DNA from: Bacilli bacterium
GTDB lineage: Bacteria; Bacillota_I; Bacilli_A; RFN20; CAG-826
Assembly (NCBI GenBank): GCA_017534425.1
Contig: JAFXWB010000002.1
Coordinates: forward strand, 1 to 62,998
Direction of reading: 5' to 3'
Length of the DNA stretch: 62,998 nucleotides
The notes under the pieces are model-generated. The model was not told where the DNA came from. It saw nothing but the letters and a program-made list of their open reading frames with translations, and did not search any database. Of the stretch, positions 1 through 62,998 are shown piece by piece. A program made the translations under genes and the position numbers. Every line of letters starts with the position of its first letter. Positions within the stretch are counted from its first letter, which is position 1.

Positions 1-184
1 TCGACAAATGACTATTTGCAAGACTAAATAACATGCCCTTGGATCTTTTCGGAGTGCCCATGAAAGCTCACAGTTCCTTCGGGACGTATGAGAAAGGAAC
101 CATTTAAGTGTTGACAAATGTTTAGATTATATTTTAAATAATATATGAAGAACAATCATTTTTCCATTACCTCCCTCAGAAGTC

Positions 185-222
185 AAAACACACGACTTGC
201 CACCCAAGTTGTGTGTTTTTTG
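185..222 (+). terminator. Rho-independent terminator hairpin
   Basis: Stem AAAACACACGACTT / AAGTTGTGTGTTTT (one G-U) around the 7-nt loop GCCACCC, running into a T-run. Confidence 0.7.
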
Positions 223-277
223 TTGTTAAATAAAGAATACTGTATAAAAATTATCGGTTCTATGATATACTTGAATT

Positions 278-514
278 ATGAAGAAACCAATTACTAAAAA
301 AAAGACACTTGATTTATTTGTTAAAGGTGTTTTTATATATTTCATTCTTTTTGTATGCGTTGGTTGGATAACGTATTGGATAAAAGGGGATGTACCGGAA
401 TCACTTATTCAATTTGGTTTAGGTGGTGGTACTATTGAATTAGCATGTATGGCGGCTATTGAAATTTTAACAAATAAGAAAGTGGAGAAGAAAGACGATG
501 AAATGGTTGATTGA
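278..514 (+). CDS. Small membrane protein, possible holin
   Basis: 78 aa with a Lys-rich N-terminus, a TM segment GVFIYFILFVCVGWITYWI and a charged C-terminus. It sits directly upstream of the holin-like and endolysin genes. No clear SD. Confidence 0.4.
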   Translation: MKKPITKKKTLDLFVKGVFIYFILFVCVGWITYWIKGDVPESLIQFGLGGGTIELACMAAIEILTNKKVEKKDDEMVD

Positions 515-863
515 AAATTGGTCTTTATTAGTAGTTATTTTCGCTTGTGTATGTGTAGGTTTTGTTTATGTTAAAAAGTTTTTAGATAAACCAACTGACG
601 AACAAATGACGAAAATTAAAGAGTGGTTATTATATGCAGTAATGGAAGCAGAAGCACAATTCGGTAGTGGTACAGGTAAACTTAAATTACATTATGTATA
701 TGATATGTTTATCACAAGGTTCCCGAGTTTTATAGATATAATTAGTTTTGAAATGTTTAGTAAGTTAGTAGATGACGCATTAGATGAAATGAGAAACCTT
801 TTTAAATTTAATTTGGGTATTAAAGCATGTATAGTTCCTGATGAAGATATGGAGGATGAATAA
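498..863 (+). CDS. Holin-like protein (LL-H-type architecture)
   Basis: N-terminal TM LLVVIFACVCVGFVYV followed by a helical domain (EWLLYAVMEAEAQFGSGTGKLKL) resembling LL-H family holins. TAATG overlap with the endolysin start. Confidence 0.5.
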   Translation: MKWLIENWSLLVVIFACVCVGFVYVKKFLDKPTDEQMTKIKEWLLYAVMEAEAQFGSGTGKLKLHYVYDMFITRFPSFIDIISFEMFSKLVDDALDEMRNLFKFNLGIKACIVPDEDMEDE

Positions 864-1489
864 TGGCTAGTGCAGCTCAAGCAAAAGATTTCATCAAAAG
901 AATTGCACCAATTATTCAAAAAGAAGCAAAAGCACGTGGTTACAAAGTATGTTCACCAATTATAGCACAAGCATGTATTGAAAGTGCGTTTGATGGCTCA
1001 GTGCTTGCTTATAAGTATCATAACTACTTTGGTATGAAATGCGGTAGCTCATGGAAAGGTCGTAGTGTTAATTTACGTACTAAAGAAGAATATACAGTAG
1101 GTCAATTAACTACTATTCGTGATAATTTCAGAGCATATCAAACAATGGAAGATGGTGTTAAAGGATATTTTGAATTTATCAATACAAAGAGGTATGCAAA
1201 TTTAAAAACTGCCGAAACACCACAAGAATATTTAAAACGAATTAAAGCTGATGGTTATGCCACTTCTTCAACATATGTTAATACTAATATGAATTGTATT
1301 AGTAAATATAATCTTACTGAATGGGATTGGCAAACACCTAATATGGATAAATCAATTGATGAAATAGCAATAGAAGTAATTGACGGTAAATGGGGTGTAG
1401 GTGCAACACGTAAACAGTTACTTAGGGCAGCTGGTTATAATCCATCAATGGTACAGGCAAGAGTAAATGAAATCCTTAAAAATAAATAA
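863..1489 (+). CDS. Endolysin: GH73 N-acetylglucosaminidase domain plus C-terminal CW_7 (Cpl-7 type) repeat
   Basis: AQACIESAFDGS...YHNYFGMK...YATSSTYV is typical of mannosyl-glycoprotein endo-beta-N-acetylglucosaminidases. The C-terminal IDEIAIEVIDGKWGVGATRKQLLRAAGYNPSMVQARVNEIL matches the CW_7 repeat pattern. Confidence 0.8.
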   Translation: MASAAQAKDFIKRIAPIIQKEAKARGYKVCSPIIAQACIESAFDGSVLAYKYHNYFGMKCGSSWKGRSVNLRTKEEYTVGQLTTIRDNFRAYQTMEDGVKGYFEFINTKRYANLKTAETPQEYLKRIKADGYATSSTYVNTNMNCISKYNLTEWDWQTPNMDKSIDEIAIEVIDGKWGVGATRKQLLRAAGYNPSMVQARVNEILKNK

Positions 1490-1490
1490 G

Positions 1491-1518
1491 TTGACATTTA
1501 TTTTTATTGTGATATAAT
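1491..1518 (+). promoter_or_regulatory. Sigma-A type promoter
   Basis: TTGACA (1491-1496), 16-nt spacer, TATAAT (1513-1518) preceded by TGa (extended -10). Confidence 0.55.
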
Positions 1519-1555
1519 AAATAAAAAGTCAACATTATTTTTAAGGAGGTAATTT

Positions 1556-1837
1556 ATGGATAAACCAAATGTTCCCGATGTACCGTATATTGTACATGAA
1601 GAAGCCATGGTTAAACTAGAACGTACTATTAGACGCCTTTGGATACTTTGTATTATAATGTTTTTGGCTTTTGTAATTTCAAATGGTATTTGGGTATATT
1701 ATGAAAGTCAATGGCAATATGTTGAAACTACAAATATGAATGAAATCACACAGGATGTACAATCTGATGGTGATGCTACGATAGGAGATATAAATATCAA
1801 TGGCAGCGAGAGCAAGTCGGACAGTGAAAACAAGTAG
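1556..1837 (+). CDS. Membrane protein, unknown function
   Basis: 93 aa, SD AAGGAGG upstream, central TM LWILCIIMFLAFVISNGIWVYY, acidic Ser-rich tail. Confidence 0.6.
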   Translation: MDKPNVPDVPYIVHEEAMVKLERTIRRLWILCIIMFLAFVISNGIWVYYESQWQYVETTNMNEITQDVQSDGDATIGDININGSESKSDSENK

Positions 1838-1952
1838 TGTTACTAAAACAAGGGTTCCTAAAAGCGGTAACTACTCAAATACGGGATATAAACAATGTAA
1901 TATTTGCCACGGTACAGGAATTGTACGTAAATCATCTTCGAGGAAAGCATGA
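1800..1952 (+). CDS. Possible 50-aa basic ORF with a CxxCxGxG motif (below the ORF-track cutoff)
   Basis: ATG at 1800 in an alternative frame: MAARASRTVKTSSVTKTRVPKSGNYSNTGYKQCNICHGTGIVRKSSSRKA. Its stop overlaps the ATG at 1949 (ATGA). AGGAGA lies 11 nt upstream. Confidence 0.2.
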   Translation: MAARASRTVKTSSVTKTRVPKSGNYSNTGYKQCNICHGTGIVRKSSSRKA

Positions 1953-2152
1953 AAGATATAAACTTATCACGAACAGAAATAACACATCTTACTGATGAAT
2001 ATGTATTTAAAGAACGTGATAGAGCAATATTAAAAAGGCGATTATTAGATGGTATTTGTTATGAACCATTAGCAGAAGAATTTGATTTATCAGTAAGACA
2101 AGTAAAGAATATTGTATATAAAAATGAGAAACGAATGTTTCATTCATTATAA
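1949..2152 (+). CDS. Small sigma-70 region-4-like HTH protein
   Basis: 67 aa. ERDRAILKRRLLDGICYEPLAEEFDLSVRQVKNIVYKNEKRM resembles a region 4 / LuxR-type HTH. Confidence 0.5.
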   Translation: MKDINLSRTEITHLTDEYVFKERDRAILKRRLLDGICYEPLAEEFDLSVRQVKNIVYKNEKRMFHSL

Positions 2153-2162
2153 TTCTCCTTCA

Positions 2163-2201
2163 AAAAGTAGCTAACACATAAATGTTAGCTACTTTTGTTT
2201 T
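2163..2201 (+). terminator. Rho-independent terminator
   Basis: 11-14 bp stem AAAAGTAGCTAACA / TGTTAGCTACTTTT, 6-nt loop, T-run. Confidence 0.8.
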
Positions 2202-2277
2202 GTACAAAAATTGCACTTCTATTTCATTTTACTTTTCTTCATAACTTTTAAAATTAAATTATGAAGGAGGTAATTAT

Positions 2278-2673
2278 ATGAATCCTTATTTACCAAACAA
2301 TAATTCTTTATATCAAAATCCATATTTATCTTCCCCATATCAAAATAAATTAGATATTGTTCATGTTAATGGAGAAAATGGTGCTAAGGCATATCAAATG
2401 CCAGCTAATAGTAATACGTTACTTTTAGACGATACGGCTCCTATTGTTTGGTTAGCACAAACTGATGGTGCTGGCTATAAAACAGTTACACCTTATTCAA
2501 TAACACCTTATAAACCAGAACCGCCAGTTGATATAAAAGAACTAGAAAATCGTATTACAAAATTGGAGGATTTATTAAATGATAAATCAAAACAATCCGA
2601 TGTTATCAAAGCTGAACCACACACCGATACCTGGAAATCTTCAGAATATAAAACAGATGATAAGTATTTTTAA
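2278..2673 (+). CDS. Pro/Tyr/Asn-rich protein, unknown function
   Basis: 131 aa, SD GAAGGAGG. N-terminal NPYL / PYQN repeats, with a coiled-coil segment IKELENRITKLEDLL. Confidence 0.6.
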   Translation: MNPYLPNNNSLYQNPYLSSPYQNKLDIVHVNGENGAKAYQMPANSNTLLLDDTAPIVWLAQTDGAGYKTVTPYSITPYKPEPPVDIKELENRITKLEDLLNDKSKQSDVIKAEPHTDTWKSSEYKTDDKYF

Positions 2674-2845
2674 AAATGCAAATAATCCACAAGCTATGTT
2701 AAATAATATGCTTCAACAAAACCCTAATTATAATCAGATAATAAACTATGTAAAACAAAGTGGTGGCGACCCTAAAACTGCATTTTATAAAATGGCACAA
2801 GAAAAAGGAGTTAATCCTGATGAAATAATCAATATGTTGAAATAA
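2579..2845 (+). CDS. Asn/Gln-rich small protein, unknown function
   Basis: 88 aa. A strong SD GGAGGA lies 8 nt upstream of ATG 2579, although that start is 95 nt inside the preceding ORF. Confidence 0.55.
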   Translation: MINQNNPMLSKLNHTPIPGNLQNIKQMISIFKNANNPQAMLNNMLQQNPNYNQIINYVKQSGGDPKTAFYKMAQEKGVNPDEIINMLK

Positions 2846-2908
2846 GTACCGATTATTCGCTGCAGAGAATAACCGCTAACTTATAAAAATTATAAGGAGG
2901 AATTAAAT

Positions 2909-3598
2909 ATGGATAATGGTTTATCGGCTGCTGATGTTGCTCTTCTCAATCGTGATAATGATTTTGGATTTGGCGGTGGTGGTGCATTTATGTGGATTTT
3001 TGCACTACTTATTTTAGCCGGCGGTGGTTTCGGTGGTTTTGGTAACAACGGTTTTGCTAATGCTATCGGCTATGAAAACCTTGCTACAAGTAATGAAGTT
3101 CAGCGTGGATTTGATAATCAAAACAGTATGGCAAATCAACGTGAAATCCTTTCAGCAGTAAATGCAGGAACCGCACAGGCAGTAGCAGCAACTAATCAGA
3201 CATTCCATGATACACTTGGAATCATTCAGAATCGTTATGATGAACTTGCGAGAGATATTAGTGGTATTGCAGTTGCTCAAGCACAAACTGTTGCAAATCA
3301 AAATCAGTGCTGCTGCGATACTAAAATGCTTATTCAGCAAACTTCTGCTGATACTAACGCAAATATCGCACAGAGTAGGTATGATGCTGCAATGAATACT
3401 GCTAGTATCAATGCAACAACAACCGCTCAAACTCAGAGAATACTTGATGCTTTGGCACAAGATAAAATTGAAACATTGCAGAATCAAGTAAATCAGCTTC
3501 AACTTGCACAAGCAGTTGCTGGTGTAGTTAGATACCCAATGCAGTCTACATATTGTAGCGGAGCAAATCCATTTTGCGGTTGTGGCTGCGGTGCATAA
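2909..3598 (+). CDS. Gly-rich membrane-anchored protein with Cys clusters
   Basis: 229 aa, SD AAGGAGG. GFGGGGAFMWIFALLILAGGGFGGFG TM/Gly segment, long Ala/Gln/Asn-rich helical region, internal CCC, C-terminal CSGANPFCGCGCGA. Codon usage resembles the capsid and tail genes. Confidence 0.65.
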   Translation: MDNGLSAADVALLNRDNDFGFGGGGAFMWIFALLILAGGGFGGFGNNGFANAIGYENLATSNEVQRGFDNQNSMANQREILSAVNAGTAQAVAATNQTFHDTLGIIQNRYDELARDISGIAVAQAQTVANQNQCCCDTKMLIQQTSADTNANIAQSRYDAAMNTASINATTTAQTQRILDALAQDKIETLQNQVNQLQLAQAVAGVVRYPMQSTYCSGANPFCGCGCGA

Positions 3599-3634
3599 CT
3601 TGTTCTTAAATAGAGCGTATTAGTACGCCAAGTA

Positions 3635-3668
3635 AAAAGAGGTGTACGATAAATGGTACACCTCTTTT
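3635..3668 (+). terminator. Rho-independent terminator
   Basis: Stem AAAAGAGGTGTAC / GTACACCTCTTTT, 8-nt loop. Confidence 0.85.
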
Positions 3669-3744
3669 AAATTACAGAAATAATTACAGAAATTGATGAT
3701 TTAATCATGAAATTTGCAAATTTTTTGCAAAAAAGGAGGTTTAA

Positions 3745-4122
3745 ATGTTAGAAGCGTATAGTTTAAATGTTGAAGTTGCTGCTAATGCAGCTGTTCCTTT
3801 TAATAATGTTTCACTTGAAAAAGGGTGTACTGTAAAACTACAATCACCTGGCACTATTGCTCTTAATAAATGTGGTGTTTATATGGTTAGTTGTGATGCT
3901 AGTGCAGCTGCAACATCATCAATTCAACTTCATAAAGACGGTGTTGCGCAACCTCAAGCACAAGCAACAGGTGATACACCGTCATTTATTACTCTTGTTC
4001 AAGTAGACCATAATAATTGTGGTTGTTGTTGCTCTAGTCCTACAACACTTCAAGTATTAAATGTAGGAGATGCGGTGGCAACATTTACAAATATAAATGT
4101 AGCTGTAACAAAAGTATGCTAA
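3745..4122 (+). CDS. BclA C-terminal-domain-like (C1q/TNF-like jelly-roll) protein
   Basis: 125 aa, SD AAAGGAGG. The pattern AYSLN..VAANAAVPFNNV...GTIALNKCGVYMVSCDAS...IQLHKDGV...LQVLNVG...NINVAVTKV resembles exosporium BclA-type C-terminal domains. Contains CGCCC. Confidence 0.45.
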   Translation: MLEAYSLNVEVAANAAVPFNNVSLEKGCTVKLQSPGTIALNKCGVYMVSCDASAAATSSIQLHKDGVAQPQAQATGDTPSFITLVQVDHNNCGCCCSSPTTLQVLNVGDAVATFTNINVAVTKVC

Positions 4123-4373
4123 AAGAAAATGAACAACTTGGACTTCTTGATATTATTAGCATTATGAGTTTTATTATAGCGTTAATGAATTTAGATGAAA
4201 ACTTAACGCAAAATGATAAACAAGAACTTATAGAAGAATTGAGTAATAAAACTAATTTAATGCTAACTGAAATTCATACACATCTTGAAGTCCAAGATAA
4301 TAAACTTGATAAAATAATGGAGGCACTTAACAATGCTGGAATACTTCAAAAAACTGATGTGGGAAGAACTTGA
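4116..4373 (+). CDS. Hypothetical protein
   Basis: 85-aa ORF whose start overlaps the preceding stop. Hydrophobic N-terminal stretch followed by a helical region. Confidence 0.5.
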   Translation: MLKENEQLGLLDIISIMSFIIALMNLDENLTQNDKQELIEELSNKTNLMLTEIHTHLEVQDNKLDKIMEALNNAGILQKTDVGRT

Positions 4374-4635
4374 TGGTGCAAAAGAGTATATAAAACTTGC
4401 TCTTGAATTTAAAGCCACTTATCCAGAATGGGGAAAAATGTTTGTGGATATGAGTACAGCTGAATTAAATCATGCAACTAATATTTATAAAATGGCTGAA
4501 ATGTCATATACAGAAACAAAAGGTGCATATAAAGAAGTACCGGAATGGATTGATGAAATGTGGAAATGTATTGTAGACAAGTATGCACATTGTTCAGCAA
4601 AAATAAAATATATGCACGAGATGTATAACAAATGA
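4333..4635 (+). CDS. Hypothetical protein
   Basis: 100-aa ORF with SD GGAGG upstream. Confidence 0.55.
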   Translation: MLEYFKKLMWEELDGAKEYIKLALEFKATYPEWGKMFVDMSTAELNHATNIYKMAEMSYTETKGAYKEVPEWIDEMWKCIVDKYAHCSAKIKYMHEMYNK

Positions 4636-4958
4636 ATATAGATGAATATGCACTTCAATTAGCTGACAATTCATTAAGCCGAAACTTTGACCCTGAAGCA
4701 TATTTAGTAAAATATGTTGCTGAATTACGACTAAAACAACAATGCAATGACGATTTAGTCGAAGGAAGTACTATTGATGATAATATTCAATTGATGCTTC
4801 AAATTTTCGTTACATATTATAATGATAATACCGATGAAAATTTAAAACGTTTTCTTGCGGTATTAAAACAAATAATATGTGAATTATATTACACATGTAA
4901 TATACAATCTCAAAAAGAAGAAATACAAAAATTTTTATCAGAAATTACAAATATCTAA
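4632..4958 (+). CDS. Hypothetical protein
   Basis: 108-aa ORF with ATGA overlap to the preceding gene. Confidence 0.55.
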   Translation: MNIDEYALQLADNSLSRNFDPEAYLVKYVAELRLKQQCNDDLVEGSTIDDNIQLMLQIFVTYYNDNTDENLKRFLAVLKQIICELYYTCNIQSQKEEIQKFLSEITNI

Positions 4959-4963
4959 CTAAG

Positions 4964-4995
4964 AAACACGCAACTAAGGACTGTTGCGTGTTTTT
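4964..4995 (+). terminator. Rho-independent terminator
   Basis: Stem AAACACGCAAC / GTTGCGTGTTT, 8-nt loop, T-run. Confidence 0.85.
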
Positions 4996-5000
4996 ATTGT

Positions 5001-5029
5001 TTGACAATATATGTATAAAATGGTATTAT
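5001..5029 (+). promoter_or_regulatory. Consensus sigma-A promoter of the replication module
   Basis: TTGACA (5001-5006), 17-nt spacer, TATTAT (5024-5029) preceded by TGg. Confidence 0.7.
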
Positions 5030-5064
5030 AAATATAGCGAAACAATAAAAATGAAGGAGGTAAA

Positions 5065-6768
5065 ATGGTAACTATTGATATACAAAAACCTAAAAGCATA
5101 AACAATCAATATAGCGGTTTTGTTTCATTTACATATAATCCCAAAATAGTTGAAATCATGCGTAGTCTTCCGGTTAAACATTATTATGTTGAAAGTAAAC
5201 AATGGGAAATACCATTAAATAAAATTGAATGGGTATCACAAAGATTAAAAGACATAGGATTTGATACTACTATTACAGGTAATGTAGAAGCATTATTAAA
5301 AACTGTTGAAGATGAAAGTGTACCTGAAACGTTTAAGTTTAAAACAAAACCTTTTAAACATCAAGAAGAATCATTTAAGTATGGATTAAAACATAATTGT
5401 TGGTTTTTAGGCGATGAACAAGGAATTGGTAAAAGCAAGCAAAGTATTGATATTGCGGTAGCACGTAAACTAAAATATGGGTATAAACATTGTTTAATCG
5501 TCTGTGGTGTTAATACGTTAAAGTGGAATTGGGTTAATGAAATTGCAACTCATTCAGATGAAGGTTCATATATTTTAGGACAAAAACAATTAAAAAACGG
5601 CTCAATAAAAATAGGTTCAACGAATGACAAATTAAATGATTTACTTAAATTGTCAAACAATAAAGTAGAATTACCATATTTTATAATAACAAATGTTGAA
5701 AGTTTCAGAACTGAACCTATAGCAAAAACAATTCAAAAATTATGTAATGAAGGCATAATAAATATGTGTATTGCTGATGAATTACATAAAATGAAAAACC
5801 CTACAAGTCAACAAACAAAGGGATTTTTAAAATGTAATTGTGAGTGCAAAATAGCAATGACAGGTACACCACTAATGAATAACCCACTTGATTTGTATGT
5901 CTTATTAAGTTGGTTAGGGTATGAAGAACATTCATTTTATGCATTTAGAAATCATTATTGTGTATTAGGTGGATTTGGTGGTTATGAAATAATTGGTTAT
6001 AAAAACATGGAACAACTTACCAATGCAGTTCAAGACATAATGTTAAGGCGACTTAAAAAAGATGTATTTGATTTGCCTGAAAAAATATATGTTGATGAAT
6101 ATGTAGACATGACACCTAAACAAGCGATAATTTATAAAGAAGTTGAAACTGAAATTAAGTCTAACATTGATATGATTAAATTTGATAACAATCCTTTGTC
6201 TACTTTAATTCGTTTACGACAAGCAACAGGGTACACAGGAATATTATCAAGTGTAGTTAAAGAGTCGGCAAAGTTAGACCGAATGGAGGATATTATTGAA
6301 GAAGCAATATCAAACAATCAAAAAGTTCTTGTATTCAGTAATTGGACACAAATGACAGATGAAATATTTAATCGACTGTTTCCACATGAATACGGAATAC
6401 AACAAATTACAGGTGATACTCCTGACAATGTACGACAAAATATTGTAGATGCGTTTCAGAATACCGATATGACAAGGGTGTTAATAGGTACAATCGGTGC
6501 AATGGGAACAGGACTTACATTAACAGCAGCAACGGTTGTTATATTTGTTGATGAACCGTGGAATAAAGCATTATTCGACCAAGCCGTTGATAGGTGTCAT
6601 AGAATTGGTACTACATCAAATATCACGATTTATAGCTTGATGTGTAAAAATACTATTGATGAAAAAATACATAAACTAATATACAAAAAAGGTAAATTGA
6701 GTGACGCTATCATCGATGGACATATTATTGGTAATAAAGATGCAGTATTAAATTATCTTTTAAATTAA
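5065..6768 (+). CDS. SNF2-family helicase/ATPase
   Basis: 567 aa. Motif I LGDEQGIGKS, motif II ADELHKMKN, helicase-C region GTGLTLTAATVVIFVDEPWNKALFDQAVDRCHRIGT. Confidence 0.85.
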   Translation: MVTIDIQKPKSINNQYSGFVSFTYNPKIVEIMRSLPVKHYYVESKQWEIPLNKIEWVSQRLKDIGFDTTITGNVEALLKTVEDESVPETFKFKTKPFKHQEESFKYGLKHNCWFLGDEQGIGKSKQSIDIAVARKLKYGYKHCLIVCGVNTLKWNWVNEIATHSDEGSYILGQKQLKNGSIKIGSTNDKLNDLLKLSNNKVELPYFIITNVESFRTEPIAKTIQKLCNEGIINMCIADELHKMKNPTSQQTKGFLKCNCECKIAMTGTPLMNNPLDLYVLLSWLGYEEHSFYAFRNHYCVLGGFGGYEIIGYKNMEQLTNAVQDIMLRRLKKDVFDLPEKIYVDEYVDMTPKQAIIYKEVETEIKSNIDMIKFDNNPLSTLIRLRQATGYTGILSSVVKESAKLDRMEDIIEEAISNNQKVLVFSNWTQMTDEIFNRLFPHEYGIQQITGDTPDNVRQNIVDAFQNTDMTRVLIGTIGAMGTGLTLTAATVVIFVDEPWNKALFDQAVDRCHRIGTTSNITIYSLMCKNTIDEKIHKLIYKKGKLSDAIIDGHIIGNKDAVLNYLLN

Positions 6769-6777
6769 GGAGGAGAT

Positions 6778-7095
6778 ATGAAAGAATACAAATTAAAGGA
6801 CATTTGTGAAGAATTGCACATATCAAATTGGACTTTGAGAAATTGGTATATGTGGGAAAAGAAAGCATTGTCTGATGGTATTATTACAGAAACTCAATTA
6901 CCACAACCGATTAGACCGGAGCACACAAAAGGAACACCACGTATTTGGACAGAAGATATGGTTGAACAATTGAAAGAATTTCAACGTAATATAGTTTCAG
7001 GTCGTAATGGTATTTTTGGTGTATACTCAAATCCCAATTACAAAAATACTAAAAAATATGCAAAATTACATGGAGGAAATGATGGAACTGAATGA
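6778..7095 (+). CDS. HTH DNA-binding protein (MerR/excisionase-like N-terminus)
   Basis: 105 aa, SD AAGGAGG. N-terminal YKLKDICEELHISNWTLRNWY. Confidence 0.45.
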   Translation: MKEYKLKDICEELHISNWTLRNWYMWEKKALSDGIITETQLPQPIRPEHTKGTPRIWTEDMVEQLKEFQRNIVSGRNGIFGVYSNPNYKNTKKYAKLHGGNDGTE

Positions 7096-7459
7096 ACTGA
7101 TTAACAAATACTATTTAGAAAAAAGTGAATATGACAAACTGAAAAAAGTAGTAGACAGTGATAATGCAGAAATAAAAAAGATAATGTTAGAAAATAAAAG
7201 TGAAAACACTGAAACAGATAAGTGTAAAGCGTCATGCAAAATCATTGATAAAAGCTACTTTAATGAAACTAAACTTATTACCATATTAAAAGAACTTGGT
7301 GTTGAAGGTTGTATTAAAACAAAAGAATATGTTGACATGGAAGAACTTGAAAATGCAATTTACAACAATGAAGTTGATAGAGAAAAACTTTCAGTAGCAC
7401 TTGTACCAAAACAGGAAGTACGATTGACAGTAAAACTACTCAAAGAGGCTTCGATTTAA
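7082..7459 (+). CDS. Hypothetical coiled-coil protein
   Basis: The track ORF starts at 7007. ATG 7082 lies 5 nt after GGAGG (7072-7076) and is the likelier start. Confidence 0.5.
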   Translation: MELNELINKYYLEKSEYDKLKKVVDSDNAEIKKIMLENKSENTETDKCKASCKIIDKSYFNETKLITILKELGVEGCIKTKEYVDMEELENAIYNNEVDREKLSVALVPKQEVRLTVKLLKEASI

Positions 7460-7546
7460 CAAACTTTTATTGTTAAAAGGAACAAGTTATCAAAACCGAA
7501 ATAAAAACAGCAGAAACACAAGCATATTAACGGAGAGTAATATATT

Positions 7547-7789
7547 ATGAGTGAATTTAAAACTAAATCAATAAAATTTTCATCAAGGTTAAGTTGTAAT
7601 GTAGGAAATAGTTACTATACATTTGAAAGTACTATTGAAAAACAGTGTCCTGAAACATTTACTGAACAAGAGTACTTAGACGCAAAACAACAGTTGTGGG
7701 ATGAGTGTAATAATGAAGTAGATACACAACTTGAAAAAACACTAGAGTTTATTCAACAGCAAAAACAAAACTCCAATAAACGATATTGA
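7547..7789 (+). CDS. Hypothetical protein
   Basis: 80-aa ORF with SD GGAGAG upstream. Confidence 0.55.
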   Translation: MSEFKTKSIKFSSRLSCNVGNSYYTFESTIEKQCPETFTEQEYLDAKQQLWDECNNEVDTQLEKTLEFIQQQKQNSNKRY

Positions 7790-7813
7790 CAGATATTTTT
7801 ATTATACTATAAT
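7786..7813 (+). promoter_or_regulatory. Sigma-A type promoter
   Basis: TTGACA (7786-7791), 16-nt spacer, TATAAT (7808-7813). Confidence 0.6.
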
Positions 7814-7819
7814 AGTATT

Positions 7820-7950
7820 TGTGATTGATTTTCCATCAAACAACAGTAGGTTATGAAATGGTGGTTCATAGCTGAACACAATTAAATAACCTACAATAAC
7901 AAAAACTCATATTCATTAGTGCCACCATCACTTCTGAATATGAGTTTTTT
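7820..7950 (+). ncRNA. Structured leader or small RNA (promoter to intrinsic terminator, about 130 nt)
   Basis: A 9-bp hairpin GTAGGTTAT/ATAACCTAC (7846-7894) is followed by the terminator at 7901-7950. AUGGUGG (7858-7864) is complementary to the terminator apical loop CCACCAU (7922-7928). Confidence 0.4.
7901..7950 (+). terminator. Intrinsic terminator between a promoter and the replication initiator gene
   Basis: Stem AAAAACTCATATTCA / TGAATATGAGTTTTT with an inner AGTG/CACT extension and a T-run. Confidence 0.75.
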
Positions 7951-7972
7951 ATTTTCAAAGTAGGAGAGGGGT

Positions 7973-8806
7973 ATGGAACATAGTTTTGACATTGAAATAG
8001 CTGAAAAAGTCGGTGTTCATGCAGCTATAATATATAAACATATTAAATGGTGGTGCTTAAAAAACAAAGCAAATAACGTACATTTCCACGATGGTTATTA
8101 TTGGACATACAATTCTAAAAAAGCGTTCGCTGAATTATTTCCATATATGACAGAACGGCAGGTTGAGTATGCAATAAATAAATTATTAGAAGCTCAACTT
8201 ATAATCAAAGGAAATTATAATAAATCTCCTTATGATAAGACATTGTGGTATTCTGATATTTCTTGTTCATTCGATACAACAGAAATGTTTAATCAATCAA
8301 CGAGAATTGAAGAACCTATACCATATAGTAAACCACAAATTGAAAACAATAAAAATGATATATTATCTAAAGATAATATATCAGCGCAACAAACATCTGA
8401 AACATTTAGTTTTGGTAAACCTGAAAAACCAAAACAACGAAAAAGTGCAAATACTTTAGAATGTGATAATGCATTGATAGTTATAGGAGAATATACTGAA
8501 AATGTAATATTAAAGCGAGAGTTGACTAAATTGGTCAATTTAAAAAAAGAAATTGCGGGAAAACAACGGTATAAGTTTTATTGTAGTACGATAAAAAATT
8601 ATTTAGATGACCTCGATGAAACTTTTGGAAATGATGAACAACAAAAAATTGAAGCTGTCAAATTAAGTATTCGCTATAATGGTACTACACAAGTAATGAA
8701 GCCTAATAATATAAATACTAAAAATAATGTTAGAGAAAATATTGAAAAGATTGGGGAAAATGATTACTACAAATATGACCAAACTCAATCAGAAAGGGAA
8801 TTTTAA
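7973..8806 (+). CDS. Putative replication initiator / replisome organiser (N-terminal winged helix)
   Basis: 277 aa, SD AGGAGAGGGG. The N-terminal wHTH-like region is AEKVGVHAAIIYKHIKWW...ERQVEYAINKLLEAQLI. It sits directly upstream of the loader, helicase and primase genes. Confidence 0.45.
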   Translation: MEHSFDIEIAEKVGVHAAIIYKHIKWWCLKNKANNVHFHDGYYWTYNSKKAFAELFPYMTERQVEYAINKLLEAQLIIKGNYNKSPYDKTLWYSDISCSFDTTEMFNQSTRIEEPIPYSKPQIENNKNDILSKDNISAQQTSETFSFGKPEKPKQRKSANTLECDNALIVIGEYTENVILKRELTKLVNLKKEIAGKQRYKFYCSTIKNYLDDLDETFGNDEQQKIEAVKLSIRYNGTTQVMKPNNINTKNNVRENIEKIGENDYYKYDQTQSEREF

Positions 8807-9481
8807 ATGGATAATTCAAATTGTATTTATCAAGGATTATGTAGACATGAATGCCCATCAACATGTATTCAGTGGGTAGAAATGAAGTATATGCTTAAAC
8901 ATAGCAATATACCAAAAGCCAAACAGTGCGTACATAGACTAAAACCAAAAGAATGTGATATACCAGCATTTGAAAGACTTTCTTCAATTCAAATGGACAT
9001 TGAAAATTTTGTTGATAATGGCGGTGTATTATACATTTATAGTAAACAATGCGGTAATGGAAAGACAACTTGGTCTATTAAAATGTTATTACAGTACTTC
9101 AATGAAGTGTGGGACGGAAATGGTTTACATACAAGGGGTATTTTTGTTAATGTTCCATCTTTCATAATGAAGTGTAAAAGTGTAATATCTACACCCGATG
9201 ATGAATTTGAAGAACTTAGGTCACACCTAGATACTGTTGATTTAGTGGTGTTTGATGATGTATCGGCAATAGGGAAAGTGTCCGGATTTGATTATACAAG
9301 TTTATATGGGCATATTGATAGCAGGTGCTTACAAGGAAAAGCAATGATATTTACAGGTAATCATACACCTGAACAATTAAATGAAATACTAGGAGATAGA
9401 TTAGCAAGTCGTATATGTCAAGGTATTAATATTGAGTTAAAGGGAGGAGATATGCGGTCATGGTGCAAGAGCAATTATTGA
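8807..9481 (+). CDS. DnaC/IstB-like AAA+ helicase loader
   Basis: Walker A CGNGKTTW, Walker B DLVVFDDV, Cys-rich N-terminus. Immediately upstream of the DnaB-like helicase. Confidence 0.65.
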   Translation: MDNSNCIYQGLCRHECPSTCIQWVEMKYMLKHSNIPKAKQCVHRLKPKECDIPAFERLSSIQMDIENFVDNGGVLYIYSKQCGNGKTTWSIKMLLQYFNEVWDGNGLHTRGIFVNVPSFIMKCKSVISTPDDEFEELRSHLDTVDLVVFDDVSAIGKVSGFDYTSLYGHIDSRCLQGKAMIFTGNHTPEQLNEILGDRLASRICQGINIELKGGDMRSWCKSNY

Positions 9482-10734
9482 ACTTGGTATTAGCTAAAAA
9501 AGACTTTTCAATATTAGTTGATAACAATATAGACGAAAACTATTTCCCAGAATATATTGATGAATATAATTTTATAAAAGACCATGTTAATGAATATAAA
9601 GTTGTTCCTGATATAGAGTCATTTTGCTCTAAGTTTACAAGTTTCGATGTTTTAGATGTAACTGAAAGTGAAAGGTATTTAGTAAATACAATTCGTGAAG
9701 AGTATTTATACTCAAAAAGTGTTCCCGTAATTAAAAGAGCCGCTGAATTATTAAAGACTGATGCTAATGCAGCTTCACAATATTTACAGTCTGAATTAGT
9801 AAATTTAACACCTAATTACAGTACTCCTAGTGTTGATATTATTCACGATAATTCTCGTATGAACTTGTTTTCTGAAAAAGCACAAAACAAGGATAAGTAT
9901 TTCATACCGACAGGGTTTAAAGAATTGGACGATGTTGTGTGTGGTTGGCAACAAGGCGAGGAATATGTTGTTATATATGCTCGTACAGGAAATGGTAAAT
10001 CATGGGTACTTGTTAAGTCAATGCAACACGCATGGTTAATGGGTAAAAATGTTGGTTATATATCGCCCGAAATGTCGGCGGATAAAATAGGTTATCGTTT
10101 TGATACTTTATATAAACATTTTTCAAATACCGCTTTAACAAGAGGTAATCAGTCCGTAGTTACACTTGATGATTATAACAGTTACTTTGAAGAATTATCG
10201 AAGCAATCAAACAAATTTTTGGTAGCAACACCATTAGATTTTAATAAAAAGATAACTATAAGTAAATTGCGTACTTGGGTTACTAAAAATAAACTTGATG
10301 TTCTTGCAATTGACGGTATCACTTACCTATCTGATGAACGTTATAAAAAAGGAGATAATAAAACAATATCATTAACTAATTTATCAGAAGATTTAATTCA
10401 ATTGAGCGTTGAATTAAAAATCCCTATTTTGGTAGTTGTGCAATCAAACAGGGGTGGTGTAAAAGAGGAAGCAGATGCGACACCAGAACTTGAAGATATT
10501 AGGGATAGTGATGGTATAGCACATAATGCAACTAAAAGCATATCACTTAAAAAGAAAGATGACTCTTTGATTATGTCAATTAAGAAAAATCGTGATGGTG
10601 TTATGGGAACAAAACTTAAATATCAATGGGATGCTGACACCGGAGATTTTCAATATATTCCTGATAATGATATAGATAGACCACAACGTACTGCAAGTAA
10701 ACCGCAAAAACAAGAAGGGAAAGTAGCGTTTTGA
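9460..10734 (+). CDS. dnaB: DnaB-family replicative helicase
   Basis: 424 aa. Walker A ARTGNGKSW, DnaB C-terminal RecA-like domain (LAIDGITYL, VVVQSNRG). Confidence 0.85.
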   Translation: MVQEQLLNLVLAKKDFSILVDNNIDENYFPEYIDEYNFIKDHVNEYKVVPDIESFCSKFTSFDVLDVTESERYLVNTIREEYLYSKSVPVIKRAAELLKTDANAASQYLQSELVNLTPNYSTPSVDIIHDNSRMNLFSEKAQNKDKYFIPTGFKELDDVVCGWQQGEEYVVIYARTGNGKSWVLVKSMQHAWLMGKNVGYISPEMSADKIGYRFDTLYKHFSNTALTRGNQSVVTLDDYNSYFEELSKQSNKFLVATPLDFNKKITISKLRTWVTKNKLDVLAIDGITYLSDERYKKGDNKTISLTNLSEDLIQLSVELKIPILVVVQSNRGGVKEEADATPELEDIRDSDGIAHNATKSISLKKKDDSLIMSIKKNRDGVMGTKLKYQWDADTGDFQYIPDNDIDRPQRTASKPQKQEGKVAF

Positions 10735-11702
10735 TTAAAGTAAATGAGTCTTATATATCAGCTGAAATAAGCGATATAATAAAAGAATTAAAAACTGAAT
10801 TAGAATTAAATGGTATTAAACGATTTTATAAATCAATTGATACTCCAAAGAACTATATGGTGTGTTGTCCTTTTCATAAAAAAGGACAAGAGAAGAGACC
10901 ATCAATGGGAATATTGAAAAAAGATGGTACATCTCATTGTTTTGCTTGTCAGTGGACAGGTAGTATAACTGAAATGATTAGTAATTGCTTTGGTTATGAT
11001 GATTTTGGGATATTTGGAAGTAAATGGCTTATAAAAAATTTTTTGACATTAGAGGTAGAGAAACGCAATGACATTCAGCTTGATTTTAGCCGCAATAGCC
11101 GGATTGATAGTAATACTAATACTTATGTCAGACCCGAGGAACTAGATAAATATAGATGTTATCCACCACATCCATATTGGGCAAAAAGGGGTATAACAGA
11201 TGAACGTATCATTGAATTATTTGATTTGGGATATGACAAAGAAACCGATTGTATCACATTCCCAGTCCGAGATATTAAAGGCAATTGCTTGTTCATCGCT
11301 CGCAGGTCTGTACGCACAAAGTACTTTCATTATCCCTCAGGTGTTGAGAAACCGTTATATGGTATATATGAATTATATCAGCTAAATAATATGCCTAAAG
11401 AATTGATAATATGTGAAAGTATGTTAGATGCACTTACTTGTTGGCAATATGGTAAATATGCAGTAGCATTAAATGGTTTAGGAAACGAATTATCTATTGC
11501 ACAAATAAAGAAACTCCCATGTCGAAAAGTTATACTTGCAACTGATAAAGATGATGCTGGTAAAAAAGCAAGAATACGATTAAGAAAGGAGTTGAATAAT
11601 AAAATTGTTACTGAATTGAATTATAAAACATATCCAGACCATGCTAAAGATATGAATGATATGACAAGAGAAGAATTTTATGCATTAGGAGAAGTTTTTT
11701 AA
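10731..11702 (+). CDS. dnaG: DNA primase (CHC2 zinc finger + TOPRIM)
   Basis: TTG start overlapping the dnaB stop. CCPFHKKGQEKRPSMG...HCFACQWTG zinc finger. TOPRIM motifs ICESMLDALT and LATDKDDAGKKA. Confidence 0.85.
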   Translation: MIKVNESYISAEISDIIKELKTELELNGIKRFYKSIDTPKNYMVCCPFHKKGQEKRPSMGILKKDGTSHCFACQWTGSITEMISNCFGYDDFGIFGSKWLIKNFLTLEVEKRNDIQLDFSRNSRIDSNTNTYVRPEELDKYRCYPPHPYWAKRGITDERIIELFDLGYDKETDCITFPVRDIKGNCLFIARRSVRTKYFHYPSGVEKPLYGIYELYQLNNMPKELIICESMLDALTCWQYGKYAVALNGLGNELSIAQIKKLPCRKVILATDKDDAGKKARIRLRKELNNKIVTELNYKTYPDHAKDMNDMTREEFYALGEVF

Positions 11703-11703
11703 T

Positions 11704-11802
11704 ATGTATGGGTATATTTATAAAACAACTAATTTAATAAATGGAAAAATTTATATTGGTCAACATAAGTCACAAGTATTTGACAAAGAATATCATACCT
11801 GA
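11704..11802 (+). pseudogene. Truncated GIY-YIG homing endonuclease gene (first 32 codons only)
   Basis: MYGYIYKTTNLINGKIYIGQHKSQVFDKEYHT then stop. GYIYK...NGKIYIGQ is the GIY-YIG motif. Confidence 0.6.
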
Positions 11803-11869
11803 TGGTAAAAAAGATATTAACGATTTATCAGAGAATGAATTTAATTCTCTAAAGGAAATCTTTATTTGA
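11768..11869 (+). pseudogene. Relic duplicate of the primase 3' end
   Basis: The open frame ...TKNIIPDGKKDINDLSENEFNSLKEIFI* aligns with the primase C-terminus YKTYPDHAKDMNDMTREEFYALGEVF* (PD..KD.ND....EF..L.E.F). It has no start codon. Confidence 0.5.
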
Positions 11870-11871
11870 TA

Positions 11872-11900
11872 TTGTTTTATAAATTAGATTGTGTTACAAT
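11872..11900 (+). promoter_or_regulatory. Family promoter P1 (TAGATTGTGnTACAATA type)
   Basis: TTGTTT, 17-nt spacer, TACAAT (11895-11900), with the conserved TAGATTGTGT spacer end. Confidence 0.5.
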
Positions 11901-11948
11901 ATAATAGTAATGTTAAAACACCAAAAGACCAAAACACAAGGAGGCAAA

Positions 11949-12578
11949 ATGAAATACCAAAGCAAAAAAGACCCAACTATTACAGCAGCATTTGATTTTG
12001 AAAATGAAAAATTCAAAACAACACGTCTAATTTATCTAACAGGTTCAAAAGAAGGACAATCATTCGAGATTTCCAATTCAACATTAAAAAGATGGTGGAA
12101 GAAACTTGAAAGTGAAGAAGTTGAACAGAATGAAGTTCAAAAAGAAGAAGTGGTTGAAACTGTAGAAAATCCTTTAAATATTGATTTTGAAAAACTAGCT
12201 GAACCATATCACCCAGAAGTAACACCTCACTATATTCCAAAACCACAATCAGTAATTGAATATGAGGAAAAGAAACATAAAAGGGTAAAAGCAGATTTTG
12301 ATTACCCGAAGGATTACGAAACACTTGCTAATTTATTTGCTGAACGTAATATCAAAATGAAGAAAGTAAATCGTGGTTATATTTCATTGCCCGACAACTC
12401 AAAAATAAAAATATTGGTAGTTGGTATTGGTATTTTAGCGTCAGACGAATTAGCCGAGAAATTTGTTGCAAAGGGATTTCAAGCAAAACCCTGTATTGAA
12501 AAAGGCACACCATTTAGGTTTGATGTGAAAAATGCCGAAGAATACACAAAAATGTTGGAGGCACTTGCAGATGAATGA
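11949..12578 (+). CDS. Hypothetical protein
   Basis: 209 aa counted from ATG 11949 (SD AAGGAGG). The track start at 11889 is unlikely. Confidence 0.6.
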   Translation: MKYQSKKDPTITAAFDFENEKFKTTRLIYLTGSKEGQSFEISNSTLKRWWKKLESEEVEQNEVQKEEVVETVENPLNIDFEKLAEPYHPEVTPHYIPKPQSVIEYEEKKHKRVKADFDYPKDYETLANLFAERNIKMKKVNRGYISLPDNSKIKILVVGIGILASDELAEKFVAKGFQAKPCIEKGTPFRFDVKNAEEYTKMLEALADE

Positions 12579-13128
12579 CACGCTGAAATTACTTCAGCCA
12601 TTCATCAATTCGCAACTTGAAAACTTAACATTGGAGGAATTAGCATTTAAATATCAGTCTAACAATGAAACTATAATTTTAGCTACAAGTTTTAGTAAAA
12701 TATTCAAATTGGCTATACTTATTAAAAATGAATATTATGGTTTAGACGATACTGACATTGCTAGTTGGTGTTTGGAGAAGTTAGATTATTGTTTGAGGAC
12801 TTATAAAACAGGAAATTGTTTTACCACTTATTTTTCAGTTGTGTTTAAGAATAAACTTAGGGAAGAAACCGAAAAACTGAATTATAAAAAACGAAAGGGA
12901 ATTTTAGAGTCAATCAATGACATATTCGATATCGGTATATGCGATACATATAATTTAATTGATATGCTATTACCAAAAAACCTAACTGATAAAGAATATA
13001 CGTATTGTATATTAGCAAGTGAAGGATATGATAATTCATATATAGCTGATGAATTGAATGTATCTCGAATGACAATATCAAATATACGAAAATCTTTAAA
13101 AAACAAATGCTTAACTTTACAAATTTAA
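12571..13128 (+). CDS. Phage sigma-70-family (ECF-like) sigma factor candidate
   Basis: 185 aa from ATG 12571 (ATGAATGA overlap). Region-2-like FTTYFSVVFKNKLREE. Region-4 HTH LTDKEYTYCILASEGYDNSYIADELNVSRMTISNIRKSLKNK. Confidence 0.55.
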   Translation: MNDTLKLLQPFINSQLENLTLEELAFKYQSNNETIILATSFSKIFKLAILIKNEYYGLDDTDIASWCLEKLDYCLRTYKTGNCFTTYFSVVFKNKLREETEKLNYKKRKGILESINDIFDIGICDTYNLIDMLLPKNLTDKEYTYCILASEGYDNSYIADELNVSRMTISNIRKSLKNKCLTLQI

Positions 13129-13205
13129 TTCAATTACTATATATTTAATTGTACAAATTAAACCGACAAAAACACAAAAAGACCAAAAGTCGAAAGGAGA
13201 AATGT

Positions 13206-13865
13206 ATGGGAAGAATAAGTTTTGGTGACCTTGATAATTATGGGTCCAATGGTGCATATTTTCAGTTGAAAGACAACGGTAATAAAGCCAATGTACGTTT
13301 TTTGTATAATACCATTGATGATATTACACCTTATGTTGTTCATTCAATTCCTGATGGTACTTATCCAAATGGTAATCCTAAAACCGCATATGTTAACTGC
13401 CTTAGAAATTATGATGAACCTGTTGATAAGTGTCCGTTTTGTAAAGCAGGAATGACAGTTCAGCCAAAGTTAATGCTTAAACTGTATAACGAAGACGCAA
13501 AAGAGTGTCAAATTTGGGAGCGTGGTAAGGCATATGCGTCTCGTATGGCTAACTTAGCATCACATTTCAACCCACTTGTAAATGAAGTAATTGAAATTAC
13601 AAGGTGTGGTGCGAAGGGTGATAATCAGACAACATATGAGTTTATGCCTGTTGGTAATTCACCAGCTAATGTAGAGGATTTTGATTGTGTAGAACCACTT
13701 GGATTTAACATACTTGATAAAACTGCTGATGATATGGAAGCATATTTGAACCTCGGTGCATTTCCTGGTGATAGTGCAAATGTATCACAACAGAGAAATA
13801 ACAATAATCAGTATAACGGAAATGTTGTTAGACGTACACCGCCTACTAATTCAAGGGCATTTTAA
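13206..13865 (+). CDS. T4 gp32-like single-stranded DNA-binding protein
   Basis: ATG 13206 lies 5 nt after AAAGGAGA. YFQLKDNGNKANVRFL resembles the gp32 segment LKLD..GNG.AVIRFL. The Zn-site-like residues are C..(H)...CPFC. Confidence 0.55.
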   Translation: MGRISFGDLDNYGSNGAYFQLKDNGNKANVRFLYNTIDDITPYVVHSIPDGTYPNGNPKTAYVNCLRNYDEPVDKCPFCKAGMTVQPKLMLKLYNEDAKECQIWERGKAYASRMANLASHFNPLVNEVIEITRCGAKGDNQTTYEFMPVGNSPANVEDFDCVEPLGFNILDKTADDMEAYLNLGAFPGDSANVSQQRNNNNQYNGNVVRRTPPTNSRAF

Positions 13866-13874
13866 TTGAAGTGC

Positions 13875-13945
13875 AGGGGTATAGCCAAGCGGTAAGGCGG
13901 AGGACTTTGACTCCTTAATCGTTGGTTCGATTCCAACTATCCCTG
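13875..13945 (+). tRNA. tRNA-Gln (anticodon UUG)
   Basis: Cloverleaf by hand: acceptor AGGGGTA/TATCCCT, D-arm GCC-AAGCGGTAA-GGC, anticodon arm GAGGA-CUUUGAC-TCCTT, T-arm GTTGG-TTCGATT-CCAAC, discriminator G. Close to Firmicute tRNA-Gln. CCA is not encoded. Confidence 0.85.
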
Positions 13946-14461
13946 TTTGTCCTTTATAAGGACATAGAACTCCCATTACATCACATAAAGGTGCAGCCAC
14001 TTTGTAAAAAGTGCTTTATATGATGTAGGAATTTAATTATTAGTTATCATGCAGAGCATAACGAATTTTTAAATTCCAAAGTTGTTTATTATTGTTATGG
14101 TGCTATATCGATAATGAACAATCCTAGCAGTATTATTTTTTATGGTATGATTAACGCTGTGAAAAACTTGTTTATATCAATCGAATCGGCTATTACATAT
14201 CAGATAGCTTGGGTAACTATTAACTTGTGTGGATACCCATAAGATTATTTCATCTTGTGGTTAAGAAAAATAATCGTTTTCAAGTACATGACAACCTGAT
14301 TGATGTAGACCTTATCGTTTAAGTTTCACACTATATCTTCTCACTTCTTCCAAACCGAATAGACTTATAGTGAGGTTTATAAAACGATTTTAAATTGCAA
14401 ACCCATAATCCTTTCCTACCGAGGTTGGGTTGTTTGTTGTTTGTTTTTACCAAAGAGAGGT
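13946..14461 (+). ncRNA. Candidate large structured non-coding RNA (about 515 nt) between a tRNA and a tRNA-like element
   Basis: No ORF on either strand. Hand-found helices are:
- 13948-13964
- 13976-14028 (14 bp, capped by an inner CACTTT-GTAA-AAAGTG GNRA hairpin)
- 14028-14077 (GGAATTTAA/TTAAATTCC)
- 14082-14121 (11 bp)
- a long-range AATCGTTTT/AAAACGATT pairing (about 14272 with about 14382)
- CACTATA/TATAGTG
- ACCCA/TGGGT. Confidence 0.35.
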
Positions 14462-14544
14462 TGTAGTGTAACTCAGTTGGCTAGAGGAAGTTGTAAAGCC
14501 CATCCCTTTACAGTGTGTCGTGGGTTCAAGTCCCACCACTACAA
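14462..14544 (+). tRNA. tRNA-like element / aberrant tRNA (83 nt) with a non-canonical anticodon arm
   Basis: Acceptor TGTAGTG/CACTACA (8 bp if T14461-A14544 is included), D-loop AGTTGG, perfect T-arm GTGGG-TTCAAGT-CCCAC. The anticodon arm is a 7-8 bp stem TTGTAAAG/CTTTACAG with loop CCCAUCC (14499-14505), which lacks U33 and a purine at position 37. Confidence 0.5.
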
Positions 14545-14662
14545 TGCGCCCCTTTAGCCCAAAACGTGCGAGTCTTTATGGGACAATAAAGACGGGAACT
14601 AAGGTTGCGTAGTAGTATCAGCAGTGGTACTACTACGACCTATAAAAGAATAAGGAGTGATT

Positions 14663-16954
14663 ATGGCACTATTTGATTTACCAGAATCACGAAGTAATAG
14701 AGAAGCCGACAAAGCTGTTGTTAATAAGACCACCAACAAGCGGTCGGCTTCAATTGTTATGAAAGGTGATGGTATATTAGCTAAAATTTCAGCTATCAAT
14801 GCATTAGTTGAAAGTAAGTTAGGGCAATATAAAAATGAATATGATATTGCATGGGCAGATAATAATGTATTTGATACTGTAATTAAATCTTGTGTTAAGA
14901 ATGGTATATGTGCGATTGATACTGAAACAACCGGACTTAATCCTATTTCAGATGAAATAGTTGGTATGAGTATTTATACTCCTGATGAAAAGGCTATTTA
15001 TATTCCCATTCATCATGTAAGTTATATAACAGGTGTTGAAGTAGAAAATCAAATGCAAATAGATGAAATTCGTAAAGGATTACAATTACTTGTAGATAAT
15101 GATGTAAAAATCATTATGCACAATGCCAAGTTTGATATAAGGGTTATATGGAATAAAATTGGTATTAGACTTAAATGTTGGTTTGATACTCAATTAGCCG
15201 CACAATGCTTAAATGAAAATGAACCGCATAAATTAAAAATACTTCACCCTAAATATGTTCAAGGATTAACTGAAGAACAAAGAAAACAACAAGGTAAATT
15301 GTCGTTTGATGATTTATTTGAAGGTGTAACTTTTGATAAGATACCAATAAAAACGGGATTTGTATATGGTGCAAGGGACTCTATAATAACGTTTGAGTTA
15401 TACGAATTTCAGTTACCTTATTTAACGGTTGATAATCCAAAATGTATTGAGCAAGAATTACAAAGTGTTTGTAATGTATTCTGGAATATTGAAATGCCTT
15501 TTGTTGATGTAATAGTTGATTTAGAGCAAAACGGTATTTCATTAGATGTTGAATATGCACATAAACTTTCTGAAAAATATCATAAAATATTAGACCAAAA
15601 TATGAAAGATTATGAAAGTGTATTAGACAATTATAAAAAAGAAATTGAAGAATATAAAAAGAAAAATGTAAATCATAAATTATCAGACCCAATTTCAGTA
15701 TCAAGTCCAAAACAATTAGCCACTTTGATATATGATATTTTGAAAGTTGAACCACCCGATAAAGATAACCCACGTGGTACGGGAATTGAAATACTTGAAA
15801 AAATTGATAATCCATTATGTAAAGCAATATTAGCATGTAGGAAAACTGAAAAATTACTTAGTACTTATATTGATAAACTGCCTAACGAATTATTAAAAGA
15901 TGGTAAAATACATTGTTCTTTTAATCAATATGGTGCGAAGACAGGTAGGTTAAGTAGTGATAATCCCAACATGCAAAATATTCCATCACATAATAAAGAT
16001 GTGAGAAAAATGTTTGTTGCAAGTCCTGGAAACGTTTTAATATCATGCGATTTTTCACAACAGGAACCTCGTGTAATGACAGCTATGTGTGGTGACCCTG
16101 AAATGAGAAAAGCATATATTGAAGGACGTGATTTGTACGCTAGTATTGCAAGTATAGCATATAATGTATCATATGATGATTGTTTAGAAAAGTTTCCTGA
16201 TGGTACAACTAATCCTGAAGGAAAAGACCGGCGTGATAGTGCAAAAAGTATTTTCTTAGGTGTTTTGTATGGACGTGGTATAAACTCAATTGCAGAACAA
16301 TTACATACTACAAAACAAAAAGCACAAAAGATACAAAGTAGTATATTTAAAGAATTTCCTGCAATTAAACAATTCAGTGAAGATAGTTTAGACATGGTTG
16401 TTGAAAAAGGATATGTTACAACGTTTTGGGGAAGGAAAAGGCGACTTCCTGATATGCAATTACCCGAATATGAGTTTAAGTGGAAACCTGGTTATGGTGA
16501 TATAGACCCATTATCGTTTTATACAGAAGTAACTGAATTAGAAGTACCGGACGATATTGTTGAAGAATATACATATAAACTTAATAACTGTAATTGGAAA
16601 GATAAATCAAATATAAAACAACAAGCTGAAAAAGAAGGTATTATCATTATAGACAATGGTGGTAAAATTGCAGACGCAACCAGGCAAGTTGTTAATTCAC
16701 GTATTCAAGGTAGTGCGGCTGATATGTCAAAAATAGCTGGGATAAATATCAGTAAAAATGAACGATTAAAAGAATTGGGATTTAAATTATTAGTACCAAT
16801 ACATGATGAATACTTAGGCGAATGTCCGTATGAAAATAAAGATGAATGTGTTGAATTATTTAAACAATGCATGTGCGATGCTGCAAAAGAAACAGGATTG
16901 CCAATAAAAGTTGATGTAGTTGTATCTTATGAGTGGTACGGTGAAGCTATTTAA
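14663..16954 (+). CDS. polA: Family A DNA polymerase with 3'-5' exonuclease domain
   Basis: Exo I AIDTETTGL, Exo II HNAKFD, Pol motif A DFSQQEPR, motif B RRDSAKSIFLGVLYG, motif C VPIHDEY. ATG 14663 lies 5 nt after AAGGAG. Confidence 0.9.
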   Translation: MALFDLPESRSNREADKAVVNKTTNKRSASIVMKGDGILAKISAINALVESKLGQYKNEYDIAWADNNVFDTVIKSCVKNGICAIDTETTGLNPISDEIVGMSIYTPDEKAIYIPIHHVSYITGVEVENQMQIDEIRKGLQLLVDNDVKIIMHNAKFDIRVIWNKIGIRLKCWFDTQLAAQCLNENEPHKLKILHPKYVQGLTEEQRKQQGKLSFDDLFEGVTFDKIPIKTGFVYGARDSIITFELYEFQLPYLTVDNPKCIEQELQSVCNVFWNIEMPFVDVIVDLEQNGISLDVEYAHKLSEKYHKILDQNMKDYESVLDNYKKEIEEYKKKNVNHKLSDPISVSSPKQLATLIYDILKVEPPDKDNPRGTGIEILEKIDNPLCKAILACRKTEKLLSTYIDKLPNELLKDGKIHCSFNQYGAKTGRLSSDNPNMQNIPSHNKDVRKMFVASPGNVLISCDFSQQEPRVMTAMCGDPEMRKAYIEGRDLYASIASIAYNVSYDDCLEKFPDGTTNPEGKDRRDSAKSIFLGVLYGRGINSIAEQLHTTKQKAQKIQSSIFKEFPAIKQFSEDSLDMVVEKGYVTTFWGRKRRLPDMQLPEYEFKWKPGYGDIDPLSFYTEVTELEVPDDIVEEYTYKLNNCNWKDKSNIKQQAEKEGIIIIDNGGKIADATRQVVNSRIQGSAADMSKIAGINISKNERLKELGFKLLVPIHDEYLGECPYENKDECVELFKQCMCDAAKETGLPIKVDVVVSYEWYGEAI

Positions 16955-16963
16955 GGAGGAATT

Positions 16964-17941
16964 ATGAGTTTTGATTTGTATTTAGCATCGGCTGATGATG
17001 CTAAAATAATTGATTATATGTATGAAAATGACTATCCCTTGTTGTATAGTCAGTTGAATAACAGAAATTACATTTTAAAACACTTTGCTGCGCAAGAACA
17101 AAATATAACGCATGGTAAGTTGTTAGTTGATAGCGGTGCGCATTCTGCACATACTAAAGGCGTTAAACTTGATTTAGAAGAGTATATTGGTTTTGTAAAT
17201 GACAATATTGATAAAATGTCTTTATATGTACAAGTAGATAAAATTCCTGGTGTATATCGTAAACCAAAAACTGCAAAAGATTGGCTTGAAGCACCACAAT
17301 TAAGTTGGGAAAATTATTTGTATATGAAGGAAAAATCAAAGGACTGGACTAAACTTGTTCCTGTATTTCATCAAGGAGAGGATTATAAGTGGTTGGAAAA
17401 CTTGTGTGATTATGAGTTTTCAGACGGAAGTCATATACCATATATCGGACTTTCTCCTCGTGGTGATGTATCACTACAAGCTAAATATGATTTTTGTGCT
17501 AAGTGTTTTGCGGTAATTCAGAAAAGTAAAAACCCTAAAGTAAAAACTCATGCATTTGGAGCAACAAGTTTATCAATGTTGGAACGTTTACCATTTACAT
17601 CAGCAGATAGTACAACATGGGTACTTGTATCAGCATTTGGACAGGTGTGGATACCAACAGGAATAACAGGTGAAAGTGTTGATGATACAGTTGGAGTTAA
17701 ATTAGGGGTAAGTAAAGAAAACATAAATCATCAGACTGCAACATGGACATATTGGGAACAAAAACCTGAAATAAAAAAGAAGTTAGACGATTATTTTGAA
17801 AGTATTGGAACTAATATTGAAAAATTGTCTGAAAGTCATTCAGAGCGTAGTTTAGCCAGTGCTAAGTTTTGTCAAAATTGGGCTAAAAATTATCAATATA
17901 AAGGATTAGAAAAATTTACAAGTGTTAAGTCATTATTTTAA
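16964..17941 (+). CDS. dpdA: DpdA-like (TGT-fold) 7-deazaguanine DNA transglycosylase candidate
   Basis: 325 aa, SD AAGGAGG. The motifs LLVDSGAHSAH, VPVFHQGEDYKWLE, YIGLSPRG, THAFGATS and FTSADSTTW match the pattern of phage DpdA / archaeosine-TGT-like proteins. Confidence 0.6.
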   Translation: MSFDLYLASADDAKIIDYMYENDYPLLYSQLNNRNYILKHFAAQEQNITHGKLLVDSGAHSAHTKGVKLDLEEYIGFVNDNIDKMSLYVQVDKIPGVYRKPKTAKDWLEAPQLSWENYLYMKEKSKDWTKLVPVFHQGEDYKWLENLCDYEFSDGSHIPYIGLSPRGDVSLQAKYDFCAKCFAVIQKSKNPKVKTHAFGATSLSMLERLPFTSADSTTWVLVSAFGQVWIPTGITGESVDDTVGVKLGVSKENINHQTATWTYWEQKPEIKKKLDDYFESIGTNIEKLSESHSERSLASAKFCQNWAKNYQYKGLEKFTSVKSLF

Positions 17942-17950
17942 GGAGGAATT

Positions 17951-18574
17951 ATGATTTTATTTTTAGGAGACAGCTTAACGGAAGGCAGTAATAGCAAATT
18001 TTCATTTACTGATTATTTACCACCTGAGTATGAAATATTTAACTTAGGTGTAAGTGGAACTACAATTGGTGAATATTCTATATACCCTGTTGATGGTAAC
18101 AGTTTATTAGGTGTTATTGGAACTCATGGTGATTTGATACAGAGCGCAGATGAAATATTTATTGAATATGGTAGTAATGATGTATCAGCAATAATGTGTG
18201 GTTTTGCTACAATTCAAACTGTAATTGTGTCTTTTGTAAAAGCAATCGATTGGATAAAACAGTTAAATCCAAATGTTAGAATTCATTTTTTAGCATTTGG
18301 GGAAAGTGATAATATAATTTTAAGTCGTGGGATAAATATGTGTAATTACTTAGAAAAAGATTATTTTAGTAAATTTGATTTTAAATTTCCTGTAAGTATG
18401 TATGTAAGTACTTATAAAAAACTTATCTCACATATCAGTAAAGTCTGCGATATAATGTATATGTTTGACGATGAAATGATAAAAGATGAATTTTTGTCTG
18501 ACGATAATATTCACCCAAATGAAATCGGTCATGAGAGAATTGCTAAAAATATATTGAAACAAATTAGGGCTTAA
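17951..18574 (+). CDS. SGNH/GDSL-family hydrolase
   Basis: Block I FLGDSLTEG, block III YGSNDV, block V DDNIHPN. Confidence 0.75.
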   Translation: MILFLGDSLTEGSNSKFSFTDYLPPEYEIFNLGVSGTTIGEYSIYPVDGNSLLGVIGTHGDLIQSADEIFIEYGSNDVSAIMCGFATIQTVIVSFVKAIDWIKQLNPNVRIHFLAFGESDNIILSRGINMCNYLEKDYFSKFDFKFPVSMYVSTYKKLISHISKVCDIMYMFDDEMIKDEFLSDDNIHPNEIGHERIAKNILKQIRA

Positions 18575-18610
18575 CTTCATTTCCCTATTTGCATAATAAA
18601 ACTAAGGAGG
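18565..18610 (+). promoter_or_regulatory. Candidate preQ1-I-like riboswitch / translational leader of the YhhQ gene
   Basis: P1 UAGGG/CCCUA (18565-69 / 18583-87). Loop CUUA can pair with UAAG in the tail. The tail ...AAUAAAACUAAGGAGG resembles the canonical preQ1-I 3' tail and contains the SD. The tail is about 5 nt longer than typical. Confidence 0.3.
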
Positions 18611-18618
18611 ATAATTAA

Positions 18619-19299
18619 ATGAAGCAAAAACTAAAAAAGTATGAGGTGATGGCTTATTTCATGGCGGTGTATTGTACATTTACAGTTGTACAAAACCTCT
18701 TTGAAATGAAAACACTAGGAACAGACGCATTTGCGTTTGGTGGTGGTGGTGGTTTATTATCATGGGCAACATTTATGATAATAGATATTTCAACTGAATT
18801 GTTTGGTAAGAAAGATACAATCAAGTTGTACACTTTCGCAGGATTATTAAATTTATTTATTGTGGTAATTGCTCAAGTAATTATAGCATTACCGGGAGTA
18901 TATCCTGAACAAAACGAAGCATTTAGACTGATATTTAGTAATGGTATAAGAACAGCCTTTTCATCATTCGCAGCATTTTGGGTTGGTAATTTCATCAATA
19001 TGACTGTTATGATTAAGATGAAAGAACAAGCAGGTGAGCATGACAATAAATTCTTATTGTTTGTACGTGCGGTATTATCTACAATAGTTGGACAGTTTGT
19101 TGATAACTTTACATTTGCTACACTTGCATTTGCACCTATTGGTATTTCAGCATTTGAAATGACTTGGAAAGCAATATTTACATCATCATGTTTTGGAACA
19201 TTTATGGAAACTGTAAATGAAAGTATCTTTGTTCCATTTATTACAATTCCCTCTATTACAAAACTTAAGGGAAGATTTGAAGAGGAGCAAGTAGCATGA
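18619..19299 (+). CDS. yhhQ: YhhQ/VUT-family queuosine-precursor (7-deazapurine) transporter
   Basis: 226 aa, multi-TM. VRAVLSTIVGQFVDNFTFATLAF and the overall DUF165-like layout. Confidence 0.7.
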   Translation: MKQKLKKYEVMAYFMAVYCTFTVVQNLFEMKTLGTDAFAFGGGGGLLSWATFMIIDISTELFGKKDTIKLYTFAGLLNLFIVVIAQVIIALPGVYPEQNEAFRLIFSNGIRTAFSSFAAFWVGNFINMTVMIKMKEQAGEHDNKFLLFVRAVLSTIVGQFVDNFTFATLAFAPIGISAFEMTWKAIFTSSCFGTFMETVNESIFVPFITIPSITKLKGRFEEEQVA

Positions 19300-19856
19300 G
19301 TACAAAAACAAAGGTATTAACTACAATTGCATTGTCGGTGGCTATAAACATTGTTGGTAGTAAAATATCCTTGTTTTTAAGTTTACCGATATTTTTAGAT
19401 AGTATTGGTACAATTTTAGCTGGTGCTACGTTGGGACCGATAGCTGGATTAGTAACTGCATTGGTTGGTGGATTAGTAAATGGTGTATTGGGTGATATAT
19501 ATTCAATATATTTTGCACCCTCAGGAATGATAATGGGTTTACTTGCAGGTGTGGTATTATACCATAAAAAAGTTACAAAACTATCTGTAATATGGAAAAC
19601 TGCTTTAATTTCAGTACCGGCATCTTTTGTATCAGCACTTATTTCTACATATGTTTTTGGTGGTATTACATCAGCACTTCTTACAACAACTATTATTCAA
19701 GGGTTATCAAAAACTGTAATGGATTTATTTACAAGTGCTTTTGTAACACAAACATTAACTGATTATGTAGATAAACTTATTGCTGTGGTTTTAACACTTG
19801 TAATAATAAAACGTATACCACGTGGTATGTTGTATTTTGCTGATAACAAGCAATGA
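19296..19856 (+). CDS. ECF-transporter S-component-like membrane protein (QueT/QrtT-like by context)
   Basis: 186 aa, 5-6 TM. LDSIGTILAGATLGPIAGLVTALVGGLVNG is typical of ECF S components. Translationally coupled to yhhQ. Confidence 0.55.
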   Translation: MSTKTKVLTTIALSVAINIVGSKISLFLSLPIFLDSIGTILAGATLGPIAGLVTALVGGLVNGVLGDIYSIYFAPSGMIMGLLAGVVLYHKKVTKLSVIWKTALISVPASFVSALISTYVFGGITSALLTTTIIQGLSKTVMDLFTSAFVTQTLTDYVDKLIAVVLTLVIIKRIPRGMLYFADNKQ

Positions 19857-19885
19857 TTAAATGAGTATGTTATAAATTTACAAGA

Positions 19886-19926
19886 ATGCACTAATTACTA
19901 TATATTACGGTAGTTAGTGCATTTTT
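19886..19926 (+). terminator. Rho-independent terminator
   Basis: 12-bp stem TGCACTAATTAC / GTAGTTAGTGCA followed by TTTTT. Confidence 0.75.
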
Positions 19927-19936
19927 AAATTAGTCT

Positions 19937-19965
19937 TTGATATATTACATAGATTGTGATACAAT
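19937..19965 (+). promoter_or_regulatory. Family promoter P2
   Basis: TTGATA, 17-nt spacer ending in TAGATTGTGA, TACAAT (19960-19965). Confidence 0.55.
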
Positions 19966-20006
19966 ATAAATAGTTAAAAATAATATATTATTTTAAGGAT
20001 GTGTGT

Positions 20007-20183
20007 ATGAGTAAAAAAATTACTAATTTAGACAAACTACATGAAATGTTTCCTGATGTGCCATTTAATATTAATGGGTGCAAAGGGATTGATTGTAAAG
20101 AAGGTATTTGTCTTCACCGTAATGAATGTGAATGGAATAATTTTTGGTGCAAAGAATATAAAGGAGTAAACGGTAATGACTAA
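20007..20183 (+). CDS. Cys-rich small protein
   Basis: 58 aa from ATG 20007, with AAGGA 7 nt upstream. Six Cys residues. Confidence 0.5.
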   Translation: MSKKITNLDKLHEMFPDVPFNINGCKGIDCKEGICLHRNECEWNNFWCKEYKGVNGND

Positions 20184-20496
20184 AGTTTTAGAACCGTTAT
20201 ATTATTACAAGCTAAATGAAAGTACAGGCAAAATCATAAAAGTAAATATATTTAATTATGAAGAAGGAAGATTCACTAATTGTAGACGTTTTTATCGTTG
20301 GAAAAATAATAGTGGTATAACAATGTATTGCTATGAAAATGAAATTGATAAGGCAAAAGATTGGCGAGTATATACATTCAATAATAATGATGATTTTGCC
20401 AAACATATGTTGACAGAATATGTAAGAGCTAAATACACAAAATATGAAAGTGAAGCAAAACGTTATAAAAGGATTTTGAAATTATTGGAGGTATAA
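20176..20496 (+). CDS. Hypothetical protein
   Basis: 106-aa ORF with SD AAGGAG upstream. Confidence 0.55.
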   Translation: MTKVLEPLYYYKLNESTGKIIKVNIFNYEEGRFTNCRRFYRWKNNSGITMYCYENEIDKAKDWRVYTFNNNDDFAKHMLTEYVRAKYTKYESEAKRYKRILKLLEV

Positions 20497-20497
20497 A

Positions 20498-20860
20498 ATG
20501 ACAAGAGAAGAAGCCATAACAGTATTCAAAGCATTTATGGAAAATCCCTTATTTAGTGACGTACATAAAGCCGCCTTTAGTATCGCAATACATGACATTA
20601 AGCAACGTCACGATTGGGATATTAACAATTTGATTTTAATAAATAAAGATAATTATGAGCCATTAGAGCAAGAGCCAATTAAAGGACATTGGATATGTCA
20701 TATAAAACATTGTGAAATGAATAATTTAAGACCGAGTGGGTTAGGATGTTATTTTTGGTGTTCTAATTGTGATTGTGGTATTGATAGTAAGAATTTTAGT
20801 AGGGTGAATTATAACTATTGTCCTAACTGTGGTGCAGATATGAGAGAGGTAGAAGAATGA
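20498..20860 (+). CDS. Zinc-ribbon protein with EQEP-x-GHWI motif
   Basis: LEQEPIKGHWI followed by CSNCDCG...YCPNCGADM. Paralogous to the gene at 22103-22432. Confidence 0.6.
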   Translation: MTREEAITVFKAFMENPLFSDVHKAAFSIAIHDIKQRHDWDINNLILINKDNYEPLEQEPIKGHWICHIKHCEMNNLRPSGLGCYFWCSNCDCGIDSKNFSRVNYNYCPNCGADMREVEE

Positions 20861-21183
20861 CAAAACATGAGATAAGAGAGGTATTTATACATTCTATTGC
20901 AGAACAGTACGAAAATCATGGTGAGCGTATTCCTAGTTGGTTGCATATCGGAGATATTGAGTTTGAGGTAGAAGAACAAGAACCATTCAAGCCAATGGCT
21001 GAAATAGACCTTTATTCAGTTATCAAGCAAGAATACATTGAGCGTGAAATTCTCAACAAGATAAGAGCCGAGATTGAGTACACAATGAAATATCAATATG
21101 CTATTGGAGATGACCAATATGCAGAGGGATTTGAGAAAAGCCTAGAAATCATCGACAAGTACAAGGCAGAAAGTGAGGATTAA
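20857..21183 (+). CDS. Hypothetical protein
   Basis: 108-aa ORF. Its start lies within a junction-type sequence GAGGTAGAAGAATGA. Confidence 0.55.
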   Translation: MTKHEIREVFIHSIAEQYENHGERIPSWLHIGDIEFEVEEQEPFKPMAEIDLYSVIKQEYIEREILNKIRAEIEYTMKYQYAIGDDQYAEGFEKSLEIIDKYKAESED

Positions 21184-21483
21184 ATGGCAGATATAGAGTT
21201 AGTAATGAAAATATCAGAAGATTTTATTGATAAGATGGATTCGATTAAAGATGACAGGGAATTATCACGGGAACAGTTACTTACTGTGTACAGAGGATTT
21301 CATGCAATGTTACACCATGGCATACCACTTCCTAAAGGACATGGAAGATTAATTGATGAAAAAGAATTAAAGAAAGAAGCAATAAGATGTGAGTGGAGCA
21401 GGAATATGTATGACAAACTTGACTACACACTGTCTTACATGAAGCCAATCATAGAAGCAGATATTAGAGAGGTAAAAGAATGA
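21184..21483 (+). CDS. Hypothetical protein
   Basis: 99-aa ORF with SD GAGGA upstream. Confidence 0.55.
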   Translation: MADIELVMKISEDFIDKMDSIKDDRELSREQLLTVYRGFHAMLHHGIPLPKGHGRLIDEKELKKEAIRCEWSRNMYDKLDYTLSYMKPIIEADIREVKE

Positions 21484-21743
21484 CAAGAGAAGAAGCAATA
21501 GAATTTGGAAATATGTGGCTTCAAATAAATGAAGATTGTAAAGATAGTAGTACCTATGAATTTTTTCAAAAGGCAACTAAAGCCTTAGAGGAAGAAGCAG
21601 AACGTAAGCCAACAGGAACGTATGAGGAAATGATGACATTTCATCTTAGTGCAATTGCGGCAATACTTATAGATATATCCAAAAGCCTTGCGGTAATTGC
21701 TGACAAAGCAGAAAGTGAGGTAGAAGATGGCGAATGTAAATAA
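21480..21743 (+). CDS. Hypothetical protein
   Basis: 87-aa ORF with ATGA overlap. It ends ...AESEVEDGECK inside a junction repeat. Confidence 0.55.
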   Translation: MTREEAIEFGNMWLQINEDCKDSSTYEFFQKATKALEEEAERKPTGTYEEMMTFHLSAIAAILIDISKSLAVIADKAESEVEDGECK

Positions 21744-21933
21744 TGACGTAACAGTAACATTATCACAGGAGGATAAGGAACTACTGATAAAAGCTATTAA
21801 GACGTGTGAACAGATTGCAAAGAATTGTAATTATAATTGCGATATGTTCATTGATGCAGGAACAGTTTTTGCTGAAATCTTTGATGAATATAAGAATGGC
21901 GAACTTCCTACAGTAATACATTTATATGAGTGA
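21727..21933 (+). CDS. Hypothetical protein
   Basis: 68-aa ORF starting in the junction repeat AGTGAGGTAGAAGATGG. Confidence 0.55.
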   Translation: MANVNNDVTVTLSQEDKELLIKAIKTCEQIAKNCNYNCDMFIDAGTVFAEIFDEYKNGELPTVIHLYE

Positions 21934-21941
21934 GGTAGAAG

Positions 21942-22106
21942 ATGGGAATAATTAAGTTTGATGTAGATATTGGCAAATGGATATTACCCATAGCACTAGA
22001 ACTGAACTTGGTAGGGAATAACCATCGACCATATAACTTTATGATTAGGTTCTTATGTTTCAGTTTGATTATTTGTATTGATGAGGAAGCGAGGGATAAG
22101 GAATGA
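21942..22106 (+). CDS. Hypothetical 54-aa protein (below the ORF-track cutoff)
   Basis: ATG 21942 lies in a junction repeat: MGIIKFDVDIGKWILPIALELNLVGNNHRPYNFMIRFLCFSLIICIDEEARDKE. ATGA overlap with the next gene. Loosely resembles the 22926-23117 product. Confidence 0.45.
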   Translation: MGIIKFDVDIGKWILPIALELNLVGNNHRPYNFMIRFLCFSLIICIDEEARDKE

Positions 22107-22432
22107 GCGCAGAAGATATTGGTGATTATAAAGAATTTCCAACAAAAGAGTCGGCATTAGATTGGCTTGATAATTATTTAAGTCTTGATGAAAGAAACAA
22201 TCTTATAAGGGTATTAGAGCAAGAGCCAAAGACAGGGCATTGGATAGATACTAATAACCATCAATATTACAATGATGGAGATATTGAAACTACTGAACTA
22301 AAGTGTTCATGTTGTAATGAAGAAGTTGAATGGGATATAGAATTATTACATAAACCTTTTTTCTGTGAAAATTGCGGAGCAAAGATGGTTGAGCCACAGG
22401 AAAGTGAGGTAGAAAATGGGAATGACGATTGA
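22103..22432 (+). CDS. Zinc-ribbon protein with EQEP-x-GHWI motif
   Basis: LEQEPKTGHWI, CSCCNEE...FCENCGAKM. Ends ESEVENGNDD* in a junction repeat. Confidence 0.6.
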   Translation: MSAEDIGDYKEFPTKESALDWLDNYLSLDERNNLIRVLEQEPKTGHWIDTNNHQYYNDGDIETTELKCSCCNEEVEWDIELLHKPFFCENCGAKMVEPQESEVENGNDD

Positions 22433-22640
22433 TAAAACAATAGAATTTTTTAACGGATTAGAGTGCCATACTCCACAGGCTAAAGATGCAAGAGATGTGG
22501 CAGTTGACACCATGCGTAAGTATCAGAAGATTGAACAGATAGCTTTTCCTTTACAGTTTTGCACAACAGACAAACTAGAGCATGAAGCAATTATGAAAAT
22601 ATGCGAGGTATTAGAAGATGGGAATGACGGTAGGCAATAG
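22416..22640 (+). CDS. Hypothetical protein (MGMTID start)
   Basis: 74-aa ORF starting in a junction repeat. Confidence 0.55.
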   Translation: MGMTIDKTIEFFNGLECHTPQAKDARDVAVDTMRKYQKIEQIAFPLQFCTTDKLEHEAIMKICEVLEDGNDGRQ

Positions 22641-22836
22641 AATCACACTTGCTTTAAAAATGCGAGGTATATCACAAAAGGAATTAGCAAACAAAACACG
22701 AATGACAGAACAGACCATAAGTAGATACGTGCATGATGTTCGCACACCAAATGCAAAAGCAATAAAGATATTGTGCAAGGCTTTATGTGTAAGTGCTGAT
22801 TGGTTATTGGGAGTAGAAAATGGGAATGACGATTGA
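22618..22836 (+). CDS. XRE/Cro-type HTH transcriptional regulator
   Basis: LKMRGISQKELANKTRMTEQTISRYVHDVRTPNAKAIKILCKALCVSADWLLG. Confidence 0.7.
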   Translation: MGMTVGNRITLALKMRGISQKELANKTRMTEQTISRYVHDVRTPNAKAIKILCKALCVSADWLLGVENGNDD

Positions 22837-22933
22837 TACAGACCCAATATGTGAATCATGCAAGAAAGATTGGACTAAATGCGGTACTTGTCCTGTTATG
22901 ATGCAATGGGTAAAGGAGCATAAGCATGAATGA
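22820..22933 (+). CDS. 37-aa CxxC...CxxC mini-protein (below the ORF-track cutoff)
   Basis: MGMTIDTDPICESCKKDWTKCGTCPVMMQWVKEHKHE. It starts in a junction repeat and overlaps the next ATG. Confidence 0.45.
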   Translation: MGMTIDTDPICESCKKDWTKCGTCPVMMQWVKEHKHE

Positions 22934-23117
22934 TTTTGATTGGGGTAAGACCTTTGGTAGATTTTTTATCTCATTTATCATCAATGATGATTTCTTTGGA
23001 ATAGCAATTAGAATCGGAAAAGAGTATGCGGATGATGCAAGTTGTGGAGTTTTTCATTTAATAATACAGATAGGTTATGGACAATTTACCATAGGCATTG
23101 CAGAAAAGGAGTTGTGA
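22926..23117 (+). CDS. Hypothetical protein
   Basis: 63-aa ORF with SD AAGGAG upstream. Confidence 0.5.
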   Translation: MNDFDWGKTFGRFFISFIINDDFFGIAIRIGKEYADDASCGVFHLIIQIGYGQFTIGIAEKEL

Positions 23118-23119
23118 AG

Positions 23120-23266
23120 ATGGATGCAACAATTAACATATCAATGGGAACTAAAGACTATGAGTTTTACAATGTTCCCGAGAAAGTAGCAAAGGCAATA
23201 ATCACACTTCTGCATGAGTGTGAAAAAGATGATAGCACTATTGTTTCAGCTATCAGTGAGAGGTAG
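23120..23266 (+). CDS. Hypothetical 48-aa protein
   Basis: ATG 23120 lies 8 nt after AAAAGGAG. The track start at 23042 is unlikely. Confidence 0.5.
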   Translation: MDATINISMGTKDYEFYNVPEKVAKAIITLLHECEKDDSTIVSAISER

Positions 23267-23269
23267 AAG

Positions 23270-23530
23270 ATGGGAATGAGAACAATCATTATGCATCCAA
23301 CAGTTGAAAGAGCTACGCAAAATTGGTTACAGTTATGCAGAAATCACAAGTCTTTGATTAAAGAAGCAAAACGTAATCCTTTATCGGTCAAATTTATCAA
23401 TGGTGATATCTGGTACTTTAGAGGGGAAACAGAAGGTGCAAGGGCATACAAAGGTTATCATGCTGAAATGATTAGTGTTGATGATTTCCCGCTTGATGAC
23501 AAAATTGGTGAAGTTTTTGTAAAGGAGTAG
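23270..23530 (+). CDS. Hypothetical protein (MGM start)
   Basis: 86-aa ORF starting in a junction repeat. Confidence 0.55.
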   Translation: MGMRTIIMHPTVERATQNWLQLCRNHKSLIKEAKRNPLSVKFINGDIWYFRGETEGARAYKGYHAEMISVDDFPLDDKIGEVFVKE

Positions 23531-23533
23531 AAG

Positions 23534-23683
23534 ATGGGAATGACGATTGATATATCAGACGGGATGTTAGAATTGATGCTATACAAATTCAAAAAATGGC
23601 TTGGTTCAGTACCTAGAGAGTTACAGAACAGGCAGATTAAACATAAGCTGTATATGGAGGATGAAAATGGGAATGTCGATTGA
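23534..23683 (+). CDS. Hypothetical 49-aa protein (below the ORF-track cutoff)
   Basis: MGMTIDISDGMLELMLYKFKKWLGSVPRELQNRQIKHKLYMEDENGNVD. Both its start and its end lie in junction repeats. Confidence 0.45.
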   Translation: MGMTIDISDGMLELMLYKFKKWLGSVPRELQNRQIKHKLYMEDENGNVD

Positions 23684-23816
23684 GGAAGCAATAATAAGAT
23701 GCAAAAACAATGCCGAGTATGAGCGTACTCATGGTAATTTGCAAGGATGTTTAGAATTTAGACAGCTTGCGAAATGGTTAGAAGAGTTAAGGGCATATCT
23801 CAAATTGTTTAAGTAA
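23667..23816 (+). CDS. Hypothetical 49-aa protein (MGMSIE start)
   Basis: ATG 23667 lies in a junction repeat. The track start at 23601 is unlikely. Confidence 0.5.
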   Translation: MGMSIEEAIIRCKNNAEYERTHGNLQGCLEFRQLAKWLEELRAYLKLFK

Positions 23817-23830
23817 AAAGGAGTTAGAAG

Positions 23831-24148
23831 ATGAAAGTAGTCAGAGTAAATGATTTTGATATTCCGTCAGATGAAAATGATTATGACGAGTTAGTAGCTT
23901 TTGCAGACACAATGGCAAGTATTGAACAGTTTGAAGCAATCCCAAAAGACCAATACGAAGCAAGATTAAAGGCTGATATGGTGGCTATGCTTACAGAGAT
24001 ACAGTTGGAGATTGAAGACACTGGCGCATATGAGCAGGAAGTAAATGGGAAGACAGAGTATCTTAAAGGTATTAATTATGCTTATTCTGTTATCCAACAG
24101 AAAATCAATGAGTTAAAGGAGAATAAAGATGGCAGTAATAATAACTAA
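23831..24148 (+). CDS. Hypothetical acidic protein
   Basis: 105-aa ORF with SD AAGGAG upstream. Confidence 0.55.
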   Translation: MKVVRVNDFDIPSDENDYDELVAFADTMASIEQFEAIPKDQYEARLKADMVAMLTEIQLEIEDTGAYEQEVNGKTEYLKGINYAYSVIQQKINELKENKDGSNNN

Positions 24149-24431
24149 TATGGATATGCCTAAGAGTTGTTCTGATTGTAATCTTTGTTCATGTCAAAAA
24201 ATTGGACTATTTTATTGTGATATAACTACATCTTACATTGACATAGATAGTGAAGAACGTGATGCGGATTGTCCTCTTAAATCAACAGATGAAATCATCA
24301 AAGAATTTGGAAATGCTTCAAGCAACTATCCAGAAGATGATGATTATAACCAAGGCATTCATTACGGATTACATGTAGCGGAACAAATAATTGAGCATAT
24401 ATTGTACGGAGAGAACACAGATGAAAACTGA
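24129..24431 (+). CDS. Cys-rich hypothetical protein
   Basis: 100-aa ORF with SD AAGGAG. CSDCNLCSC...C motif. Confidence 0.55.
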   Translation: MAVIITNMDMPKSCSDCNLCSCQKIGLFYCDITTSYIDIDSEERDADCPLKSTDEIIKEFGNASSNYPEDDDYNQGIHYGLHVAEQIIEHILYGENTDEN

Positions 24432-24594
24432 TGACGCCTATACAAAAATAATTAACCAATTAGATGTGTTACACAGAGAAGTTTTAGCTATGATAAATTT
24501 ATTCCTTATTTCACAGGGAGTTGATGATACTGAACGAAATACATATTTAGGTACAATGATGAAAAAATGGGAAGATGAAAGGAAAAGATACTAA
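24421..24594 (+). CDS. Hypothetical 57-aa protein
   Basis: ATG 24421 lies 7 nt after GGAGAG. Confidence 0.45.
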   Translation: MKTDDAYTKIINQLDVLHREVLAMINLFLISQGVDDTERNTYLGTMMKKWEDERKRY

Positions 24595-24836
24595 TGAAAA
24601 TCAAAAGTATATTATCAATAATAGCATTAACCGTATTATTAACAGGCTGTAACAAACAGGTAGTGGATTTTAATTACACTTTTAACTATGCTATTATTCA
24701 GTTACCTAATGGAGAGATAGTTCAAGGATATGTTGAGTCGTGGACTGATTATGAGGATGGAGAACAGTTGCAGGTTAAGATAGACGGTGTAACATATCTC
24801 TGCTCTTCCTATAACTGTGTATTGATGCATAAGTGA
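24594..24836 (+). CDS. Lipoprotein
   Basis: The signal peptide MKIKSILSIIALTVLLTGC carries a lipobox LTGC. Confidence 0.65.
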   Translation: MKIKSILSIIALTVLLTGCNKQVVDFNYTFNYAIIQLPNGEIVQGYVESWTDYEDGEQLQVKIDGVTYLCSSYNCVLMHK

Positions 24837-24845
24837 GGAGAAGAA

Positions 24846-24977
24846 ATGATAGGATACATACTAGTAACAATAGGATTATGCTTTGTAAGTTATATATTAG
24901 GAATAATAGCAGGAACAAGACATTGTTTTGAATACTTGAAGGAAAAATTAAATGAAGCCAAAAGGAACGAGAAATAG
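24846..24977 (+). CDS. 43-aa single-TM peptide (below the ORF-track cutoff)
   Basis: SD GAGGAG. MIGYILVTIGLCFVSYILGIIAG TM followed by a charged tail. Confidence 0.4.
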   Translation: MIGYILVTIGLCFVSYILGIIAGTRHCFEYLKEKLNEAKRNEK

Positions 24978-25116
24978 TACAGCCTGTAAAAACTGTATAT
25001 ATTCAGAATTAACTTATTCACCTGTATTAAAAGCCTTAGTTATAACGTGTAATGCAGATATAGATAGATGTGAGGGGTGTAAAAAGGCACGGTCATATTA
25101 TAAGAATACTGATTAA
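24952..25116 (+). CDS. 54-aa Cys-rich peptide (below the ORF-track cutoff)
   Basis: SD GAAGGA. CKNC...C...CEGC. Confidence 0.35.
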   Translation: MKPKGTRNSTACKNCIYSELTYSPVLKALVITCNADIDRCEGCKKARSYYKNTD

Positions 25117-25173
25117 GTTTACATTTTATACATAAAAACTATATATTAAGTATATTTATTTAAGGAGGATTAT

Positions 25174-26250
25174 ATGGAACTTTCAATTAAAACATTAGAG
25201 TTGCAAGAAATGGTAGACAAAGTGGGAACATGTGTTAGTAATAATAAACTTATCCCACTTACATCATTATTAAGTATTGGTGTAAAAGACAAGCATCTAG
25301 TATTAACTGCTACTGATGCTACAAACTATTTTTATTCTTTAAGTAAATCAGAAGTTGATTGTGAAGATTTTGAAATTGCGGTAATTGCTGATTTGTTTAT
25401 TAAACTTATTCAGAAAATGACTTCTGAAAATATCACTATTACAGTAGATGAAAGTGTTAAGGTAAAAGGTAATGGTAATTATACACTTGCACTTATTTTA
25501 GATGAAAATGGTGGTAACATTAAATTTCCTAAAAAGTTTAGTCTTGATGAATTTAGAAATGATGGTGGTACATTAAAATTAACAACAATTAACACTATTT
25601 TGAATTATAATAAGCCATCACTTGCCACAAGTTTATCATTACCTGCACTTACTATGTATTATTGTGGCGATAAAGTAATTACTTCTGATAGATCAAAAAT
25701 GTGTTCTACACAAGTGAAAACATTCGATAAACCATATTTGATTTCTGCGAAACTAATGGAATTGTTAAGTAAAATGTCTGATGAAGATATTATGGTACTT
25801 ACAACTGATAAAGACTTAATATTTAGAACATCAAATGAGCTGATATATTCACCGATTGCAGACGGTATTGAAACTTTCCCTGTTAAAGTACTTGATGATT
25901 TAAGTACAAGTGCATTTCCATCAACTTGTAAAGTATCAAGGTCAGCTGTTGTAGAGGTACTTGATAGACTTGCATTGTTTGTTTCCGCATATGATAAAAA
26001 GGTAATAACACTTACATTTACACGTGATGGAATAATGTTTAGCAGTAAAAATTCTGATGGTGTTGAATTGATACCTTATATTTCAAGTACTGATTTTAAA
26101 GATTATCAATGTAGTTTAGATGTTGAAATGCTTAAATCACAAATTGCAACTCAATCAGAAGATGCTATTGAAATTGCATATGGCTCAGAAGTTGCGGTTA
26201 AATTGATATTGAATAATGTTATCCAAATTATAGCACTTGCGGAGGAATAA
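25174..26250 (+). CDS. dnaN: DNA polymerase III beta-type sliding clamp
   Basis: 358 aa, SD AAGGAGG. The N-terminus (LIPLTSLLSIGVKDKHLVLTATDATNYF) and the three-domain length are typical of DnaN. Confidence 0.7.
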   Translation: MELSIKTLELQEMVDKVGTCVSNNKLIPLTSLLSIGVKDKHLVLTATDATNYFYSLSKSEVDCEDFEIAVIADLFIKLIQKMTSENITITVDESVKVKGNGNYTLALILDENGGNIKFPKKFSLDEFRNDGGTLKLTTINTILNYNKPSLATSLSLPALTMYYCGDKVITSDRSKMCSTQVKTFDKPYLISAKLMELLSKMSDEDIMVLTTDKDLIFRTSNELIYSPIADGIETFPVKVLDDLSTSAFPSTCKVSRSAVVEVLDRLALFVSAYDKKVITLTFTRDGIMFSSKNSDGVELIPYISSTDFKDYQCSLDVEMLKSQIATQSEDAIEIAYGSEVAVKLILNNVIQIIALAEE

Positions 26251-26256
26251 TTACAT

Positions 26257-27045
26257 ATGGCAAGGAGTAAGGCACTTTTAAATGTACTTAACCTTGTAAA
26301 CACTCAAGAACTGCCAATAGAAAAGCAGTTCTTGAATGATTTAAAGGCAAGTATTGAATTGCAAGATGTGAAAAATTCACGTAAACCGAGCCAAACATAT
26401 AAACCCAGTTCATTACATTGTATTAGAAATATGGAATATCAGAGGATGGGTGTACCACTTCTAGGTTATAGAACAAGTAATGAATTGATTGGTATATGTG
26501 AAAGTGGGACTGATAGGCATGAGAGATTGCAAGAGGCTTGTATTGCTATGAAAGCTAATAACATTGACTGTGAATATATCAATGTAGCCGAATACGTCAA
26601 GCAACGCAAACTTGATTACTTAGAGGTGGTTAGTCAACAAGGTAATGAAACAAAGTTGTTTCATAAAGGATTAAATATGAGTTTCCTTTGTGATGGTATT
26701 ATCAAGTATAAAGGTCATTATTACATTTTAGAAATTAAAACTGAAACTTCAAGTAAGTGGTGGGAAAGACAGGGAGTAAATCCAGACCATATATTACAAG
26801 GTACTGCATATTCAGAAGCTCTTAAAATAAATGAAGTAATTTTCTTATATGAAAATAGAGATAGTTGTAATAAGAAAGCCTACTTATTAGTTGTAACAGA
26901 GCCGATGCGAGAACGACTTGTAGATAAAATACATGAATGTGAAGAATATGTGGCTAATAACATTATAGCACCTAAACCGTTAGATGTTCCTAAAAAGTAT
27001 TGTGCATACTGTCAATATTCTGAGAGGTGTAAACAAGATGGATAA
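26257..27045 (+). CDS. Cas4/RecB-like PD-(D/E)XK exonuclease with Fe-S Cys cluster
   Basis: CDG...YYILEIKT (D...E.K), N-terminal Cys (LHCIRN), C-terminal CAYCQYSERC. Confidence 0.65.
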   Translation: MARSKALLNVLNLVNTQELPIEKQFLNDLKASIELQDVKNSRKPSQTYKPSSLHCIRNMEYQRMGVPLLGYRTSNELIGICESGTDRHERLQEACIAMKANNIDCEYINVAEYVKQRKLDYLEVVSQQGNETKLFHKGLNMSFLCDGIIKYKGHYYILEIKTETSSKWWERQGVNPDHILQGTAYSEALKINEVIFLYENRDSCNKKAYLLVVTEPMRERLVDKIHECEEYVANNIIAPKPLDVPKKYCAYCQYSERCKQDG

Positions 27046-27054
27046 TGATGAAAT

Positions 27055-27537
27055 ATGGGGGTATACTGCATGGCAGTTAATAGAGGCAAGCAATTTGAGC
27101 AAGTTATAAGAGAAAGTTTTAATAGAGTTCCTAATACTAATGTGACTCGGTTAGCTGATGATATGGGAGGGTTCAAAGGAAAATCTCAGCCTTGTGATTT
27201 TTTAATTTTTCATTCACCTTATTTGTATGCAATAGAATGTAAATCAGTTCATGGTAATACATTTCCGTTATCTAATATAACTGACAATCAGTGGAAGGGG
27301 TTACAGGAAATGTCCACTGTTAATCGTGTTATAGCGGGAGTAATGATATGGTTTATTGATAAAGATGTTACCACATTTTATTCTATTAAAGCATTAAAAT
27401 GGTTTAAAGAACAAGGTGCAAAAAGTATTCGGTTTTCTGATGAATTATTTGGGATAACAATTCGTATGCAAGGTAAAAAGAAACGAGTATTTTTTGAGTA
27501 CGATGCTGAACAATTTTTTAGGGAGGCAGAACAATGA
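27055..27537 (+). CDS. recU: RecU-like Holliday junction resolvase
   Basis: PCDFLIFHSPYLYAIECKSVHGNTFPLSNITDNQWKGL matches the RecU core (D...E.K...FPL.NI..HQ). An alternative start is at 27070. Confidence 0.55.
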   Translation: MGVYCMAVNRGKQFEQVIRESFNRVPNTNVTRLADDMGGFKGKSQPCDFLIFHSPYLYAIECKSVHGNTFPLSNITDNQWKGLQEMSTVNRVIAGVMIWFIDKDVTTFYSIKALKWFKEQGAKSIRFSDELFGITIRMQGKKKRVFFEYDAEQFFREAEQ

Positions 27538-28055
27538 AACTTGAATTAAATGATTTAGAAGTAATTAAACAAAAAAGACAAAAAGTTGAGGTAGACGCAC
27601 ATCAATTAGATGAAATAGTTAGTGATATAACTACACCATATACTAAAGACTTAGATGCGTATGTTGATTTTATTCGTTCTATTTTAACTGATACACAAAA
27701 ACCACCAACAACACAAGAGTTAGATGATTTTTGCATGAATTTGTCTATGTATATTTACTATGCTAGTGGTATGCAAGAGCAGTTAGGTGTTAAAGATGAT
27801 ATTGCAAGGGCATTGTATAAAGAAATGTACCATTCACAACGAGATAGTATTGAAAAAGGGACTATTGCAGATAAAGACAGTATTGCAGAACTAAAAAGTC
27901 AAGAAGAGTATTTAGTCAGTGTTTTGTATAAACATGCTTATAATACTGTAAAAGCAAAAGTGGCATCAGCACAAGAATTACTTTCAAGTATTAAAAAAGT
28001 AATTTCAAGACGAATGGAAGAAATGAACTTAACGCATATTTCAGGAGGAATGTAA
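27534..28055 (+). CDS. Hypothetical helical protein
   Basis: 173-aa ORF with SD GGGAGG upstream. Confidence 0.55.
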   Translation: MKLELNDLEVIKQKRQKVEVDAHQLDEIVSDITTPYTKDLDAYVDFIRSILTDTQKPPTTQELDDFCMNLSMYIYYASGMQEQLGVKDDIARALYKEMYHSQRDSIEKGTIADKDSIAELKSQEEYLVSVLYKHAYNTVKAKVASAQELLSSIKKVISRRMEEMNLTHISGGM

Positions 28056-28234
28056 TGGTTAGGTATTCTGAATGTAAATTAGGATATAAATATGCATTAA
28101 CACAAAAGGGGTTTGAAGAAGGCAGGGTTAGAGCAAAATTTGATACTAATAACAGTAACTATAAGCAGTATTTGCATTATGTACCTACAAAGTGGATACA
28201 AGAAGGTTATGTTGTTGAAGTAAAGGAGAATTAG
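28055..28234 (+). CDS. Hypothetical 59-aa protein (below the ORF-track cutoff)
   Basis: TAATG overlap, SD AGGAGG. MVRYSECKLGYKYALTQKGFEEG... Confidence 0.4.
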   Translation: MVRYSECKLGYKYALTQKGFEEGRVRAKFDTNNSNYKQYLHYVPTKWIQEGYVVEVKEN

Positions 28235-28236
28235 TT

Positions 28237-28335
28237 ATGTTAGTAAATCCGTTTTACATGGGAATTTTTGTAACTTTAGCATGTGAAGCAATACTAATTA
28301 TAGTTGTTGCGATTATTTATGGAAGGAGGAAGTGA
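28237..28335 (+). CDS. 32-aa TM peptide (below the ORF-track cutoff)
   Basis: SD AAAGGAG. MLVNPFYMGIFVTLACEAILIIVVAIIYGRRK. Its stop overlaps the recA ATG. Confidence 0.35.
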   Translation: MLVNPFYMGIFVTLACEAILIIVVAIIYGRRK

Positions 28336-29441
28336 TGTCTAAACTTGATGAAATCGTAAAACAAGTTAATAAAGATTGGAAAGAGAATATAGCATCAAGA
28401 GGTGTAATATGGAAAAAATTACCTAAAATACCATTTACAAGTCCGAGATTAAATTATATGTTGTACGGTGGTATTCAGCGAGGACGTTTACATGAGTTTT
28501 CAGGACCGGAAGGTGGCGGTAAAACATCAACTGCATTAGATTTATGTAAAAATGCTCAAAAGTTGTTTCAAGAGGAATATGCAGAAAAACTGTCTAACGC
28601 AAAAGATGAAAAAGAAAAAGCATTTATTGAAGCAATAGGTCCACAAAAAGTAGTTTACGCTGATTGTGAAAATACACTTGATGAAGATTGGGCAAGGACA
28701 TTAGGTGTTGATGTAGATGGTATGTACATATTGAAACCACAAACACAAGCGGCAGAAGATATATTTCAAATAGTATTAGATATGCTTAATACAGGTGAAT
28801 GTGGTTTAGCTATAATTGATAGTTTGGGTGTTATGATGTCTAAACAAGCATATGAAAAAAGTATGGACGAAAAAACATATGGTGGTATATCAATGCCCCT
28901 TACATTGTTTAGTAAGAAAGCAGAACTTGCCTGTCATAAATATAATGCTACTGTTATCGGTATAAATCAAGAGCGTGCTGATATGAATAATCCTTATGGA
29001 GGTACAACAACACCAGGAGGTATGGGTTGGAAATACAATTGTACAACTAGATTGAGATTTTCAAAAGGTGATTTATTAGATGAAGACGGTAATAAATTAA
29101 CCCGTAGTTCAGAATTTGCAGCCGGGAATCGTGTAATGGTAGGTTTACTTAAACAAAAAGGGGATAAACCTGATAGGCGGTTAAGTTTTTATACATTAAC
29201 CTATAAAAATGGTATTGATGAAATAGCTGATTTGATTGAAGTTGCTCTTAAATATGGCTACATTCAAAAAGGTGGAGCATGGTTTAGTTTTGTTGATATA
29301 GAAACAGGTGAAGTTGTTACCGATGAAGAAGGTAAAGAGATTAAAGTACAAGGGCAATCAAATGTAGCTAAGTTACTTAGAGAAAATGATGTACTACTTG
29401 ATGAATTAAGAGCACAAATTGAAGGAGCAATGAATGGATAA
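28335..29441 (+). CDS. recA: RecA-family recombinase
   Basis: Walker A GPEGGGKTS, Walker B LAIIDSLG, RecA core length. ATG 28335 lies 5 nt after AAGGAGG. Confidence 0.8.
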   Translation: MSKLDEIVKQVNKDWKENIASRGVIWKKLPKIPFTSPRLNYMLYGGIQRGRLHEFSGPEGGGKTSTALDLCKNAQKLFQEEYAEKLSNAKDEKEKAFIEAIGPQKVVYADCENTLDEDWARTLGVDVDGMYILKPQTQAAEDIFQIVLDMLNTGECGLAIIDSLGVMMSKQAYEKSMDEKTYGGISMPLTLFSKKAELACHKYNATVIGINQERADMNNPYGGTTTPGGMGWKYNCTTRLRFSKGDLLDEDGNKLTRSSEFAAGNRVMVGLLKQKGDKPDRRLSFYTLTYKNGIDEIADLIEVALKYGYIQKGGAWFSFVDIETGEVVTDEEGKEIKVQGQSNVAKLLRENDVLLDELRAQIEGAMNG

Positions 29442-29967
29442 ATTATTATTACATAGTTGTTGTGCTCCTTGTAGTAGTGCCATAGTAGAAGAGCTATATA
29501 AACATTTTGATTTGACTTTGTATTACTATAATCCTTGTATAACAGATAAAGACGAGTATTATAAAAGGGCAGATGAATTAAAGAAATTTAGAAATAAAGC
29601 TACTATTATTATCGGTCCACATACACCTAATGCATTTTTTGAAATGGCAAAAGGAATGGAGCATTTTCCTGAAGGTGGTGCTAGATGTAGGTTGTGTTAT
29701 TATCAACGACTTAACAAAACTGCTGCATATGCAAAACAAAATGATTTTAGATATTTTTCTACAACATTAACTATTAGTCCTTATAAGGATTCTGCTACAA
29801 TAAATGCAATAGGTAAACAATGCGGATGGGATAATGATGTAATGTATATGCCTTTTGATTTTGGTTACTTATATATAAAGTCGTTGCAACTATGCAAAGA
29901 ATACAACTTGTATCAGCAAGATTATTGCGGATGCCCATATTCAAAGAATAACTGCACTCAACCTTGA
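29434..29967 (+). CDS. queH: QueH-type (DUF208) epoxyqueuosine reductase homologue
   Basis: LLLHSCCAPCS, YYYNPCI, GGARCRLCYYQRL, FSTTLTISPYK, YQQDYCGCPYS: the QueH Cys pattern. Confidence 0.75.
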   Translation: MDKLLLHSCCAPCSSAIVEELYKHFDLTLYYYNPCITDKDEYYKRADELKKFRNKATIIIGPHTPNAFFEMAKGMEHFPEGGARCRLCYYQRLNKTAAYAKQNDFRYFSTTLTISPYKDSATINAIGKQCGWDNDVMYMPFDFGYLYIKSLQLCKEYNLYQQDYCGCPYSKNNCTQP

Positions 29968-29980
29968 GTGCTTTTATTTT
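29954..29980 (+). terminator. Rho-independent terminator
   Basis: GCACTC / GAGTGC stem followed by TTTT. Overlaps the queH stop. Confidence 0.6.
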
Positions 29981-29985
29981 TATCT

Positions 29986-30014
29986 TTGTAATTTTGAATA
30001 GATTGTGTTACAAT
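29986..30014 (+). promoter_or_regulatory. Family promoter P3
   Basis: TTGTAA, 17-nt spacer TTTTGAATAGATTGTGT, TACAAT (30009-30014). Confidence 0.6.
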
Positions 30015-30058
30015 AAATTCATAATCAAAAAACAAACAATTTTAAGGAGGAAATTTTT

Positions 30059-30448
30059 GTGAAAATTATTACTGTAAGAGAGTCAGAAGCAAATGAAATG
30101 TTAGACAACTTTTTTGAAAATGGTGTATTCACATTTGAAGGGTTGGACTTATCAACAAAAGAAAAAGTTAAAGATTTTACTGTAAACTTTGAAAAAATTG
30201 CAAGAGAAACAGGTTTCACAGGTGATACTTTAGTTGCATATAAAGTTACAGGTGAAATGATGAACAGGCGTTATGAACTTACAGGAGAAAATGCATATGC
30301 AGATGACATAAATATCATATGTATACCGGGATATTACAATTCAGATATGAAACTGAAAATGGGGGCTCGTTGGTTTGATGATGTTTGCTGCTCGAACGCA
30401 ATTCGTGAAAATGCTATAAGGTGTGGTCAAGAACCGGATTTTGGTTGA
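30059..30448 (+). CDS. Hypothetical protein
   Basis: 129 aa. GTG start 8 nt after AAGGAGG. Confidence 0.55.
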   Translation: MKIITVRESEANEMLDNFFENGVFTFEGLDLSTKEKVKDFTVNFEKIARETGFTGDTLVAYKVTGEMMNRRYELTGENAYADDINIICIPGYYNSDMKLKMGARWFDDVCCSNAIRENAIRCGQEPDFG

Positions 30449-30460
30449 AAGGAGTAAACA

Positions 30461-30637
30461 ATGAGTATTGAAAGTAATCAGGTTTATACGTGTTGTATTT
30501 GCGGTGAAACATTTACAGGTTGGGGAAATAATCCTTGGCCCTTAAGTGATAATGAAGATGATAGGTGTTGTGATGATTGTAATAATTCAACAGTACTAAG
30601 CGCAAGATTAGAAATGATGTTTAAAAACAAACAATAA
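30461..30637 (+). CDS. 58-aa zinc-ribbon-like protein (below the ORF-track cutoff)
   Basis: SD AAAGGAG. CCICGE...CCDDC. Confidence 0.45.
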   Translation: MSIESNQVYTCCICGETFTGWGNNPWPLSDNEDDRCCDDCNNSTVLSARLEMMFKNKQ

Positions 30638-30654
30638 GGTAAGGAGAACAACAA

Positions 30655-30882
30655 ATGACTTTAGTAGAATTACATGGTATTATGGGTGATAGAATTAACG
30701 TTACAGTGAATGATGATTTAACACAGGAACAGAGAGAAATTGAAAATGAACAGACTAAAATTATCATCGGTGTAGCAAAGCAGATGATAAACAATGGTAA
30801 GCTTATTCTCGAATATGAAAAAGCTCTTGCTCAGACAAAATCACTTGAACATTCAGTGTTGAAGGATATGATAGGAGAGTAA
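30655..30882 (+). CDS. Hypothetical protein
   Basis: 75-aa ORF with SD AAGGAGA upstream. Confidence 0.55.
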   Translation: MTLVELHGIMGDRINVTVNDDLTQEQREIENEQTKIIIGVAKQMINNGKLILEYEKALAQTKSLEHSVLKDMIGE

Positions 30883-30883
30883 T

Positions 30884-31858
30884 ATGCCTAAAGTAAGAAT
30901 ACTTTTTACACAAGAACAAGATATATGGTTGTATAGTCAAAGTAGGGCAAAAAAGTGGAAAAGTATAGCTGATTTTACAAATGCATTTAATAAAGCGTTC
31001 GGTGTTTCAAAATCACCGGACGCTATTGCAAATCATATGCGTAGGCAAAATATGCCTAAGGTTGATTGTCTTACTACTGATTTTAATAAAGCGTGGTCTA
31101 AAGAATATAGAGAATGGATTGAAAATAATCTTAATACAGGTGTATTTAAAGATAAAAAGCATTTCTTAAAAGTGTTTAATGCGGTCTTTAATGAAACAAA
31201 AACCTTAAATGCATTAACACAATATATGAAGAAAAATAATCTAACACTTAGTACACCATACAATTTAGCACGCTATACTGAAGAACAAGAAGAATGGATA
31301 AAAGAAAATTGCTCTAAGTATGAAGTGTTTGCAGAATTTGTTAAAGACTTTAACCTTAAATTTGGCACAAGTAAATCACATTCAGGATTAACTAGCAAAT
31401 GTGAAAGTTTAGGGTTAAGGTTTTCTAACCCCTCAAGACGCAGGAATAGTGGTAACTTCAAAAAGGGAATAAACTATGGCATAGAAGAATGCCCTATAGG
31501 AACTATACGTCTTAATAAACAAACTAATCTTTATTATATCAAAGTACAGTTGTGCAATGGTATAGCACCAAGAGAGAACGGTCATAATTATAAGGAACCA
31601 TATTGGAAGATGTTGCAGAATAAAATATGGGAAGATAATTATGGTAAAATACCTGATGGGTATATAGCATGTTCATTAACTAATGACCCCTATGAACAAA
31701 ATATTGAGAATATTGCGCTTATAGATAAAAGAGGAAAAAGTGTGATGGGTAGAAAAGAGTGGTGGTCAGATAATGCTAAGTTTACTGCAACAGGTGTTCA
31801 GTGGTGTAATCTGTATTTTACTGCAAAAGACAATGGGGTATTAAGTGATGAAAAATAA
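30884..31858 (+). CDS. HNH_3-like homing-endonuclease-related protein with three Myb/SANT-like N-terminal repeats
   Basis: Three repeats of about 50 aa (W..E...W/I....F...F...F......L...M....). The C-terminal segment KIWEDNYGKIPDGYIACSLTNDPYEQNIENIALID resembles the HNH_3 core, but the first His is replaced. Confidence 0.45.
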   Translation: MPKVRILFTQEQDIWLYSQSRAKKWKSIADFTNAFNKAFGVSKSPDAIANHMRRQNMPKVDCLTTDFNKAWSKEYREWIENNLNTGVFKDKKHFLKVFNAVFNETKTLNALTQYMKKNNLTLSTPYNLARYTEEQEEWIKENCSKYEVFAEFVKDFNLKFGTSKSHSGLTSKCESLGLRFSNPSRRRNSGNFKKGINYGIEECPIGTIRLNKQTNLYYIKVQLCNGIAPRENGHNYKEPYWKMLQNKIWEDNYGKIPDGYIACSLTNDPYEQNIENIALIDKRGKSVMGRKEWWSDNAKFTATGVQWCNLYFTAKDNGVLSDEK

Positions 31859-32195
31859 AAAAGCAACTAGGTATTTTAGTTCAACTCAAGAGAAAAAAGT
31901 AGCTAAAGCGGTTAAAGGGAAAACAGTTTCAAACAGCGGGGCGCCACTTTTTGTTGCTGGCGATGTACAATCTGATAATTGGCTGTTTGAATGTAAGACT
32001 AAAACAAGTGATAGTCAATCAATATCAATAAAAAAAGAATGGCTGGAAAAACTTGAAGAAGAAAAGTTTGCAATGGGTAAAGAACATTGTGCATTATGTT
32101 TTGATTTTGGTGTTTTACAAAATAGTGAAAGATACTATATATTAAACGAAAAAACATTTAAGTATTTTTTACGATTGGAGGAACAAGATGAATAA
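31845..32195 (+). CDS. PD-(D/E)XK nuclease-fold protein
   Basis: 116 aa. AGDVQSDNWLFECKTK (D...E.K) core. Confidence 0.4.
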   Translation: MMKNKKATRYFSSTQEKKVAKAVKGKTVSNSGAPLFVAGDVQSDNWLFECKTKTSDSQSISIKKEWLEKLEEEKFAMGKEHCALCFDFGVLQNSERYYILNEKTFKYFLRLEEQDE

Positions 32196-32406
32196 ACATC
32201 AATTAGTTAAAGAACATCTGATAAAACATGGTAGTATCACAAGTTGGGAAGCAATACAGAAGTACGGTGCAACACGATTGTCTGCAATTATCTTCAATTT
32301 GCGTAAACATGGTTATGATATTGATACTATAATGCGTGAAGAAAGTGATAGATATGGTAATACTTGTCAGTATGCTAATTATGTTTTGAAAGGGATTGAA
32401 AAATGA
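32188..32406 (+). CDS. Small winged-helix DNA-binding protein
   Basis: 72 aa. GSITSWEAIQKYGATRLSAIIFNLRKHGYDI. Confidence 0.45.
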   Translation: MNKHQLVKEHLIKHGSITSWEAIQKYGATRLSAIIFNLRKHGYDIDTIMREESDRYGNTCQYANYVLKGIEK

Positions 32407-32936
32407 GTGAAGCATTAGCTATTAAATATCGTCCTAAAACATTTGATGATGTTACAGAACAAGGCGCAATTAAAACTATATTAGAGCAACAATTAAAAAG
32501 TAATGATATTAAGCATGGTTATTTGTTTTGTGGACCTTCGGGCTGTGGGAAGACAACAGCAGCCAGGATATTTGCAAATGAAATTAACAAAGGAAAAGGT
32601 TCACCAATTGAACTTGATGCTGCAAGTAATAATAGCGTGGATGATATTAGGGAAATGACGGAAGAAGCGCAAAGGCGTTCATTAGATAGTGATTATAAGA
32701 TTTTTATTTTGGACGAGGCGCACATGATAACACCACAAGGATTTAATGCGTTTTTGAAAACACTTGAAGAACCACCTGCAATGACTATATTCATCATGTG
32801 TACAACTGACCCAGAACGTATACCTAAAACCATTTTGAGCCGAGTTCAGCGTTACAATTTTCAGAAAATAAGTACGCAAGGTATTGTGAATAGGTTGACT
32901 TATATACTTGAGCAGGAAGGTTATACTTGTGAATAA
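32403..32936 (+). CDS. dnaX: Clamp-loader large subunit (DnaX-like), N-terminal AAA+ fragment
   Basis: YRPKTFDDV, Walker A GPSGCGKTT, Walker B FILDEAHM, LEEPP, TILSRVQRY. The homology stops at ...LEQEG, followed by 4 non-homologous residues and a stop. Confidence 0.85.
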   Translation: MSEALAIKYRPKTFDDVTEQGAIKTILEQQLKSNDIKHGYLFCGPSGCGKTTAARIFANEINKGKGSPIELDAASNNSVDDIREMTEEAQRRSLDSDYKIFILDEAHMITPQGFNAFLKTLEEPPAMTIFIMCTTDPERIPKTILSRVQRYNFQKISTQGIVNRLTYILEQEGYTCE

Positions 32937-33640
32937 TTACATTGTCTATAAGCATACAAGTCCTTCAAATAAAGTGTATATAGGAATAACTTGTAGGACT
33001 ATGCAAACTCGAGCTGGAAAAGATGGTGTAGGTTATTTTGGTAATGAATATTTTAAGAGAGCAATTCAGAAATATGGATGGGATAATTTTAAGCATGAAG
33101 TATTGTATGAAAACCTCACTAAACAACAAGCTTGTGATAAAGAAATAGAGCTGATATCTAAATATAAATCTACGAATGAAAGATTTGGGTATAATATTTG
33201 TGCTGGTGGTGAAGGTAGGTTAGAAAGTAAGCAATCAGAAGAAACCAAGAAGAAAATATCGGAAGCATCGAAAAAACATTGGGCAAATCCTGAAACTCGG
33301 CAAAAAATAATTGAAAGTCTTAAAGGAAGGGAAGTTTCAGAGGAAACTAAAAATAAAATAAAGGAAGCTAAGATAGGTAAATATGTACCGCCGGAAGTAG
33401 GAAGAAAAATAAGCGAAACCAAGAAGGGTAAACATCCGTGGAATTATGGTAAAAAGTGTGGCCCACGTTCTTAAGAAACTAAAGCAAAAATTAGTGCTTA
33501 TAATAAGGGAAAAACAATATCGGACGAACAGAAACAAGCCATTAGTAAAAAACTTAAGGGTCGTGAAATTACTCCGGAACATCGAGCCAAAATTAGTGCA
33601 ACTTTGAAAGCACGAAATGCAGAGAGGAGGAAGCGGAATG
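32922..33640 (+). mobile_element. Free-standing GIY-YIG homing endonuclease insertion that splits the dnaX-like gene
   Basis: The 719-nt intervening sequence sits between in-frame dnaX homology blocks and is almost entirely occupied by the endonuclease reading frame. Confidence 0.6.
32929..33474 (+). CDS. GIY-YIG homing endonuclease with NUMOD3 repeats (in-frame TAA at 33472; frame stays open to 33651)
   Basis: GTG 32929 lies 8 nt after AGGAAGG. YIVYKHTSPSNKVYIGIT, R...H, FGYNICAGGEG, followed by NUMOD3-like repeats. Three more repeats follow the TAA in the same frame. Confidence 0.7.
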   Translation: MNNYIVYKHTSPSNKVYIGITCRTMQTRAGKDGVGYFGNEYFKRAIQKYGWDNFKHEVLYENLTKQQACDKEIELISKYKSTNERFGYNICAGGEGRLESKQSEETKKKISEASKKHWANPETRQKIIESLKGREVSEETKNKIKEAKIGKYVPPEVGRKISETKKGKHPWNYGKKCGPRS

Positions 33641-34141
33641 AAAACATATAGTAAAGAGGCTGTTGAATATATAGCTAAATTATGTGATGGCGGGCTTAGG
33701 GATGGCATTACACTTCTCGATAAGTGTTTAGCATATTCAAACGAATTGACTCTTCAAAATGTAGTATCAGCTCTTGGTGTTGTTGACTATGATTGTATGA
33801 TTGAATTAACTGATATTATAACCGATAAAAATACTCAAGCAATGATAGTTTCTGTTGAAAATATATATAATAGTGGTAAAGACATTAAACAATTCGTTAA
33901 GCAATACGTTCAGTTTTTATTAGACGTAAATAAGTACTTTGTAGGTTGTAGTTGGGAGTATATTGGTATTCCAAAACTTGAGAAGTATGAAGCATGGTTA
34001 AAAGATAATTGTACTGAATATTATGTGAATAAAATACGTGATTTACTTTCCACTATGGTTGATTTAGACGGTAGGATAAAATACAGTAGTTCACCTAAAT
34101 ATGATATTGAAGCTACACTACTTTTGGAGATTACAAAATGA
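33638..34141 (+). CDS. dnaX: Clamp-loader large subunit (DnaX-like), C-terminal fragment
   Basis: ATG 33638 lies 7 nt after GAGGAGG. KTYSKEAVEYIAKLCDGGLRDGITLLDK continues the DnaX domain II/III consensus exactly where the N-fragment stops. Confidence 0.75.
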   Translation: MKTYSKEAVEYIAKLCDGGLRDGITLLDKCLAYSNELTLQNVVSALGVVDYDCMIELTDIITDKNTQAMIVSVENIYNSGKDIKQFVKQYVQFLLDVNKYFVGCSWEYIGIPKLEKYEAWLKDNCTEYYVNKIRDLLSTMVDLDGRIKYSSSPKYDIEATLLLEITK

Positions 34142-34965
34142 TTGGACAAAAAGAATTAATAATGAGGTTAAATGATTTAATAAATATTGGTAAATTCCCT
34201 AGTTTTTGTATATTAGTCGGTCCTCGTGGTAGTGGTAAAAAGTTGATGGCGGATAATATTGTATCCTGGTTAAAATCATCTGATATGTATCCTAATCATA
34301 TTGTTAAATATACATTACCAGATTTAAGGGTTGATACAGTTAGACAAATGATTGAAGATGCGTATACTATAAAAGAGTTTACTGTAATGATAATAGAAGA
34401 CGCAGATACAATGTCATTAAATGCTAAAAATGCATTGTTGAAAATAACTGAAGAACCGCCTGAAAATGTTATATTCATAATGACTTTAAGAGATTTGTCT
34501 AACACTTTACCGACAATAAAAAGTCGAGCAAATTACTTTCAAATGGACATATATACAATAGACGAGATTTTAGAGTATGCAAAATTGTCTAACGAAGATT
34601 CAAGAATTTTGTCGGTATGTGAAACACCCGGGGAAGTTGATTTGATGAAAAAATGTGGAATAAAAGAATTGTCTGAATATGTTAATCTTGTTATTGATAA
34701 TATTGCAGAAGTTCAGCCAGCAAATGCATTTAAAAGTTCATCTAAACTTGCATTGAAAACAGATGAAGGTATTGATTTAGGATTATTTTGGAAAGTATTT
34801 ATAGACCAATGTGCATACAGGATGATATATGGTGGGGATAAAAAGAAATATGCGCAAGGAGTATTGTGTACTGCTGATTTTGTTAAATGTTTGAATAGTA
34901 ATAATGTTAATAAATCTCAATTATATGATTCTTGGGTATTTGATATACGAAAGGTTTGGGGATAA
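34138..34965 (+). CDS. holB: Clamp-loader small subunit (delta-prime-like AAA+)
   Basis: Walker A GPRGSGKK, MIIEDAD, LKITEEPP, TIKSRA. Confidence 0.6.
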   Translation: MIGQKELIMRLNDLINIGKFPSFCILVGPRGSGKKLMADNIVSWLKSSDMYPNHIVKYTLPDLRVDTVRQMIEDAYTIKEFTVMIIEDADTMSLNAKNALLKITEEPPENVIFIMTLRDLSNTLPTIKSRANYFQMDIYTIDEILEYAKLSNEDSRILSVCETPGEVDLMKKCGIKELSEYVNLVIDNIAEVQPANAFKSSSKLALKTDEGIDLGLFWKVFIDQCAYRMIYGGDKKKYAQGVLCTADFVKCLNSNNVNKSQLYDSWVFDIRKVWG

Positions 34966-35897
34966 TGGACTTATTAGAACTAAAAAGTCAAATAATGCAC
35001 AATGAATTATCTAATTTTTATATATTTACAGGTACTGAAATCAGTATTCAGCGAATATATTTAAATCAAATTTCTAAAGTACTCAATATGCCAATAAATC
35101 GAGTAGATAGCGTAGCGAGTATATATGGCATGTGTACAACAAAAGGACTATTTGGTAATACAAATAGTCTTTATGTAATTAGAGAAGACCGAGATATAAT
35201 GAAACAAGAAAAAGTATATGAAACATTATCAAAAGACATAGGCGGTAATGTGATTATACTATTGTATGAAAAGATTGATAGTAGGTTAAAGTTTGGTAAA
35301 TACTTTAAAAACGTAATTGTTCCTTTTGAAAAACTGTCTAACAATGTCCTTAAAATGTACATTAAAAAAGAAATTGACCTCGACCAAAAACACCTCGAAG
35401 ACTTGTCTAACAAAGTTTCTGGCTCATATGACATTGCGCTGCTCGAAGCGGATAAGATAAAAAAATTCAGCGAAGCACAAAACATTTCAGCAAATTCTGC
35501 AATGGATAAACTTGTTCAGATGGGAATGATTGTACAAGAAGAAGATACTGATGTATTTAGATGGGTTGCGGCTGTAATGAATAGACAGGTTACATTGTCG
35601 TTTCATTTAGCTAAAATTTTATTAAATAAAGGAACTCAGCCAATAAATATGTTAGGTACTTTATATAATAGTGTAAAAACAGTACTATTAATTCAATGTT
35701 GTGAAGGCAGAGATATTAGTGGTATTACCGGATTAGATGGTGGTCAGATATATTTCAATAAACCATATATTAATGTATATCAAACATATGAATTGGTAGA
35801 TAGTATGAAGAGGCTTTCGAGAATCATCAATAATATAAAAAATGGTACAATTGATAATCAATTTGCTATTGATTTAGCGCTGACACAGATGCTTTGA
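34965..35897 (+). CDS. holA: Clamp-loader delta-like subunit
   Basis: TAATG-coupled ATG 34965. The length of about 310 aa and the N-terminal FYIFTGTE..IQRIYLNQI pattern are typical of HolA. Position follows the other loader subunits. Confidence 0.45.
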   Translation: MDLLELKSQIMHNELSNFYIFTGTEISIQRIYLNQISKVLNMPINRVDSVASIYGMCTTKGLFGNTNSLYVIREDRDIMKQEKVYETLSKDIGGNVIILLYEKIDSRLKFGKYFKNVIVPFEKLSNNVLKMYIKKEIDLDQKHLEDLSNKVSGSYDIALLEADKIKKFSEAQNISANSAMDKLVQMGMIVQEEDTDVFRWVAAVMNRQVTLSFHLAKILLNKGTQPINMLGTLYNSVKTVLLIQCCEGRDISGITGLDGGQIYFNKPYINVYQTYELVDSMKRLSRIINNIKNGTIDNQFAIDLALTQML

Positions 35898-35966
35898 TTC
35901 TGATATGTGTTTTTACTATTATAATATGAAGTAATTTTTTCGTCTTAAATTTGTTAAAAATAACCT

Positions 35967-35995
35967 TTGCAATTTTGAATAGATTGTAATACAAT
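35967..35995 (+). promoter_or_regulatory. Family promoter P4
   Basis: TTGCAA, 17-nt spacer TTTTGAATAGATTGTAA, TACAAT (35990-35995). Confidence 0.6.
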
Positions 35996-36037
35996 AAAAT
36001 CACAACAACAAAACAACAACTTTAAGGAGGAAAAATT

Positions 36038-36286
36038 ATGTTGAATAAGGAAACCATTGATAAAAGGGTACAGGAGTTACATGACAAGGCAAATCGTATT
36101 TCAACTTTTGTAGAAATTTATGAAAAGGTTGAAACTGAGATGAAGTGGAATGCAATGGATTGGCATGAACAGGACGAGGAACACGAGAACACATGGTTCA
36201 CTGAACCCACACCTGAAAGTTATAGATACAATGCATTTTGCGCATATCAGGAAGCTCTTGAGGCGATTGAGAAGTTGATGAAATAA
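36038..36286 (+). CDS. Hypothetical acidic protein
   Basis: 82-aa ORF with SD AAGGAGG upstream. Confidence 0.55.
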   Translation: MLNKETIDKRVQELHDKANRISTFVEIYEKVETEMKWNAMDWHEQDEEHENTWFTEPTPESYRYNAFCAYQEALEAIEKLMK

Positions 36287-36298
36287 GTAGGGCATTAT

Positions 36299-36511
36299 AT
36301 GTATACAGATATAAATTTTAAGACTAAAAAAGCACTTAAGGAAGCAGTTGCAAGTGGTAAGAAAGTGACATACTATCAACCAGGTGGATTTTTTAGTGGT
36401 GAAGTTCCACAGAATGGTACAATTTGTGTAGAAGGACCGCACTATCCCGAACCTCATAGGTGGTATGCGGAATGTAAAGTTGAAAATGGGGTAATTATTT
36501 CAGTAAAATAA
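36299..36511 (+). CDS. Hypothetical protein
   Basis: 70-aa ORF. Confidence 0.5.
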   Translation: MYTDINFKTKKALKEAVASGKKVTYYQPGGFFSGEVPQNGTICVEGPHYPEPHRWYAECKVENGVIISVK

Positions 36512-36524
36512 AAAGGGGATAAAA

Positions 36525-36695
36525 ATGAGGGTATTTGTTTATAGCAAGAAAACAAGTAAAACAGTAGCACAAATAAATCATGTAGAAAGTGTTAGTGAGC
36601 CTGAAGGTGGCTCACTAATTACTTTTACAACAGAAAGTGGCGAACATTTTTCATTCAACAAGAAAGAAGTTAAAACTACCACATATCAGAATTAA
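36525..36695 (+). CDS. Hypothetical 56-aa protein (below the ORF-track cutoff)
   Basis: SD AAAGGGGA. MRVFVYSKKTSKTVAQINHVESVSEPEGGSLITFTTESGEHFSFNKKEVKTTTYQN. Confidence 0.4.
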   Translation: MRVFVYSKKTSKTVAQINHVESVSEPEGGSLITFTTESGEHFSFNKKEVKTTTYQN

Positions 36696-36705
36696 GGAGA
36701 ATATT

Positions 36706-37092
36706 ATGACATATTTAGAAAAACAGATTAGAGATGAATTGGTAAGAAGGGATTTATTATTAGTAGAAGGAACAATTGAATCTGCTGCTCAGTATATCGA
36801 GCAGCAGAATGAAAATTGTGATGAAATATATACTATTCGTATGTGGATAGAAGACACACGTAAAAATTATCCAGGACAAATTGAGGATTGGCGTAGGGTT
36901 TGTAATAGAGTAACTTGTTACTTCACTGAACAAGATGCAATGTGTTTAGACCAGACTGGAAGATTACCAAATATGGTAGATTATATTGGTGCAGCTGAAA
37001 GTGAAGACTTTAGGGATAAAGTTGGTTATCCTGTAACTCTTGAAACTTATTTTAGATTACTTATGAAATGGTATGAGGAAAGTATATGTTAA
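36706..37092 (+). CDS. Hypothetical protein
   Basis: 128 aa from ATG 36706 (SD AAGGAGA). The track start at 36637 is unlikely. Confidence 0.55.
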   Translation: MTYLEKQIRDELVRRDLLLVEGTIESAAQYIEQQNENCDEIYTIRMWIEDTRKNYPGQIEDWRRVCNRVTCYFTEQDAMCLDQTGRLPNMVDYIGAAESEDFRDKVGYPVTLETYFRLLMKWYEESIC

Positions 37093-37247
37093 AAACACAT
37101 TGTATTCGTTGTGGACGGAAGTTGAAAACATTAGAATCACAAGAATTAGGTTTTGGTAAAATATGTTGGGAAAAGTGGAACAGTGGTAGTAATATTAAGC
37201 CACTGTTTACTTTGGAGGATATGAATGTTAAGAAAGATAATAAGTGA
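37086..37247 (+). CDS. 53-aa DUF6011-like zinc-ribbon peptide (below the ORF-track cutoff)
   Basis: CIRCGRKLKTLESQELGFGKICWEKW fits the C..CGR.L....S...G.G..C pattern. Confidence 0.4.
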   Translation: MLKTHCIRCGRKLKTLESQELGFGKICWEKWNSGSNIKPLFTLEDMNVKKDNK

Positions 37248-37779
37248 TAGTGTATTAACCGGATTTACTGCAATACTACTTGTAACTAATCAGCCGGAAG
37301 TTATAGTTGAAACAGAAGTATATAATCAAGAAGTTGCTATTGAAGATACTGAAATACCAACTAGGGTTTTACATTCAGATAATACAGTTGATGAAGAACA
37401 AGATGAAATTCGTAATGAAATCATGTATGGCGAGATTGAAGAATTAGCACTGTTAATTCAAGCTGAAGCCGGAAATCAAGATGAATTAGGGAAACGATAT
37501 GTAGCAGATTGCGTATTAAATAGGGTTGATGATAGTGTATTCCCAGAAAATATACATGATGTGATATATCAGATAAATCCTGTTCAGTTTTCAACTACAA
37601 AAGATGGTAGTATTGAGAAAGCGGGATATGAAGTGACCGAAGATTGTTTTACTATTGCATTAGAGGAATATGAAAATAGAACAAATACTGATATAATATA
37701 TTTTAGAACAGACCATTACAGTGAATGTGGTAAGCCAGCATTTAAACATGGAGACCATTATTTCAGCACAGGTAGGTGA
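37225..37779 (+). CDS. SleB-type (Hydrolase_2) cell-wall hydrolase with N-terminal membrane anchor
   Basis: LALLIQAEAGNQDELGKRYVADCVLNRVDDSVFPENIHDVIYQINPVQFSTT is the SleB-family core. N-terminal TM VLTGFTAILLV. Confidence 0.7.
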   Translation: MLRKIISDSVLTGFTAILLVTNQPEVIVETEVYNQEVAIEDTEIPTRVLHSDNTVDEEQDEIRNEIMYGEIEELALLIQAEAGNQDELGKRYVADCVLNRVDDSVFPENIHDVIYQINPVQFSTTKDGSIEKAGYEVTEDCFTIALEEYENRTNTDIIYFRTDHYSECGKPAFKHGDHYFSTGR

Positions 37780-37782
37780 ATT

Positions 37783-38181
37783 ATGCAGAGTAACTCTCAA
37801 TTGATATATAAATTACAAGTAGCATTGAATAGTAGGGGGTTAAGAGTACTTTGTAATAGGTCACAATTTTATTCTTCCCAGCAAAATAGACCTGTAACTA
37901 TATATAAAGTGGCTCAATCCATTACTAACCCAGTTACAATGAAAAATAATCACAAAGAATTATTCAGTTCGGCAAGTGAAATTCAAGTTGTTTTATTTAT
38001 GCGGAATTTATGGTATGCAGTAAATGGATGGGATATACCACCAACAAATAAGATGAAAGGAGCAGACGTATTTGAAGCGGCATGGAGAAATTTTGAAGAA
38101 AATGAATTGAAATCTGTTTTAGAATTGTCTAACAATACGTATGAAAATACGTCTGATAATCCAGAAAGCAATGAAGAATAG
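37783..38181 (+). CDS. Hypothetical protein
   Basis: 132-aa ORF. Confidence 0.5.
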   Translation: MQSNSQLIYKLQVALNSRGLRVLCNRSQFYSSQQNRPVTIYKVAQSITNPVTMKNNHKELFSSASEIQVVLFMRNLWYAVNGWDIPPTNKMKGADVFEAAWRNFEENELKSVLELSNNTYENTSDNPESNEE

Positions 38182-38320
38182 ACCATGTGAAAACTGTTAC
38201 AGAAAATTTGAACAACATTGTTGTCCTTGCCGGGAATATCAGAAATGGGAAAAACTCAATGAACAAGAAACATACTATGTAGATAGATTAAACCGAGTAC
38301 TAAGCTACCTTAAAGGGTAG
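38171..38320 (+). CDS. 49-aa Cys-rich peptide (below the ORF-track cutoff)
   Basis: MKNRPCENCYRKFEQHCCPCREYQKW.... Weak SD. Its 3' end lies in the terminator. Confidence 0.3.
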   Translation: MKNRPCENCYRKFEQHCCPCREYQKWEKLNEQETYYVDRLNRVLSYLKG

Positions 38321-38328
38321 CTTTTTTA
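38302..38328 (+). terminator. Rho-independent terminator
   Basis: AAGCTACC / GGTAGCTT stem followed by TTTTT. Confidence 0.75.
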
Positions 38329-38342
38329 TTACAAAATAATCT

Positions 38343-38371
38343 TTGCATTTTACAATAGATTGTATTACAAT
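38343..38371 (+). promoter_or_regulatory. Family promoter P5
   Basis: TTGCAT, 17-nt spacer TTTACAATAGATTGTAT, TACAAT (38366-38371). Confidence 0.55.
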
Positions 38372-38460
38372 ATAATTAACAACAAACAACAGTAAGTCCC
38401 ACTGCTGCTAAGTATACCTTCGGTAGTGGTACTGAAAATTAAGATGAAAGGGTATGTGAT

Positions 38461-38691
38461 ATGTTTGGAAAATATGTACATATTAAAGGAACAGAAAAGT
38501 TAGGAAAATACTATTGTGAAGACTGCAAGAGTTGGTTTGATGAACCTAATGTAATTGAATACGATGAATCAAGAGGCGAGTATTGGGGAATTCCTTGTTC
38601 AGAGCATATGGTTGAATGGTATTGTCCATATTGTAATGAAGAAGGAATAATTAGTGCTAATGATATTATTATTGACGAGGAGGAAGAATAA
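38461..38691 (+). CDS. Acidic zinc-ribbon protein
   Basis: 76 aa. CEDC...CPYC. Confidence 0.55.
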   Translation: MFGKYVHIKGTEKLGKYYCEDCKSWFDEPNVIEYDESRGEYWGIPCSEHMVEWYCPYCNEEGIISANDIIIDEEEE

Positions 38692-38692
38692 T

Positions 38693-38839
38693 ATGATTTT
38701 AGAAGAGATAATGAAAATAATCCAGGATTGTGAAGATATACAGGAAAGTCACGAAAGTGCATATACAAAAGAGCAAGCTAAAATTCATGCATATGAAGAA
38801 ATTAAGGAATTAACCATAGTAAGAAAAGAGGAAAAGTGA
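38693..38839 (+). CDS. Hypothetical 48-aa protein
   Basis: ATG 38693 follows GAGGAGGAAGAA. The track start at 38654 is unlikely. Confidence 0.45.
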   Translation: MILEEIMKIIQDCEDIQESHESAYTKEQAKIHAYEEIKELTIVRKEEK

Positions 38840-39075
38840 TGGATATTATATTTGTAAGACGTGGTAGTACAGAATACTATAAATCATTTGAAGAAATTCC
38901 ATATAAAGTTAGGGGTTATTCAGAAGATTTATCTGAATTAAGAGCACAAGGACGTTGTGTTCATCGTGCTGAACTTGATAACAAGCCGGAATATGAGGGA
39001 TTTATAGGACCAATGTGGGACGGTGGTAGATTTAGATATGAAACTCAGGAAGTTTACGATATTCTGAGTATGTGA
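38839..39075 (+). CDS. Hypothetical protein
   Basis: 78 aa with TGATG coupling and SD AGAGGAAAA. Confidence 0.55.
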   Translation: MDIIFVRRGSTEYYKSFEEIPYKVRGYSEDLSELRAQGRCVHRAELDNKPEYEGFIGPMWDGGRFRYETQEVYDILSM

Positions 39076-39083
39076 GGTGTTAG

Positions 39084-39197
39084 ATGAAATATTATATTGT
39101 TTGGTTTACAGATATTGATATGCAAGAAGAATATGAAACGTATGTAATATTCCAAGCTAAAGATTTGAAAGACGCAAACGAAAAGGCGTTTAAAATA
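39084..39197 (+). CDS. Possible 37-aa ORF
   Basis: SD GAGGTG. A second open frame continues to 39238 without a start codon. Confidence 0.25.
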
Positions 39198-39251
39198 GCT
39201 GGTGATTATGTTATTTCTGTAGAACCATATAATCCTTGAAAGGAGTAGAGT

Positions 39252-39491
39252 ATGAAGTGCGGTTGTGAGAATTGTAAACACTGTAAAGTCTATAAGGGTG
39301 ATTATTGGACACCTGATGATTATGATTGTACTAAGGCAGATGAATTAACTATGTCAGAAGAAATGTTTGTAAGGGTTTGGGAAAACTGTGAAACATGGGA
39401 AAGTGGCGAAGAACCATTATGCGAACAATGGGAAGAAGTTACAGATGAATATTGGGATAAATATGCATACGAAGAGAGGTATACAGAATGA
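39252..39491 (+). CDS. Highly acidic Cys-containing small protein
   Basis: 79 aa, SD AAAGGAG. Rich in D/E/W (…CEQWEEVTDEYWDKYAYEERYTE). Confidence 0.55.
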   Translation: MKCGCENCKHCKVYKGDYWTPDDYDCTKADELTMSEEMFVRVWENCETWESGEEPLCEQWEEVTDEYWDKYAYEERYTE

Positions 39492-39835
39492 GTTGTAAAG
39501 CAATAAACTGTTACATGTATAAGACATGCTTGGCTAAATATGATTGTGCAGATTTTTGTTGTGCAGATTACAGAATGAAAGAGGATAAACCGAAGTCAGA
39601 AAAACAAAGAATATTAGAAATGAAATCTATTGCATATTATTCAGGATTGAATGGCTTAGAAATAAAAACTATTGAATACGGAATAGACAATTACGTTTTG
39701 TGTGTTTCAGGTGTATGGAACGGAAAACCGCAGCCACACAAGGTTAGACTTTATTGTGATAGTAAAGGTAATTACTACTTTAAAGTATACTATTTTAAAG
39801 TATACTTAAGTGAATGTATAAGGATGGGTGTATAA
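39488..39835 (+). CDS. Hypothetical protein
   Basis: 115-aa ORF with ATGA overlap. Confidence 0.55.
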   Translation: MSCKAINCYMYKTCLAKYDCADFCCADYRMKEDKPKSEKQRILEMKSIAYYSGLNGLEIKTIEYGIDNYVLCVSGVWNGKPQPHKVRLYCDSKGNYYFKVYYFKVYLSECIRMGV

Positions 39836-39837
39836 TT

Positions 39838-40008
39838 ATGAAGAAAATTAGGTTAAGAAATGATTTGAAGATTTCAGGTTATGGTATGATACTTAAAGGC
39901 ACTGAATATAAGGTAGAAAAATATAATACAAGATATGTCTATATTAGAGTAGAAAGTGGCGCATTACTAAGATTAGCAAGACGTGGTGATTGTGAGGTGG
40001 TTTACTAA
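39838..40008 (+). CDS. Hypothetical 56-aa protein
   Basis: The ATG at 39838 gives MKKIRLRN.... The track start at 39814 is unlikely. Confidence 0.45.
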   Translation: MKKIRLRNDLKISGYGMILKGTEYKVEKYNTRYVYIRVESGALLRLARRGDCEVVY

Positions 40009-40148
40009 TGATAGTATATGAAGATGGGGTAGCAATCGTTTACTGCGATTGCTGCGGTAATGAATGTCTGGACGGATATGAAAATATTGATGGGATGGAC
40101 ATCTGTCTGAACTGCGTAAATGAAAATAACCTTTGTAATTTTGAATAG
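40008..40148 (+). CDS. 46-aa zinc-ribbon peptide (below the ORF-track cutoff)
   Basis: TAATG coupling, SD GAGGTGG. CDCCGNEC...CLNC. Confidence 0.4.
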   Translation: MIVYEDGVAIVYCDCCGNECLDGYENIDGMDICLNCVNENNLCNFE

Positions 40149-40161
40149 ATTGTGATACAAT
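40133..40161 (+). promoter_or_regulatory. Family promoter P6
   Basis: TTGTAA, 17-nt spacer TTTTGAATAGATTGTGA, TACAAT (40156-40161). Confidence 0.6.
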
Positions 40162-40209
40162 AAATACATAATAAAACAACAAATAACACAACAATGAAAG
40201 AAGTATGCT

Positions 40210-40485
40210 ATGACACCAAATCAATTAGAGGAAAGAATTAAAATGGTTAGGGCAATGGAAACAATTGCAAAGAGTATCAACAACGAAGAAATATTAGAAA
40301 GTTGGCTGATGTGTGGTGTTGCAGATGGTGACATTACAGAAGAAACAACTGACGGAGAGTTATATGATTATGTTGAAGATGACATATTTAAAGACTTGAT
40401 GGATTGTTTCATGAAGTGCATGAAAAATGCATACCGAGACGGCGGTTTATATTGTGGTGGAATTACAGGAGGTACAAGGGAATGA
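40210..40485 (+). CDS. Acidic hypothetical protein
   Basis: 91-aa ORF. Confidence 0.5.
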   Translation: MTPNQLEERIKMVRAMETIAKSINNEEILESWLMCGVADGDITEETTDGELYDYVEDDIFKDLMDCFMKCMKNAYRDGGLYCGGITGGTRE

Positions 40486-40700
40486 TTAAAATGACAGCTA
40501 ATACATATTTCAGTAAACACCCTGAAGAACGTAATTATCCTGAGCATATTGGTGCTAAGTATTTTTACGTTTCCACTAATGAAAATTGTCCATGTATTGG
40601 AGTTGAATACGTGACAGGTGATGTTTTCGTGTTCGGGGCAAGATATGACCGAAAAATCGAAGACTTAGATGAATTAGAATTTTATTTAAATAAGGAGTAA
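40482..40700 (+). CDS. Hypothetical 72-aa protein
   Basis: ATGA-coupled ATG 40482 follows AGGAGG. The track start at 40404 is unlikely. Confidence 0.5.
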   Translation: MIKMTANTYFSKHPEERNYPEHIGAKYFYVSTNENCPCIGVEYVTGDVFVFGARYDRKIEDLDELEFYLNKE

Positions 40701-40704
40701 TAAT

Positions 40705-41133
40705 ATGAGTGCATTTATCTGTGATAATAAAACTATCAGTGCAATAGCATTAGCTTTTGTGCAGTATCAGGTAAGTTTTGATGGTTTGCCGCCAAAATCC
40801 GGTATAGACATCGTGTTAGTTGATTTACATAAGGAAGCAACACGTATCGGTCAGGCGTTACTTGAGCAGAATTATGCTAGTGTAAATTATCGATATAGGG
40901 AGAATACTGAAACACCAGAATTTGTTCTTGAAGATGTAAAAATCGATGAAGGGATAGTTATTGGTTGCATGGAATGCTATGAATATCAGGCATGTGAAAC
41001 TGATGATTGGAAAAATAGTTATATCAGAAACAATTTATTAAGATTGCAGCAAAAAATCTTATACAGATTATTATATGCAAGAAATATGCATATTCCTTAC
41101 GGCTATGATGGATTCAATATGATGGAGGGATAA
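40705..41133 (+). CDS. Hypothetical protein
   Basis: 142-aa ORF with SD AAGGAG upstream. Confidence 0.55.
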   Translation: MSAFICDNKTISAIALAFVQYQVSFDGLPPKSGIDIVLVDLHKEATRIGQALLEQNYASVNYRYRENTETPEFVLEDVKIDEGIVIGCMECYEYQACETDDWKNSYIRNNLLRLQQKILYRLLYARNMHIPYGYDGFNMMEG

Positions 41134-41136
41134 ATA

Positions 41137-41400
41137 GTGCTAGCAGCAATATTCATGGTTACTGCATATAGTTGTGGATGGATATTAGCACTTATTGTTA
41201 GAATTTTATTAGAATGCAGTAAGCCAAAAACTGAAAAATTAAATATAACTATTTCAGATAGATATTTATTATACAGTTTAAAAGACCAAAAAATAGTTGG
41301 AAGTAGTAATGACTATCAAATAGCATTTAAACTAAAAACACAATTAGGTAGCGGGGTAATGATAAAGGATACAAAATTTGTTAAGAAAAGAAGAATATGA
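41137..41400 (+). CDS. Small membrane protein
   Basis: GTG start 7 nt after GGAGGG. N-terminal TM AAIFMVTAYSCGWILALIVRILL. Confidence 0.5.
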   Translation: MLAAIFMVTAYSCGWILALIVRILLECSKPKTEKLNITISDRYLLYSLKDQKIVGSSNDYQIAFKLKTQLGSGVMIKDTKFVKKRRI

Positions 41401-41406
41401 TACAAT

Positions 41407-41438
41407 AAAGAGGGGTAAATAAAAAAGCCCCTCTTTTT
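41407..41438 (+). terminator. Rho-independent terminator
   Basis: AAAGAGGGG / CCCCTCTTT stem followed by TTT. Confidence 0.8.
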
Positions 41439-41629
41439 GTCACTATAAATAATACCCTTATAAAAACCACTCATAAAATAAACCAGCGAGGGGAGCGGGG
41501 AAGAGTTAAACTAAAAGGAGATGTAATATAGCATTAGCTACAACAAGTATTTATATCAAGTTATGCTATATGTAAAGCATCAAATTAGTAAAAAACCAGC
41601 CAGATTCCGGGAAAGTGAGGAATGAAAAA

Positions 41630-42076
41630 ATGGTATCAGCTCAAATAATACCTAAGCTAAATATATTAACAAATAATACATTTACATTAAGAGAATTAGC
41701 TTTTATAACTTCATATTTAGCAAGTGGTAATGCAAGTCAAGCTGTAAGAGATGCTGGTTACAAAAGTAAAGCACCGGATAAATATGGTAGCGCCCTGCTC
41801 GCCAGAGATGGTATAAGGAAAGAAATCTCCGCACAGATAGAGGCACGTGAACAAGCTAAAATAGCGAAACCTACAGAGATACTGCAATTCTACTCATCAG
41901 TAATGCGTGGAGAAATACTAGACCAATTTGGTATTGAAGCATCGCTTGATACTAGAATTAAAGCAGCTAATGAGTTAGCTAAACATCAAATTGAAATTCC
42001 TATGAAGCTTCAACAGAAATCTAATGATAATATAGGCAGTATTACTCTTAATTTTATACCTAGAAATGAAGAATAA
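41630..42076 (+). CDS. terS: Terminase small subunit
   Basis: LTNNTFTLRELAFITSYLASGNASQAVRDAGYKSKAPDKYGSALL matches the Terminase_2-type N-terminal HTH pattern. ATG 41630 lies 8 nt after GTGAGGAA. Confidence 0.7.
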   Translation: MVSAQIIPKLNILTNNTFTLRELAFITSYLASGNASQAVRDAGYKSKAPDKYGSALLARDGIRKEISAQIEAREQAKIAKPTEILQFYSSVMRGEILDQFGIEASLDTRIKAANELAKHQIEIPMKLQQKSNDNIGSITLNFIPRNEE

Positions 42077-42106
42077 TTGTGCATTTTATATAGTTTGGGT
42101 ATAGTG

Positions 42107-42154
42107 AAAAGACAGGGTTGATTGTGCATATTGCATAAAATCCTGTCTTTTTTA
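42107..42154 (+). terminator. Rho-independent terminator
   Basis: AAAAGACAGG / CCTGTCTTTT stem with a large structured loop, followed by a T-run. Confidence 0.65.
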
Positions 42155-42182
42155 GTGTATTTTCCGCCCAGCAACACAGAAT

Positions 42183-42230
42183 TGTCTAACAAAATTTGTC
42201 TAACTATGTGAGTTTCTATCTATTTAGACA
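42183..42230 (+). repeat. TGTCTAAC motif cluster A
   Basis: Forward copies at 42183 and 42197, and an inverted partial copy (TTAGACA) at 42224 inside the TCTATCT/AGATAGA inverted repeat. Confidence 0.6.
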
Positions 42231-42259
42231 GATAGATGTAAGTTTCTAGGCAGAAAAAG

Positions 42260-42426
42260 GAAGAAAAATGAATTGTGTGAAGAAAAGACACAATTTGTAC
42301 CTGGATAGAATACCCCTTGGTTGACCTACTTCTTAATTTCTTCAAAGAAATTGTCTTGTTTTTACCCCTATGAAATACAAAAATGTAAGCGAAGAAAAAT
42401 GAATTGTGTCCGGCTTAGATACAATT
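42260..42426 (+). repeat. Two 19-nt direct repeats, each leading into an AATTGTGT...ACAATT inverted repeat
   Basis: GAAGAAAAATGAATTGTGT at 42260-42278 and 42391-42409. Inverted repeats at 42271-78/42288-95 and 42402-09/42419-26. Confidence 0.6.
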
Positions 42427-42449
42427 TAAAAATAGTCTTTTAAAAAGTA

Positions 42450-42478
42450 TTGACATATTATTCATTATGATGTAATAT
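42450..42478 (+). promoter_or_regulatory. Consensus sigma-A promoter P7
   Basis: TTGACA (42450-55), 17-nt spacer, TAATAT (42473-78). Confidence 0.65.
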
Positions 42479-42544
42479 ATAATCAACAACAAACAACAAA
42501 CCGATTTACATAATCGGTACTTATTCAATAGGAGGAATGTAATT

Positions 42545-43120
42545 ATGGCAACAACAAAAAAGACAAACACAAAAACTAACACTAAGAAAACAAAAGAAGT
42601 TAAGGCAAAGGAAGTTATTCAGGAAACTGTGGATCCGGTAGTTGAAACTGAAAACAAGGAAAAAACACCGAAGGCGAAGAAGGAAAAGAAAGTAACTATC
42701 ACTGTACCGCAGATGAATAACAGTGAATTGAAGGATCTCTTCACTGAAAATGGTTGTAAAGCAACCGGAGCACCAAAGGATACATCGAATGTAGTTTATA
42801 ATACATTTGGAACAGCATCAAGGATCTTGCAGCAGAATAAGGCATATCAGTTATTACTTACCAATGGGAAAGTTAAGGTAAAGAAGGAAGTAGTTGATGC
42901 TCCTTACAATGATGTTGATAGATTTAAGAAGTTTTATGAGGAATTAACTGACGAGGAAAAGAAATCAATTTCAGGTTTTGATACAATGGAAAGTACAAAG
43001 TTAGCTGATAGTGAATTCCCGAGAGAGAAAACAGTTAAGATAATCAGTAAAGAGATCTTGGTTAAGTTTATTCAGTTCATGGCAACATTTGAAGAAAATC
43101 AGGTTGTTGTTGCTAAATAA
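42545..43120 (+). CDS. Lys-rich protein, unknown function (paralogue of the 44203-44613 product)
   Basis: 191 aa, SD AGGAGG. N-terminal TKKTNTKTNTKKTKEVKAKE. ENGCKATGAPKDTSN aligns with KNGIKVTTAPTTTLN. Uses AAG codons more than neighbouring genes. Confidence 0.6.
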   Translation: MATTKKTNTKTNTKKTKEVKAKEVIQETVDPVVETENKEKTPKAKKEKKVTITVPQMNNSELKDLFTENGCKATGAPKDTSNVVYNTFGTASRILQQNKAYQLLLTNGKVKVKKEVVDAPYNDVDRFKKFYEELTDEEKKSISGFDTMESTKLADSEFPREKTVKIISKEILVKFIQFMATFEENQVVVAK

Positions 43121-43148
43121 TAATAGCATACTCATATTCATTAGAATT

Positions 43149-43177
43149 GACCGGAGTGTTGTTGCTCCGGTCTTTTC
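43149..43177 (+). terminator. Rho-independent terminator
   Basis: GACCGGAG / CTCCGGTC stem followed by TTTT. Confidence 0.8.
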
Positions 43178-43181
43178 ATTT

Positions 43182-43225
43182 TGTCTAACAATCTCTCGCT
43201 AAATGTCTAACAATTTCTGTCTAAC
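43182..43225 (+). repeat. TGTCTAAC motif cluster B
   Basis: Forward copies at 43182, 43204 and 43218. Confidence 0.6.
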
Positions 43226-43382
43226 GAGAATTCGCTAATTGGCTAGGAAGAAATCTTGCTAGACAACTATTATATCCGGACAGAATACGTGCGGTATAGT
43301 ATCTGGATGGATATATACCAAATATGAAAAACACGCCGGCTTGATGGTGTGAAAATAATTCAGGTTATTTTAGTAAAAACAC

Positions 43383-43410
43383 TTTACATTTATATTTATT
43401 ATGATACAAT
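43383..43410 (+). promoter_or_regulatory. Promoter P8
   Basis: TTTACA, 16-nt spacer, TGaTACAAT (the -10 hexamer is at 43405-43410). Confidence 0.5.
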
Positions 43411-43457
43411 AATTATAGTAACAAACAACAAATATTTAAATGATTGGTGGTGATTAT

Positions 43458-43805
43458 ATGAAATTTGAGTACAACAATGAAATTGTAAATGTAAATATGT
43501 TTTATTATGAACTTGATTGGGAAAATCATAGTTGTGGTCAATATTCACAACTACGTGAGTTGTGGTGCGATATGTTAAAAATAATATTTAATCATGACTT
43601 AAATGATGATGAAATAGTACAATATAGTGATAAGTCATGGTTTTATGTATATAACTACAATAATAAATTATATCGTGTTTGGTGGTATAATGACGGTTTA
43701 ATGTACGTACAATATATTGATAATGGTGATAGTGTTGATGATATAATTGATGATTATACTTATGATGTACGTGATATAATAACCGCAATATTAAATGATA
43801 AATAA
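43458..43805 (+). CDS. Hypothetical Tyr/Asn/Asp-rich protein
   Basis: 115 aa from ATG 43458. Confidence 0.5.
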   Translation: MKFEYNNEIVNVNMFYYELDWENHSCGQYSQLRELWCDMLKIIFNHDLNDDEIVQYSDKSWFYVYNYNNKLYRVWWYNDGLMYVQYIDNGDSVDDIIDDYTYDVRDIITAILNDK

Positions 43806-43809
43806 TGAA

Positions 43810-43846
43810 AATGCGCCGGTGAGTTACATAGCCGGCATTTATTTTT
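43810..43846 (+). terminator. Rho-independent terminator
   Basis: ATGCGCCGG / GCCGGCAT stem (one bulge) followed by a T-rich tail. Confidence 0.6.
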
Positions 43847-43874
43847 ATAGCAAGAAAATCTTTCTAGCCATATT

Positions 43875-43932
43875 TGTCTAACACTGTCTTGTTATTTAGA
43901 ATTGTCTAACTATCTAGCAAGAATTGTCTAAC
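43875..43932 (+). repeat. TGTCTAAC motif cluster C
   Basis: Forward copies at 43875, 43903 and 43925. Confidence 0.6.
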
Positions 43933-44037
43933 ACTTTTTATCTCGCTGGCGATATGTACTTGGCTAGGCGGCGAAAACCGAATTTTAGAAAATTTTTGAA
44001 TTGTTTGAAAAATATACACAATTCGATACAATTCATC

Positions 44038-44053
44038 AATTGTACGTACAATT
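44038..44053. promoter_or_regulatory. Perfect 16-bp palindrome AATTGTACGTACAATT (operator-like)
   Basis: Read directly from the sequence. Further ACAATT half-sites lie at 44018 and 44028, and an AATTGT half-site at 43999. Confidence 0.45.
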
Positions 44054-44107
44054 ATATTGTTATGCAATATATACAAAAATATATGGGAATGTTTGTGCAC
44101 TTCACCG

Positions 44108-44136
44108 ATGACAACATATTTATTATGATGTAATAT
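44108..44136 (+). promoter_or_regulatory. Promoter P9 (duplicate of P7 from the spacer onward)
   Basis: ATGACA, 17-nt spacer, TAATAT (44131-36). A 36-nt stretch at 44122-44157 is identical to 42464-42499. Confidence 0.55.
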
Positions 44137-44202
44137 ATAATCAACAACAAACAACAAGTGCATATTATATGCACACCAACAAATGAAAGTGAGTGAGTGA
44201 AT

Positions 44203-44613
44203 ATGAGTAAAACAAACAACAAAAAAACTAATGTAATTATCAACTTTGAACAATTACATAATGAATTGAAAGTCGCAACTTGTAAAAATGATATGGTTAA
44301 TGCATACCAAAAAAACGGTATTAAAGTAACCACTGCACCAACAACAACATTGAATACTAATGATTTATATGCACAATTTCGTCAAAATAAATGTGGTGAC
44401 GAAAGTCGGTTACAAACAACAAAAACACGTATTAAATTATTTGTTAGTAATGCATTACGTGATTATATTGTATCAAAAAATGATAAACTGGTATTTGTTG
44501 ATTATAATGATGGTTCAATTCGTAAAAATCAATTAGTTGTGTCGAATACACTTGAAAATTTCACTGAAATGTTACAATATTTTATTGATTTTGGTATTGT
44601 TGAAACAATGTAA
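44203..44613 (+). CDS. Hypothetical protein (paralogue of the 42545-43120 product)
   Basis: 136 aa from ATG 44203. The alignment with the 191-aa protein is given in that feature. Confidence 0.55.
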   Translation: MSKTNNKKTNVIINFEQLHNELKVATCKNDMVNAYQKNGIKVTTAPTTTLNTNDLYAQFRQNKCGDESRLQTTKTRIKLFVSNALRDYIVSKNDKLVFVDYNDGSIRKNQLVVSNTLENFTEMLQYFIDFGIVETM

Positions 44614-44620
44614 ACAATTT

Positions 44621-44653
44621 GTCGGTGGTGCATACCGTACCACCGACTTTTTT
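44621..44653 (+). terminator. Rho-independent terminator
   Basis: GTCGGTGGT / ACCACCGAC stem followed by TTTTTT. Confidence 0.85.
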
Positions 44654-44677
44654 AGTCAATTTCGTCCGCTCATAACT

Positions 44678-44905
44678 TTCTTGCTCGAATATTTTTCGTA
44701 TTACTGTTTCTAGGTCGCTATCACAACATTCTTGCTCCTATATTTTTCACATTACTGACTCCAGGTCGCTAATATTCTTGTTCTGCTATTTTTAACTATA
44801 CTGTTGCCAGGTCAATGACTTTCTTGTTCTGCTATTATTCTTTATTATTCTATATTCGTAGATTTTTCGCTGCTATTTTTCTTGTATATTGTTCCCGGAT
44901 TGTTA
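44678..44905 (+). repeat. Tandem direct repeats of 46-51 bp (3 good units plus degenerate units) just upstream of terL
   Basis: Units start at 44678, 44729, 44775 and 44821. The shared core is TTCTTG(C/T)TC..(A/C)TATTTTT..A(T/C)TACTG....CCAGGTC. Confidence 0.7.
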
Positions 44906-44928
44906 TATAATATTTATGAGGTGAATAT

Positions 44929-46263
44929 ATGGCTAATATTTCAGTTGATTTAGATGTATCGAAATTATGGATTAAGAAATTTGATGTTGTATTTCAGGAT
45001 ATTATGCAACATAAACATACTCATTATGATTTCCCGGGAGGTCGTGGTAGTACTAAATCATCATTTATTGGTGGTCGTACTATCCCTTTACTTCTTATCG
45101 CTAACCCGAATTGCCATGCGGTTGTTTATAGGAGGTTTGGGAATACTTTAAAAACAAGTGTTTATGCTCAAATACAGTGGGGAATTTATGATTTAGGGTT
45201 GCAGGATTATTTTATTTTTCATAGCAATCCTTTAGAGATAATTTACAGGACTACAGGGCAAAAAATACTATTTTTAGGCATGGACGACCCGGGTAAAGTA
45301 AAATCAATAAAATTACCGTTTGGGTATATAGGGATTACATGGTGGGAGGAGTTAGACCAATTTGAAGGAGAGGCTCAAATTCGTAAAGCTCAACAATCAA
45401 CAATGCGTGGCGGGCCTATTTATTGGAATTTTATGTCTTATAATCCACCTATTTCAGTCAATAATTGGGCTAATGAATTTACAGAAGATTGCGAGAGAAA
45501 TAGGAAGGACGATACTTTAGTTGTTCGGACGACTTACTTAGATGTACCGCAGGAATGGCTAGGTCAACAGTTCATTGAAGAAGCAGAATATTTACAACAA
45601 ACTAATCCACGTGCTTATGAAAATGAGTATATGGGAATTCCTGTCGGTACAGGCGGGAATGTTTTTGATAATGTTGAGCATATGGATATGCCTGACAGTC
45701 TTATTGCTACTTTTGACCGGATTTACAATGGTTTAGACTGGGGTTTTGCTAATGACCCTAACCATTTTGTTAAAGTGCATTTTGATAGTGCTAGGCAAGA
45801 TTTATATATATTTGCAGAGCATAGGGCAACCCATGAAACTAATATTCAACTCTTTGAATTTTTGTATAAAGAAAACCATTTTAAAAAGAGGGTTTGGAAA
45901 ATTGTTGATGGACAAGAGATGGTGGAATTTATAGACGCACCGTTAATGGAAATGAATGAATTGATAACTGCAGATAGTGCTGACCCTAAATCAATTGCAG
46001 ACTTTAAAGCGTATGGGTGTTTTATGCGTGGTGCGGAAAAAGGACCAGAATCAGTTCGTTACGGAATTAAATGGCTTCAATCATTACGACATATTTATAT
46101 AGATAAACATAGGTGCCCGGATACTTATGATGAATTTATTAAATATGAGTTTGAAAGGGACAAAGAAGGGAAAATTATCAGTGTTCCTCCGGATAAAAAC
46201 AATCACAGCGTCGATTCCATTCGATATGCTCTTGAACGTTACTATAAGCATAAAGGTCAGTAA
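44929..46263 (+). CDS. terL: Terminase large subunit
   Basis: 444 aa, SD GAGGTGA. Walker A-like FPGGRGSTKSSF, Walker B-like ITWWEELDQ, and a C-terminal nuclease region (ADSADPKS...HSVDSIRYAL). Confidence 0.8.
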   Translation: MANISVDLDVSKLWIKKFDVVFQDIMQHKHTHYDFPGGRGSTKSSFIGGRTIPLLLIANPNCHAVVYRRFGNTLKTSVYAQIQWGIYDLGLQDYFIFHSNPLEIIYRTTGQKILFLGMDDPGKVKSIKLPFGYIGITWWEELDQFEGEAQIRKAQQSTMRGGPIYWNFMSYNPPISVNNWANEFTEDCERNRKDDTLVVRTTYLDVPQEWLGQQFIEEAEYLQQTNPRAYENEYMGIPVGTGGNVFDNVEHMDMPDSLIATFDRIYNGLDWGFANDPNHFVKVHFDSARQDLYIFAEHRATHETNIQLFEFLYKENHFKKRVWKIVDGQEMVEFIDAPLMEMNELITADSADPKSIADFKAYGCFMRGAEKGPESVRYGIKWLQSLRHIYIDKHRCPDTYDEFIKYEFERDKEGKIISVPPDKNNHSVDSIRYALERYYKHKGQ

Positions 46264-46409
46264 TTGTAATTGATGTATTGACATACGCACTAGACTTAAT
46301 ATGGCATAATCCCGATAAATACACAAGTAATTAACTACTATATTTATCTAGATTATTGTATAATGAAACTGACGAAGGTTTTAAATATCAAGTCAGAAAG
46401 GTTTATGAG

Positions 46410-46745
46410 ATGATAACACAAATACTGCCTGTTTTTCAGACTATTTTAGCATTTTGCAATATTGTTTTGATTGGGTATGGTCTTTTTAGGTTTTTAAGTA
46501 AACCGCATAACAATTTAGAAAATAGAGTTAATACTTTGGAAGTAAAAGTTAAAGAAATTGATAATAGTTTAAAGATTGGCAATGACCATTTTAGAGATTT
46601 AGATGAAAAAAGTGAAGTTTTTATGGAATGTATGTTAGCTTTTATTGATTTTGAAATTGCATACTGCCAAGCTACAGGGTATGCTCAAACAGAAGACATA
46701 GTTAAAGCTAAAAGTGCATTACGTAATTATCTTAAAAAGAGATGA
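46410..46745 (+). CDS. Membrane-anchored coiled-coil protein
   Basis: 111 aa from ATG 46410. TM ILPVFQTILAFCNIVLIGYGLF. Confidence 0.5.
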   Translation: MITQILPVFQTILAFCNIVLIGYGLFRFLSKPHNNLENRVNTLEVKVKEIDNSLKIGNDHFRDLDEKSEVFMECMLAFIDFEIAYCQATGYAQTEDIVKAKSALRNYLKKR

Positions 46746-46764
46746 TTTATAGCGGAGGGCTGAA

Positions 46765-48342
46765 ATGAATTTCATTGAAAAACTGAAAGGAGTATTTAGA
46801 CGAATGTTTTCATCAGAAAGTTTAAAACAAACAATAAACCTTCAACCCATACTTTCCGCCCCTATGAAAGATGCTATTGAATTGTGGGAAATGATGTATA
46901 AAGACGAAAGCCCGTGGCTTTATGAAGATAATAATTTGAAGTCACTTGGACTTGCTTCTATGATTGCAAGTGCGAAAGCTCGTACTGCTACTATTGAAAT
47001 GGAATTGAAAGTAACAGGTGATGGTGAAAGACGAGATTTTATTGACGATTTCTTAAAGACAAAAATTGAGCATAGTATTAGGAAACAATTAGAATACGGG
47101 ATTGCATTAGGTGGCATTGTTTTTAAACCCTATGTCTATAAAGTTGGTAATAAGTACAAAGTTGGAATGAATTATGTTAAAGCAACTGATTTTTATCCAC
47201 TTGCATTTAATAGTGAAGGTGATGTTACTGACGCTGCTTTTATAGATAGGATAATAACAAAAGATAATATTTACAGTAAAGTTGAACGTTATCACCTTAT
47301 AGACACAACTTTATATGTAAGTAATATGGCATTTAAACAAAGTAACAAAGATTCTAGTATAGCGATACATAACATATCAACATTAGGAGAACCTATACCA
47401 CTTTCATCAGTACCAGAATGGTCGAATATTGACTCAGAAGCAGTCATTAACGATACTGATAATATAATGTTCGCATACTTCAAGATGCCTCAAGCAAACA
47501 CCATAGATTTGAATAGTCCACTTGGTGTAAGTGGTTTTTCAAAAGCAACTGATTTGATTAAACATGCTGATGAATTATATTCTAATTTACTTTGGGAGTT
47601 TGAAGGTGGACAGTTAGCAGTTGATGTTGATAGAACAGCAGTTAACCCATTACTTGATAATAACGGTAATATGGCTAATTTGTTACCACATTTGCAAGAC
47701 AGATTGTTCAGGCGTAATTTGGATTTGGGTGATGAAGCGGCGTATAATGTATTTAGTCCGCAATTACGTGATGAAAGTATCATAAATGGATTGAACAATG
47801 TTTTAATGCATATCGAAGATATTTGTGATTTAGGTCGTGGTGAATTGTCAATGGTTACATATCAAGAAGCAAGGACCGCAACTGAATTGAAAATCCTTAA
47901 ACAACGTAGTTATTCAGCTAACTGGGATGTTCAAAAAGAACTTGAAAAAGCACTTAGAAAAACTGTTGATATTGTAGATAAGTATTGTGATTTATACAAT
48001 ATAACACCTTCCGGTAAATTTGAAGTTGCGTATAAGTGGGACGATTCTATACTTGTTGATGCTGAAGCTGAACGTAATTCAGATGTCATTGATATTACAA
48101 ATGGTCTTATGAGTAGGGTTGAATATAGAATGAAATGGTTCGGTGAAACTAAAGACCAAGCTATGCAGTCTGTTAAGGAAATTGATGAAGAAAAACTCAC
48201 TCAAATGGAACAACAACAGGAAATGTTTGCTCAATTTTCAGAAAAACCTGATACACAAGAAGGTTCACCGAATAATAAAGATGGTTCAGCAGATAAATCA
48301 AATAAAGATACCACTCAGTACACAAAAACAAAGAGTGACTAA
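46765..48342 (+). CDS. Portal protein (SPP1 gp6-like)
   Basis: 525 aa, located immediately after terL, with an acidic/Gln-rich C-terminus. Size and position are typical of a portal protein. Confidence 0.7.
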   Translation: MNFIEKLKGVFRRMFSSESLKQTINLQPILSAPMKDAIELWEMMYKDESPWLYEDNNLKSLGLASMIASAKARTATIEMELKVTGDGERRDFIDDFLKTKIEHSIRKQLEYGIALGGIVFKPYVYKVGNKYKVGMNYVKATDFYPLAFNSEGDVTDAAFIDRIITKDNIYSKVERYHLIDTTLYVSNMAFKQSNKDSSIAIHNISTLGEPIPLSSVPEWSNIDSEAVINDTDNIMFAYFKMPQANTIDLNSPLGVSGFSKATDLIKHADELYSNLLWEFEGGQLAVDVDRTAVNPLLDNNGNMANLLPHLQDRLFRRNLDLGDEAAYNVFSPQLRDESIINGLNNVLMHIEDICDLGRGELSMVTYQEARTATELKILKQRSYSANWDVQKELEKALRKTVDIVDKYCDLYNITPSGKFEVAYKWDDSILVDAEAERNSDVIDITNGLMSRVEYRMKWFGETKDQAMQSVKEIDEEKLTQMEQQQEMFAQFSEKPDTQEGSPNNKDGSADKSNKDTTQYTKTKSD

Positions 48343-48488
48343 TATTTACAACAGATAATTTATATTATATAATAATAATGTAGAAAGACCCTAGCGTAAA
48401 GGGATATAAAGAAACGCACATTCAGGCGGAAACTGTAAACCGCAGTTATAAATAACAGATATAAAGAATGTAAAGGAGATTTAGTAGT

Positions 48489-49124
48489 ATGGTATTAAAA
48501 GAGGTCTTTGACAAAGCCGAGAATGGTTCGTTAACTTGGGAGCAATTTCAAGCACTAGCGAAAGATGCAAAATTCGTTGATTTAAACGAAGGTAACTACT
48601 ATTCAAAGGCAAAACATGCAGATGAGCTTGAAGCAAAAGACAAGCAAATCACTACTCTTAATGAAACCATTAAGACAAGAGATACTGATTTAGCAACACT
48701 CAAGCAACAACTTGCAGATGCAGGTACTGATGCCGCAAAACTTGAGGAGTTGAACGGTCAGCTTACTGATTGGCAAACTAAGTATGACAAGGATACAAAG
48801 TCATACAAAGAACAATTGAAGAAGCAGGCTTATGAATTTGCTGCAAAGGAGTATGCTAATTCCCTTGATTTTTCAAGTGAAGCTGCAAAGAGAGACTTTA
48901 CACAATCATTGATTGCGAAAAATCTCCAAATGGAAAAAGATACAATATTAGGTGCAGACGACTTTTTGAATGTTTATAAACAGTCAAATGAAAAAGCGTT
49001 TGTGGTAAAAGAACCAGAACCTGAAACACCACCAGCACCGAGTTTCGGACAACCAACACCACCTACACCACAATCAGATGTAGATGATTTTTCAAAGTTA
49101 TTTACTTTTGATGGTGTAAGGTAA
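48489..49124 (+). CDS. Scaffolding protein
   Basis: 211 aa, long coiled coil, Pro-rich C-terminal segment. Lies between the portal and capsid genes. Confidence 0.65.
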   Translation: MVLKEVFDKAENGSLTWEQFQALAKDAKFVDLNEGNYYSKAKHADELEAKDKQITTLNETIKTRDTDLATLKQQLADAGTDAAKLEELNGQLTDWQTKYDKDTKSYKEQLKKQAYEFAAKEYANSLDFSSEAAKRDFTQSLIAKNLQMEKDTILGADDFLNVYKQSNEKAFVVKEPEPETPPAPSFGQPTPPTPQSDVDDFSKLFTFDGVR

Positions 49125-49144
49125 TATAACGAGGAGGAAACATT

Positions 49145-50086
49145 ATGCCAGCAGGAGCAGGAGTAACAAATCCAACAGCACTCAATTACGCTGAAAAGTA
49201 TCAAAGAGCACTTGCTAATCAGTTCCCATATGTACTTTACTTTGGTGACCTGTATAATCAGACAAGTGACGGAAATTACAAGTGGGTTGATGAAAAGACT
49301 ATCAAGATTCCTAGACTTACAACAACCGGACGTGTAAATGCTAACCGTGATACAATCGGAACAGCAGCACGTAACTATGACAATTCATGGGAGACAAAGA
49401 CACTTGAGCATGAAAGAAAGTGGTCTACACTTGTTCACCCAATGGATATTAAGCAGACCAACATTGTTGCGTCTATTGCTAATATCACAAAGACATTCAA
49501 TGAGTTTCAGAAATTTCCTGAAATGGACGCTTATCTTATCTCTAAGTTGTACGAGAGATGGACAACTACTGTTTCAGCAGAAGGATACACAGGAAAGACA
49601 GCAGATACAACCGCACTTACAACAGGTGATGCCGTACTTGCTATGTTCGATAAGTTCATGCTTGCTATGGACAATGCAAGAGTTCCTGTTACAGGACGTA
49701 TACTTTACTGCACACATGAAGTTAAAGCACTTCTTAAGAATGCTGCTTCAATCGCAAAGAGATGGGAAGTTCAGCAGAGCGGTGGCGCTATCAATCGTGC
49801 GGTAGAGTACCTTGATGGTGTTAAGGTTAATGCTGTTCCTAAGGAACTCATGAAGACTGCTTACAACTTCACTGAAGGTTGGACACCAGCTACAACAGCA
49901 GGACAGATTGATATGTGGATGGTACATAAGGGAGCAATCATTACTCCTATTTCTTACACATTCGCACAACTTTCCGCTCCATCTGCACTTTCAGAAGGTA
50001 AGTATGTTTACTACGAGGAGTCATTCGAGGATGCATTTATTCTGAATAACAGAGCGGATGCACTTCAATTCCACGTAACTACTTGA
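49145..50086 (+). CDS. Major capsid protein
   Basis: 313 aa, SD GAGGAGG. Codon usage shifts toward a high-expression pattern. Position follows the scaffold gene. Confidence 0.65.
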   Translation: MPAGAGVTNPTALNYAEKYQRALANQFPYVLYFGDLYNQTSDGNYKWVDEKTIKIPRLTTTGRVNANRDTIGTAARNYDNSWETKTLEHERKWSTLVHPMDIKQTNIVASIANITKTFNEFQKFPEMDAYLISKLYERWTTTVSAEGYTGKTADTTALTTGDAVLAMFDKFMLAMDNARVPVTGRILYCTHEVKALLKNAASIAKRWEVQQSGGAINRAVEYLDGVKVNAVPKELMKTAYNFTEGWTPATTAGQIDMWMVHKGAIITPISYTFAQLSAPSALSEGKYVYYEESFEDAFILNNRADALQFHVTT

Positions 50087-50098
50087 TAAGGAGTATTT

Positions 50099-50356
50099 AT
50101 GGAAACTATTACAGTTGTAAGAGGAAATGAAGAACTGGACGTTCCAGCAGACCAGAAAGAGCGCTATAAAAAGTTAGGTTATCATGTAATTGATAAGAAA
50201 ACAGGTAAAGTACTTGAAAAAGCACCTCTTACCGATGTAGCGTCTCTTCAAAGTCTTGTTGTGAAACTTGAAAACGAGAACAAGGAACTTAAAGCCGAAA
50301 TTCAAAAACTCAAGAAAGACACAACAAAGAAAGCGTCTACTTCAACTAAAGAATAA
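50099..50356 (+). CDS. Small head-associated protein (unknown function)
   Basis: 85-aa ORF with SD AAGGAG and a C-terminal coiled coil. Confidence 0.45.
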   Translation: METITVVRGNEELDVPADQKERYKKLGYHVIDKKTGKVLEKAPLTDVASLQSLVVKLENENKELKAEIQKLKKDTTKKASTSTKE

Positions 50357-50371
50357 GGAGTGAAGCGTCTA

Positions 50372-50776
50372 ATGGAACCATTTGAAAGCTATTTAACTTA
50401 TGAAGAATATCAGGAGTTGGGTGGCACATTGCCATTAGACGCTTTTACTACTTATGAACGTAAAGCTCAAAGATGGCTTGATTATGTCACATTCAACAGA
50501 GTAAAAAGTTTAACAGTTATACCTAATGAAGTTAAAGAAGTTATAACTGAATTTATAGGTAGGTTAGACGATAATGAACAACGCAAAAAGAGTGGCGACA
50601 TATTAAAACAGTATAGTAATGGTGTAGAACAACTTACATTCGTTGCGCAAACTGAAGGCGATATGAAAAAAGAGCTTTACAAACTTGCACAAGAATGGCT
50701 ACCTGACTATTTAACTTATAGAGGAGTAAATTTCGATGTTGGAGAATATTTACAAAGAAACAGTGACAATTCTTAA
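50372..50776 (+). CDS. Head-tail connector protein (gp6/gp15-like by position)
   Basis: 134 aa from ATG 50372. First gene of the connector block. Confidence 0.45.
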   Translation: MEPFESYLTYEEYQELGGTLPLDAFTTYERKAQRWLDYVTFNRVKSLTVIPNEVKEVITEFIGRLDDNEQRKKSGDILKQYSNGVEQLTFVAQTEGDMKKELYKLAQEWLPDYLTYRGVNFDVGEYLQRNSDNS

Positions 50777-51158
50777 TAAGTTAAAAAGAACAGATAGTTT
50801 AACCACTAAAGATGTTTGGTACAAAACAGTTATTCATAATGCTGCTTTGTATACAGATGCGGAACGTGAAGCTGGTTCTAATTCAGTATTCATAGGCAGA
50901 TATGTAACTGTATTGATACCATTTAGCGATACTTATTTACCATATCGAGATTGGCGAAAGTTTGGCAATCAAGATGCGCATTATACCATGTCTATTGGAG
51001 ATTATATTGTTAAAGGTATTGTTGAAGAAGACATTACCGCAGAAAACATTGTAAGGATTCTTCAAGGATATGGCGAAGATGTATGTTTAGTAAAATACCA
51101 TAATGAATGTTATGATAGATTTGGAGCCACTGTTCAACTTAAAGTACAAGGAGTTTGA
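50736..51158 (+). CDS. Head-tail adaptor / head closure protein (by position)
   Basis: 140-aa ORF with SD GAGGAG. Confidence 0.4.
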   Translation: MLENIYKETVTILNKLKRTDSLTTKDVWYKTVIHNAALYTDAEREAGSNSVFIGRYVTVLIPFSDTYLPYRDWRKFGNQDAHYTMSIGDYIVKGIVEEDITAENIVRILQGYGEDVCLVKYHNECYDRFGATVQLKVQGV

Positions 51159-51541
51159 CTATGGCTAAGTCTGGTATAAATTTTCAATGGGACAAATCAC
51201 GTACATTGATTATTCGGGATAAAGGTTTTACAAAAGACTTTTATCAAGAATTAGGGCAAATAATGGAACGTCATATGTACAAGTATACACCATATGACAG
51301 TACACGAGTATCCGGTAAGCATTTAGCTGATAGTACTCAAATAAAAGCTACTGATACAGACGTTACGATTCATTATACAAAACGATACGCAAATAGACAA
51401 TATTATGGTGCTCCTACTTGGAAACGTGATTTATCATACCACCCACTTGCTACATCAAAGTGGGACCAAACATGCTGGGTTAATGAAAAATGGGTAATCG
51501 GTAGAGAAGCAAATGCAGCGAGAAAGAGGTATGCTCAATGA
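51155..51541 (+). CDS. Minor capsid / tail-to-head joining protein (by position)
   Basis: 128-aa ORF with SD AAGGAG. Confidence 0.4.
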   Translation: MTMAKSGINFQWDKSRTLIIRDKGFTKDFYQELGQIMERHMYKYTPYDSTRVSGKHLADSTQIKATDTDVTIHYTKRYANRQYYGAPTWKRDLSYHPLATSKWDQTCWVNEKWVIGREANAARKRYAQ

Positions 51542-51969
51542 GTGTGAATAAACATGAAGTAATGCGGGATTGGGTTGATGAATTTTTAGGCTCACATGGT
51601 TTATTATACTTTGAGAATGCCGATGCTGAATTTGGTGTACGTGTATTAGTTCCTAATTATGGTGATTACGTAAACAGAACAGACATTCTCGGTAATAAAT
51701 ATAAATCGTATTCGTTTGTATTTGTAGGGTACGAAACTATTGACCCCGGAACATCTGATGTTAATATTAGAAATATGCAACTATTTGATGATTTTGTAGA
51801 ATGGTGTGAAACGCAGAAAGCTAATAATAATTTTCCGGATTTCGGTACAAATTGTAGCGATTATGATATAATAATATTACAGAATATGGCAAATATGTCA
51901 GCTATGTCAGAAGATTACCTAGCAAAATATATGTTAGGGGTACGAATAGATTATACAGAGGAGGGATAA
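51538..51969 (+). CDS. Tail completion protein (by position)
   Basis: 143-aa ORF with ATGA overlap. Confidence 0.4.
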   Translation: MSVNKHEVMRDWVDEFLGSHGLLYFENADAEFGVRVLVPNYGDYVNRTDILGNKYKSYSFVFVGYETIDPGTSDVNIRNMQLFDDFVEWCETQKANNNFPDFGTNCSDYDIIILQNMANMSAMSEDYLAKYMLGVRIDYTEEG

Positions 51970-51973
51970 TACC

Positions 51974-52507
51974 ATGGCAGATGCAGCAGCTTTCAACCTT
52001 CAAGATAACCAGAAAGCCGAAAGAAAATTACTTGTAACCGCCGTTAATGTAGGTGATAGCGTTACCGATGTATCCGGAACACCTGAGTGGCAAATTGTTG
52101 GTGTTGGTGTTGAAGATTCAGCGATTGAGTTCAACCCTGATACTGAAACTGTAACTGATATTCTTGGAATTACAGAAACAACTGTAAATAAGTTTGAGAC
52201 TTCACAATCTCTTGAACCTATGACAGTTCGTGGTGGTTCTAAGCTCGCAGTTAAACTTTACAATCAGGTTAAGTACAACAGAATGTCTGAGTTTTCAATG
52301 TATGAAGTAATGCAGATTCATGCTTATGTTGGCTCAACAGGTTCTTATGAAGCAGAAGTTCATAAGAATTGCACACTTACACCTCAATCAATTGGCGGAA
52401 GTTCTTATGTAGACATGCCAATTGACATTAACTATTCAAATGATAAGGTTCATGGAACAGTTAATGATTATAAGTACGGTTCTACAATTACATTTACAGC
52501 ACTTTGA
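51974..52507 (+). CDS. Major tail protein
   Basis: 177 aa, SD GAGGAGGG, high-expression-type codon usage. Lies upstream of the chaperone and tape-measure genes. Confidence 0.6.
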   Translation: MADAAAFNLQDNQKAERKLLVTAVNVGDSVTDVSGTPEWQIVGVGVEDSAIEFNPDTETVTDILGITETTVNKFETSQSLEPMTVRGGSKLAVKLYNQVKYNRMSEFSMYEVMQIHAYVGSTGSYEAEVHKNCTLTPQSIGGSSYVDMPIDINYSNDKVHGTVNDYKYGSTITFTAL

Positions 52508-52519
52508 TAAGGAGTATAT

Positions 52520-52909
52520 ATGGAAAGTTTAAAAATTAGGACTGGCGCAATAAACCTTGAAATTTTAGGTGATGATGGTGTAAGTCGTGGTATATTTACA
52601 TTTAACCCGGATGATATTGAGTCTGCAAAACAAGTATTCGCTATTCAACAGGAATATGAAGTAAAACAAAAAGAGTTTGAAGAGCGAGCAAAGGCTTGCG
52701 AAACACCGGAAGATAAAATCAACCTTATGTCCGAGATAGTTGACTATATGGAAAGTTCGATTGATAGGTGTTTTGGTAATGGTTCAAGCGAAATACTTTT
52801 TGGCAAAGCAAAAACACTTTCCATGTTTGAAGATTTCTTCAAAGGTATAATTCCTTATTATCAGAATGCCAAAAAAGCGAGAATCAGTAAATATACACAA
52901 AATAAATAA
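52520..52909 (+). CDS. Tail assembly chaperone (by position)
   Basis: 129-aa ORF with SD AAGGAG. Confidence 0.45.
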   Translation: MESLKIRTGAINLEILGDDGVSRGIFTFNPDDIESAKQVFAIQQEYEVKQKEFEERAKACETPEDKINLMSEIVDYMESSIDRCFGNGSSEILFGKAKTLSMFEDFFKGIIPYYQNAKKARISKYTQNK

Positions 52910-52935
52910 AGACAAGTGGCATAAAACCACTTAGA

Positions 52936-52965
52936 TAAAAGGTGGGTCAAACCACCTTTTATTTT
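52936..52965 (+). terminator. Hairpin terminator/attenuator inside the tail operon
   Basis: AAAAGGTGG / CCACCTTTT stem followed by a T-run, and preceded by a second hairpin AAGTGG/CCACTT. Confidence 0.6.
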
Positions 52966-52976
52966 TAGGTAAATGT

Positions 52977-53531
52977 ATGGATAAATATTCGTTACCAACA
53001 AGTACAGAAATAAGCGGTATTCAGTGTGAGTTTAATACAGATTACAGAAAAATTTTATATATTTTTCAAGCATTAAATGACCCTGACTTACTTGAAGATG
53101 AAAAAATTATAGTTGCATTAGAACTTTTTTATAAAACTGAAGACTATAAAACTGATTTAGACAAAGCAATAAAAGAAATGTTTTTCTTTTTGACTATGGA
53201 AGAACCAAGTAATTCACCAAAACCTGAAAAGAAGCCATTATATGATTGGGAAAAAGATTTTAATATTATAATTGCTCCCATAAATCATATTATCGGTAAA
53301 GATGTTAGGGGTATGGAATATTTACATTGGTGGACATTTTTAAATGCATTTATGGAAATCGGTGAATGTACTTTTAGTACTTATGTAGGTATTAGAGATA
53401 AATTAAATCGTGGCGTCAAACTTGAAAAATACGAAGAAAAACTAATGAAAGACCATCGTGACGCTATTGTATTAAAGAAAAAAGTTGATATTACAACCCA
53501 AGCACTTATGGACGAAATATTGGGGGTATAA
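52977..53531 (+). CDS. Gp15-family tail assembly protein
   Basis: 184 aa. The N-terminus (SLPTSTEISGIQCEFNTDYRKILYIFQALNDPDL) resembles the Bacteriophage Gp15 family. Lies directly upstream of the tape-measure gene. Confidence 0.45.
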   Translation: MDKYSLPTSTEISGIQCEFNTDYRKILYIFQALNDPDLLEDEKIIVALELFYKTEDYKTDLDKAIKEMFFFLTMEEPSNSPKPEKKPLYDWEKDFNIIIAPINHIIGKDVRGMEYLHWWTFLNAFMEIGECTFSTYVGIRDKLNRGVKLEKYEEKLMKDHRDAIVLKKKVDITTQALMDEILGV

Positions 53532-53534
53532 ATT

Positions 53535-56500
53535 ATGGCACATGGTGGAACTGCTTATGGTGCAGATGGAACAATTACAATAGGTACTTCTGTTGATATG
53601 TACGGTATGAATACCGGACTTAAAAAGATACAAAAATCAATCGGAAAATTAAAATTTGCTATGGGCGCAGCTTTAGGATTAGGTGGCACTTTTGGTTTTG
53701 GTGCAATCAGTAAAGCTGCTCTTAATGCTGCATCTGATTTACAAGAAGTACAGAATATTGTAGACGTATCATTTGGTGAAATGAGTGATATGGTAGAAAA
53801 ATTTGCAGCTACTTCTGTTGAAAAATTCGGTATGTCAGAACTTGCCGCAAAACAAACAGCCGGTTCATTCATGGCTATGGGTAAAGCACTCGGACTTTCA
53901 ATGGAAGATGCAGCTAAAATGTCAATTTCATTAACTGCATTAACAGGTGATATGTCTTCATTTTATAATATTTCACAAGATTATGCGAGAGTTGCATTAT
54001 CAGCTGTTTATACGGGTGAAACTGAAACACTTAAAAGGTATGGTATTGTACTTACAGAGGCAAACTTGCAAGAATATGCTTCAACTTTAGGTATTAAAAC
54101 TAAAGTAAAAGCAATGGACGCAAGTACTAAAGCTATTTTGCGTTATAAATATATATTAGAAGCAACTAAAGATATTACAGGCGACTTTGTTAGAACAGAA
54201 AGTACATGGGCAAACCAGGTTCGTGTATTACAACAAAGGTGGAATCAGTTACTTATTACAATGGGTAGTGGTTTAATCACAATATTCACACCTATGATTA
54301 AAGCACTTAATGCATTGATTGAAAGAACAATTTATTTTGCAAATGTATTGGGTGCAGTATTAGGTAAAATATTCGGTATTCAATGGCAAGATTTTACCGA
54401 ACAAATGAGCCAATTAAGTAATGCAGAAGCTGACATTTCAGGTGGTCTTGATGATGCTGGTGATGCTGCGGAAAAAGCGGGTAAAAAAGTTAAAAAGACA
54501 CTAGCACCATGGGATGAGTTAACCGACTTAATGAAAAATACTGCTGATACAGGTGAAGATGTAGCTGTTTCATTTGAAATACCTGATATTGGTAGTTTAA
54601 TAGGTGATTTTGATGGTAAACTATTTGACTTTGATATTCCAAATATTCAAAGTTTATTCCATTTAGGTAAATGGTTTTCAGAAATGATTTCTGACTTCCT
54701 TGAAAATATTGATTGGGAAATTATTCGTGAAAAAGCAAAAAAGTTAGGTCAAGATATTGCTGATTTCTTGAATGGTTTAATAAATCCAAGGTTGTTTAGT
54801 GATTTAGGCGCAACTTTAGCTCAAGGTTTAAATACTTTGATGGAAATAATGAATGGTTTTGTTACAAGATTTAGTTGGGCTAATTTAGGTCAATCAATTG
54901 CAGCTGGAATAAATAGTTTTTTTAAAACCTTTGATTTTACATTATTGGCTCAAAATATAAATAATTTCTTAAATGGTTTACTTGATATGATGTTACAACT
55001 TGTAGAAAAGTTGGATTGGGGTTTAATTGGTAATAGGATTGGATATTTATTACTAAGTATTGATTGGTTAAAACTTGTAAGTAAAACTTTAAAAGTTTTA
55101 TATAAAACCCTTAGCGGAATTGCAAAAGCATGGCAGAAATCATTTGATAAAGCACCACTTGAAACCATTATTGCATCTTTAGTTGTATTTAAAGGGTTAT
55201 TGAAGCTATCAATTGTAAAGAATTTTATTAGAGGTATAAGTGATTTAAATAAGCAATTTGGATTATTTAGTGACGCTGTTAATTTAAGCGATAGGCAATT
55301 TAATGGTTTGCTTAGAACTGTTGGTGGGTCCAATTCTTTATTTGGTTCAGTTTTATCTGGTGTACGTGCATTTTCAACTAATGGCGGAAATTTATTTCAA
55401 AATTTAGGTGCAGGCATTACAGCTTTTTCTAATAGTCTTTCACCTGTTATTAAAACACTTGGTTCGTTAGCTGTAGGACTTACAGAATTTTTTGTGGTTA
55501 AAAATTTATTTTCCGAATTACTTGAACAAACCCATGATTTTGATGGTAACATAAGTAGCCTAATTGGTATAATTGGAGAATTAGTTCTAGCTATTGGTAT
55601 AGCAGCGGGTGCATTTACATTACTTTTAGGATTTCCAGCAGGTATTATAGCTGCCGGTGTTGTTGCAGCAATCGCAGCTTTTACTGGATTTATTGAGTTT
55701 CTTAATGATATAAACTTAGATAATTTAAGTAATGGTATACATGATATGCTTACACAACCTGGTGGCGTGCCAATAGAAGACCTTGTAGATGAAGTTGCAG
55801 GAAATATTGGTTCTATTGGTGATGAATTTAAAGCTATTGCTGATAAATCAGATGAACTTGATAGAGCAGAACAAAATGTAGCCGATGTTGTAGATGAAAT
55901 AAAAGAAATGCAACTTAAACTAGAAGCAGGTGTTTTATCTGCTGAAGAAGCTGTGCCAAAACATGTAGAATTATATGGTAAATTGGGAGATGCAATTATT
56001 ACTAAACTAGGTGCAGCTGAAGACGTACTCTTACAAGCTTGGGGCGAAGGTGGCTCCATTACAACTGCATTTGAAAAAGCAGGTATTAGTGGCGAAGAAG
56101 CTAGAGATAAAATTGTAAATTCATTTAGTGACCAAGAAAAACAAGTTAATGACCTTGTAACTGCAATAAATTATTGGAGGGAAGTTAATCCCAATAACCC
56201 GCAATTACCGATTCTCGAAGAACAGCTAATGAAAATAGCTACTGAAACTGATGAAGTTAAAAATGCTCAAAATGCACTTGATACTTATATATCAGGTAAT
56301 CCCATAAATTGGGAAGCATTCCTTAATGAAGACGGTTTTGATACTGAAAAATTCTTTTCTAGTATGCAAGGTTTACAAGATAAAACTAAAGAAACAACGG
56401 GTTTAATTGAAGAAGAAACTCAAAAAGCTGTAAATGTAATGAAACAGTATATAGATGACCCAGAATTTTTAGGCAGAATTGAAAAAGCTCTACCTGATGC

Positions 56501-57950
56501 ACTAGATACTATGAAAGGTGATGTATCATCTCAAGTAGAACAAGTTACTAATATTATGCAAGATGAAATGGTTGGTGGTATAACAGGTACTTTGACACAA
56601 GCTGAAGAAGATTGGTCTAAAATGTCTTGGTGGGAAAAATTATTTTTATATGGTAATGACTTTGATACGTTTGCAGCGGAAAAAGTCGATAATTATAAGA
56701 AACAATATATAGACCCGCTTAATGATAGTTTGGAAAAGTGGTATAAACAATTAGGTATAGATGGTAATGTATACGCATCTAAAGCTGGTGAAGAAATAAT
56801 TAAAGGACTATTTACACCTGTACAAGAAACAATTGCAGACCCTTTATCTGGTACTTCACATACTGTTACAGTTAGTAAACTTAAAGATAACTGGAAAGAA
56901 CTCGGTGTAGATTTAGTCGATGGTACAATTGAAGGTCTTAAAGGTAAAAATGATGATTTAACAGACCAAGTTTCAACTACAATGGGGAATACTGTCGATG
57001 CTGCTAAAGATACACTAGATTCAAACTCACCATCTAAGGTATATTTTGAAATTGGTGAAGACATGATACAAGGTTCAATAAATGGTGTTAAGAGTAAAGG
57101 TGATGAACTTACAAAAGCTGTTGCCACTGTTGTAAATAACGCCACTAAAGAATTTACTAAATTAGAAAGTAATAATAATGTATTAGGTAAATTCAATACT
57201 ATGATAAATACCATGACTAAGAAAGTAGAAACAAGTGGTAAAGAGTTATTGAATAATGTCACTGATATATCACGAGATGTTACTGTTAAATTTAATGAGC
57301 TCTTGACCGGAGCTTCAAATAAATTTAATAATGTTAGTACTTCACTCAAAACTAAACTACAAACGTTAGCAAGTGACTTCTCTTCAAATTTCATCAACAG
57401 AATTTCAAGTATCATTGACACGTTTGTAGTTAATAATGTAGGCAGTGCTGCTGATACATTTGTAAAATTATGGCAAAGCGCAACTAATTCAGCTAGCGAT
57501 TTGTTTGATACTCTCGGCACGTCAATTGTTACTATAATAACATCTGCCATAAATGGTATAATAAATACAGTAGTAGACGGTATAAATGAAATACTTGATA
57601 AAGTTGAAGATGCACTTAATAGCATATTGAGTATCGGCAATGCTATTAGTAATCTACCATCAATGCCAGAATTCAACTTTGAAAGCTACAACATACCTGG
57701 ATTGGCAAAAGGTGCAGTAATACCGCCTAATAAACAATTCCTTGCAATGTTAGGAGACCAAAAGAGTGGCACTAACATTGAAGCACCGCTTGATACGATT
57801 AAACAAGCATTTATGGAAACATTAAGTGGAATAAACTTTGGTGGCGGTGATGGTGACATTGTAGTTCAAATAGATGGTTATGAAGTATTTAGAGCTGTAA
57901 GGTCACAAAATGATAACTTTAGAAATACAACGGGATACAGTGCATTTTAA
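53535..57950 (+). CDS. Tail tape measure protein (TP901-family core)
   Basis: 1471 aa. N-terminal core DLQEVQNIVDVSFGEMS...FGMSELAAKQTAGSFMAMGKALGLS...LTGDMSSFYN, a central TM/Gly-rich region, and long helical repeats. Confidence 0.85.
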   Translation: MAHGGTAYGADGTITIGTSVDMYGMNTGLKKIQKSIGKLKFAMGAALGLGGTFGFGAISKAALNAASDLQEVQNIVDVSFGEMSDMVEKFAATSVEKFGMSELAAKQTAGSFMAMGKALGLSMEDAAKMSISLTALTGDMSSFYNISQDYARVALSAVYTGETETLKRYGIVLTEANLQEYASTLGIKTKVKAMDASTKAILRYKYILEATKDITGDFVRTESTWANQVRVLQQRWNQLLITMGSGLITIFTPMIKALNALIERTIYFANVLGAVLGKIFGIQWQDFTEQMSQLSNAEADISGGLDDAGDAAEKAGKKVKKTLAPWDELTDLMKNTADTGEDVAVSFEIPDIGSLIGDFDGKLFDFDIPNIQSLFHLGKWFSEMISDFLENIDWEIIREKAKKLGQDIADFLNGLINPRLFSDLGATLAQGLNTLMEIMNGFVTRFSWANLGQSIAAGINSFFKTFDFTLLAQNINNFLNGLLDMMLQLVEKLDWGLIGNRIGYLLLSIDWLKLVSKTLKVLYKTLSGIAKAWQKSFDKAPLETIIASLVVFKGLLKLSIVKNFIRGISDLNKQFGLFSDAVNLSDRQFNGLLRTVGGSNSLFGSVLSGVRAFSTNGGNLFQNLGAGITAFSNSLSPVIKTLGSLAVGLTEFFVVKNLFSELLEQTHDFDGNISSLIGIIGELVLAIGIAAGAFTLLLGFPAGIIAAGVVAAIAAFTGFIEFLNDINLDNLSNGIHDMLTQPGGVPIEDLVDEVAGNIGSIGDEFKAIADKSDELDRAEQNVADVVDEIKEMQLKLEAGVLSAEEAVPKHVELYGKLGDAIITKLGAAEDVLLQAWGEGGSITTAFEKAGISGEEARDKIVNSFSDQEKQVNDLVTAINYWREVNPNNPQLPILEEQLMKIATETDEVKNAQNALDTYISGNPINWEAFLNEDGFDTEKFFSSMQGLQDKTKETTGLIEEETQKAVNVMKQYIDDPEFLGRIEKALPDALDTMKGDVSSQVEQVTNIMQDEMVGGITGTLTQAEEDWSKMSWWEKLFLYGNDFDTFAAEKVDNYKKQYIDPLNDSLEKWYKQLGIDGNVYASKAGEEIIKGLFTPVQETIADPLSGTSHTVTVSKLKDNWKELGVDLVDGTIEGLKGKNDDLTDQVSTTMGNTVDAAKDTLDSNSPSKVYFEIGEDMIQGSINGVKSKGDELTKAVATVVNNATKEFTKLESNNNVLGKFNTMINTMTKKVETSGKELLNNVTDISRDVTVKFNELLTGASNKFNNVSTSLKTKLQTLASDFSSNFINRISSIIDTFVVNNVGSAADTFVKLWQSATNSASDLFDTLGTSIVTIITSAINGIINTVVDGINEILDKVEDALNSILSIGNAISNLPSMPEFNFESYNIPGLAKGAVIPPNKQFLAMLGDQKSGTNIEAPLDTIKQAFMETLSGINFGGGDGDIVVQIDGYEVFRAVRSQNDNFRNTTGYSAF

Positions 57951-57961
57951 GGAGGCGTGAA

Positions 57962-58372
57962 ATGGCATTTAGTGGCTACTTAATTCGCATAGGCGGTCAA
58001 GACGAGTTCTTTGAACATTATATAGTATGTCAAACATATAAGGTTTCAAAGAAAATGCTTGATTATGGCAGTTTTAGAGATAGTGATGGTGTTTTAAAAA
58101 GAACTTGTCTTGACCATGTATCCTATATAATTCAGTTTGATATTAAACCTTGTGATAATACAAAGCTTGCCGCATTTATGGCGGCTATAAAAAACAACTT
58201 TTCTGTTCCAAAAGAACGTAAAGTATCAATACAGTTTTATAATGCAGAAGATGATAATTACATTACAGGTGATTTTTATATGCCTGACCCCGAATTTCCG
58301 ATAGACCATATTGATAAAACTACCAATAAGGTTTATTTTAAACAAACTACCATTAAGTTTATTGGATATTAA
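57962..58372 (+). CDS. Distal tail protein (by position)
   Basis: 136 aa, located immediately after the tape-measure gene. Confidence 0.4.
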   Translation: MAFSGYLIRIGGQDEFFEHYIVCQTYKVSKKMLDYGSFRDSDGVLKRTCLDHVSYIIQFDIKPCDNTKLAAFMAAIKNNFSVPKERKVSIQFYNAEDDNYITGDFYMPDPEFPIDHIDKTTNKVYFKQTTIKFIGY

Positions 58373-58384
58373 AGGAGAATTTAA

Positions 58385-60436
58385 ATGGTTGCAGATGTAC
58401 CAGAAAAAGTTAAAGCATTATTTGAACAAGACAGTATAAGAAAAAATTTTAGAGTTCAAGTATTAGAAGAGTATAATGGCGAAATGCAAGTAGACTACAC
58501 ACTTGTCAACTCTGATATTGTTTCCGAATCTGTTGTATTAACTGAATCTATAAGTTCTTCCACTCCAATTAAATTTGGGTTATCAGAAAATGCTTCACTT
58601 GAATTTAAAACATTTTCGGATATAAATATTACAGGTAAGCAGATAAGGGCATATATTGAAATTGACATTACATCTATTCCCTATAGTGAAGTACACGGGC
58701 AAACAACATCTGATGTTCCATATAGATATTATCGAATTCCTTACGGTACATTTTATGTTGATTCTTGTAAGAAAGATGCAAACACTGATATAAGAACAGT
58801 TATTGCATATAGGTCAAAGAAAACTGAATTGTATCCGTCATTTGATAAAAAAGAAGAAACTCAAATACAACAGTTATTGTCTAGTTTTTTCATGCACTCT
58901 ACAAAGGAATTTACTGATTTTAAAAATGTTAGGTTGAAATTTTTTCCATTCCTTATGAAAGTTGATAGTGGAAATACTAAATGGTTAGATACCATTGGAA
59001 TTTCATATTCAACAAATTCACCGAATTTACGACTTATTGAAAATTGGCCTGAATTTTACATTAACACTGACCTTAAATATGTTGGTCCATCGCCCTCTCC
59101 TTCCACTAGTTCTGATGATGATATTATAATTATTGAAGATTTAGACTTACCATTGGGTGTAGAATATGATTTTTTCTTAAAAACATGGACAATAACGTCT
59201 GTAAATAATTTTCTTGGCATTACTCGAAATATTGGAGACGAGCCAACTAATTATTCGGGTAATTCTCAGACTGTTTCTAACACTGAAAAGTTTAATCCTA
59301 ATAATTTTTATCGAATAGATTGGGAAGAGCCTAATACGCATTATTTTAGACAATCAACAGGCTATGATTTAAAATTTGATGCTTATATGTCAATTAAGTC
59401 AAATTTAACCAATAGAATAGTAGAAGACCAAGCGCATATAGATTATAGGGACAGAAATTACAACAGTAAAGTTGGTATAGTTGGATATAGTAGAAAAATT
59501 CCAAGTCCTAGTGGTGGTGACTATTACCTTAAAGGAGTTAATTTTTGCCCTTGTATAGACGGAATGCATGACTATTTATCTTATGCTAATTATTTACAAA
59601 ATTGTGATATAGAACTACACATACCAATAGGAATAGATGTCAAAAAAACAACTATTTATTCTGGTGCTGCTATAACTTCATGGCAATATTATTCATTTTA
59701 TGAAAACGGTGACCCGTATATAGGTATTGGGGAATATCAATTACCTGACCTTAACTATTATATAAACATTCCGGTAAAACAAGCTAGTGCCAATAACTCA
59801 GATGGCTCTAGTGCATACGAATATACAATGGATACTTCTAATTTAATTAGTTCAGGTGAGGTTTTAATTCAATTTTTTGAAATAAATGGATACTTTTTAC
59901 AAAAGGACCGAATATATAATAAATGGGTAATGAAGAGAGTGCAACATGCGGACTCATTATATCCTGCAAACAATTTATATCCTAGTAACTCACTATATCC
60001 AGCAGAAGCAACTGCGTTAATTGCCACTAATTTATGTAAATCAGCATGGTTTGATGATAACATTACCTGTCCATATGATATAGTAGAGTACGCATATAAC
60101 GATAATTATTTTAAAGCTAACATTGTTGATGATGTGCCCGAAGAAGGTGAAGATAATACTTATGTGCATTACACTATATCTGATAATAAGTTTTTAGAGG
60201 CATGTTGTACGGACAATCGTTTATTTGCAAACGTTCAAGCCATCTTGGATTCAATGGCGAATAAGTTAAAACAAATTTATTACTATAAAACAAATATTCA
60301 AATGAGAGCATTACCATATATTGAAGCAGGTGATGACTTGTTGGTACTTACAAAAAATGATGGAATAACAACATTTGCACTAAAACATCGAATATCAGGT
60401 GTTCAATGTTTGATGGATAGTATTGAAGCGAATTAA
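58385..60436 (+). CDS. Tail-associated / baseplate structural protein (Tal position)
   Basis: 683 aa, second gene after the tape-measure gene. Confidence 0.5.
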   Translation: MVADVPEKVKALFEQDSIRKNFRVQVLEEYNGEMQVDYTLVNSDIVSESVVLTESISSSTPIKFGLSENASLEFKTFSDINITGKQIRAYIEIDITSIPYSEVHGQTTSDVPYRYYRIPYGTFYVDSCKKDANTDIRTVIAYRSKKTELYPSFDKKEETQIQQLLSSFFMHSTKEFTDFKNVRLKFFPFLMKVDSGNTKWLDTIGISYSTNSPNLRLIENWPEFYINTDLKYVGPSPSPSTSSDDDIIIIEDLDLPLGVEYDFFLKTWTITSVNNFLGITRNIGDEPTNYSGNSQTVSNTEKFNPNNFYRIDWEEPNTHYFRQSTGYDLKFDAYMSIKSNLTNRIVEDQAHIDYRDRNYNSKVGIVGYSRKIPSPSGGDYYLKGVNFCPCIDGMHDYLSYANYLQNCDIELHIPIGIDVKKTTIYSGAAITSWQYYSFYENGDPYIGIGEYQLPDLNYYINIPVKQASANNSDGSSAYEYTMDTSNLISSGEVLIQFFEINGYFLQKDRIYNKWVMKRVQHADSLYPANNLYPSNSLYPAEATALIATNLCKSAWFDDNITCPYDIVEYAYNDNYFKANIVDDVPEEGEDNTYVHYTISDNKFLEACCTDNRLFANVQAILDSMANKLKQIYYYKTNIQMRALPYIEAGDDLLVLTKNDGITTFALKHRISGVQCLMDSIEAN

Positions 60437-60447
60437 GGAGGTTAGTT

Positions 60448-61329
60448 ATGGCATATACAAGGGTATATCAAAATCGAATAAATTGGAAAAATTCACCGAA
60501 TACCACTACACCACTTGGACAATCTAACCTCAATAAGATGGATTATGCGTTAAATCAAATTGATGGTACATTAAATACCTGGGATACATATAAAGCAAAT
60601 GCTGGTGATGTAGCAAATAGTATTAGTAATATAAATAATTCAATTACAACACTCAATACTACCAAAGCTAATAAAAGTGAAATGCTTACAGATGTTGTAA
60701 ATGTCAGTTACAATACTACGACAGGAGTATGGACATTTACTCGAAGAAATGGCTCTACTTTTACATATGACCAGAATATAGAAAAGATTCCTGCATCATT
60801 CAGTATGGATGCTAATGGTGTTATCACCATGAAAACTGCTGATGGTACTGTATACACTGCTGATATTAGTTCTCAAATTAAGCCGTATAACTTTGATGAT
60901 GGTACAATTATTGACTTCACAAAGACAACTGATTCTAGTGGCAATTATCATGTAACTGCTGATATCAAAAGTGGTTCTATTACTGAAAGTAAATTACAAC
61001 CTAATTTCTTAGCTAATTGTCGTACTTATGCTAATAATGCTCATAGTGATGCTATATTAGCACAATCATATACAAAAGGTGATACTGAATTACGACCAGG
61101 TGAAGAAACTGATAATGCAACATACTATTATCAAGGCGCAAAATCAGCGGAAGAACAAGCAAAAACATATAGAGACCAAGCAGAAGCTATTGCAGGTATT
61201 CAAATAGCAACAACTGAGGTGTTTGGTATAGTAAAACCTGATGGTAATACCATTGATATAAATAATGGAATATTATCAACAGGAATACCGGATTCTCAAT
61301 GGAGTTATATACAAAATCTGTACCAATAA
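60448..61329 (+). CDS. Tail fibre / receptor-binding protein
   Basis: The N-terminus (YQNRINWKNSPNTTTPLGQSNLNKMDYALNQID) is typical of Gram-positive phage fibre N-termini. Confidence 0.55.
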   Translation: MAYTRVYQNRINWKNSPNTTTPLGQSNLNKMDYALNQIDGTLNTWDTYKANAGDVANSISNINNSITTLNTTKANKSEMLTDVVNVSYNTTTGVWTFTRRNGSTFTYDQNIEKIPASFSMDANGVITMKTADGTVYTADISSQIKPYNFDDGTIIDFTKTTDSSGNYHVTADIKSGSITESKLQPNFLANCRTYANNAHSDAILAQSYTKGDTELRPGEETDNATYYYQGAKSAEEQAKTYRDQAEAIAGIQIATTEVFGIVKPDGNTIDINNGILSTGIPDSQWSYIQNLYQ

Positions 61330-61357
61330 TGTATAATAATATTATAGGAGGTGTGCC

Positions 61358-61567
61358 ATGATTAAAGTTATGTCCATTGAAAATAACGACCTAAATACTA
61401 ATGATTATTTAGTATCTCTTTTTGCTGACACTAAAGCAGAAGTTGAAGCAGGTGGTGAAATTGTTGGTTTACCACAAAATGCCGGAATTGAATTTGGTAG
61501 TAAAGTAATAACTGCTGATGGTCAGTTAGCGTATATGCAATCAGACGGTAATTGGAAATGGCAATGA
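61358..61567 (+). CDS. Hypothetical protein
   Basis: 69-aa ORF with SD AGGAGG. Confidence 0.5.
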   Translation: MIKVMSIENNDLNTNDYLVSLFADTKAEVEAGGEIVGLPQNAGIEFGSKVITADGQLAYMQSDGNWKWQ

Positions 61568-61580
61568 TGGAGGGTAAGTC

Positions 61581-61871
61581 ATGGGAAATGCAGTAGGTTT
61601 GACAGGTGAGGAAGCCCTCATCTTAGCTAAAAGAAATACGCAAGAAGTTGTTGAAGGTCATGGCTTTGTTCAGGGTAAATCTGCTTATGAAATAGCTGTT
61701 GAAAATGGTTATACGGGAACAGAACAACAGTGGTTAGACTCACTTGAGGGAGAACAAGGACCTCAAGGAGAAAAGGGTGACAAAGGAGATAAAGGTGACC
61801 CAGGAGCAGGTGGAGTAGAGTTCTCTTATGATTCCAATACAGAAACAGTAACAGTAATTTCTTTTAGTTAA
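61581..61871 (+). CDS. Collagen-repeat-containing fibre protein
   Basis: GEQGPQGEKGDKGDKGDPGAGG Gly-X-Y repeats. Confidence 0.55.
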   Translation: MGNAVGLTGEEALILAKRNTQEVVEGHGFVQGKSAYEIAVENGYTGTEQQWLDSLEGEQGPQGEKGDKGDKGDPGAGGVEFSYDSNTETVTVISFS

Positions 61872-61929
61872 TTGCACAATAGTGTGTAATTATAAATAAT
61901 CTTATTTCTTTAGAAAGGAGAACAAAGAT

Positions 61930-62490
61930 ATGCCAGATATCAATTATTTACAGAAACTCGTTCTTCCCATTAACGTGGAAGGGACAATCACCAATGTTGA
62001 GTATACCATCAAAGACGCAGAAGCAAGGCAGATGATTGAAGACCTTGGACATGCCCTTTATTGGATGGGTGTTACTACAACAGAAATGTCTGACGGACTT
62101 ACAACCGCTGATGTAACAATCAATGGCGAAACTGTTACACCTAACATCGGTGGACTTGTTTCTTACAGTGGTTCAGAGTTCGTATGGAATGGTTCAGCAT
62201 GGCAAGAGCTGGGCAAGAATAACTTTGGCGCACTTGCGTTTAAGTCTTCTGCATCAGGTTCTTACACACCTGCAGGTACTATCACTGTTACTGATGGTGC
62301 TGATACAACTACTAATATCACACCTCTTGGTTCTGCTGGTACTGCACCTTCATGGTCTGTGTCTAATGAAACAGCTACATTCAATGCTGGTTCAGCCGCA
62401 ACTGCTGGTACAGCTGTTGATGTAGTTACTGCTTCAGGTGCAAGAACAGCATCCTTCGAAGGAACAGCTGCAACAATCACAGTATCTTAA
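61930..62490 (+). CDS. Tail fibre-associated protein (Thr/Ala/Gly-rich)
   Basis: 186 aa, SD AAAGGAG. Composition and codon usage resemble the other abundant structural genes. Confidence 0.5.
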   Translation: MPDINYLQKLVLPINVEGTITNVEYTIKDAEARQMIEDLGHALYWMGVTTTEMSDGLTTADVTINGETVTPNIGGLVSYSGSEFVWNGSAWQELGKNNFGALAFKSSASGSYTPAGTITVTDGADTTTNITPLGSAGTAPSWSVSNETATFNAGSAATAGTAVDVVTASGARTASFEGTAATITVS

Positions 62491-62496
62491 TTTCAA

Positions 62497-62532
62497 AGTG
62501 GGTAGTAATGAAACACTTACTACCCACTCTTT
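62497..62532 (+). terminator. 12-bp hairpin (weak terminator)
   Basis: AGTGGGTAGTAA / TTACTACCCACT stem with only a short T tail. Confidence 0.4.
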
Positions 62533-62548
62533 CAAAAGGAGTAAGATT

Positions 62549-62740
62549 ATGGCAGATATATCAGTATTAAACTTTGGAGATGGTGGTGGCAATAGAAATA
62601 TAAAAGACGCCAGTGCTGCCAGAAGTATAAAAGTACATGGAGTTTCACAGACAATAACAAATAATGCTGTGGACTTAAATATATATAATAATATGTTTAC
62701 AGATACAAATTGGACAGCAATTTTAGCTCTGTATTCATAA
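62549..62740 (+). CDS. Hypothetical 63-aa protein
   Basis: ATG 62549 follows AAAAGGAG. The track start at 62438 is unlikely. Confidence 0.5.
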   Translation: MADISVLNFGDGGGNRNIKDASAARSIKVHGVSQTITNNAVDLNIYNNMFTDTNWTAILALYS

Positions 62741-62757
62741 AAGAAAGGAGAAAAGGA

Positions 62758-62998
62758 ATGCATACGTTTAAAGAATATGCTGACCTTGTAAAAAAGGAAC
62801 ATGCATTAAATAAAACGATAGCACCTAATGAAACAGGAACCACTGCTTCAAAAGCATATGCAGTAGGAGACCACTTCATCAGAAATGGTATTCTGTATAA
62901 AGTAACAACTGCTATTGCTTCTGGAGCTACATGGGCTAATATCAGTTCAAGTTACACAACCGAAAAAGACATTAGTTCGTCAATTCAAAATTTATCGA
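62758..62998 (+). CDS. Fibre-region protein, 3'-truncated by the window end
   Basis: SD AAAGGAG. MHTFKEYADLVKKEHALNKTIAPNETGTTASKAYAVGDHFIRNGILYKVTTAIASGATW.... The frame is still open at nt 62998. Confidence 0.55.
   Translation, partial: MHTFKEYADLVKKEHALNKTIAPNETGTTASKAYAVGDHFIRNGILYKVTTAIASGATWANISSSYTTEKDISSSIQNLS

Follow-up and report, generated by a model that had tools for sequence, protein, structure and literature searches.

A Putative Structured RNA Between tRNA-Gln and a tRNA-like Element in the SSB–DNA Polymerase Interval of Firmicute Siphophages

The best explanation of the helix-rich spacer at positions 13947–14461 of the window (the whole analysed stretch of 62,998 nucleotides) is that it encodes a previously undescribed plus-strand structured RNA, which lies outside all Rfam families, occurs only in a small set of related Firmicute siphophages, and is made with, and excised from, the SSB–polymerase transcript; we give this reading a probability of about 0.5. 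Wherever it was found, the putative RNA is always located 3′ of the phage tRNA-Gln(UUG), between the SSB and DNA polymerase genes. In the predicted layout, the P0 hairpin at the 3′ end of the tRNA is followed by an optional block of hairpins and then by a conserved core, approximately 14127–14388, comprising P1, P2, and P4/P3 (Table 1). Helices P0, P1, P2, and P3 appear to be maintained through compensatory or G·U-mediated changes in a comparison of three sequences, two of which, from the L068 and L069 loci, are partial and cut off by contig ends.

Genomic Context

The locus belongs to a siphophage replication module (helicase–primase–SSB–polymerase). The first-pass annotation had pointed to some 800 nt without a plausible ORF between the SSB and DNA polymerase genes, and the interval 13866–14656 (791 nt) indeed contains no plus-strand ORF of at least 45 aa. 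It is the largest gap of this kind within the window; the runner-up has a length of 468 nt. The interval stands out, as had been stated, but the description of the remaining genome as packed does not hold throughout, there being other gaps of 200–470 nt at 41.4–45 kb. The longest ORF of the SSB gene has a TTG start at 13149, and the boundaries listed in Table 1 are those of the gene call on identical contigs. The downstream gene, which starts with an ATG at 14663, encodes a family A DNA polymerase.

The interval contains the tRNA-Gln(UUG) gene, the 515-nt spacer, and the tRNA-like element. The view of the spacer as an ORF-free, helix-rich segment bracketed by a tRNA and a tRNA-like element was borne out, and nearly all structural statements made about it hold on checking. 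The tRNA-Gln gene begins 8 nt past the SSB stop codon, does not encode the CCA, and is found at the same position in the related loci L037, L039, L068, L069, L071, and L073.

Both hairpins that had been described 3′ of the tRNA-like element were found in the polymerase leader. One of them, GUCUUUA/UAAAGAC at 14572–14594, is accompanied by a conserved UGCGAG motif; the motif and the hairpin are kept in L037 and L071, and UGCGAG is also present in L073. The other, reported as a 10-bp stem at 14609–14638, is a lineage-specific hairpin of 13 bp at 14608–14637 (14608–14620/14625–14637). The Shine–Dalgarno sequence of the polymerase gene, AAGGAG, is located at 14652–14657. A scan of the SSB–polymerase interval revealed no plus-strand terminator-like sites and only weak promoter-like matches (9/12); canonical terminators are used elsewhere in the same genome. 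Since no promoter or terminator separates the spacer from its neighbours, the RNA is probably co-transcribed with them.

Table 1. Features of the SSB–polymerase interval (positions in the window).
Feature	Position	Strand	Basis and description
SSB gene	13206–13865	+	PHROG 14578 'single strand DNA binding protein', E = 3.7e-42; upstream boundary
tRNA-Gln(UUG)	13874–13946	+	ARAGORN; Rfam tRNA, 67.1 bits
P0	13948–13964	+	Hairpin UGUCCUU-UAU-AAGGACA, 7 bp; folding, comparison with L069
H1–H3	13977–14122	+	Three abutting hairpins, optional module; folding z = −5.18 (plus strand), −3.54 (minus strand)
H1	13977–14027	+	Contains inner GUAA tetraloop hairpin
H2	14028–14077	+	Second hairpin of the module
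H3	14081–14122	+	Third hairpin of the module
P1	14127–14160	+	Hairpin, 14127–14136 with 14147–14151 and 14156–14160; RNAalifold consensus
P2 domain	14170–14310	+	13-bp closing helix 14170–14182/14298–14310, three-hairpin junction
P4/P3 domain	14314–14388	+	P4, 14314–14320/14382–14388; P3, 14329–14338/14361–14372
Leader of the tRNA-like element	14398–14461	+	GT-rich (GGUUGGGUUGUUUGUUGUUUG); aligns with L037
tRNA-like element	14462–14544	+	Rfam tRNA, 39.4 bits (gathering score 29); cloverleaf MFE
Polymerase leader	14566–14662	+	UGCGAG motif, two hairpins, Shine–Dalgarno sequence, ATG at 14663

Folding of the Spacer

The energy of the folded 515-nt spacer is −129.8 kcal/mol, which corresponds to z = −5.85 on the plus strand and −3.25 on the minus strand relative to dinucleotide shuffles. 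For the conserved core, the values are −3.04 and −1.31, respectively. Folding favours the plus strand both for the whole spacer and for the core. When compared by GC regression with 209 windows of 515 nt from the same genome, the spacer lies 2.4 SD below the trend, and 4 of the 209 windows are more extreme, two of them overlapping the spacer region; the fold is therefore unusual for this genome, though not extreme. In the MFE structure and RNAalifold, the overall architecture is a succession of hairpins together with a single four-way junction (P2) and a small 3′ domain (P4/P3); no more than one pseudoknot is a candidate. The L068 sequence folds into the same architecture (z = −6.92).

Helices and Domains

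The P0 hairpin directly abuts the 3′ end of tRNA-Gln and has no U-tract. In L069, the corresponding register is occupied by a hairpin of another sequence (UACUCA/UGAGUA, 6 bp), which lies 3 nt upstream of the conserved AACUCCCA. Four pairs show double compensatory changes between L069 and the window (shuffle control, p ~0.03).

The stems of the three following hairpins had been recognised in the first-pass annotation. The 14-bp stem proposed at 13976–14028 is formed in H1 by 13977–13990/14014–14027, with 13 of the 14 positions paired, around the inner hairpin CACUUU-GUAA-AAAGUG. The 9-bp stem of H2, GGAAUUUAA/UUAAAUUCC, was located at 14028–14036/14069–14077, and the stem described as having 11 bp at 14082–14121 extends in H3 to 14 bp, including three G·U pairs (14081–14094/14109–14122). 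The module is present in L068 with four substitutions, all of which are neutral or improve pairing: A14035G gives a G·U pair, G14063U turns an A·G mismatch into an A–U pair, and two are situated in a loop or bulge. In L069, H1–H3 are absent, and the three-hairpin module is therefore considered optional.

Both outer pairs of P1 are changed on both sides in L069 (G·U to U–A and C–G to U–A), and a G·U pair is replaced by A–U in L068, which gives two double compensatory changes and one single change in total. The MFE helix competing with P1 (14136–14146/14156–14166) is broken by G14145A in both L068 and L069. In the P2 domain, the main hairpins of the junction are 14188–14209, 14210–14239, and 14243–14275. 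All four substitutions in the closing helix of L068 preserve pairing on the plus strand (G–C to G·U, U·G to U–A, U·G to C–G, and U–A to U·G). On the minus strand, the G·U pairs would be A·C mismatches. The interior of P2 in L068 is identical to that of the window.

The loop of the P4/P3 domain contains the conserved UCAC..CCAAACC, and pairing of AAACC (14352–14356) with GGUUU (14374–14378) could form a pseudoknot. The L068 sequence is only ~55–60% identical to the window in this segment. At the same place where the window has CACUAUAUCU/AGA..UAUAGUG in P3, L068 has a 10-bp stem AUGUUAAAUA/UAUUAAACAU with 9 of 10 positions paired, and the loop motif CCAAACC with its flanks is kept (shuffle control, p ~0.001). 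This comparison depends on realigning by structure; in the MAFFT alignment, the 5′ arm is shifted by one column. In P4, A–U is changed to G·U among the homologues in the RNAalifold alignment. A long-range 9-bp pairing AAUCGUUUU/AAAACGAUU (14272–14280/14381–14389) had also been suggested; the two sequences are exactly complementary, but this is not the preferred pairing, as both the energy minimum and the comparative data choose 14314–14320/14382–14388 instead.

tRNA-like Element

Decoding requires an anticodon stem of 5 bp and, at positions 33 and 37 of a 7-nt loop, U and a purine, respectively. The tRNA-like element, whose Rfam tRNA match spans model positions 1–71, has canonical acceptor, D, and T arms and no encoded CCA; its anticodon arm consists of a 9-bp stem and the loop CCCAUCC, with C33 and C37 in place of U33 and the purine. 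ARAGORN did not call the element with default settings; at the 80% threshold it did, but with a poor alternative fold. The counterpart in L037 has a score of 45.1 bits with the Rfam tRNA model, and its acceptor, D, and T stems carry double changes relative to the window that keep the cloverleaf. The anticodon arm of the L037 element is 5 bp long and closed by a GUAG tetraloop. Between the two, the cloverleaf is maintained by compensatory changes while the anticodon arm varies freely. The leader of the tRNA-like element aligns with the entire 68-nt spacer that separates tRNA-Gln from the tRNA-like element in L037. A search of the spacer for further decayed tRNA genes, using the Rfam tRNA model (E up to 10) and relaxed ARAGORN, returned only the two known elements and artefacts.

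Homologues and Distribution

Two homologues of the spacer were found, both partial and both sitting directly 3′ of tRNA-Gln. These are L068 and L069, whose SSB proteins are 92% and 73% identical to that of the window, respectively; L068 is 97% identical to the window over the first 350 nt. The L068 sequence comes from JGI 3300041923 (Ga0452091_2870946) and that of L069 from SRR29188416 (contig 279932). Eight contigs with an identical polymerase add no variation, because their spacer is likewise identical. In most relatives, the SSB and polymerase genes abut or are separated by a small ORF, five lineages have tRNA-Gln at this junction, and the element is missing in 32 IMG/VR relatives and seven other polymerase/SSB relatives. 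L037, the closest relative with a known polymerase (70% aa identity), has both tRNA-Gln and the tRNA-like element without the ~450-nt segment. Given this absence and that of the hairpin block in L069, the element is dispensable and modular.

A blastn search of INPHARED gave the tRNA as the sole match, and a search of PLSDB gave none. Scans of the JGI metagenomes and GTDB genomes with 18-mers yielded only chance matches of 18–23 nt, and no spacer homologue was revealed by degenerate and gapped motif scans of IMG/VR. When a profile of the window and L068 was run with nhmmer across the collected related loci, only L069 was found; L070 was rejected as a chance hit. According to these searches, the spacer element is limited to a small number of closely related phage lineages.

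Comparison with Known RNA Families and Systems

The first-pass annotation had classed the region as a candidate large non-coding RNA, possibly of the ROOL/GOLLD class. ROOL (RF03087) is a large structured RNA of unknown function with an average length of 581 nt, found in Firmicutes phages and prophages and in rumen metagenomes, often beside tRNA genes, with which it is possibly co-transcribed (PMC5737381, PMC12286853). GOLLD (RF01998), also of unknown function, is a phage and prophage RNA located near tRNA islands, with tRNAs sometimes embedded or adjacent; its length is often above 800 nt, and its 3′ region is universally conserved (PMC12286853). In size (515 nt, within ~0.5–0.6 kb) and phage context the spacer is similar to ROOL, and it is phage-encoded and close to a tRNA, like GOLLD. 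It adjoins tRNA genes, as described for both families (PMC5737381, PMC12286853), and the sample of one related contig is, according to the record name, a gut metagenome.

The region 13700–14800 (1.1 kb) was searched on both strands by cmscan against Rfam 15 with permissive filters and E up to 10; the E-values are multiplied by 4227 families, which restricts the matches to a per-family E below ~0.002. Apart from the two tRNA matches, only sub-threshold noise (fragments of snoRNA, miRNA, and lncRNA models) was found, with no match to the ROOL, GOLLD, HEARO, OLE, raiA, T-box, or riboswitch models. A scan of the whole window, L068, and L069 at gathering thresholds likewise revealed no ROOL or GOLLD. 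Neither the covariance models nor the structure supports membership: in contrast to ROOL, the spacer is a series of hairpins with one four-way junction, one small domain, and no more than one candidate pseudoknot, instead of multiple multistem junctions and pseudoknots. It is also modular, with an optional 5′ block, and is limited to three lineages. In contrast to GOLLD, the spacer has a length of 515 nt with a core of ~260 nt and does not match the model, including its conserved 3′ domain. The idea of a divergent ROOL or GOLLD member is effectively refuted by the Rfam scan, whereas the part of the proposal concerning a structured non-coding RNA on the plus strand, with helices kept in L068 and L069, stands.

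Similarities with other systems can also be noted. Phage T4 encodes in its tRNA cluster two stable RNAs of ~120–140 nt, species 1 and 2 (rnaD and rnaC), whose function is unknown; they lie within the tRNA transcription unit and are released by the host tRNA-processing machinery. Location of a phage RNA in a tRNA transcription unit and the release by host enzymes proposed here are shared features, but there is no sequence relationship, the T4 RNAs are far shorter, and the T4 cluster comprises eight real tRNAs, whereas in the locus described here a single tRNA is accompanied by an anticodon-less tRNA-like element. In tRNA punctuation and in the MALAT1–mascRNA system, which are eukaryotic nuclear or mitochondrial, a non-decoding tRNA shape serves as a signal for RNase P or RNase Z, whose cut sets the end of the long RNA beside it and parts transcripts that adjoin each other. 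A similar cleavage signal is suggested here only by the conserved cloverleaf with its non-canonical anticodon arm. The bacterial Y RNA YrlA, known from bacteria and some phages, has tRNA-like acceptor, D, and T arms and a longer helix replacing the anticodon arm. This resembles the tRNA-like element alone, whose extended arm has only 9 bp and a 7-nt loop and lacks the Ro-binding helix; no Rfam Y-RNA match was obtained in 13700–14800, and no rsr gene was seen near the locus.

Proposed Mechanism

The RNA would be produced within the SSB-to-polymerase transcript. RNase Z or 3′ trimming would act at the CCA-less tRNA-Gln, and RNase P would cut where the downstream tRNA-like element begins, both steps being proposed from the tRNA shape alone. 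Processing in this way would leave a discrete ~0.5-kb RNA whose ends are base-paired, and the polymerase mRNA would become a separate molecule carrying a conserved leader of its own. In such tRNA punctuation, the anticodon-less tRNA-like element would be mainly a processing signal.

A broader possibility, put forward tentatively, is that the spacer encodes the first member of a new class of large RNAs in phages, which are excised by tRNA-processing enzymes and act in trans during infection, with the CCAAACC loop and the possible pseudoknot as the functional centre. The 5′ end would then be marked by a real tRNA and the 3′ end by an anticodon-less tRNA mimic dedicated to this role. The RNA might, for example, self-assemble or sequester a host factor or a tRNA-related enzyme. 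Trans action of this kind has been speculated for ROOL and GOLLD.

Alternative Explanations

The structure may be real and yet act in cis, as a spacer or leader of the operon mRNA that determines how the polymerase message is processed or translated, how stable it is, or how much tRNA-Gln is obtained, instead of being a free RNA with a function of its own. The spacer has the same orientation as its neighbours, no plus-strand terminator-like site and only weak promoter-like matches were found, the polymerase leader with its conserved UGCGAG/GUCUU hairpin and possible anti-SD pairing lies directly downstream, and the element is modular and dispensable among relatives. We nevertheless consider a cis role rather unlikely: between the spacer and the polymerase leader stands a tRNA-shaped element that is preserved by compensatory changes and should cut the two apart, L037 and L071 carry the leader motif without the element, and no known riboswitch or T-box model matched. 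It is unlikely, too, that the spacer is non-functional and its hairpins unselected, being leftover inserted DNA at a junction that collects tRNAs, small ORFs, and homing endonuclease genes. Such an origin agrees with the direct contact of the SSB and polymerase genes, or the small ORF between them, in most relatives, with the HNH genes beside the polymerase gene in relatives, with the absence of the ~450-nt segment from L037 and of the hairpin block from L069, with the lack of homologues in INPHARED, PLSDB, IMG/VR, the JGI metagenomes, and the GTDB genomes by the searches possible, and with the low number of stop codons in frame +3 (5 per 171 codons). However, P0, P1, P2, and P3 are kept although the sequence changes, folding of the plus strand is strongly stable in both the window and L068, and protein similarity of any kind is absent. 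A decayed gene or homing endonuclease was rejected, as the spacer gave nothing but noise when 1478 ORFs of 37 related loci were compared with it by tblastn, and its frames +2, +3, and −1 had no Pfam or PHROG match. A mobile element (MITE or PATE) was rejected as well, with no second copy in the window and no IMG/VR match for five different 19–21-mers.

The element could also act as DNA in replication, either as an origin or as a site of single-strand initiation or primosome loading, with the hairpins forming in plus-strand ssDNA. Its location inside the replication module fits this, H1 and H2 are near-perfect palindromes without G·U that can fold on both strands, and ssDNA hairpins also tolerate G·T, so the plus-strand bias does not strictly exclude ssDNA. 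We regard a replication role as improbable all the same. Just short two-copy direct repeats are present instead of iterons (the motif GTNBTTTATA/TKBTTTATW was rejected as an iteron, having no genome-wide enrichment), the GC content of ~31% equals the genome average, and the cumulative GC skew is monotonic, with no inflection near 14 kb; taken together, the missing iterons, AT-rich stretch, and change of skew speak against an origin. Furthermore, the palindromic block is the part absent from L069, the covarying core helices rely on G·U pairs, and an essential origin would not be expected to be missing from the closest relatives, as this element is. Far less probable still is a small protein, such as the product of a hydrophobic 42-aa ORF at 14114–14242, perhaps a type I toxin whose mRNA is structured. 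The ORF starts with ATG, lies in the frame with the fewest stop codons (+3), and encodes a moderately hydrophobic peptide, but it has no upstream Shine–Dalgarno sequence, in contrast to the polymerase gene, and the gene calls on three independent contigs leave the spacer empty. All four differences of L068 within the ORF are non-synonymous and fall at second codon positions; in L069, the start is lost with the absent hairpin block, and two indels, a 1-nt insertion and a 3-nt deletion, disrupt the frame. This coding reading was rejected on the basis of the substitution pattern and the frame-breaking indels. No family match was obtained below E = 0.1, and neither frames +2, +3, and −1 nor the 42-aa ORF peptide matched Pfam or PHROG.

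Significance

To our knowledge, few families of large structured RNAs beside phage tRNA genes are known, and those that are, GOLLD and ROOL, are long-standing puzzles. The significance of the putative RNA is bounded by the three sequences available and by the fact that the closest relatives do without the element. The system is small, modular, and located within a replication operon, so it should be easy to dissect by deletion, and the anticodon-less tRNA mimic offers a directly testable route of biogenesis, namely RNase P/RNase Z punctuation. A third unrelated RNA in the niche of GOLLD and ROOL would suggest, instead of a peculiarity limited to two families, a recurrent phage strategy, in which a big folded RNA is co-transcribed with tRNAs.

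Replication Module and the SSB–Polymerase Gap

The window is the genome of a Firmicute siphophage of ~60 kb, in which the + strand carries essentially all genes. The encoded family A DNA polymerase shares 45% identity with its counterpart in Clostridium phage phiCTP1 and 42% with the one in Streptococcus phage Dp-1. The tRNA-Gln gene begins 8 nt past the SSB stop codon. The next gene downstream of the polymerase gene has its match in PHROG 887 ("queuine tRNA-ribosyltransferase", DpdA-like) and is followed by genes for a GDSL lipase-like protein, Vut_1 (queuosine-precursor transporter) and an ECF transporter; this region (16964-19856) is suspected to be a 7-deazaguanine DNA-modification or salvage module. 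In the structural module, a GP20-a RNA motif (Rfam RF02991; 48385-48482, + strand; 68.4 bits, gathering score 47.2) lies directly 5' of ORF 48489-49124.

Features of the replication module, the spacer helices (P0-P4) and the polymerase leaders; L037, L071 and L073 are related phage loci
Feature	Position	Remark
DnaB-like helicase gene	9460-10734	replication module
DnaG-like primase gene	10731-11702	replication module
Two unassigned ORFs between primase and SSB genes		replication module
SSB gene	13206-13865	PHROG 14578, E = 3.7e-42
tRNA-Gln(UUG)	13874-13946	ARAGORN and Rfam
Spacer	13947-14461	515 nt
P0	13948-13964	
P1	14127-14136 with 14147-14151 + 14156-14160	
P2	14170-14182/14298-14310	13 bp, closes the junction of three main hairpins
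P3	14329-14338/14361-14372	
P4	14314-14320/14382-14388	
tRNA-like element	14462-14544	Rfam tRNA model, 39.4 bits (gathering score 29)
Polymerase leader, window	14566-14662	
Polymerase leader, L037	640-699	
Polymerase leader, L071	4010-4108	
Polymerase leader, L073	~3545-3575	
Polymerase gene	ATG at 14663	AAGGAG in front

The first-pass annotation had described a helix-rich, ORF-free gap between the SSB and polymerase genes. This description was confirmed, and all the helices it listed were found in the sequence. The gap (13866-14656, 791 nt) is the longest interval in the window that lacks + strand ORFs of at least 45 aa, the runner-up being 468 nt; gene callers placed no gene in it in three independent, sequence-identical contigs. 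Four other such stretches (41401-41614, 42077-42544, 43121-43439 and 44714-44928; 214-468 nt) are clustered upstream of the ORFs beginning at 44929, and the segment starting at 43201 folds unusually well (GC-adjusted residual of -26 kcal/mol).

The spacer has a minimum free energy (MFE) of -129.8 kcal/mol; against dinucleotide shuffles, z is -5.85 for the + strand and -3.25 for the - strand. In a GC regression over 209 windows of native sequence from this genome, the spacer lies 2.4 SD under the expected value; four of the 209 are more extreme, two of which overlap the region. The region is clearly helix-rich, yet it is no extreme outlier. How exceptional the spacer is in stability is tempered by the polymerase coding sequence, whose 5' part (14701-15215, + strand) lies about as far under the GC trend (-29 kcal/mol).

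Homologues of the Spacer and the Junction in Related Phages

A DNA search of INPHARED with the spacer region matched the tRNA and nothing else, PLSDB gave zero matches, 18-mers scanned against JGI metagenomes and GTDB genomes hit nothing beyond chance matches of 18-23 nt, and none of seven pattern scans of IMG/VR yielded a genuine match. Contigs with an identical polymerase have an identical spacer. The useful homologues came from searching at the protein level with the SSB gene, which led to two contigs, L068 and L069, the only homologues found by nhmmer among all compared sequences. L068 (1470-nt JGI contig; SSB 92% identical) has a tRNA-Gln identical to that of the window; in its spacer, identity is ~97% as far as window position 14295 and only ~55-60% between there and the contig end (~14400), which looks like a recombination breakpoint. 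In L069 (2730-nt Logan contig; SSB 73% identical), the tRNA-Gln is a different one. After it come a hairpin and the motif AACUCCCA, which adjoins the homologue of window 14127-14197; at that point the contig stops. Since AACUCCCA runs straight into this homologue, L069 is devoid of the three hairpins of 13977-14122 (H1-H3).

In 25 IMG/VR relatives, with polymerases 46-65% identical to that of the window, an SSB-like gene either abuts the polymerase gene or is separated from it by a 75-134-aa ORF; ARAGORN detected no tRNA in any of them, and Rfam none in the 15 scanned. Four related loci (L040, L065, L066 and L067) are alike in these respects. A tRNA-Gln is present there in five lineages closer to the window: it stands alone in L039, and in other flanking sequence in L071 and L073. 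In L037, the closest relative with a known polymerase (70% identical), a spacer of 68 nt separates the tRNA-Gln from a tRNA-like element of 73 nt, and the polymerase gene begins 145 nt further on. Because this spacer aligns with window 14398-14461, the window has ~450 nt extra (13947 to ~14397), beginning exactly at the tRNA-Gln 3' end. A GT-rich tract, GGUUGGGUUGUUUGUUGUUUG, lies just 5' of the tRNA or tRNA-like gene in the window (14425-14450), L037 (446-470) and L071 (3770-3785). It is conserved in these three lineages, two of them without the 450-nt element, and may be a shared pre-tRNA leader.

Conservation of the Helices

P0 is UGUCCUU/AAGGACA in the window and UACUCA/UGAGUA in L069; both hairpins share a register, 3 nt ahead of AACUCCCA, with four pairs altered on both sides. 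A perfect 6-bp hairpin occurred in 3% of shuffles of this 21-nt segment. In P1, both outer pairs are changed on both sides in L069 (G.U to U-A and C-G to U-A), and G.U becomes A-U in L068; in both homologues, G14145A disrupts the MFE helix that competes with P1 (14136-14146/14156-14166). All four L068 substitutions in P2 retain pairing via G.U (G-C to G.U, U.G to U-A, U.G to C-G and U-A to U.G), for which we estimate a chance probability of ~0.25. P2 fixes the strand as +, because the - strand would give two A.C mismatches per sequence.

In the diverged part of L068, the P3 stem CACUAUAUCU/AGA(CU)UAUAGUG is swapped for AUGUUAAAUA/UAUUAAACAU, in which 9 of 10 positions pair. The flanks on either side, CGUUUAAGUUU and AGGUUUAUAAAACGAU, are conserved, and the loop keeps UCAC..CCAAACC despite the rebuilt stem. 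Such a terminal stem was obtained in 0.1% of shuffles. Seven P3 pairs differ on both sides by structural alignment, a count that is alignment-dependent, as MAFFT sets the 5' arm one column off. P4 is conserved with a single A-U to G.U change. AAACC (14352-14356) and GGUUU (14374-14378) are invariant, and their pairing, involving the P3 loop, could hypothetically form a pseudoknot. The four L068 substitutions in the H1-H3 block affect a loop, a bulge, one pair (A-U to G.U) and one mismatch (to A-U).

L068 as a whole folds into the architecture predicted for the window (z = -6.92), and the core alone (~14127-14388) has z = -3.04 on the + strand versus -1.31 on the - strand. A conserved + strand RNA structure is thus supported by three aligned sequences, two of them with contig ends inside the element. 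The P2 region contains AAUCGAA (14179-14185), the complement of the tRNA-Gln T-loop UUCGAUU (13924-13930); this match is probably fortuitous, since L068 retains AAUCGAA whereas a deletion removes it in L069.

The tRNA-like Element

The tRNA-like element was missed by ARAGORN at default thresholds. Its acceptor, D and T arms are canonical, with GG in the D-loop and UUCAAGU in the T-loop; the stem of the anticodon arm has 9 bp, and the loop, CCCAUCC, lacks U33 and a purine at 37. The cloverleaf is kept in L037 (484-556) through changes on both sides of the acceptor (pair 4, A-U to U-A), D (13-22, C-G to U-A) and T stems (50-64 and 51-63), and the anticodon arm there is 5 bp with a GUAG tetraloop. 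Because the cloverleaf is kept by double changes and the anticodon arm varies, selection appears to act on tRNA shape rather than decoding, as would be expected of a processing signal for RNase P or RNase Z. Judged by these comparisons, anticodon-less tRNA mimics are kept in related phages. In L073, a tRNA-shaped element with a ~50-nt insert, uncalled by Rfam, can be noted by eye upstream of its tRNA-Gln (~3168-3273).

Possible Nature of the Spacer

The gap had initially been put forward as a candidate large ncRNA, perhaps of the ROOL/GOLLD class. A permissive Rfam 15 scan of 13700-14800 (both strands, E up to 10) yielded, apart from the two tRNA hits, a few noise hits below threshold and no ROOL, GOLLD, HEARO, OLE, raiA, T-box or riboswitch match; gathering-threshold scans of the window and homologous loci likewise revealed no ROOL or GOLLD. 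GOLLD RNAs are often >800 nt with a conserved 3' region (PMC5737381; PMC12286853). In the predicted spacer fold, a series of local hairpins is combined with a single four-way junction and a small 3' domain. Membership is not supported and is the least credible reading; only the genomic niche, in phages beside tRNAs, is common to the element and these RNAs, and the element is outside every described RNA family. The small stable RNAs of the T4 tRNA cluster are also known from this niche. A small protein is scarcely more credible: the spacer has zero similarity to 1478 ORFs of related loci, translations of three of its frames (+2, +3 and -1) have no Pfam or PHROG match, and the only sizeable ORF (42 aa, 14114-14242) is without a Shine-Dalgarno sequence, has four of four differences non-synonymous in L068, all at second codon positions, and is disrupted in L069.

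A replication element acting at the DNA level is improbable: iterons are absent from the spacer, its GC content equals the genome mean, the GC skew has no inflection, and a TTTAT-type motif chosen post hoc is not enriched. A spacer without function is doubtful, if less so. The SSB–polymerase neighbourhood is an insertion hot spot; no further tRNA remnants were found in the spacer, and a mobile element was rejected, as no other copies were found. HNH/NUMOD4 homing endonuclease genes adjoin the polymerase gene in three related loci (L036, 2909-3421; L039, 5403-5954; L067, 6334-7002). A purely cis-acting structure is the strongest of these alternatives, though still unlikely. The reading we prefer, with a probability of about 0.5, is a structured RNA excised from the transcript.

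The SSB gene, tRNA-Gln, spacer and polymerase gene are co-oriented. Canonical terminators are in use elsewhere in the phage but absent from this interval, where a scan detected no + strand terminator-like site and only weak promoter-like matches (9/12). One canonical intrinsic terminator (AAAAAGAGGUGUAC...GUACACCUCUUUU, ~3634-3670), after ORF 2909-3598, probably explains much of the very stable folding of segments 3301-4100 on both strands. The interval would be transcribed as part of the operon, and RNase P and RNase Z would cut out the tRNA-Gln and the tRNA-like element, freeing a ~515-nt folded RNA and a polymerase mRNA with a leader carrying the UGCGAG/GUCUU hairpin. UGCGAG with the hairpin GUCUU/AAGAC is conserved in the window, L037 and L071, ~70-90 nt before the polymerase start codon, and UGCGAG is found in four lineages including L073. 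A variable second hairpin lies just before the RBS, and the MFE structure pairs CCUU (14551-14554) with the Shine-Dalgarno AAGG of the polymerase gene. T4 gp43 has a translational operator, and by analogy the polymerase leader could be one.

The distribution of the element is very narrow, the closest relatives dispense with it, and its excised form is our inference; within these limits, the element can credibly be taken as a new phage RNA linked to tRNAs, and its biogenesis is testable.

Follow-up and report, generated by a model that had tools for sequence, protein, structure and literature searches.

How does a phage that encodes a DpdA-like DNA transglycosylase, and no genes for preQ0 synthesis, obtain the base to be inserted? 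This question is raised by four genes in the window (the whole stretch of DNA analyzed, 62,998 nucleotides), for which the original prediction had proposed uptake from the environment instead of synthesis. The window covers nearly the whole genome of a tailed phage of roughly 65 kb, a distant relative of Streptococcus phage Dp-1; the longest contig encoding the same DpdA is 65.3 kb, compared to 63.0 kb for the window, and a couple of kb may lie outside. The features of the locus are as follows.

11872..11920, + strand: phage promoter repeat copy (TTG...TAGATTGTGTTACAAT) of repeat family D2
14657..16954, + strand: PolA, family A DNA polymerase with 3'-5' exonuclease (DNA_pol_A, 1.2e-83; DNA_pol_A_exo1, 2e-20)
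16964..17941, + strand: ORF1, predicted Dp-1-type DpdA (325 aa)
17951..18574, + strand: ORF2, SGNH/GDSL hydrolase (207 aa; Lipase_GDSL_2, 8.5e-12)
18619..19299, + strand: ORF3, permease of the QPTR/YhhQ family (COG1738) (226 aa; Vut_1, 8e-29)
19296..19856, + strand: ORF4, QrtT-like ECF S-component (186 aa; ECF_trnsprt, 6.5e-11)
19882..19931, + strand: intrinsic-terminator-like hairpin and U-run closing the cassette operon (18-bp stem)
19935..20011, + strand: next promoter repeat copy (repeat family D1), starting the unit that ends with QueH
29434..29967, + strand: QueH, cobalamin-independent epoxyqueuosine reductase (Pfam QueH, 6.4e-55)
29954..29971, + strand: terminator-like hairpin at the QueH stop codon, with a further promoter repeat copy at 29984

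An ORF check of the window placed ORFs 1–4 on the + strand at the coordinates listed, in agreement with the predicted run of four tight genes directly 3' of the polymerase gene; the spacing is 9 nt for PolA/DpdA, 9 nt for DpdA/SGNH and 44 nt for SGNH/YhhQ, and YhhQ and ECF-S share a 4-nt ATGA overlap. A strong Shine-Dalgarno sequence precedes each of the four genes, the ribosome-binding sites of DpdA and SGNH being identical (TAAGGAGGAATT-ATG). The D2 repeat copy contains a sigma-70-like site (11876-11905, score 10/12), and the transcription unit ending with the cassette likely begins there. The hairpin at 19882..19931 (dG -20.7 kcal/mol; z = -7.1 versus shuffles) is followed by UUUUUAAAUU, and the D1 repeat copy contains a sigma-70-like site with a TG extension (19937-19965). 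Judged from the sequence, the four cassette genes would be co-transcribed as the last four of the replication operon. The same cassette was found on independent assemblies from other samples and is therefore not an assembly artefact.

ORF1 matched phrog_887 ("queuine tRNA-ribosyltransferase") at 1e-45, and its closest characterized DpdA is that of Dp-1 (gp07), to which it is 39% identical across 97% of its length. The AF2 model of ORF1 (pLDDT 81.8, pTM 0.80) had TGTs as all of its best 7 Foldseek PDB matches, and no clade member differs at D56, D92, H136, E139, H196, or D215. The Pfam TGT profile, proposed as a check of the assignment, did not match ORF1 at E<=0.01, and no PDB chain was matched by sequence. 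The motifs quoted in the original prediction were all found in ORF1 (VDSGAHS, PVFHQGE, YIGLSP, HAFGATS, and SADSTTW) and in ORF2 (GDS, GSND, and DNIHPN). The profile match, the identity to Dp-1, the TGT-like model and the invariant Asp residues together bear out the assignment of ORF1 as a DpdA-like protein with a TGT fold. ORF1 is thus predicted to be a Dp-1-type DpdA, a DNA guanine transglycosylase of the TGT superfamily that exchanges G for a 7-deazaguanine in the phage DNA.

ORF1 resembles the DpdA of the bacterial DpdA/DpdB/DpdC system, for which a crystal structure from S. Montevideo is available (PMC10164549), in its TIM-barrel TGT-like fold and in the order of its motifs (general acid/base Asp, base-recognition Asp, His-Gly, substituent-reading loop, and nucleophile Asp). 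In contrast to that system, the window has neither the DpdB ATPase partner nor DpdC, and ORF1 lacks the CxCxxC...H zinc site conserved in bacterial DpdA and has a much smaller Ins8 (325 aa total).

The claimed absence of preQ0 synthesis genes held in all of the searches. No FolE, QueD, QueE, QueC, QueF, QueL, QueA, or TGT gene was found in the window; tblastn of the window with Dp-1 QueF, QueC, QueD, QueE, FolE, and QueT gave no match; Pfam scans of both window ends and precomputed Pfam annotation of identical contigs covering about 6.9-40 kb revealed no preQ0 genes; and a scan of the window for the CxxxCxxC radical-SAM motif yielded no candidate. The host, assigned by the similarity of one gene as probably a Butyrivibrio-like Lachnospiraceae of the rumen or gut, might itself supply preQ0 or preQ1.

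The slot between PolA and DnaN was compared among about 45 informative related phage loci, and the gene content was read in those with enough flank. PolA, the upstream anchor of this variable slot, is kept 5' of DpdA in nearly all of the related loci. In the loci with enough flank, DpdA was always accompanied, on one side or the other, by preQ0/preQ1 synthesis genes or by a transporter (YhhQ, QueT, or this ECF-S). YhhQ alone was the commonest arrangement in the clade; the other partners were SGNH and YhhQ; SGNH, YhhQ, and ECF-S with or without an IU-family hydrolase (IUNH); SGNH, ECF-S, and IUNH; ECF-S and IUNH alone; QueT; and QueC/D/E/FolE with or without QueF. The IU-family hydrolase was found in the relatives L017, L077, and L078, the slot of L077 containing only DpdA, ECF-S, and IU_nuc_hydro. 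SGNH occurs with ECF-S and without YhhQ in L078 and L079, and likewise in L081, which is cut off after ECF-S. In L003, L017, L077, and L078, a GT2-like ORF lies just 5' of DpdA. No QueL or other radical-SAM gene was seen within +/-10 kb in the relatives by precomputed Pfam. Since transporters alternate with synthesis genes beside DpdA in the same slot, uptake appears to replace synthesis, and the original proposal to that effect is strongly backed by this alternation.

For ORF3, the predicted identity as a queuosine-precursor transporter of the YhhQ/VUT family was supported by the Vut_1 match and by a score of 56.8 bits for TIGR00697 ("queuosine precursor transporter"; cut-off, 50.95). YhhQ adjoins DpdA in many of the related loci, and in Streptococcus virus MS1 a YhhQ-like gene lies immediately 5' of DpdA. 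ORF4 showed no match to PF06177 (QueT) and no similarity to Dp-1 QueT, did not reach the cut-off of the NCBIfam model that fits it best, and also weakly resembles a folate-type S-component family. Its nearest cellular homologues are from Butyrivibrio and Pseudobutyrivibrio (56-61% identity), and ORF4 was probably acquired from a Butyrivibrio-like host lineage. In 6/6 bacterial homologues examined, an IU_nuc_hydro gene lies directly 5' of the ECF-S gene; these hydrolases match generic RihA/RihC models below their cut-offs, no QueK-specific profile model existing. A PreQ1 riboswitch above the gathering score lies 5' of the hydrolase/ECF-S operon in E. faecium (47.6 bits) and E. mundtii (40.8 bits), and none was found 5' of the four non-Enterococcus operons, including the Butyrivibrio ones nearest the phage protein. 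In P. xylanivorans, a QueT gene adjoins the pair. Because of the QueK-like partner in all six bacterial homologues and the riboswitch in two, the ECF-S family of ORF4 is linked to the queuosine regulon and ORF4 is QrtT-like. Of the two ECF types named in the original prediction, QueT and QrtT, ORF4 therefore resembles QrtT and is not QueT.

Yuan et al. reportedly described queK-qrtT-queL of C. difficile in 2019 as a queuosine/queuine salvage operon. The operon is controlled by a preQ1 riboswitch, and its QrtT takes up preQ1, q, and Q (PMC11477304, PMC11130926). The present ECF-S is likened to it by the pairing with the hydrolase, in the six bacterial homologues and in phages L017, L077, and L078, and by the riboswitch in Enterococcus. 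In contrast to C. difficile, the phage version would feed a DNA transglycosylase rather than a tRNA TGT; QueL was not found, the hydrolase is missing from the window itself, and the phage order of ECF-S followed by hydrolase is the reverse of the bacterial one. Members of the QPTR and QrtT families differ in their specificity for preQ0, preQ1, q, and Q (PMC11130926), and the imported compound can therefore not be read from the sequence.

The β6-α6 loop of TGT and DpdA senses the 7-substituent of the base (PMC10164549). This loop is of the GG type where the phage pathway ends with preQ0, SPAND in every phage with QueF, Dp-1 among them, and SPRGD in ORF1; across the phages, the loop type correlates with the supply type. 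The substrate loop of ORF1 is of the QueF/dPreQ1 type, and a 7-aminomethyl base (preQ1, possibly queuine) is therefore the likely cargo. All biochemically tested DpdAs insert preQ0 so far (PMC10516641). The Dp-1 virion DNA contains dPreQ1, on about 1.7% of Gs, and direct insertion of preQ1 by its DpdA is not settled (PMC6884629).

The Dp-1 module comprises QueF-like gp01, QueC, QueD, QueE, FolE, QueT, and DpdA gp07 (PMC6884629). The two phages share the "SP..D" substrate loop, an ECF-type importer beside DpdA, and the replication synteny (PolA, DnaN, Cas4-like, RecU, UvsX/RecA, and clamp loader). Conversely, the window lacks the five synthesis genes of Dp-1, has a QrtT-like (PF12822) instead of a QueT (PF06177) S-component, adds the QPTR/YhhQ permease, the SGNH esterase and QueH, and has HAFGAT instead of HAFGMT as the β7 motif of DpdA, a replacement unique to the subclade with SGNH, ECF-S, or IUNH. 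The window also resembles the 76 DpdA-only phages of Hutinet et al. 2019, such as Salmonella phage 7-11 (PMC6884629), and MS1, in having DpdA without preQ0 genes and, for MS1, a YhhQ-like gene beside it; it differs from them by two importers of distinct families, a conserved SGNH esterase, QueH and, in its relatives, a QueK-like hydrolase.

The profile match to Lipase_GDSL_2 upheld ORF2 as an SGNH hydrolase. S8, G36, N76, D185, and H188 are invariant in 18 homologues (46-73% identical), and the AF2 model (pLDDT 91.4) is nearest to GDSL esterases, sialate O-acetylesterase, and PAF acetylhydrolase. Among the matches listed, none of these close homologues is on a contig longer than about 65 kb, and no close or informative cellular relatives were found. 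ORF2 is probably a small, acetyl-esterase-like, cytoplasmic enzyme, which appears to be catalytically intact and to occur only in this phage subclade. Its proposed function as a tailoring or salvage step was not established, the link being conserved adjacency in one subclade and the fold that of a generic acetyl-esterase.

The QueH homologue was verified by its Pfam match and by end-to-end alignment with T. maritima QueH (7LC5, 3e-20), with CCAP...RCxxC...YCGC kept. The end of recA/uvsX overlaps the gene, which closes its own transcription unit 10 kb 3' of the cassette. The clade member L027 has a QueH (57% identical) in the same slot after RecA, and the exact protein was seen in phage context in other samples; QueH is absent from most clade members and is also found in phages without DpdA (lambda-like HannyBb and L026). 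A QueH step in DNA tailoring or salvage was likewise not established, given the separate transcription and this distribution. Phages that lack DpdA carry QueH as well, and its target is therefore probably tRNA, which is no less likely than a function on DNA.

We consider it reasonably probable, at about 60%, that the cassette is a salvage-fed DNA-modification module. The YhhQ permease and the QrtT-type S-component, which must use the host EcfAA'T energizing module and would dock on it, would import queuosine-family compounds from the surroundings, with preQ1, and possibly also preQ0, queuine, or queuosine, as the cargo. DpdA would excise guanine from the phage DNA and insert the imported 7-deazaguanine base, most likely of the 7-aminomethyl type (preQ1, as in Dp-1), and the modified DNA would be shielded from restriction and other nucleases. 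SGNH may remove an acyl group from a salvaged precursor or tailor the base after its insertion, and QueH would most likely finish the conversion of epoxyqueuosine to queuosine on host tRNA.

Alternatively, queuosine or queuine imported through the QrtT-like ECF-S and YhhQ could lead DpdA to insert queuine directly into DNA, giving 2'-deoxyqueuosine or a derivative, which we regard as unlikely. A QueK-like hydrolase of the host, or the relatives' own copy, would free queuine from queuosine, QueH would reduce epoxy forms, and SGNH, with the relatives' glycosyltransferase-like gene, would tailor the cyclopentenediol. The QueK-like hydrolase adjoining DpdA in relatives makes a queuine-level base in DNA more plausible, and it is also favored by the slots with ECF-S and without YhhQ (L077, L078, L079, and L081), the GT2-like ORFs, the lack of QueL or radical-SAM genes in the window and within +/-10 kb in relatives, the presence of QueH in the same genome as the module in two clade members, and the HAFGAT motif, although the pocket position of this Met-to-Ala change was read from the order of the motifs and not from superposed structures. 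There is a precedent in the TGTs of eukaryotes and some bacteria, which insert queuine once the pocket has been enlarged (PMC10164549, PMC11130926), and for streptococci the fate of QueK-released queuine is acknowledged to be an open question when QueL is missing (PMC12632869). However, no queuine-accepting DpdA is known, and there is no report of dQ in DNA; QueL, common in gut Firmicutes (PMC11130926), would turn queuine into preQ1 for ordinary dPreQ1. Furthermore, the predominance of YhhQ alone, the DpdA-less phages with QueH, and tRNA-bound oQ as the known QueH target argue against it.

The constant joining of the transporters to DpdA, in the very slot that holds the synthesis genes for the DNA-modifying base in Dp-1-like phages, makes it quite improbable that the importers, together with QueH, serve as auxiliary metabolic genes raising queuosine-34 in host tRNA so that the NAU-rich phage genes are well translated, with DpdA merely drawing on the same precursor pool or having a minor role. 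NAU accounts for 80% of the phage Asn/Asp/His/Tyr codons (these amino acids comprise 19% of all codons), compared to 64-74% in two Butyrivibrio-type loci, but this bias simply tracks the 32% GC. The sole known QueH substrate, oQ-tRNA, the QueH genes of HannyBb and L026, and the Firmicutes with neither QueG nor QueH, whose pathway ends at oQ (PMC12632869), fit a tRNA function, whereas the separate transcription unit of QueH, its absence from most clade members, and the lack of TGT, QueA, or, in the phage window, any GUN-anticodon tRNA do not. General nucleoside or nutrient scavenging, or host takeover, by ECF-S, SGNH, and the relatives' IU hydrolase, with DpdA adjacent by phage synteny only and using host-made preQ0 or preQ1, is very unlikely. 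The generic RihA/RihC matches, the folate-type resemblance of ORF4, the Butyrivibrio operons without a detected riboswitch, the generic SGNH fold, and the synteny that related phages keep whatever the gene function would suit it; against it are the PreQ1 riboswitches directly 5' of the homologous operon in two Enterococcus species, the neighboring QueT gene in P. xylanivorans, the agreement of the pair with the experimentally characterized queK-qrtT (PMC11477304), and L077, where the pair is the sole accessory content between DpdA and DnaN, at the place of YhhQ, QueT, or synthesis genes in others.

Overall, the original interpretation is supported in part, for DpdA, YhhQ, ECF-S, and the replacement of synthesis by uptake, and not for the roles of SGNH and QueH. 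Uptake or a host-made precursor had already been proposed in 2019 for DpdA-only phages, some of which encode YhhQ, and QueA, QueG, and QueH were found in no virus in that survey (Hutinet et al. 2019, PMC6884629); the association of QrtT, a QueK-like hydrolase, SGNH, and QueH with DpdA is new here. With the salvage-fed module as the best explanation, the phage DNA is probably protected by a nutrient scavenged from the microbiome.

The cassette is real: ORF calls placed its four genes on the forward strand where the original prediction had put them, and every motif quoted for them is present. The cassette and the features discussed with it are as follows.

13874-13946: tRNA-Gln(UUG), 5' of a tRNA-like element
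14657-16954: family A DNA polymerase (PolA), directly 5' of ORF1
16964-17941, + strand: ORF1, DpdA, directly after PolA
17951-18574, + strand: ORF2, SGNH hydrolase
18619-19299, + strand: ORF3, YhhQ
19296-19856, + strand: ORF4, ECF S-component
19882-19931: terminator-like hairpin closing the cassette unit (18 bp, dG -20.7 kcal/mol, z = -7.1, with a U-run)
29434-29967: QueH, last gene of the transcription unit that follows that of the cassette

The cassette junctions are successive gaps of 9, 9 and 44 nt, and the last is an ATGA overlap of 4 nt. The ribosome-binding site TAAGGAGGAATT-ATG is identical for DpdA and SGNH, and that of YhhQ is TAAGGAGG. Because the terminator-like hairpin is followed by a copy of a promoter repeat at 19935, just after the cassette, the cassette forms the 3' end of the replication-gene transcription unit. 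No riboswitch or other cis-RNA was found in the cassette or upstream of it. The QueH unit likewise has its own terminator, followed by a promoter copy. The promoter repeats, of which further copies lie at 11872, 29984, 35965, 38341 and 40131, belong to a family of 49-77-nt direct repeats with the centre TTGAATAGATTGTGTTACAAT, an extended -10-type phage promoter; they delimit the early and middle transcription units, one of which ends with the cassette and another with QueH. Between the cassette and DnaN, at 19935-25170, lies a block of about 5 kb with about 20 small ORFs and internal duplications (repeat families D5 and D6). This block is missing in close relatives, whose DnaN directly adjoins the cassette, and has the look of a hypervariable island of early genes.

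Independent assemblies from other samples contain an identical cassette, and QueH in an identical context, which rules out an assembly chimera. With an endolysin at 863, terminase genes at 41.6 and 44.9 kb and tail genes up to 61 kb, the window resembles a nearly complete genome that is circularly permuted; since the longest contig with the same DpdA is 65.3 kb, a couple of kb of the genome may fall outside it. A megablast search of the cassette against 50,697 phage records gave zero matches, and the phage lineage is known from metagenomes only.

For ORF1, the best evidence came from phage protein families, homology and fold. It matched PHROG phrog_887, "queuine tRNA-ribosyltransferase" (9.8e-46, residues 32-314), and is 39% identical over its full length to the DpdA of Streptococcus phage Dp-1, the closest characterised DpdA. 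The AlphaFold (AF2) model (pLDDT 81.8, pTM 0.80) contains the predicted TGT-type (beta/alpha)8 barrel, and the best seven Foldseek matches in the PDB were archaeal, bacterial and eukaryotic TGTs (probability 0.99-1.00, query-normalised TM-score 0.48-0.53). The identity of ORF1 rests on these three lines, since Pfam TGT gave no match at E<=0.01, NCBIfam gave none, and sequence and profile searches of the PDB returned only noise. Residues D56 (DSG), D92 (VDKIPG), H136 (FHQGE) and D215 (SADSTTW) are invariant in a 10-sequence clade alignment, and the same motifs are kept in the 31 DpdAs compared. The order of these residues, with the correspondence set by motif order and strand position, fits the general acid/base Asp, base-recognition Asp, His-Gly and nucleophile Asp of the S. 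Montevideo DpdA, whose catalytic set is D95, D130, H181 and D256 (PMC10164549).

The structural Zn site CxCxxC...H is conserved in bacterial DpdA and TGTs. No CxCxxC motif was found in ORF1, in which the only Cys residues are at 148, 178, 181 and 303, and the alignment of the Dp-1 subgroup contains no invariant Cys, indicating that the whole Dp-1-type subgroup departs from the bacterial DpdA in this respect. On grounds of homology, ORF1 is predicted to be a DpdA-type enzyme that acts on DNA and inserts a 7-deazaguanine. The DNA of Dp-1 carries dPreQ1, and deletion of dpdA in CAjan abolishes the modification (PMC6884629).

For ORF3, the Vut_1 model (PF02592) scored 101.4 bits (cut-off 27.2) and TIGR00697 scored 56.8 bits (cut-off 50.95). 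ORF3 is a distant member of the family, as its score against the E. coli YhhQ equivalog model PRK11212 was merely 22 bits versus 252. These matches predict that ORF3 is a queuosine-precursor transporter of the QPTR/YhhQ (COG1738) family, whose specificity for preQ0/preQ1 versus queuine varies among members (PMC11130926).

For ORF4, a match to PF12822 (43 bits, cut-off 30.7) assigns the protein to the ECF S-component fold family. A QueT identity was rejected, with no match to PF06177 and an E value of 5.6 for Dp-1 QueT against the window. The best NCBIfam model was "CD3073 family putative ECF S component", at 87.9 bits, below its cut-off of 180. The closest cellular homologues, 56-61% identical, are from Butyrivibrio and Pseudobutyrivibrio, suggesting a rumen or gut Lachnospiraceae host and an ORF4 gene captured from that lineage. 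A pattern scan of IMG/VR confirmed no relatives of this S-component.

In six of the six bacterial contexts inspected (Butyrivibrio MC2021, P. xylanivorans, E. faecium, E. mundtii and two metagenomic Firmicute contigs; 40-61% identical), a gene for an IU-family nucleoside hydrolase (IUNH) lies immediately 5' of the ORF4 homologue, and in P. xylanivorans a QueT gene also stands alongside the pair. The same ECF-S/IUNH pair adjoins DpdA in the phage relatives L017, L018, L077, L078 and L079. In both enterococci, a PreQ1-I riboswitch (RF00522; gathering threshold 39) lies 5' of the operon, at a distance of about 24 nt from the hydrolase gene; the other four bacterial loci and the window gave no such match.

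L025:4954-4998: PreQ1-I riboswitch of E. faecium, 5' of the IUNH/ECF-S operon (47.6 bits)
L115:2952-2996: PreQ1-I riboswitch of E. mundtii, 5' of the IUNH/ECF-S operon (40.8 bits)

This architecture, the hydrolase/ECF-S pair plus the riboswitch in Enterococcus, is shared with the queK-qrtT-queL operon of C. difficile, in which queuosine is hydrolysed to queuine by QueK, and QrtT takes up preQ1 as well as queuine and queuosine (PMC11477304, PMC11130926). QrtT-like is therefore the best description of ORF4, and the enterococcal loci imply a queK-qrtT-type queuosine salvage unit without queL. The hydrolase of the phage relatives is 39% identical to the riboswitch-linked E. faecium enzyme, and that of L077 matched PF01156 at 6e-73; in NCBIfam it matched only Rih-type models, all below cut-off, and assignment to the QueK subgroup takes a sequence-similarity network (PMC12632869). 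The family matches, the adjacency to DpdA and the hydrolase and riboswitch contexts support the proposal that both importers are of the 7-deazapurine type.

The absence of preQ0 synthesis genes from the window, as first reported from inspection, held in probe, Pfam and motif scans, all of which were empty. Probes for the QueF, QueC, QueD, QueE and FolE of Dp-1 gave zero matches in the window, and Pfam searches of the ORFs at both window ends and around QueH detected just replication, lysis, packaging and structural functions. In the precomputed Pfam annotation of identical contigs, which covers about 6.9-40 kb, QueH was the sole queuosine-pathway match. A hidden QueE or QueL was rejected, as no plausible ORF carries the radical-SAM motif CxxxCxxC.

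The comparison drew on IMG/VR, metagenomes and other assemblies for about 70 related loci; about 45 of them had informative flanks and were profiled with probes from the window, Dp-1 and phage Flasso. The contents of the slot between the PolA and DnaN genes were as follows.

Genes accompanying DpdA in the slot
QueC, QueD, QueE and FolE: L010-L012
QueC, FolE and QueF: L106, L108, L110, Dp-1, Flasso
QueT: L096, L099, L100, L102
YhhQ alone: L005-L009, L092, L093, L095
SGNH and YhhQ: the commonest layout in the close clade
SGNH, YhhQ and ECF-S: the window
SGNH, YhhQ, ECF-S and IU-family hydrolase: L017, L018
SGNH, ECF-S and IU-family hydrolase, without YhhQ: L078, L079 (L081 ends after ECF-S)
ECF-S and IU-family hydrolase alone: L077
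ECF-S alone: L089, L090

These slot contents indicate that synthesis genes and importers are alternative occupants of the position beside DpdA. The alternation is the strongest support at hand for the proposal that this DpdA is fed by uptake, and suggests that import replaces synthesis. Two further arrangements were seen in the slot. In a more distant phage of about 116-119 kb (L009:8253-10945, likewise L098), YhhQ is followed by a QueC-like PP-loop gene (PF06508, 7e-15), a small ORF and DpdA, which suggests that the imported precursor has yet to undergo a QueC-type step. In L006-L008, at about 11000-14260, DpdA and YhhQ are followed by genes for a DUF4406 protein, a 458-aa protein and a methyltransferase-like protein before DnaN; these look like DNA-modification or nucleoside-metabolism genes.

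All DpdAs tested insert preQ0 (PMC10516641), and for Dp-1 direct insertion of preQ1 is not settled (PMC6884629). The beta6-alpha6 loop reads the 7-substituent of the base in TGT and DpdA (PMC10164549). When the 31 DpdAs were aligned and grouped by supply type, this loop was a TGT-like "GG" in the two lineages with QueC/D/E/FolE and without QueF, "SPAND" in the QueT group and in all phages that carry QueF, and "SP(A/S)ND" or "SPRGD" in most transporter-only phages, the window included. The beta7 motif HAFGAT was unique to the subclade with SGNH, ECF-S or hydrolase, and elsewhere read HAFGMT, or HGFGV/HGFAV in three lineages; both patterns are correlations over few independent lineages, with residues mapped by motif order. 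From the loop we infer a 7-aminomethyl-type base, preQ1 or possibly queuine, as the probable substrate, and the Met-to-Ala change in the beta7 motif could enlarge the DpdA pocket.

One extension of these patterns is that the DpdA of this subclade shifted from preQ0/preQ1 to queuine, so that the DNA would contain 2'-deoxyqueuosine, or a tailored derivative, built from queuosine scavenged in the gut or rumen. On the same reading, SGNH would acylate or deacylate the base, a GT2-like gene would glycosylate it in the relatives having one, and QueH would reduce epoxy forms. The minimal set of DpdA, QrtT and a QueK-like hydrolase in L077, the absence of QueL and the pocket change all point in this direction. 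However, host QueL is likely available, and no DpdA is known to accept queuine, so that we regard this extension as unlikely and prefer an uptake-fed DpdA that acts on a preQ1-type base. Insertion of queuine, if true, would add a natural DNA base to those known, and the queuosine micronutrient pool would for the first time be seen to serve genome protection.

The GT2-like ORF, of about 299-315 aa, lies immediately 5' of DpdA in four relatives (L003:8997-9944, L017:8903-9799, L077:9040-9939 and L078:9040-9939) and is not present in the window. Its scores are weak (Glycos_transf_2, E = 0.0024, below cut-off; phrog_2456, 3.8e-6), and it may be a further tailoring enzyme.

For the SGNH hydrolase, residues S8, G36, N76, D185 and H188 (blocks I GDS, II G, III GxND and V DxxH) are invariant among homologues that are 46-73% identical. 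The ORF2 model (pLDDT 91.4) matched GDSL esterase folds at probability 1.00, the nearest being small acetyl-esterases. Selection clearly maintains ORF2 as an enzyme. Within the close clade, in which DpdA identity is at least 63%, SGNH, where present, lies between DpdA and the importer; it is missing from L077, L089 and L090 in this clade and from the more distant phages with DpdA and YhhQ. Its close homologues among the matches listed are all on phage-sized contigs, and its cellular relatives in 185,579 species genomes were generic GDSL proteins only, 22-37% identical and in uninformative contexts. The enzyme possibly deacylates a salvaged derivative or tailors the inserted base.

For QueH, the match to PF02677 (186.4 bits, cut-off 23.5; 6e-55) and the end-to-end alignment of residues 3-170 with T. 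maritima QueH (7LC5), in which CCAP, RCxxC and YCGC are kept, identify a QueH homologue. A homologue 57% identical also follows RecA in L027; none was found in L003, L004, L017 or L019. QueH is also carried by the lambda-like Escherichia phage HannyBb and by L026, a phage of different structure that lacks a DpdA within 10 kb. This patchy distribution, which includes phages without a nearby DpdA, indicates an independent accessory gene. Two human faecal virome records labelled "UNVERIFIED Bacteriophage sp." (L116, MT835504.1; L117, MT835608.1), the two largest gut contigs with QueH in the phage database, were rejected as phage QueH because they are bacterial chromosome with ABC transporters, ArgH, Asd, topoisomerase and MreB, that is, contamination; the other short unannotated QueH contigs there are probably contamination too. 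A 2019 survey stated that no virus encodes QueH (PMC6884629), and this statement no longer holds.

The likeliest role predicted for QueH is to finish the conversion of epoxyqueuosine to queuosine on host tRNA. Two facts make this role plausible: QueG and QueH are missing from some Firmicutes (PMC12632869), and NAU makes up 80% of the Asn/Asp/His/Tyr codons of the phage. No tRNA with a GUN anticodon was found in the phage, which carries only the tRNA-Gln(UUG) and one atypical tRNA-like element. This element, at 14462-14544 between tRNA-Gln(UUG) and PolA, scored 39.4 bits against Rfam tRNA and was missed by ARAGORN; its acceptor, D and T arms are normal, and its anticodon region, 26 nt long, has a 6-bp stem whose CCCAUCC loop contains no U33.

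An intact SGNH hydrolase adjoins DpdA and a QueH homologue has its cysteine pattern intact, but the proposed role of the two as extra tailoring or salvage steps is not established for either. The overall interpretation was supported in part, namely for the uptake-fed DpdA and the 7-deazapurine type of both importers.

Other features of the genome were also recorded. In the head-gene region, a GP20-a RNA motif (RF02991; 68.4 bits, gathering 47.2) at 48385-48482 directly precedes the ORF that starts at 48489. Within the clamp-loader (DnaX-like) gene at 32403-34141, an ORF for a GIY-YIG/NUMOD3 homing endonuclease (32908-33474) breaks the reading frame into two parts; in L017 and L018, a GIY-YIG gene splits PolA instead. 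Three tandem 46-nt repeats (44674-44816, 72-100% identical) lie just 5' of the gene for the large terminase subunit at 44929 and may have a role in packaging or regulation. At 4333-4635, a 100-aa ORF has a rubrerythrin-like match that narrowly passes the cut-off (PF02915, 4.7e-5); in a phage of anaerobes, such an auxiliary gene may help with oxidative stress or the handling of iron.

Modification of DNA with 7-deazaguanines by DpdA is an established anti-restriction strategy, and to our knowledge the preQ0 is made by the phage or the host in every characterised case. The core concept of a DpdA fed by uptake was anticipated: a 2019 study (PMC6884629) already pointed to a possible reliance of DpdA-only phages on uptake and to phages that encode YhhQ, and a YhhQ-like gene adjoins DpdA in Streptococcus virus MS1. 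In the literature, we found no report of a QrtT-type S-component and QueK-like hydrolase beside DpdA, of a conserved SGNH partner of DpdA, of QueH in the same genomes as DpdA and importers, or of a correlation between supply type and the DpdA substrate loop; searches for "CD3073", for SGNH/GDSL with queuosine or deazaguanine, and for phage QueK/QrtT returned nothing relevant.

Compared with the Dp-1 module, the supply half in the window has been swapped for a bacterial queuosine-salvage toolkit, for which we infer substrates and products throughout. An abundant rumen and gut phage clade appears to have joined this toolkit (QPTR, QrtT, the QueK-like hydrolase in relatives, and QueH) to DpdA, an association that is a surprise for specialists and directly testable. 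If this is true, the slot offers a natural series of supply modules usable to assign DpdA specificity, of which the correlation between loop and QueF is an example, and a concrete system for the fate of queuine freed by QueK without QueL; through the SGNH esterase and QueH, the clade may also reveal novel tailoring reactions and even a novel DNA base. Protection of the phage genome would then hang on a micronutrient shared among microbes, for which phage, host and animal would be competitors.
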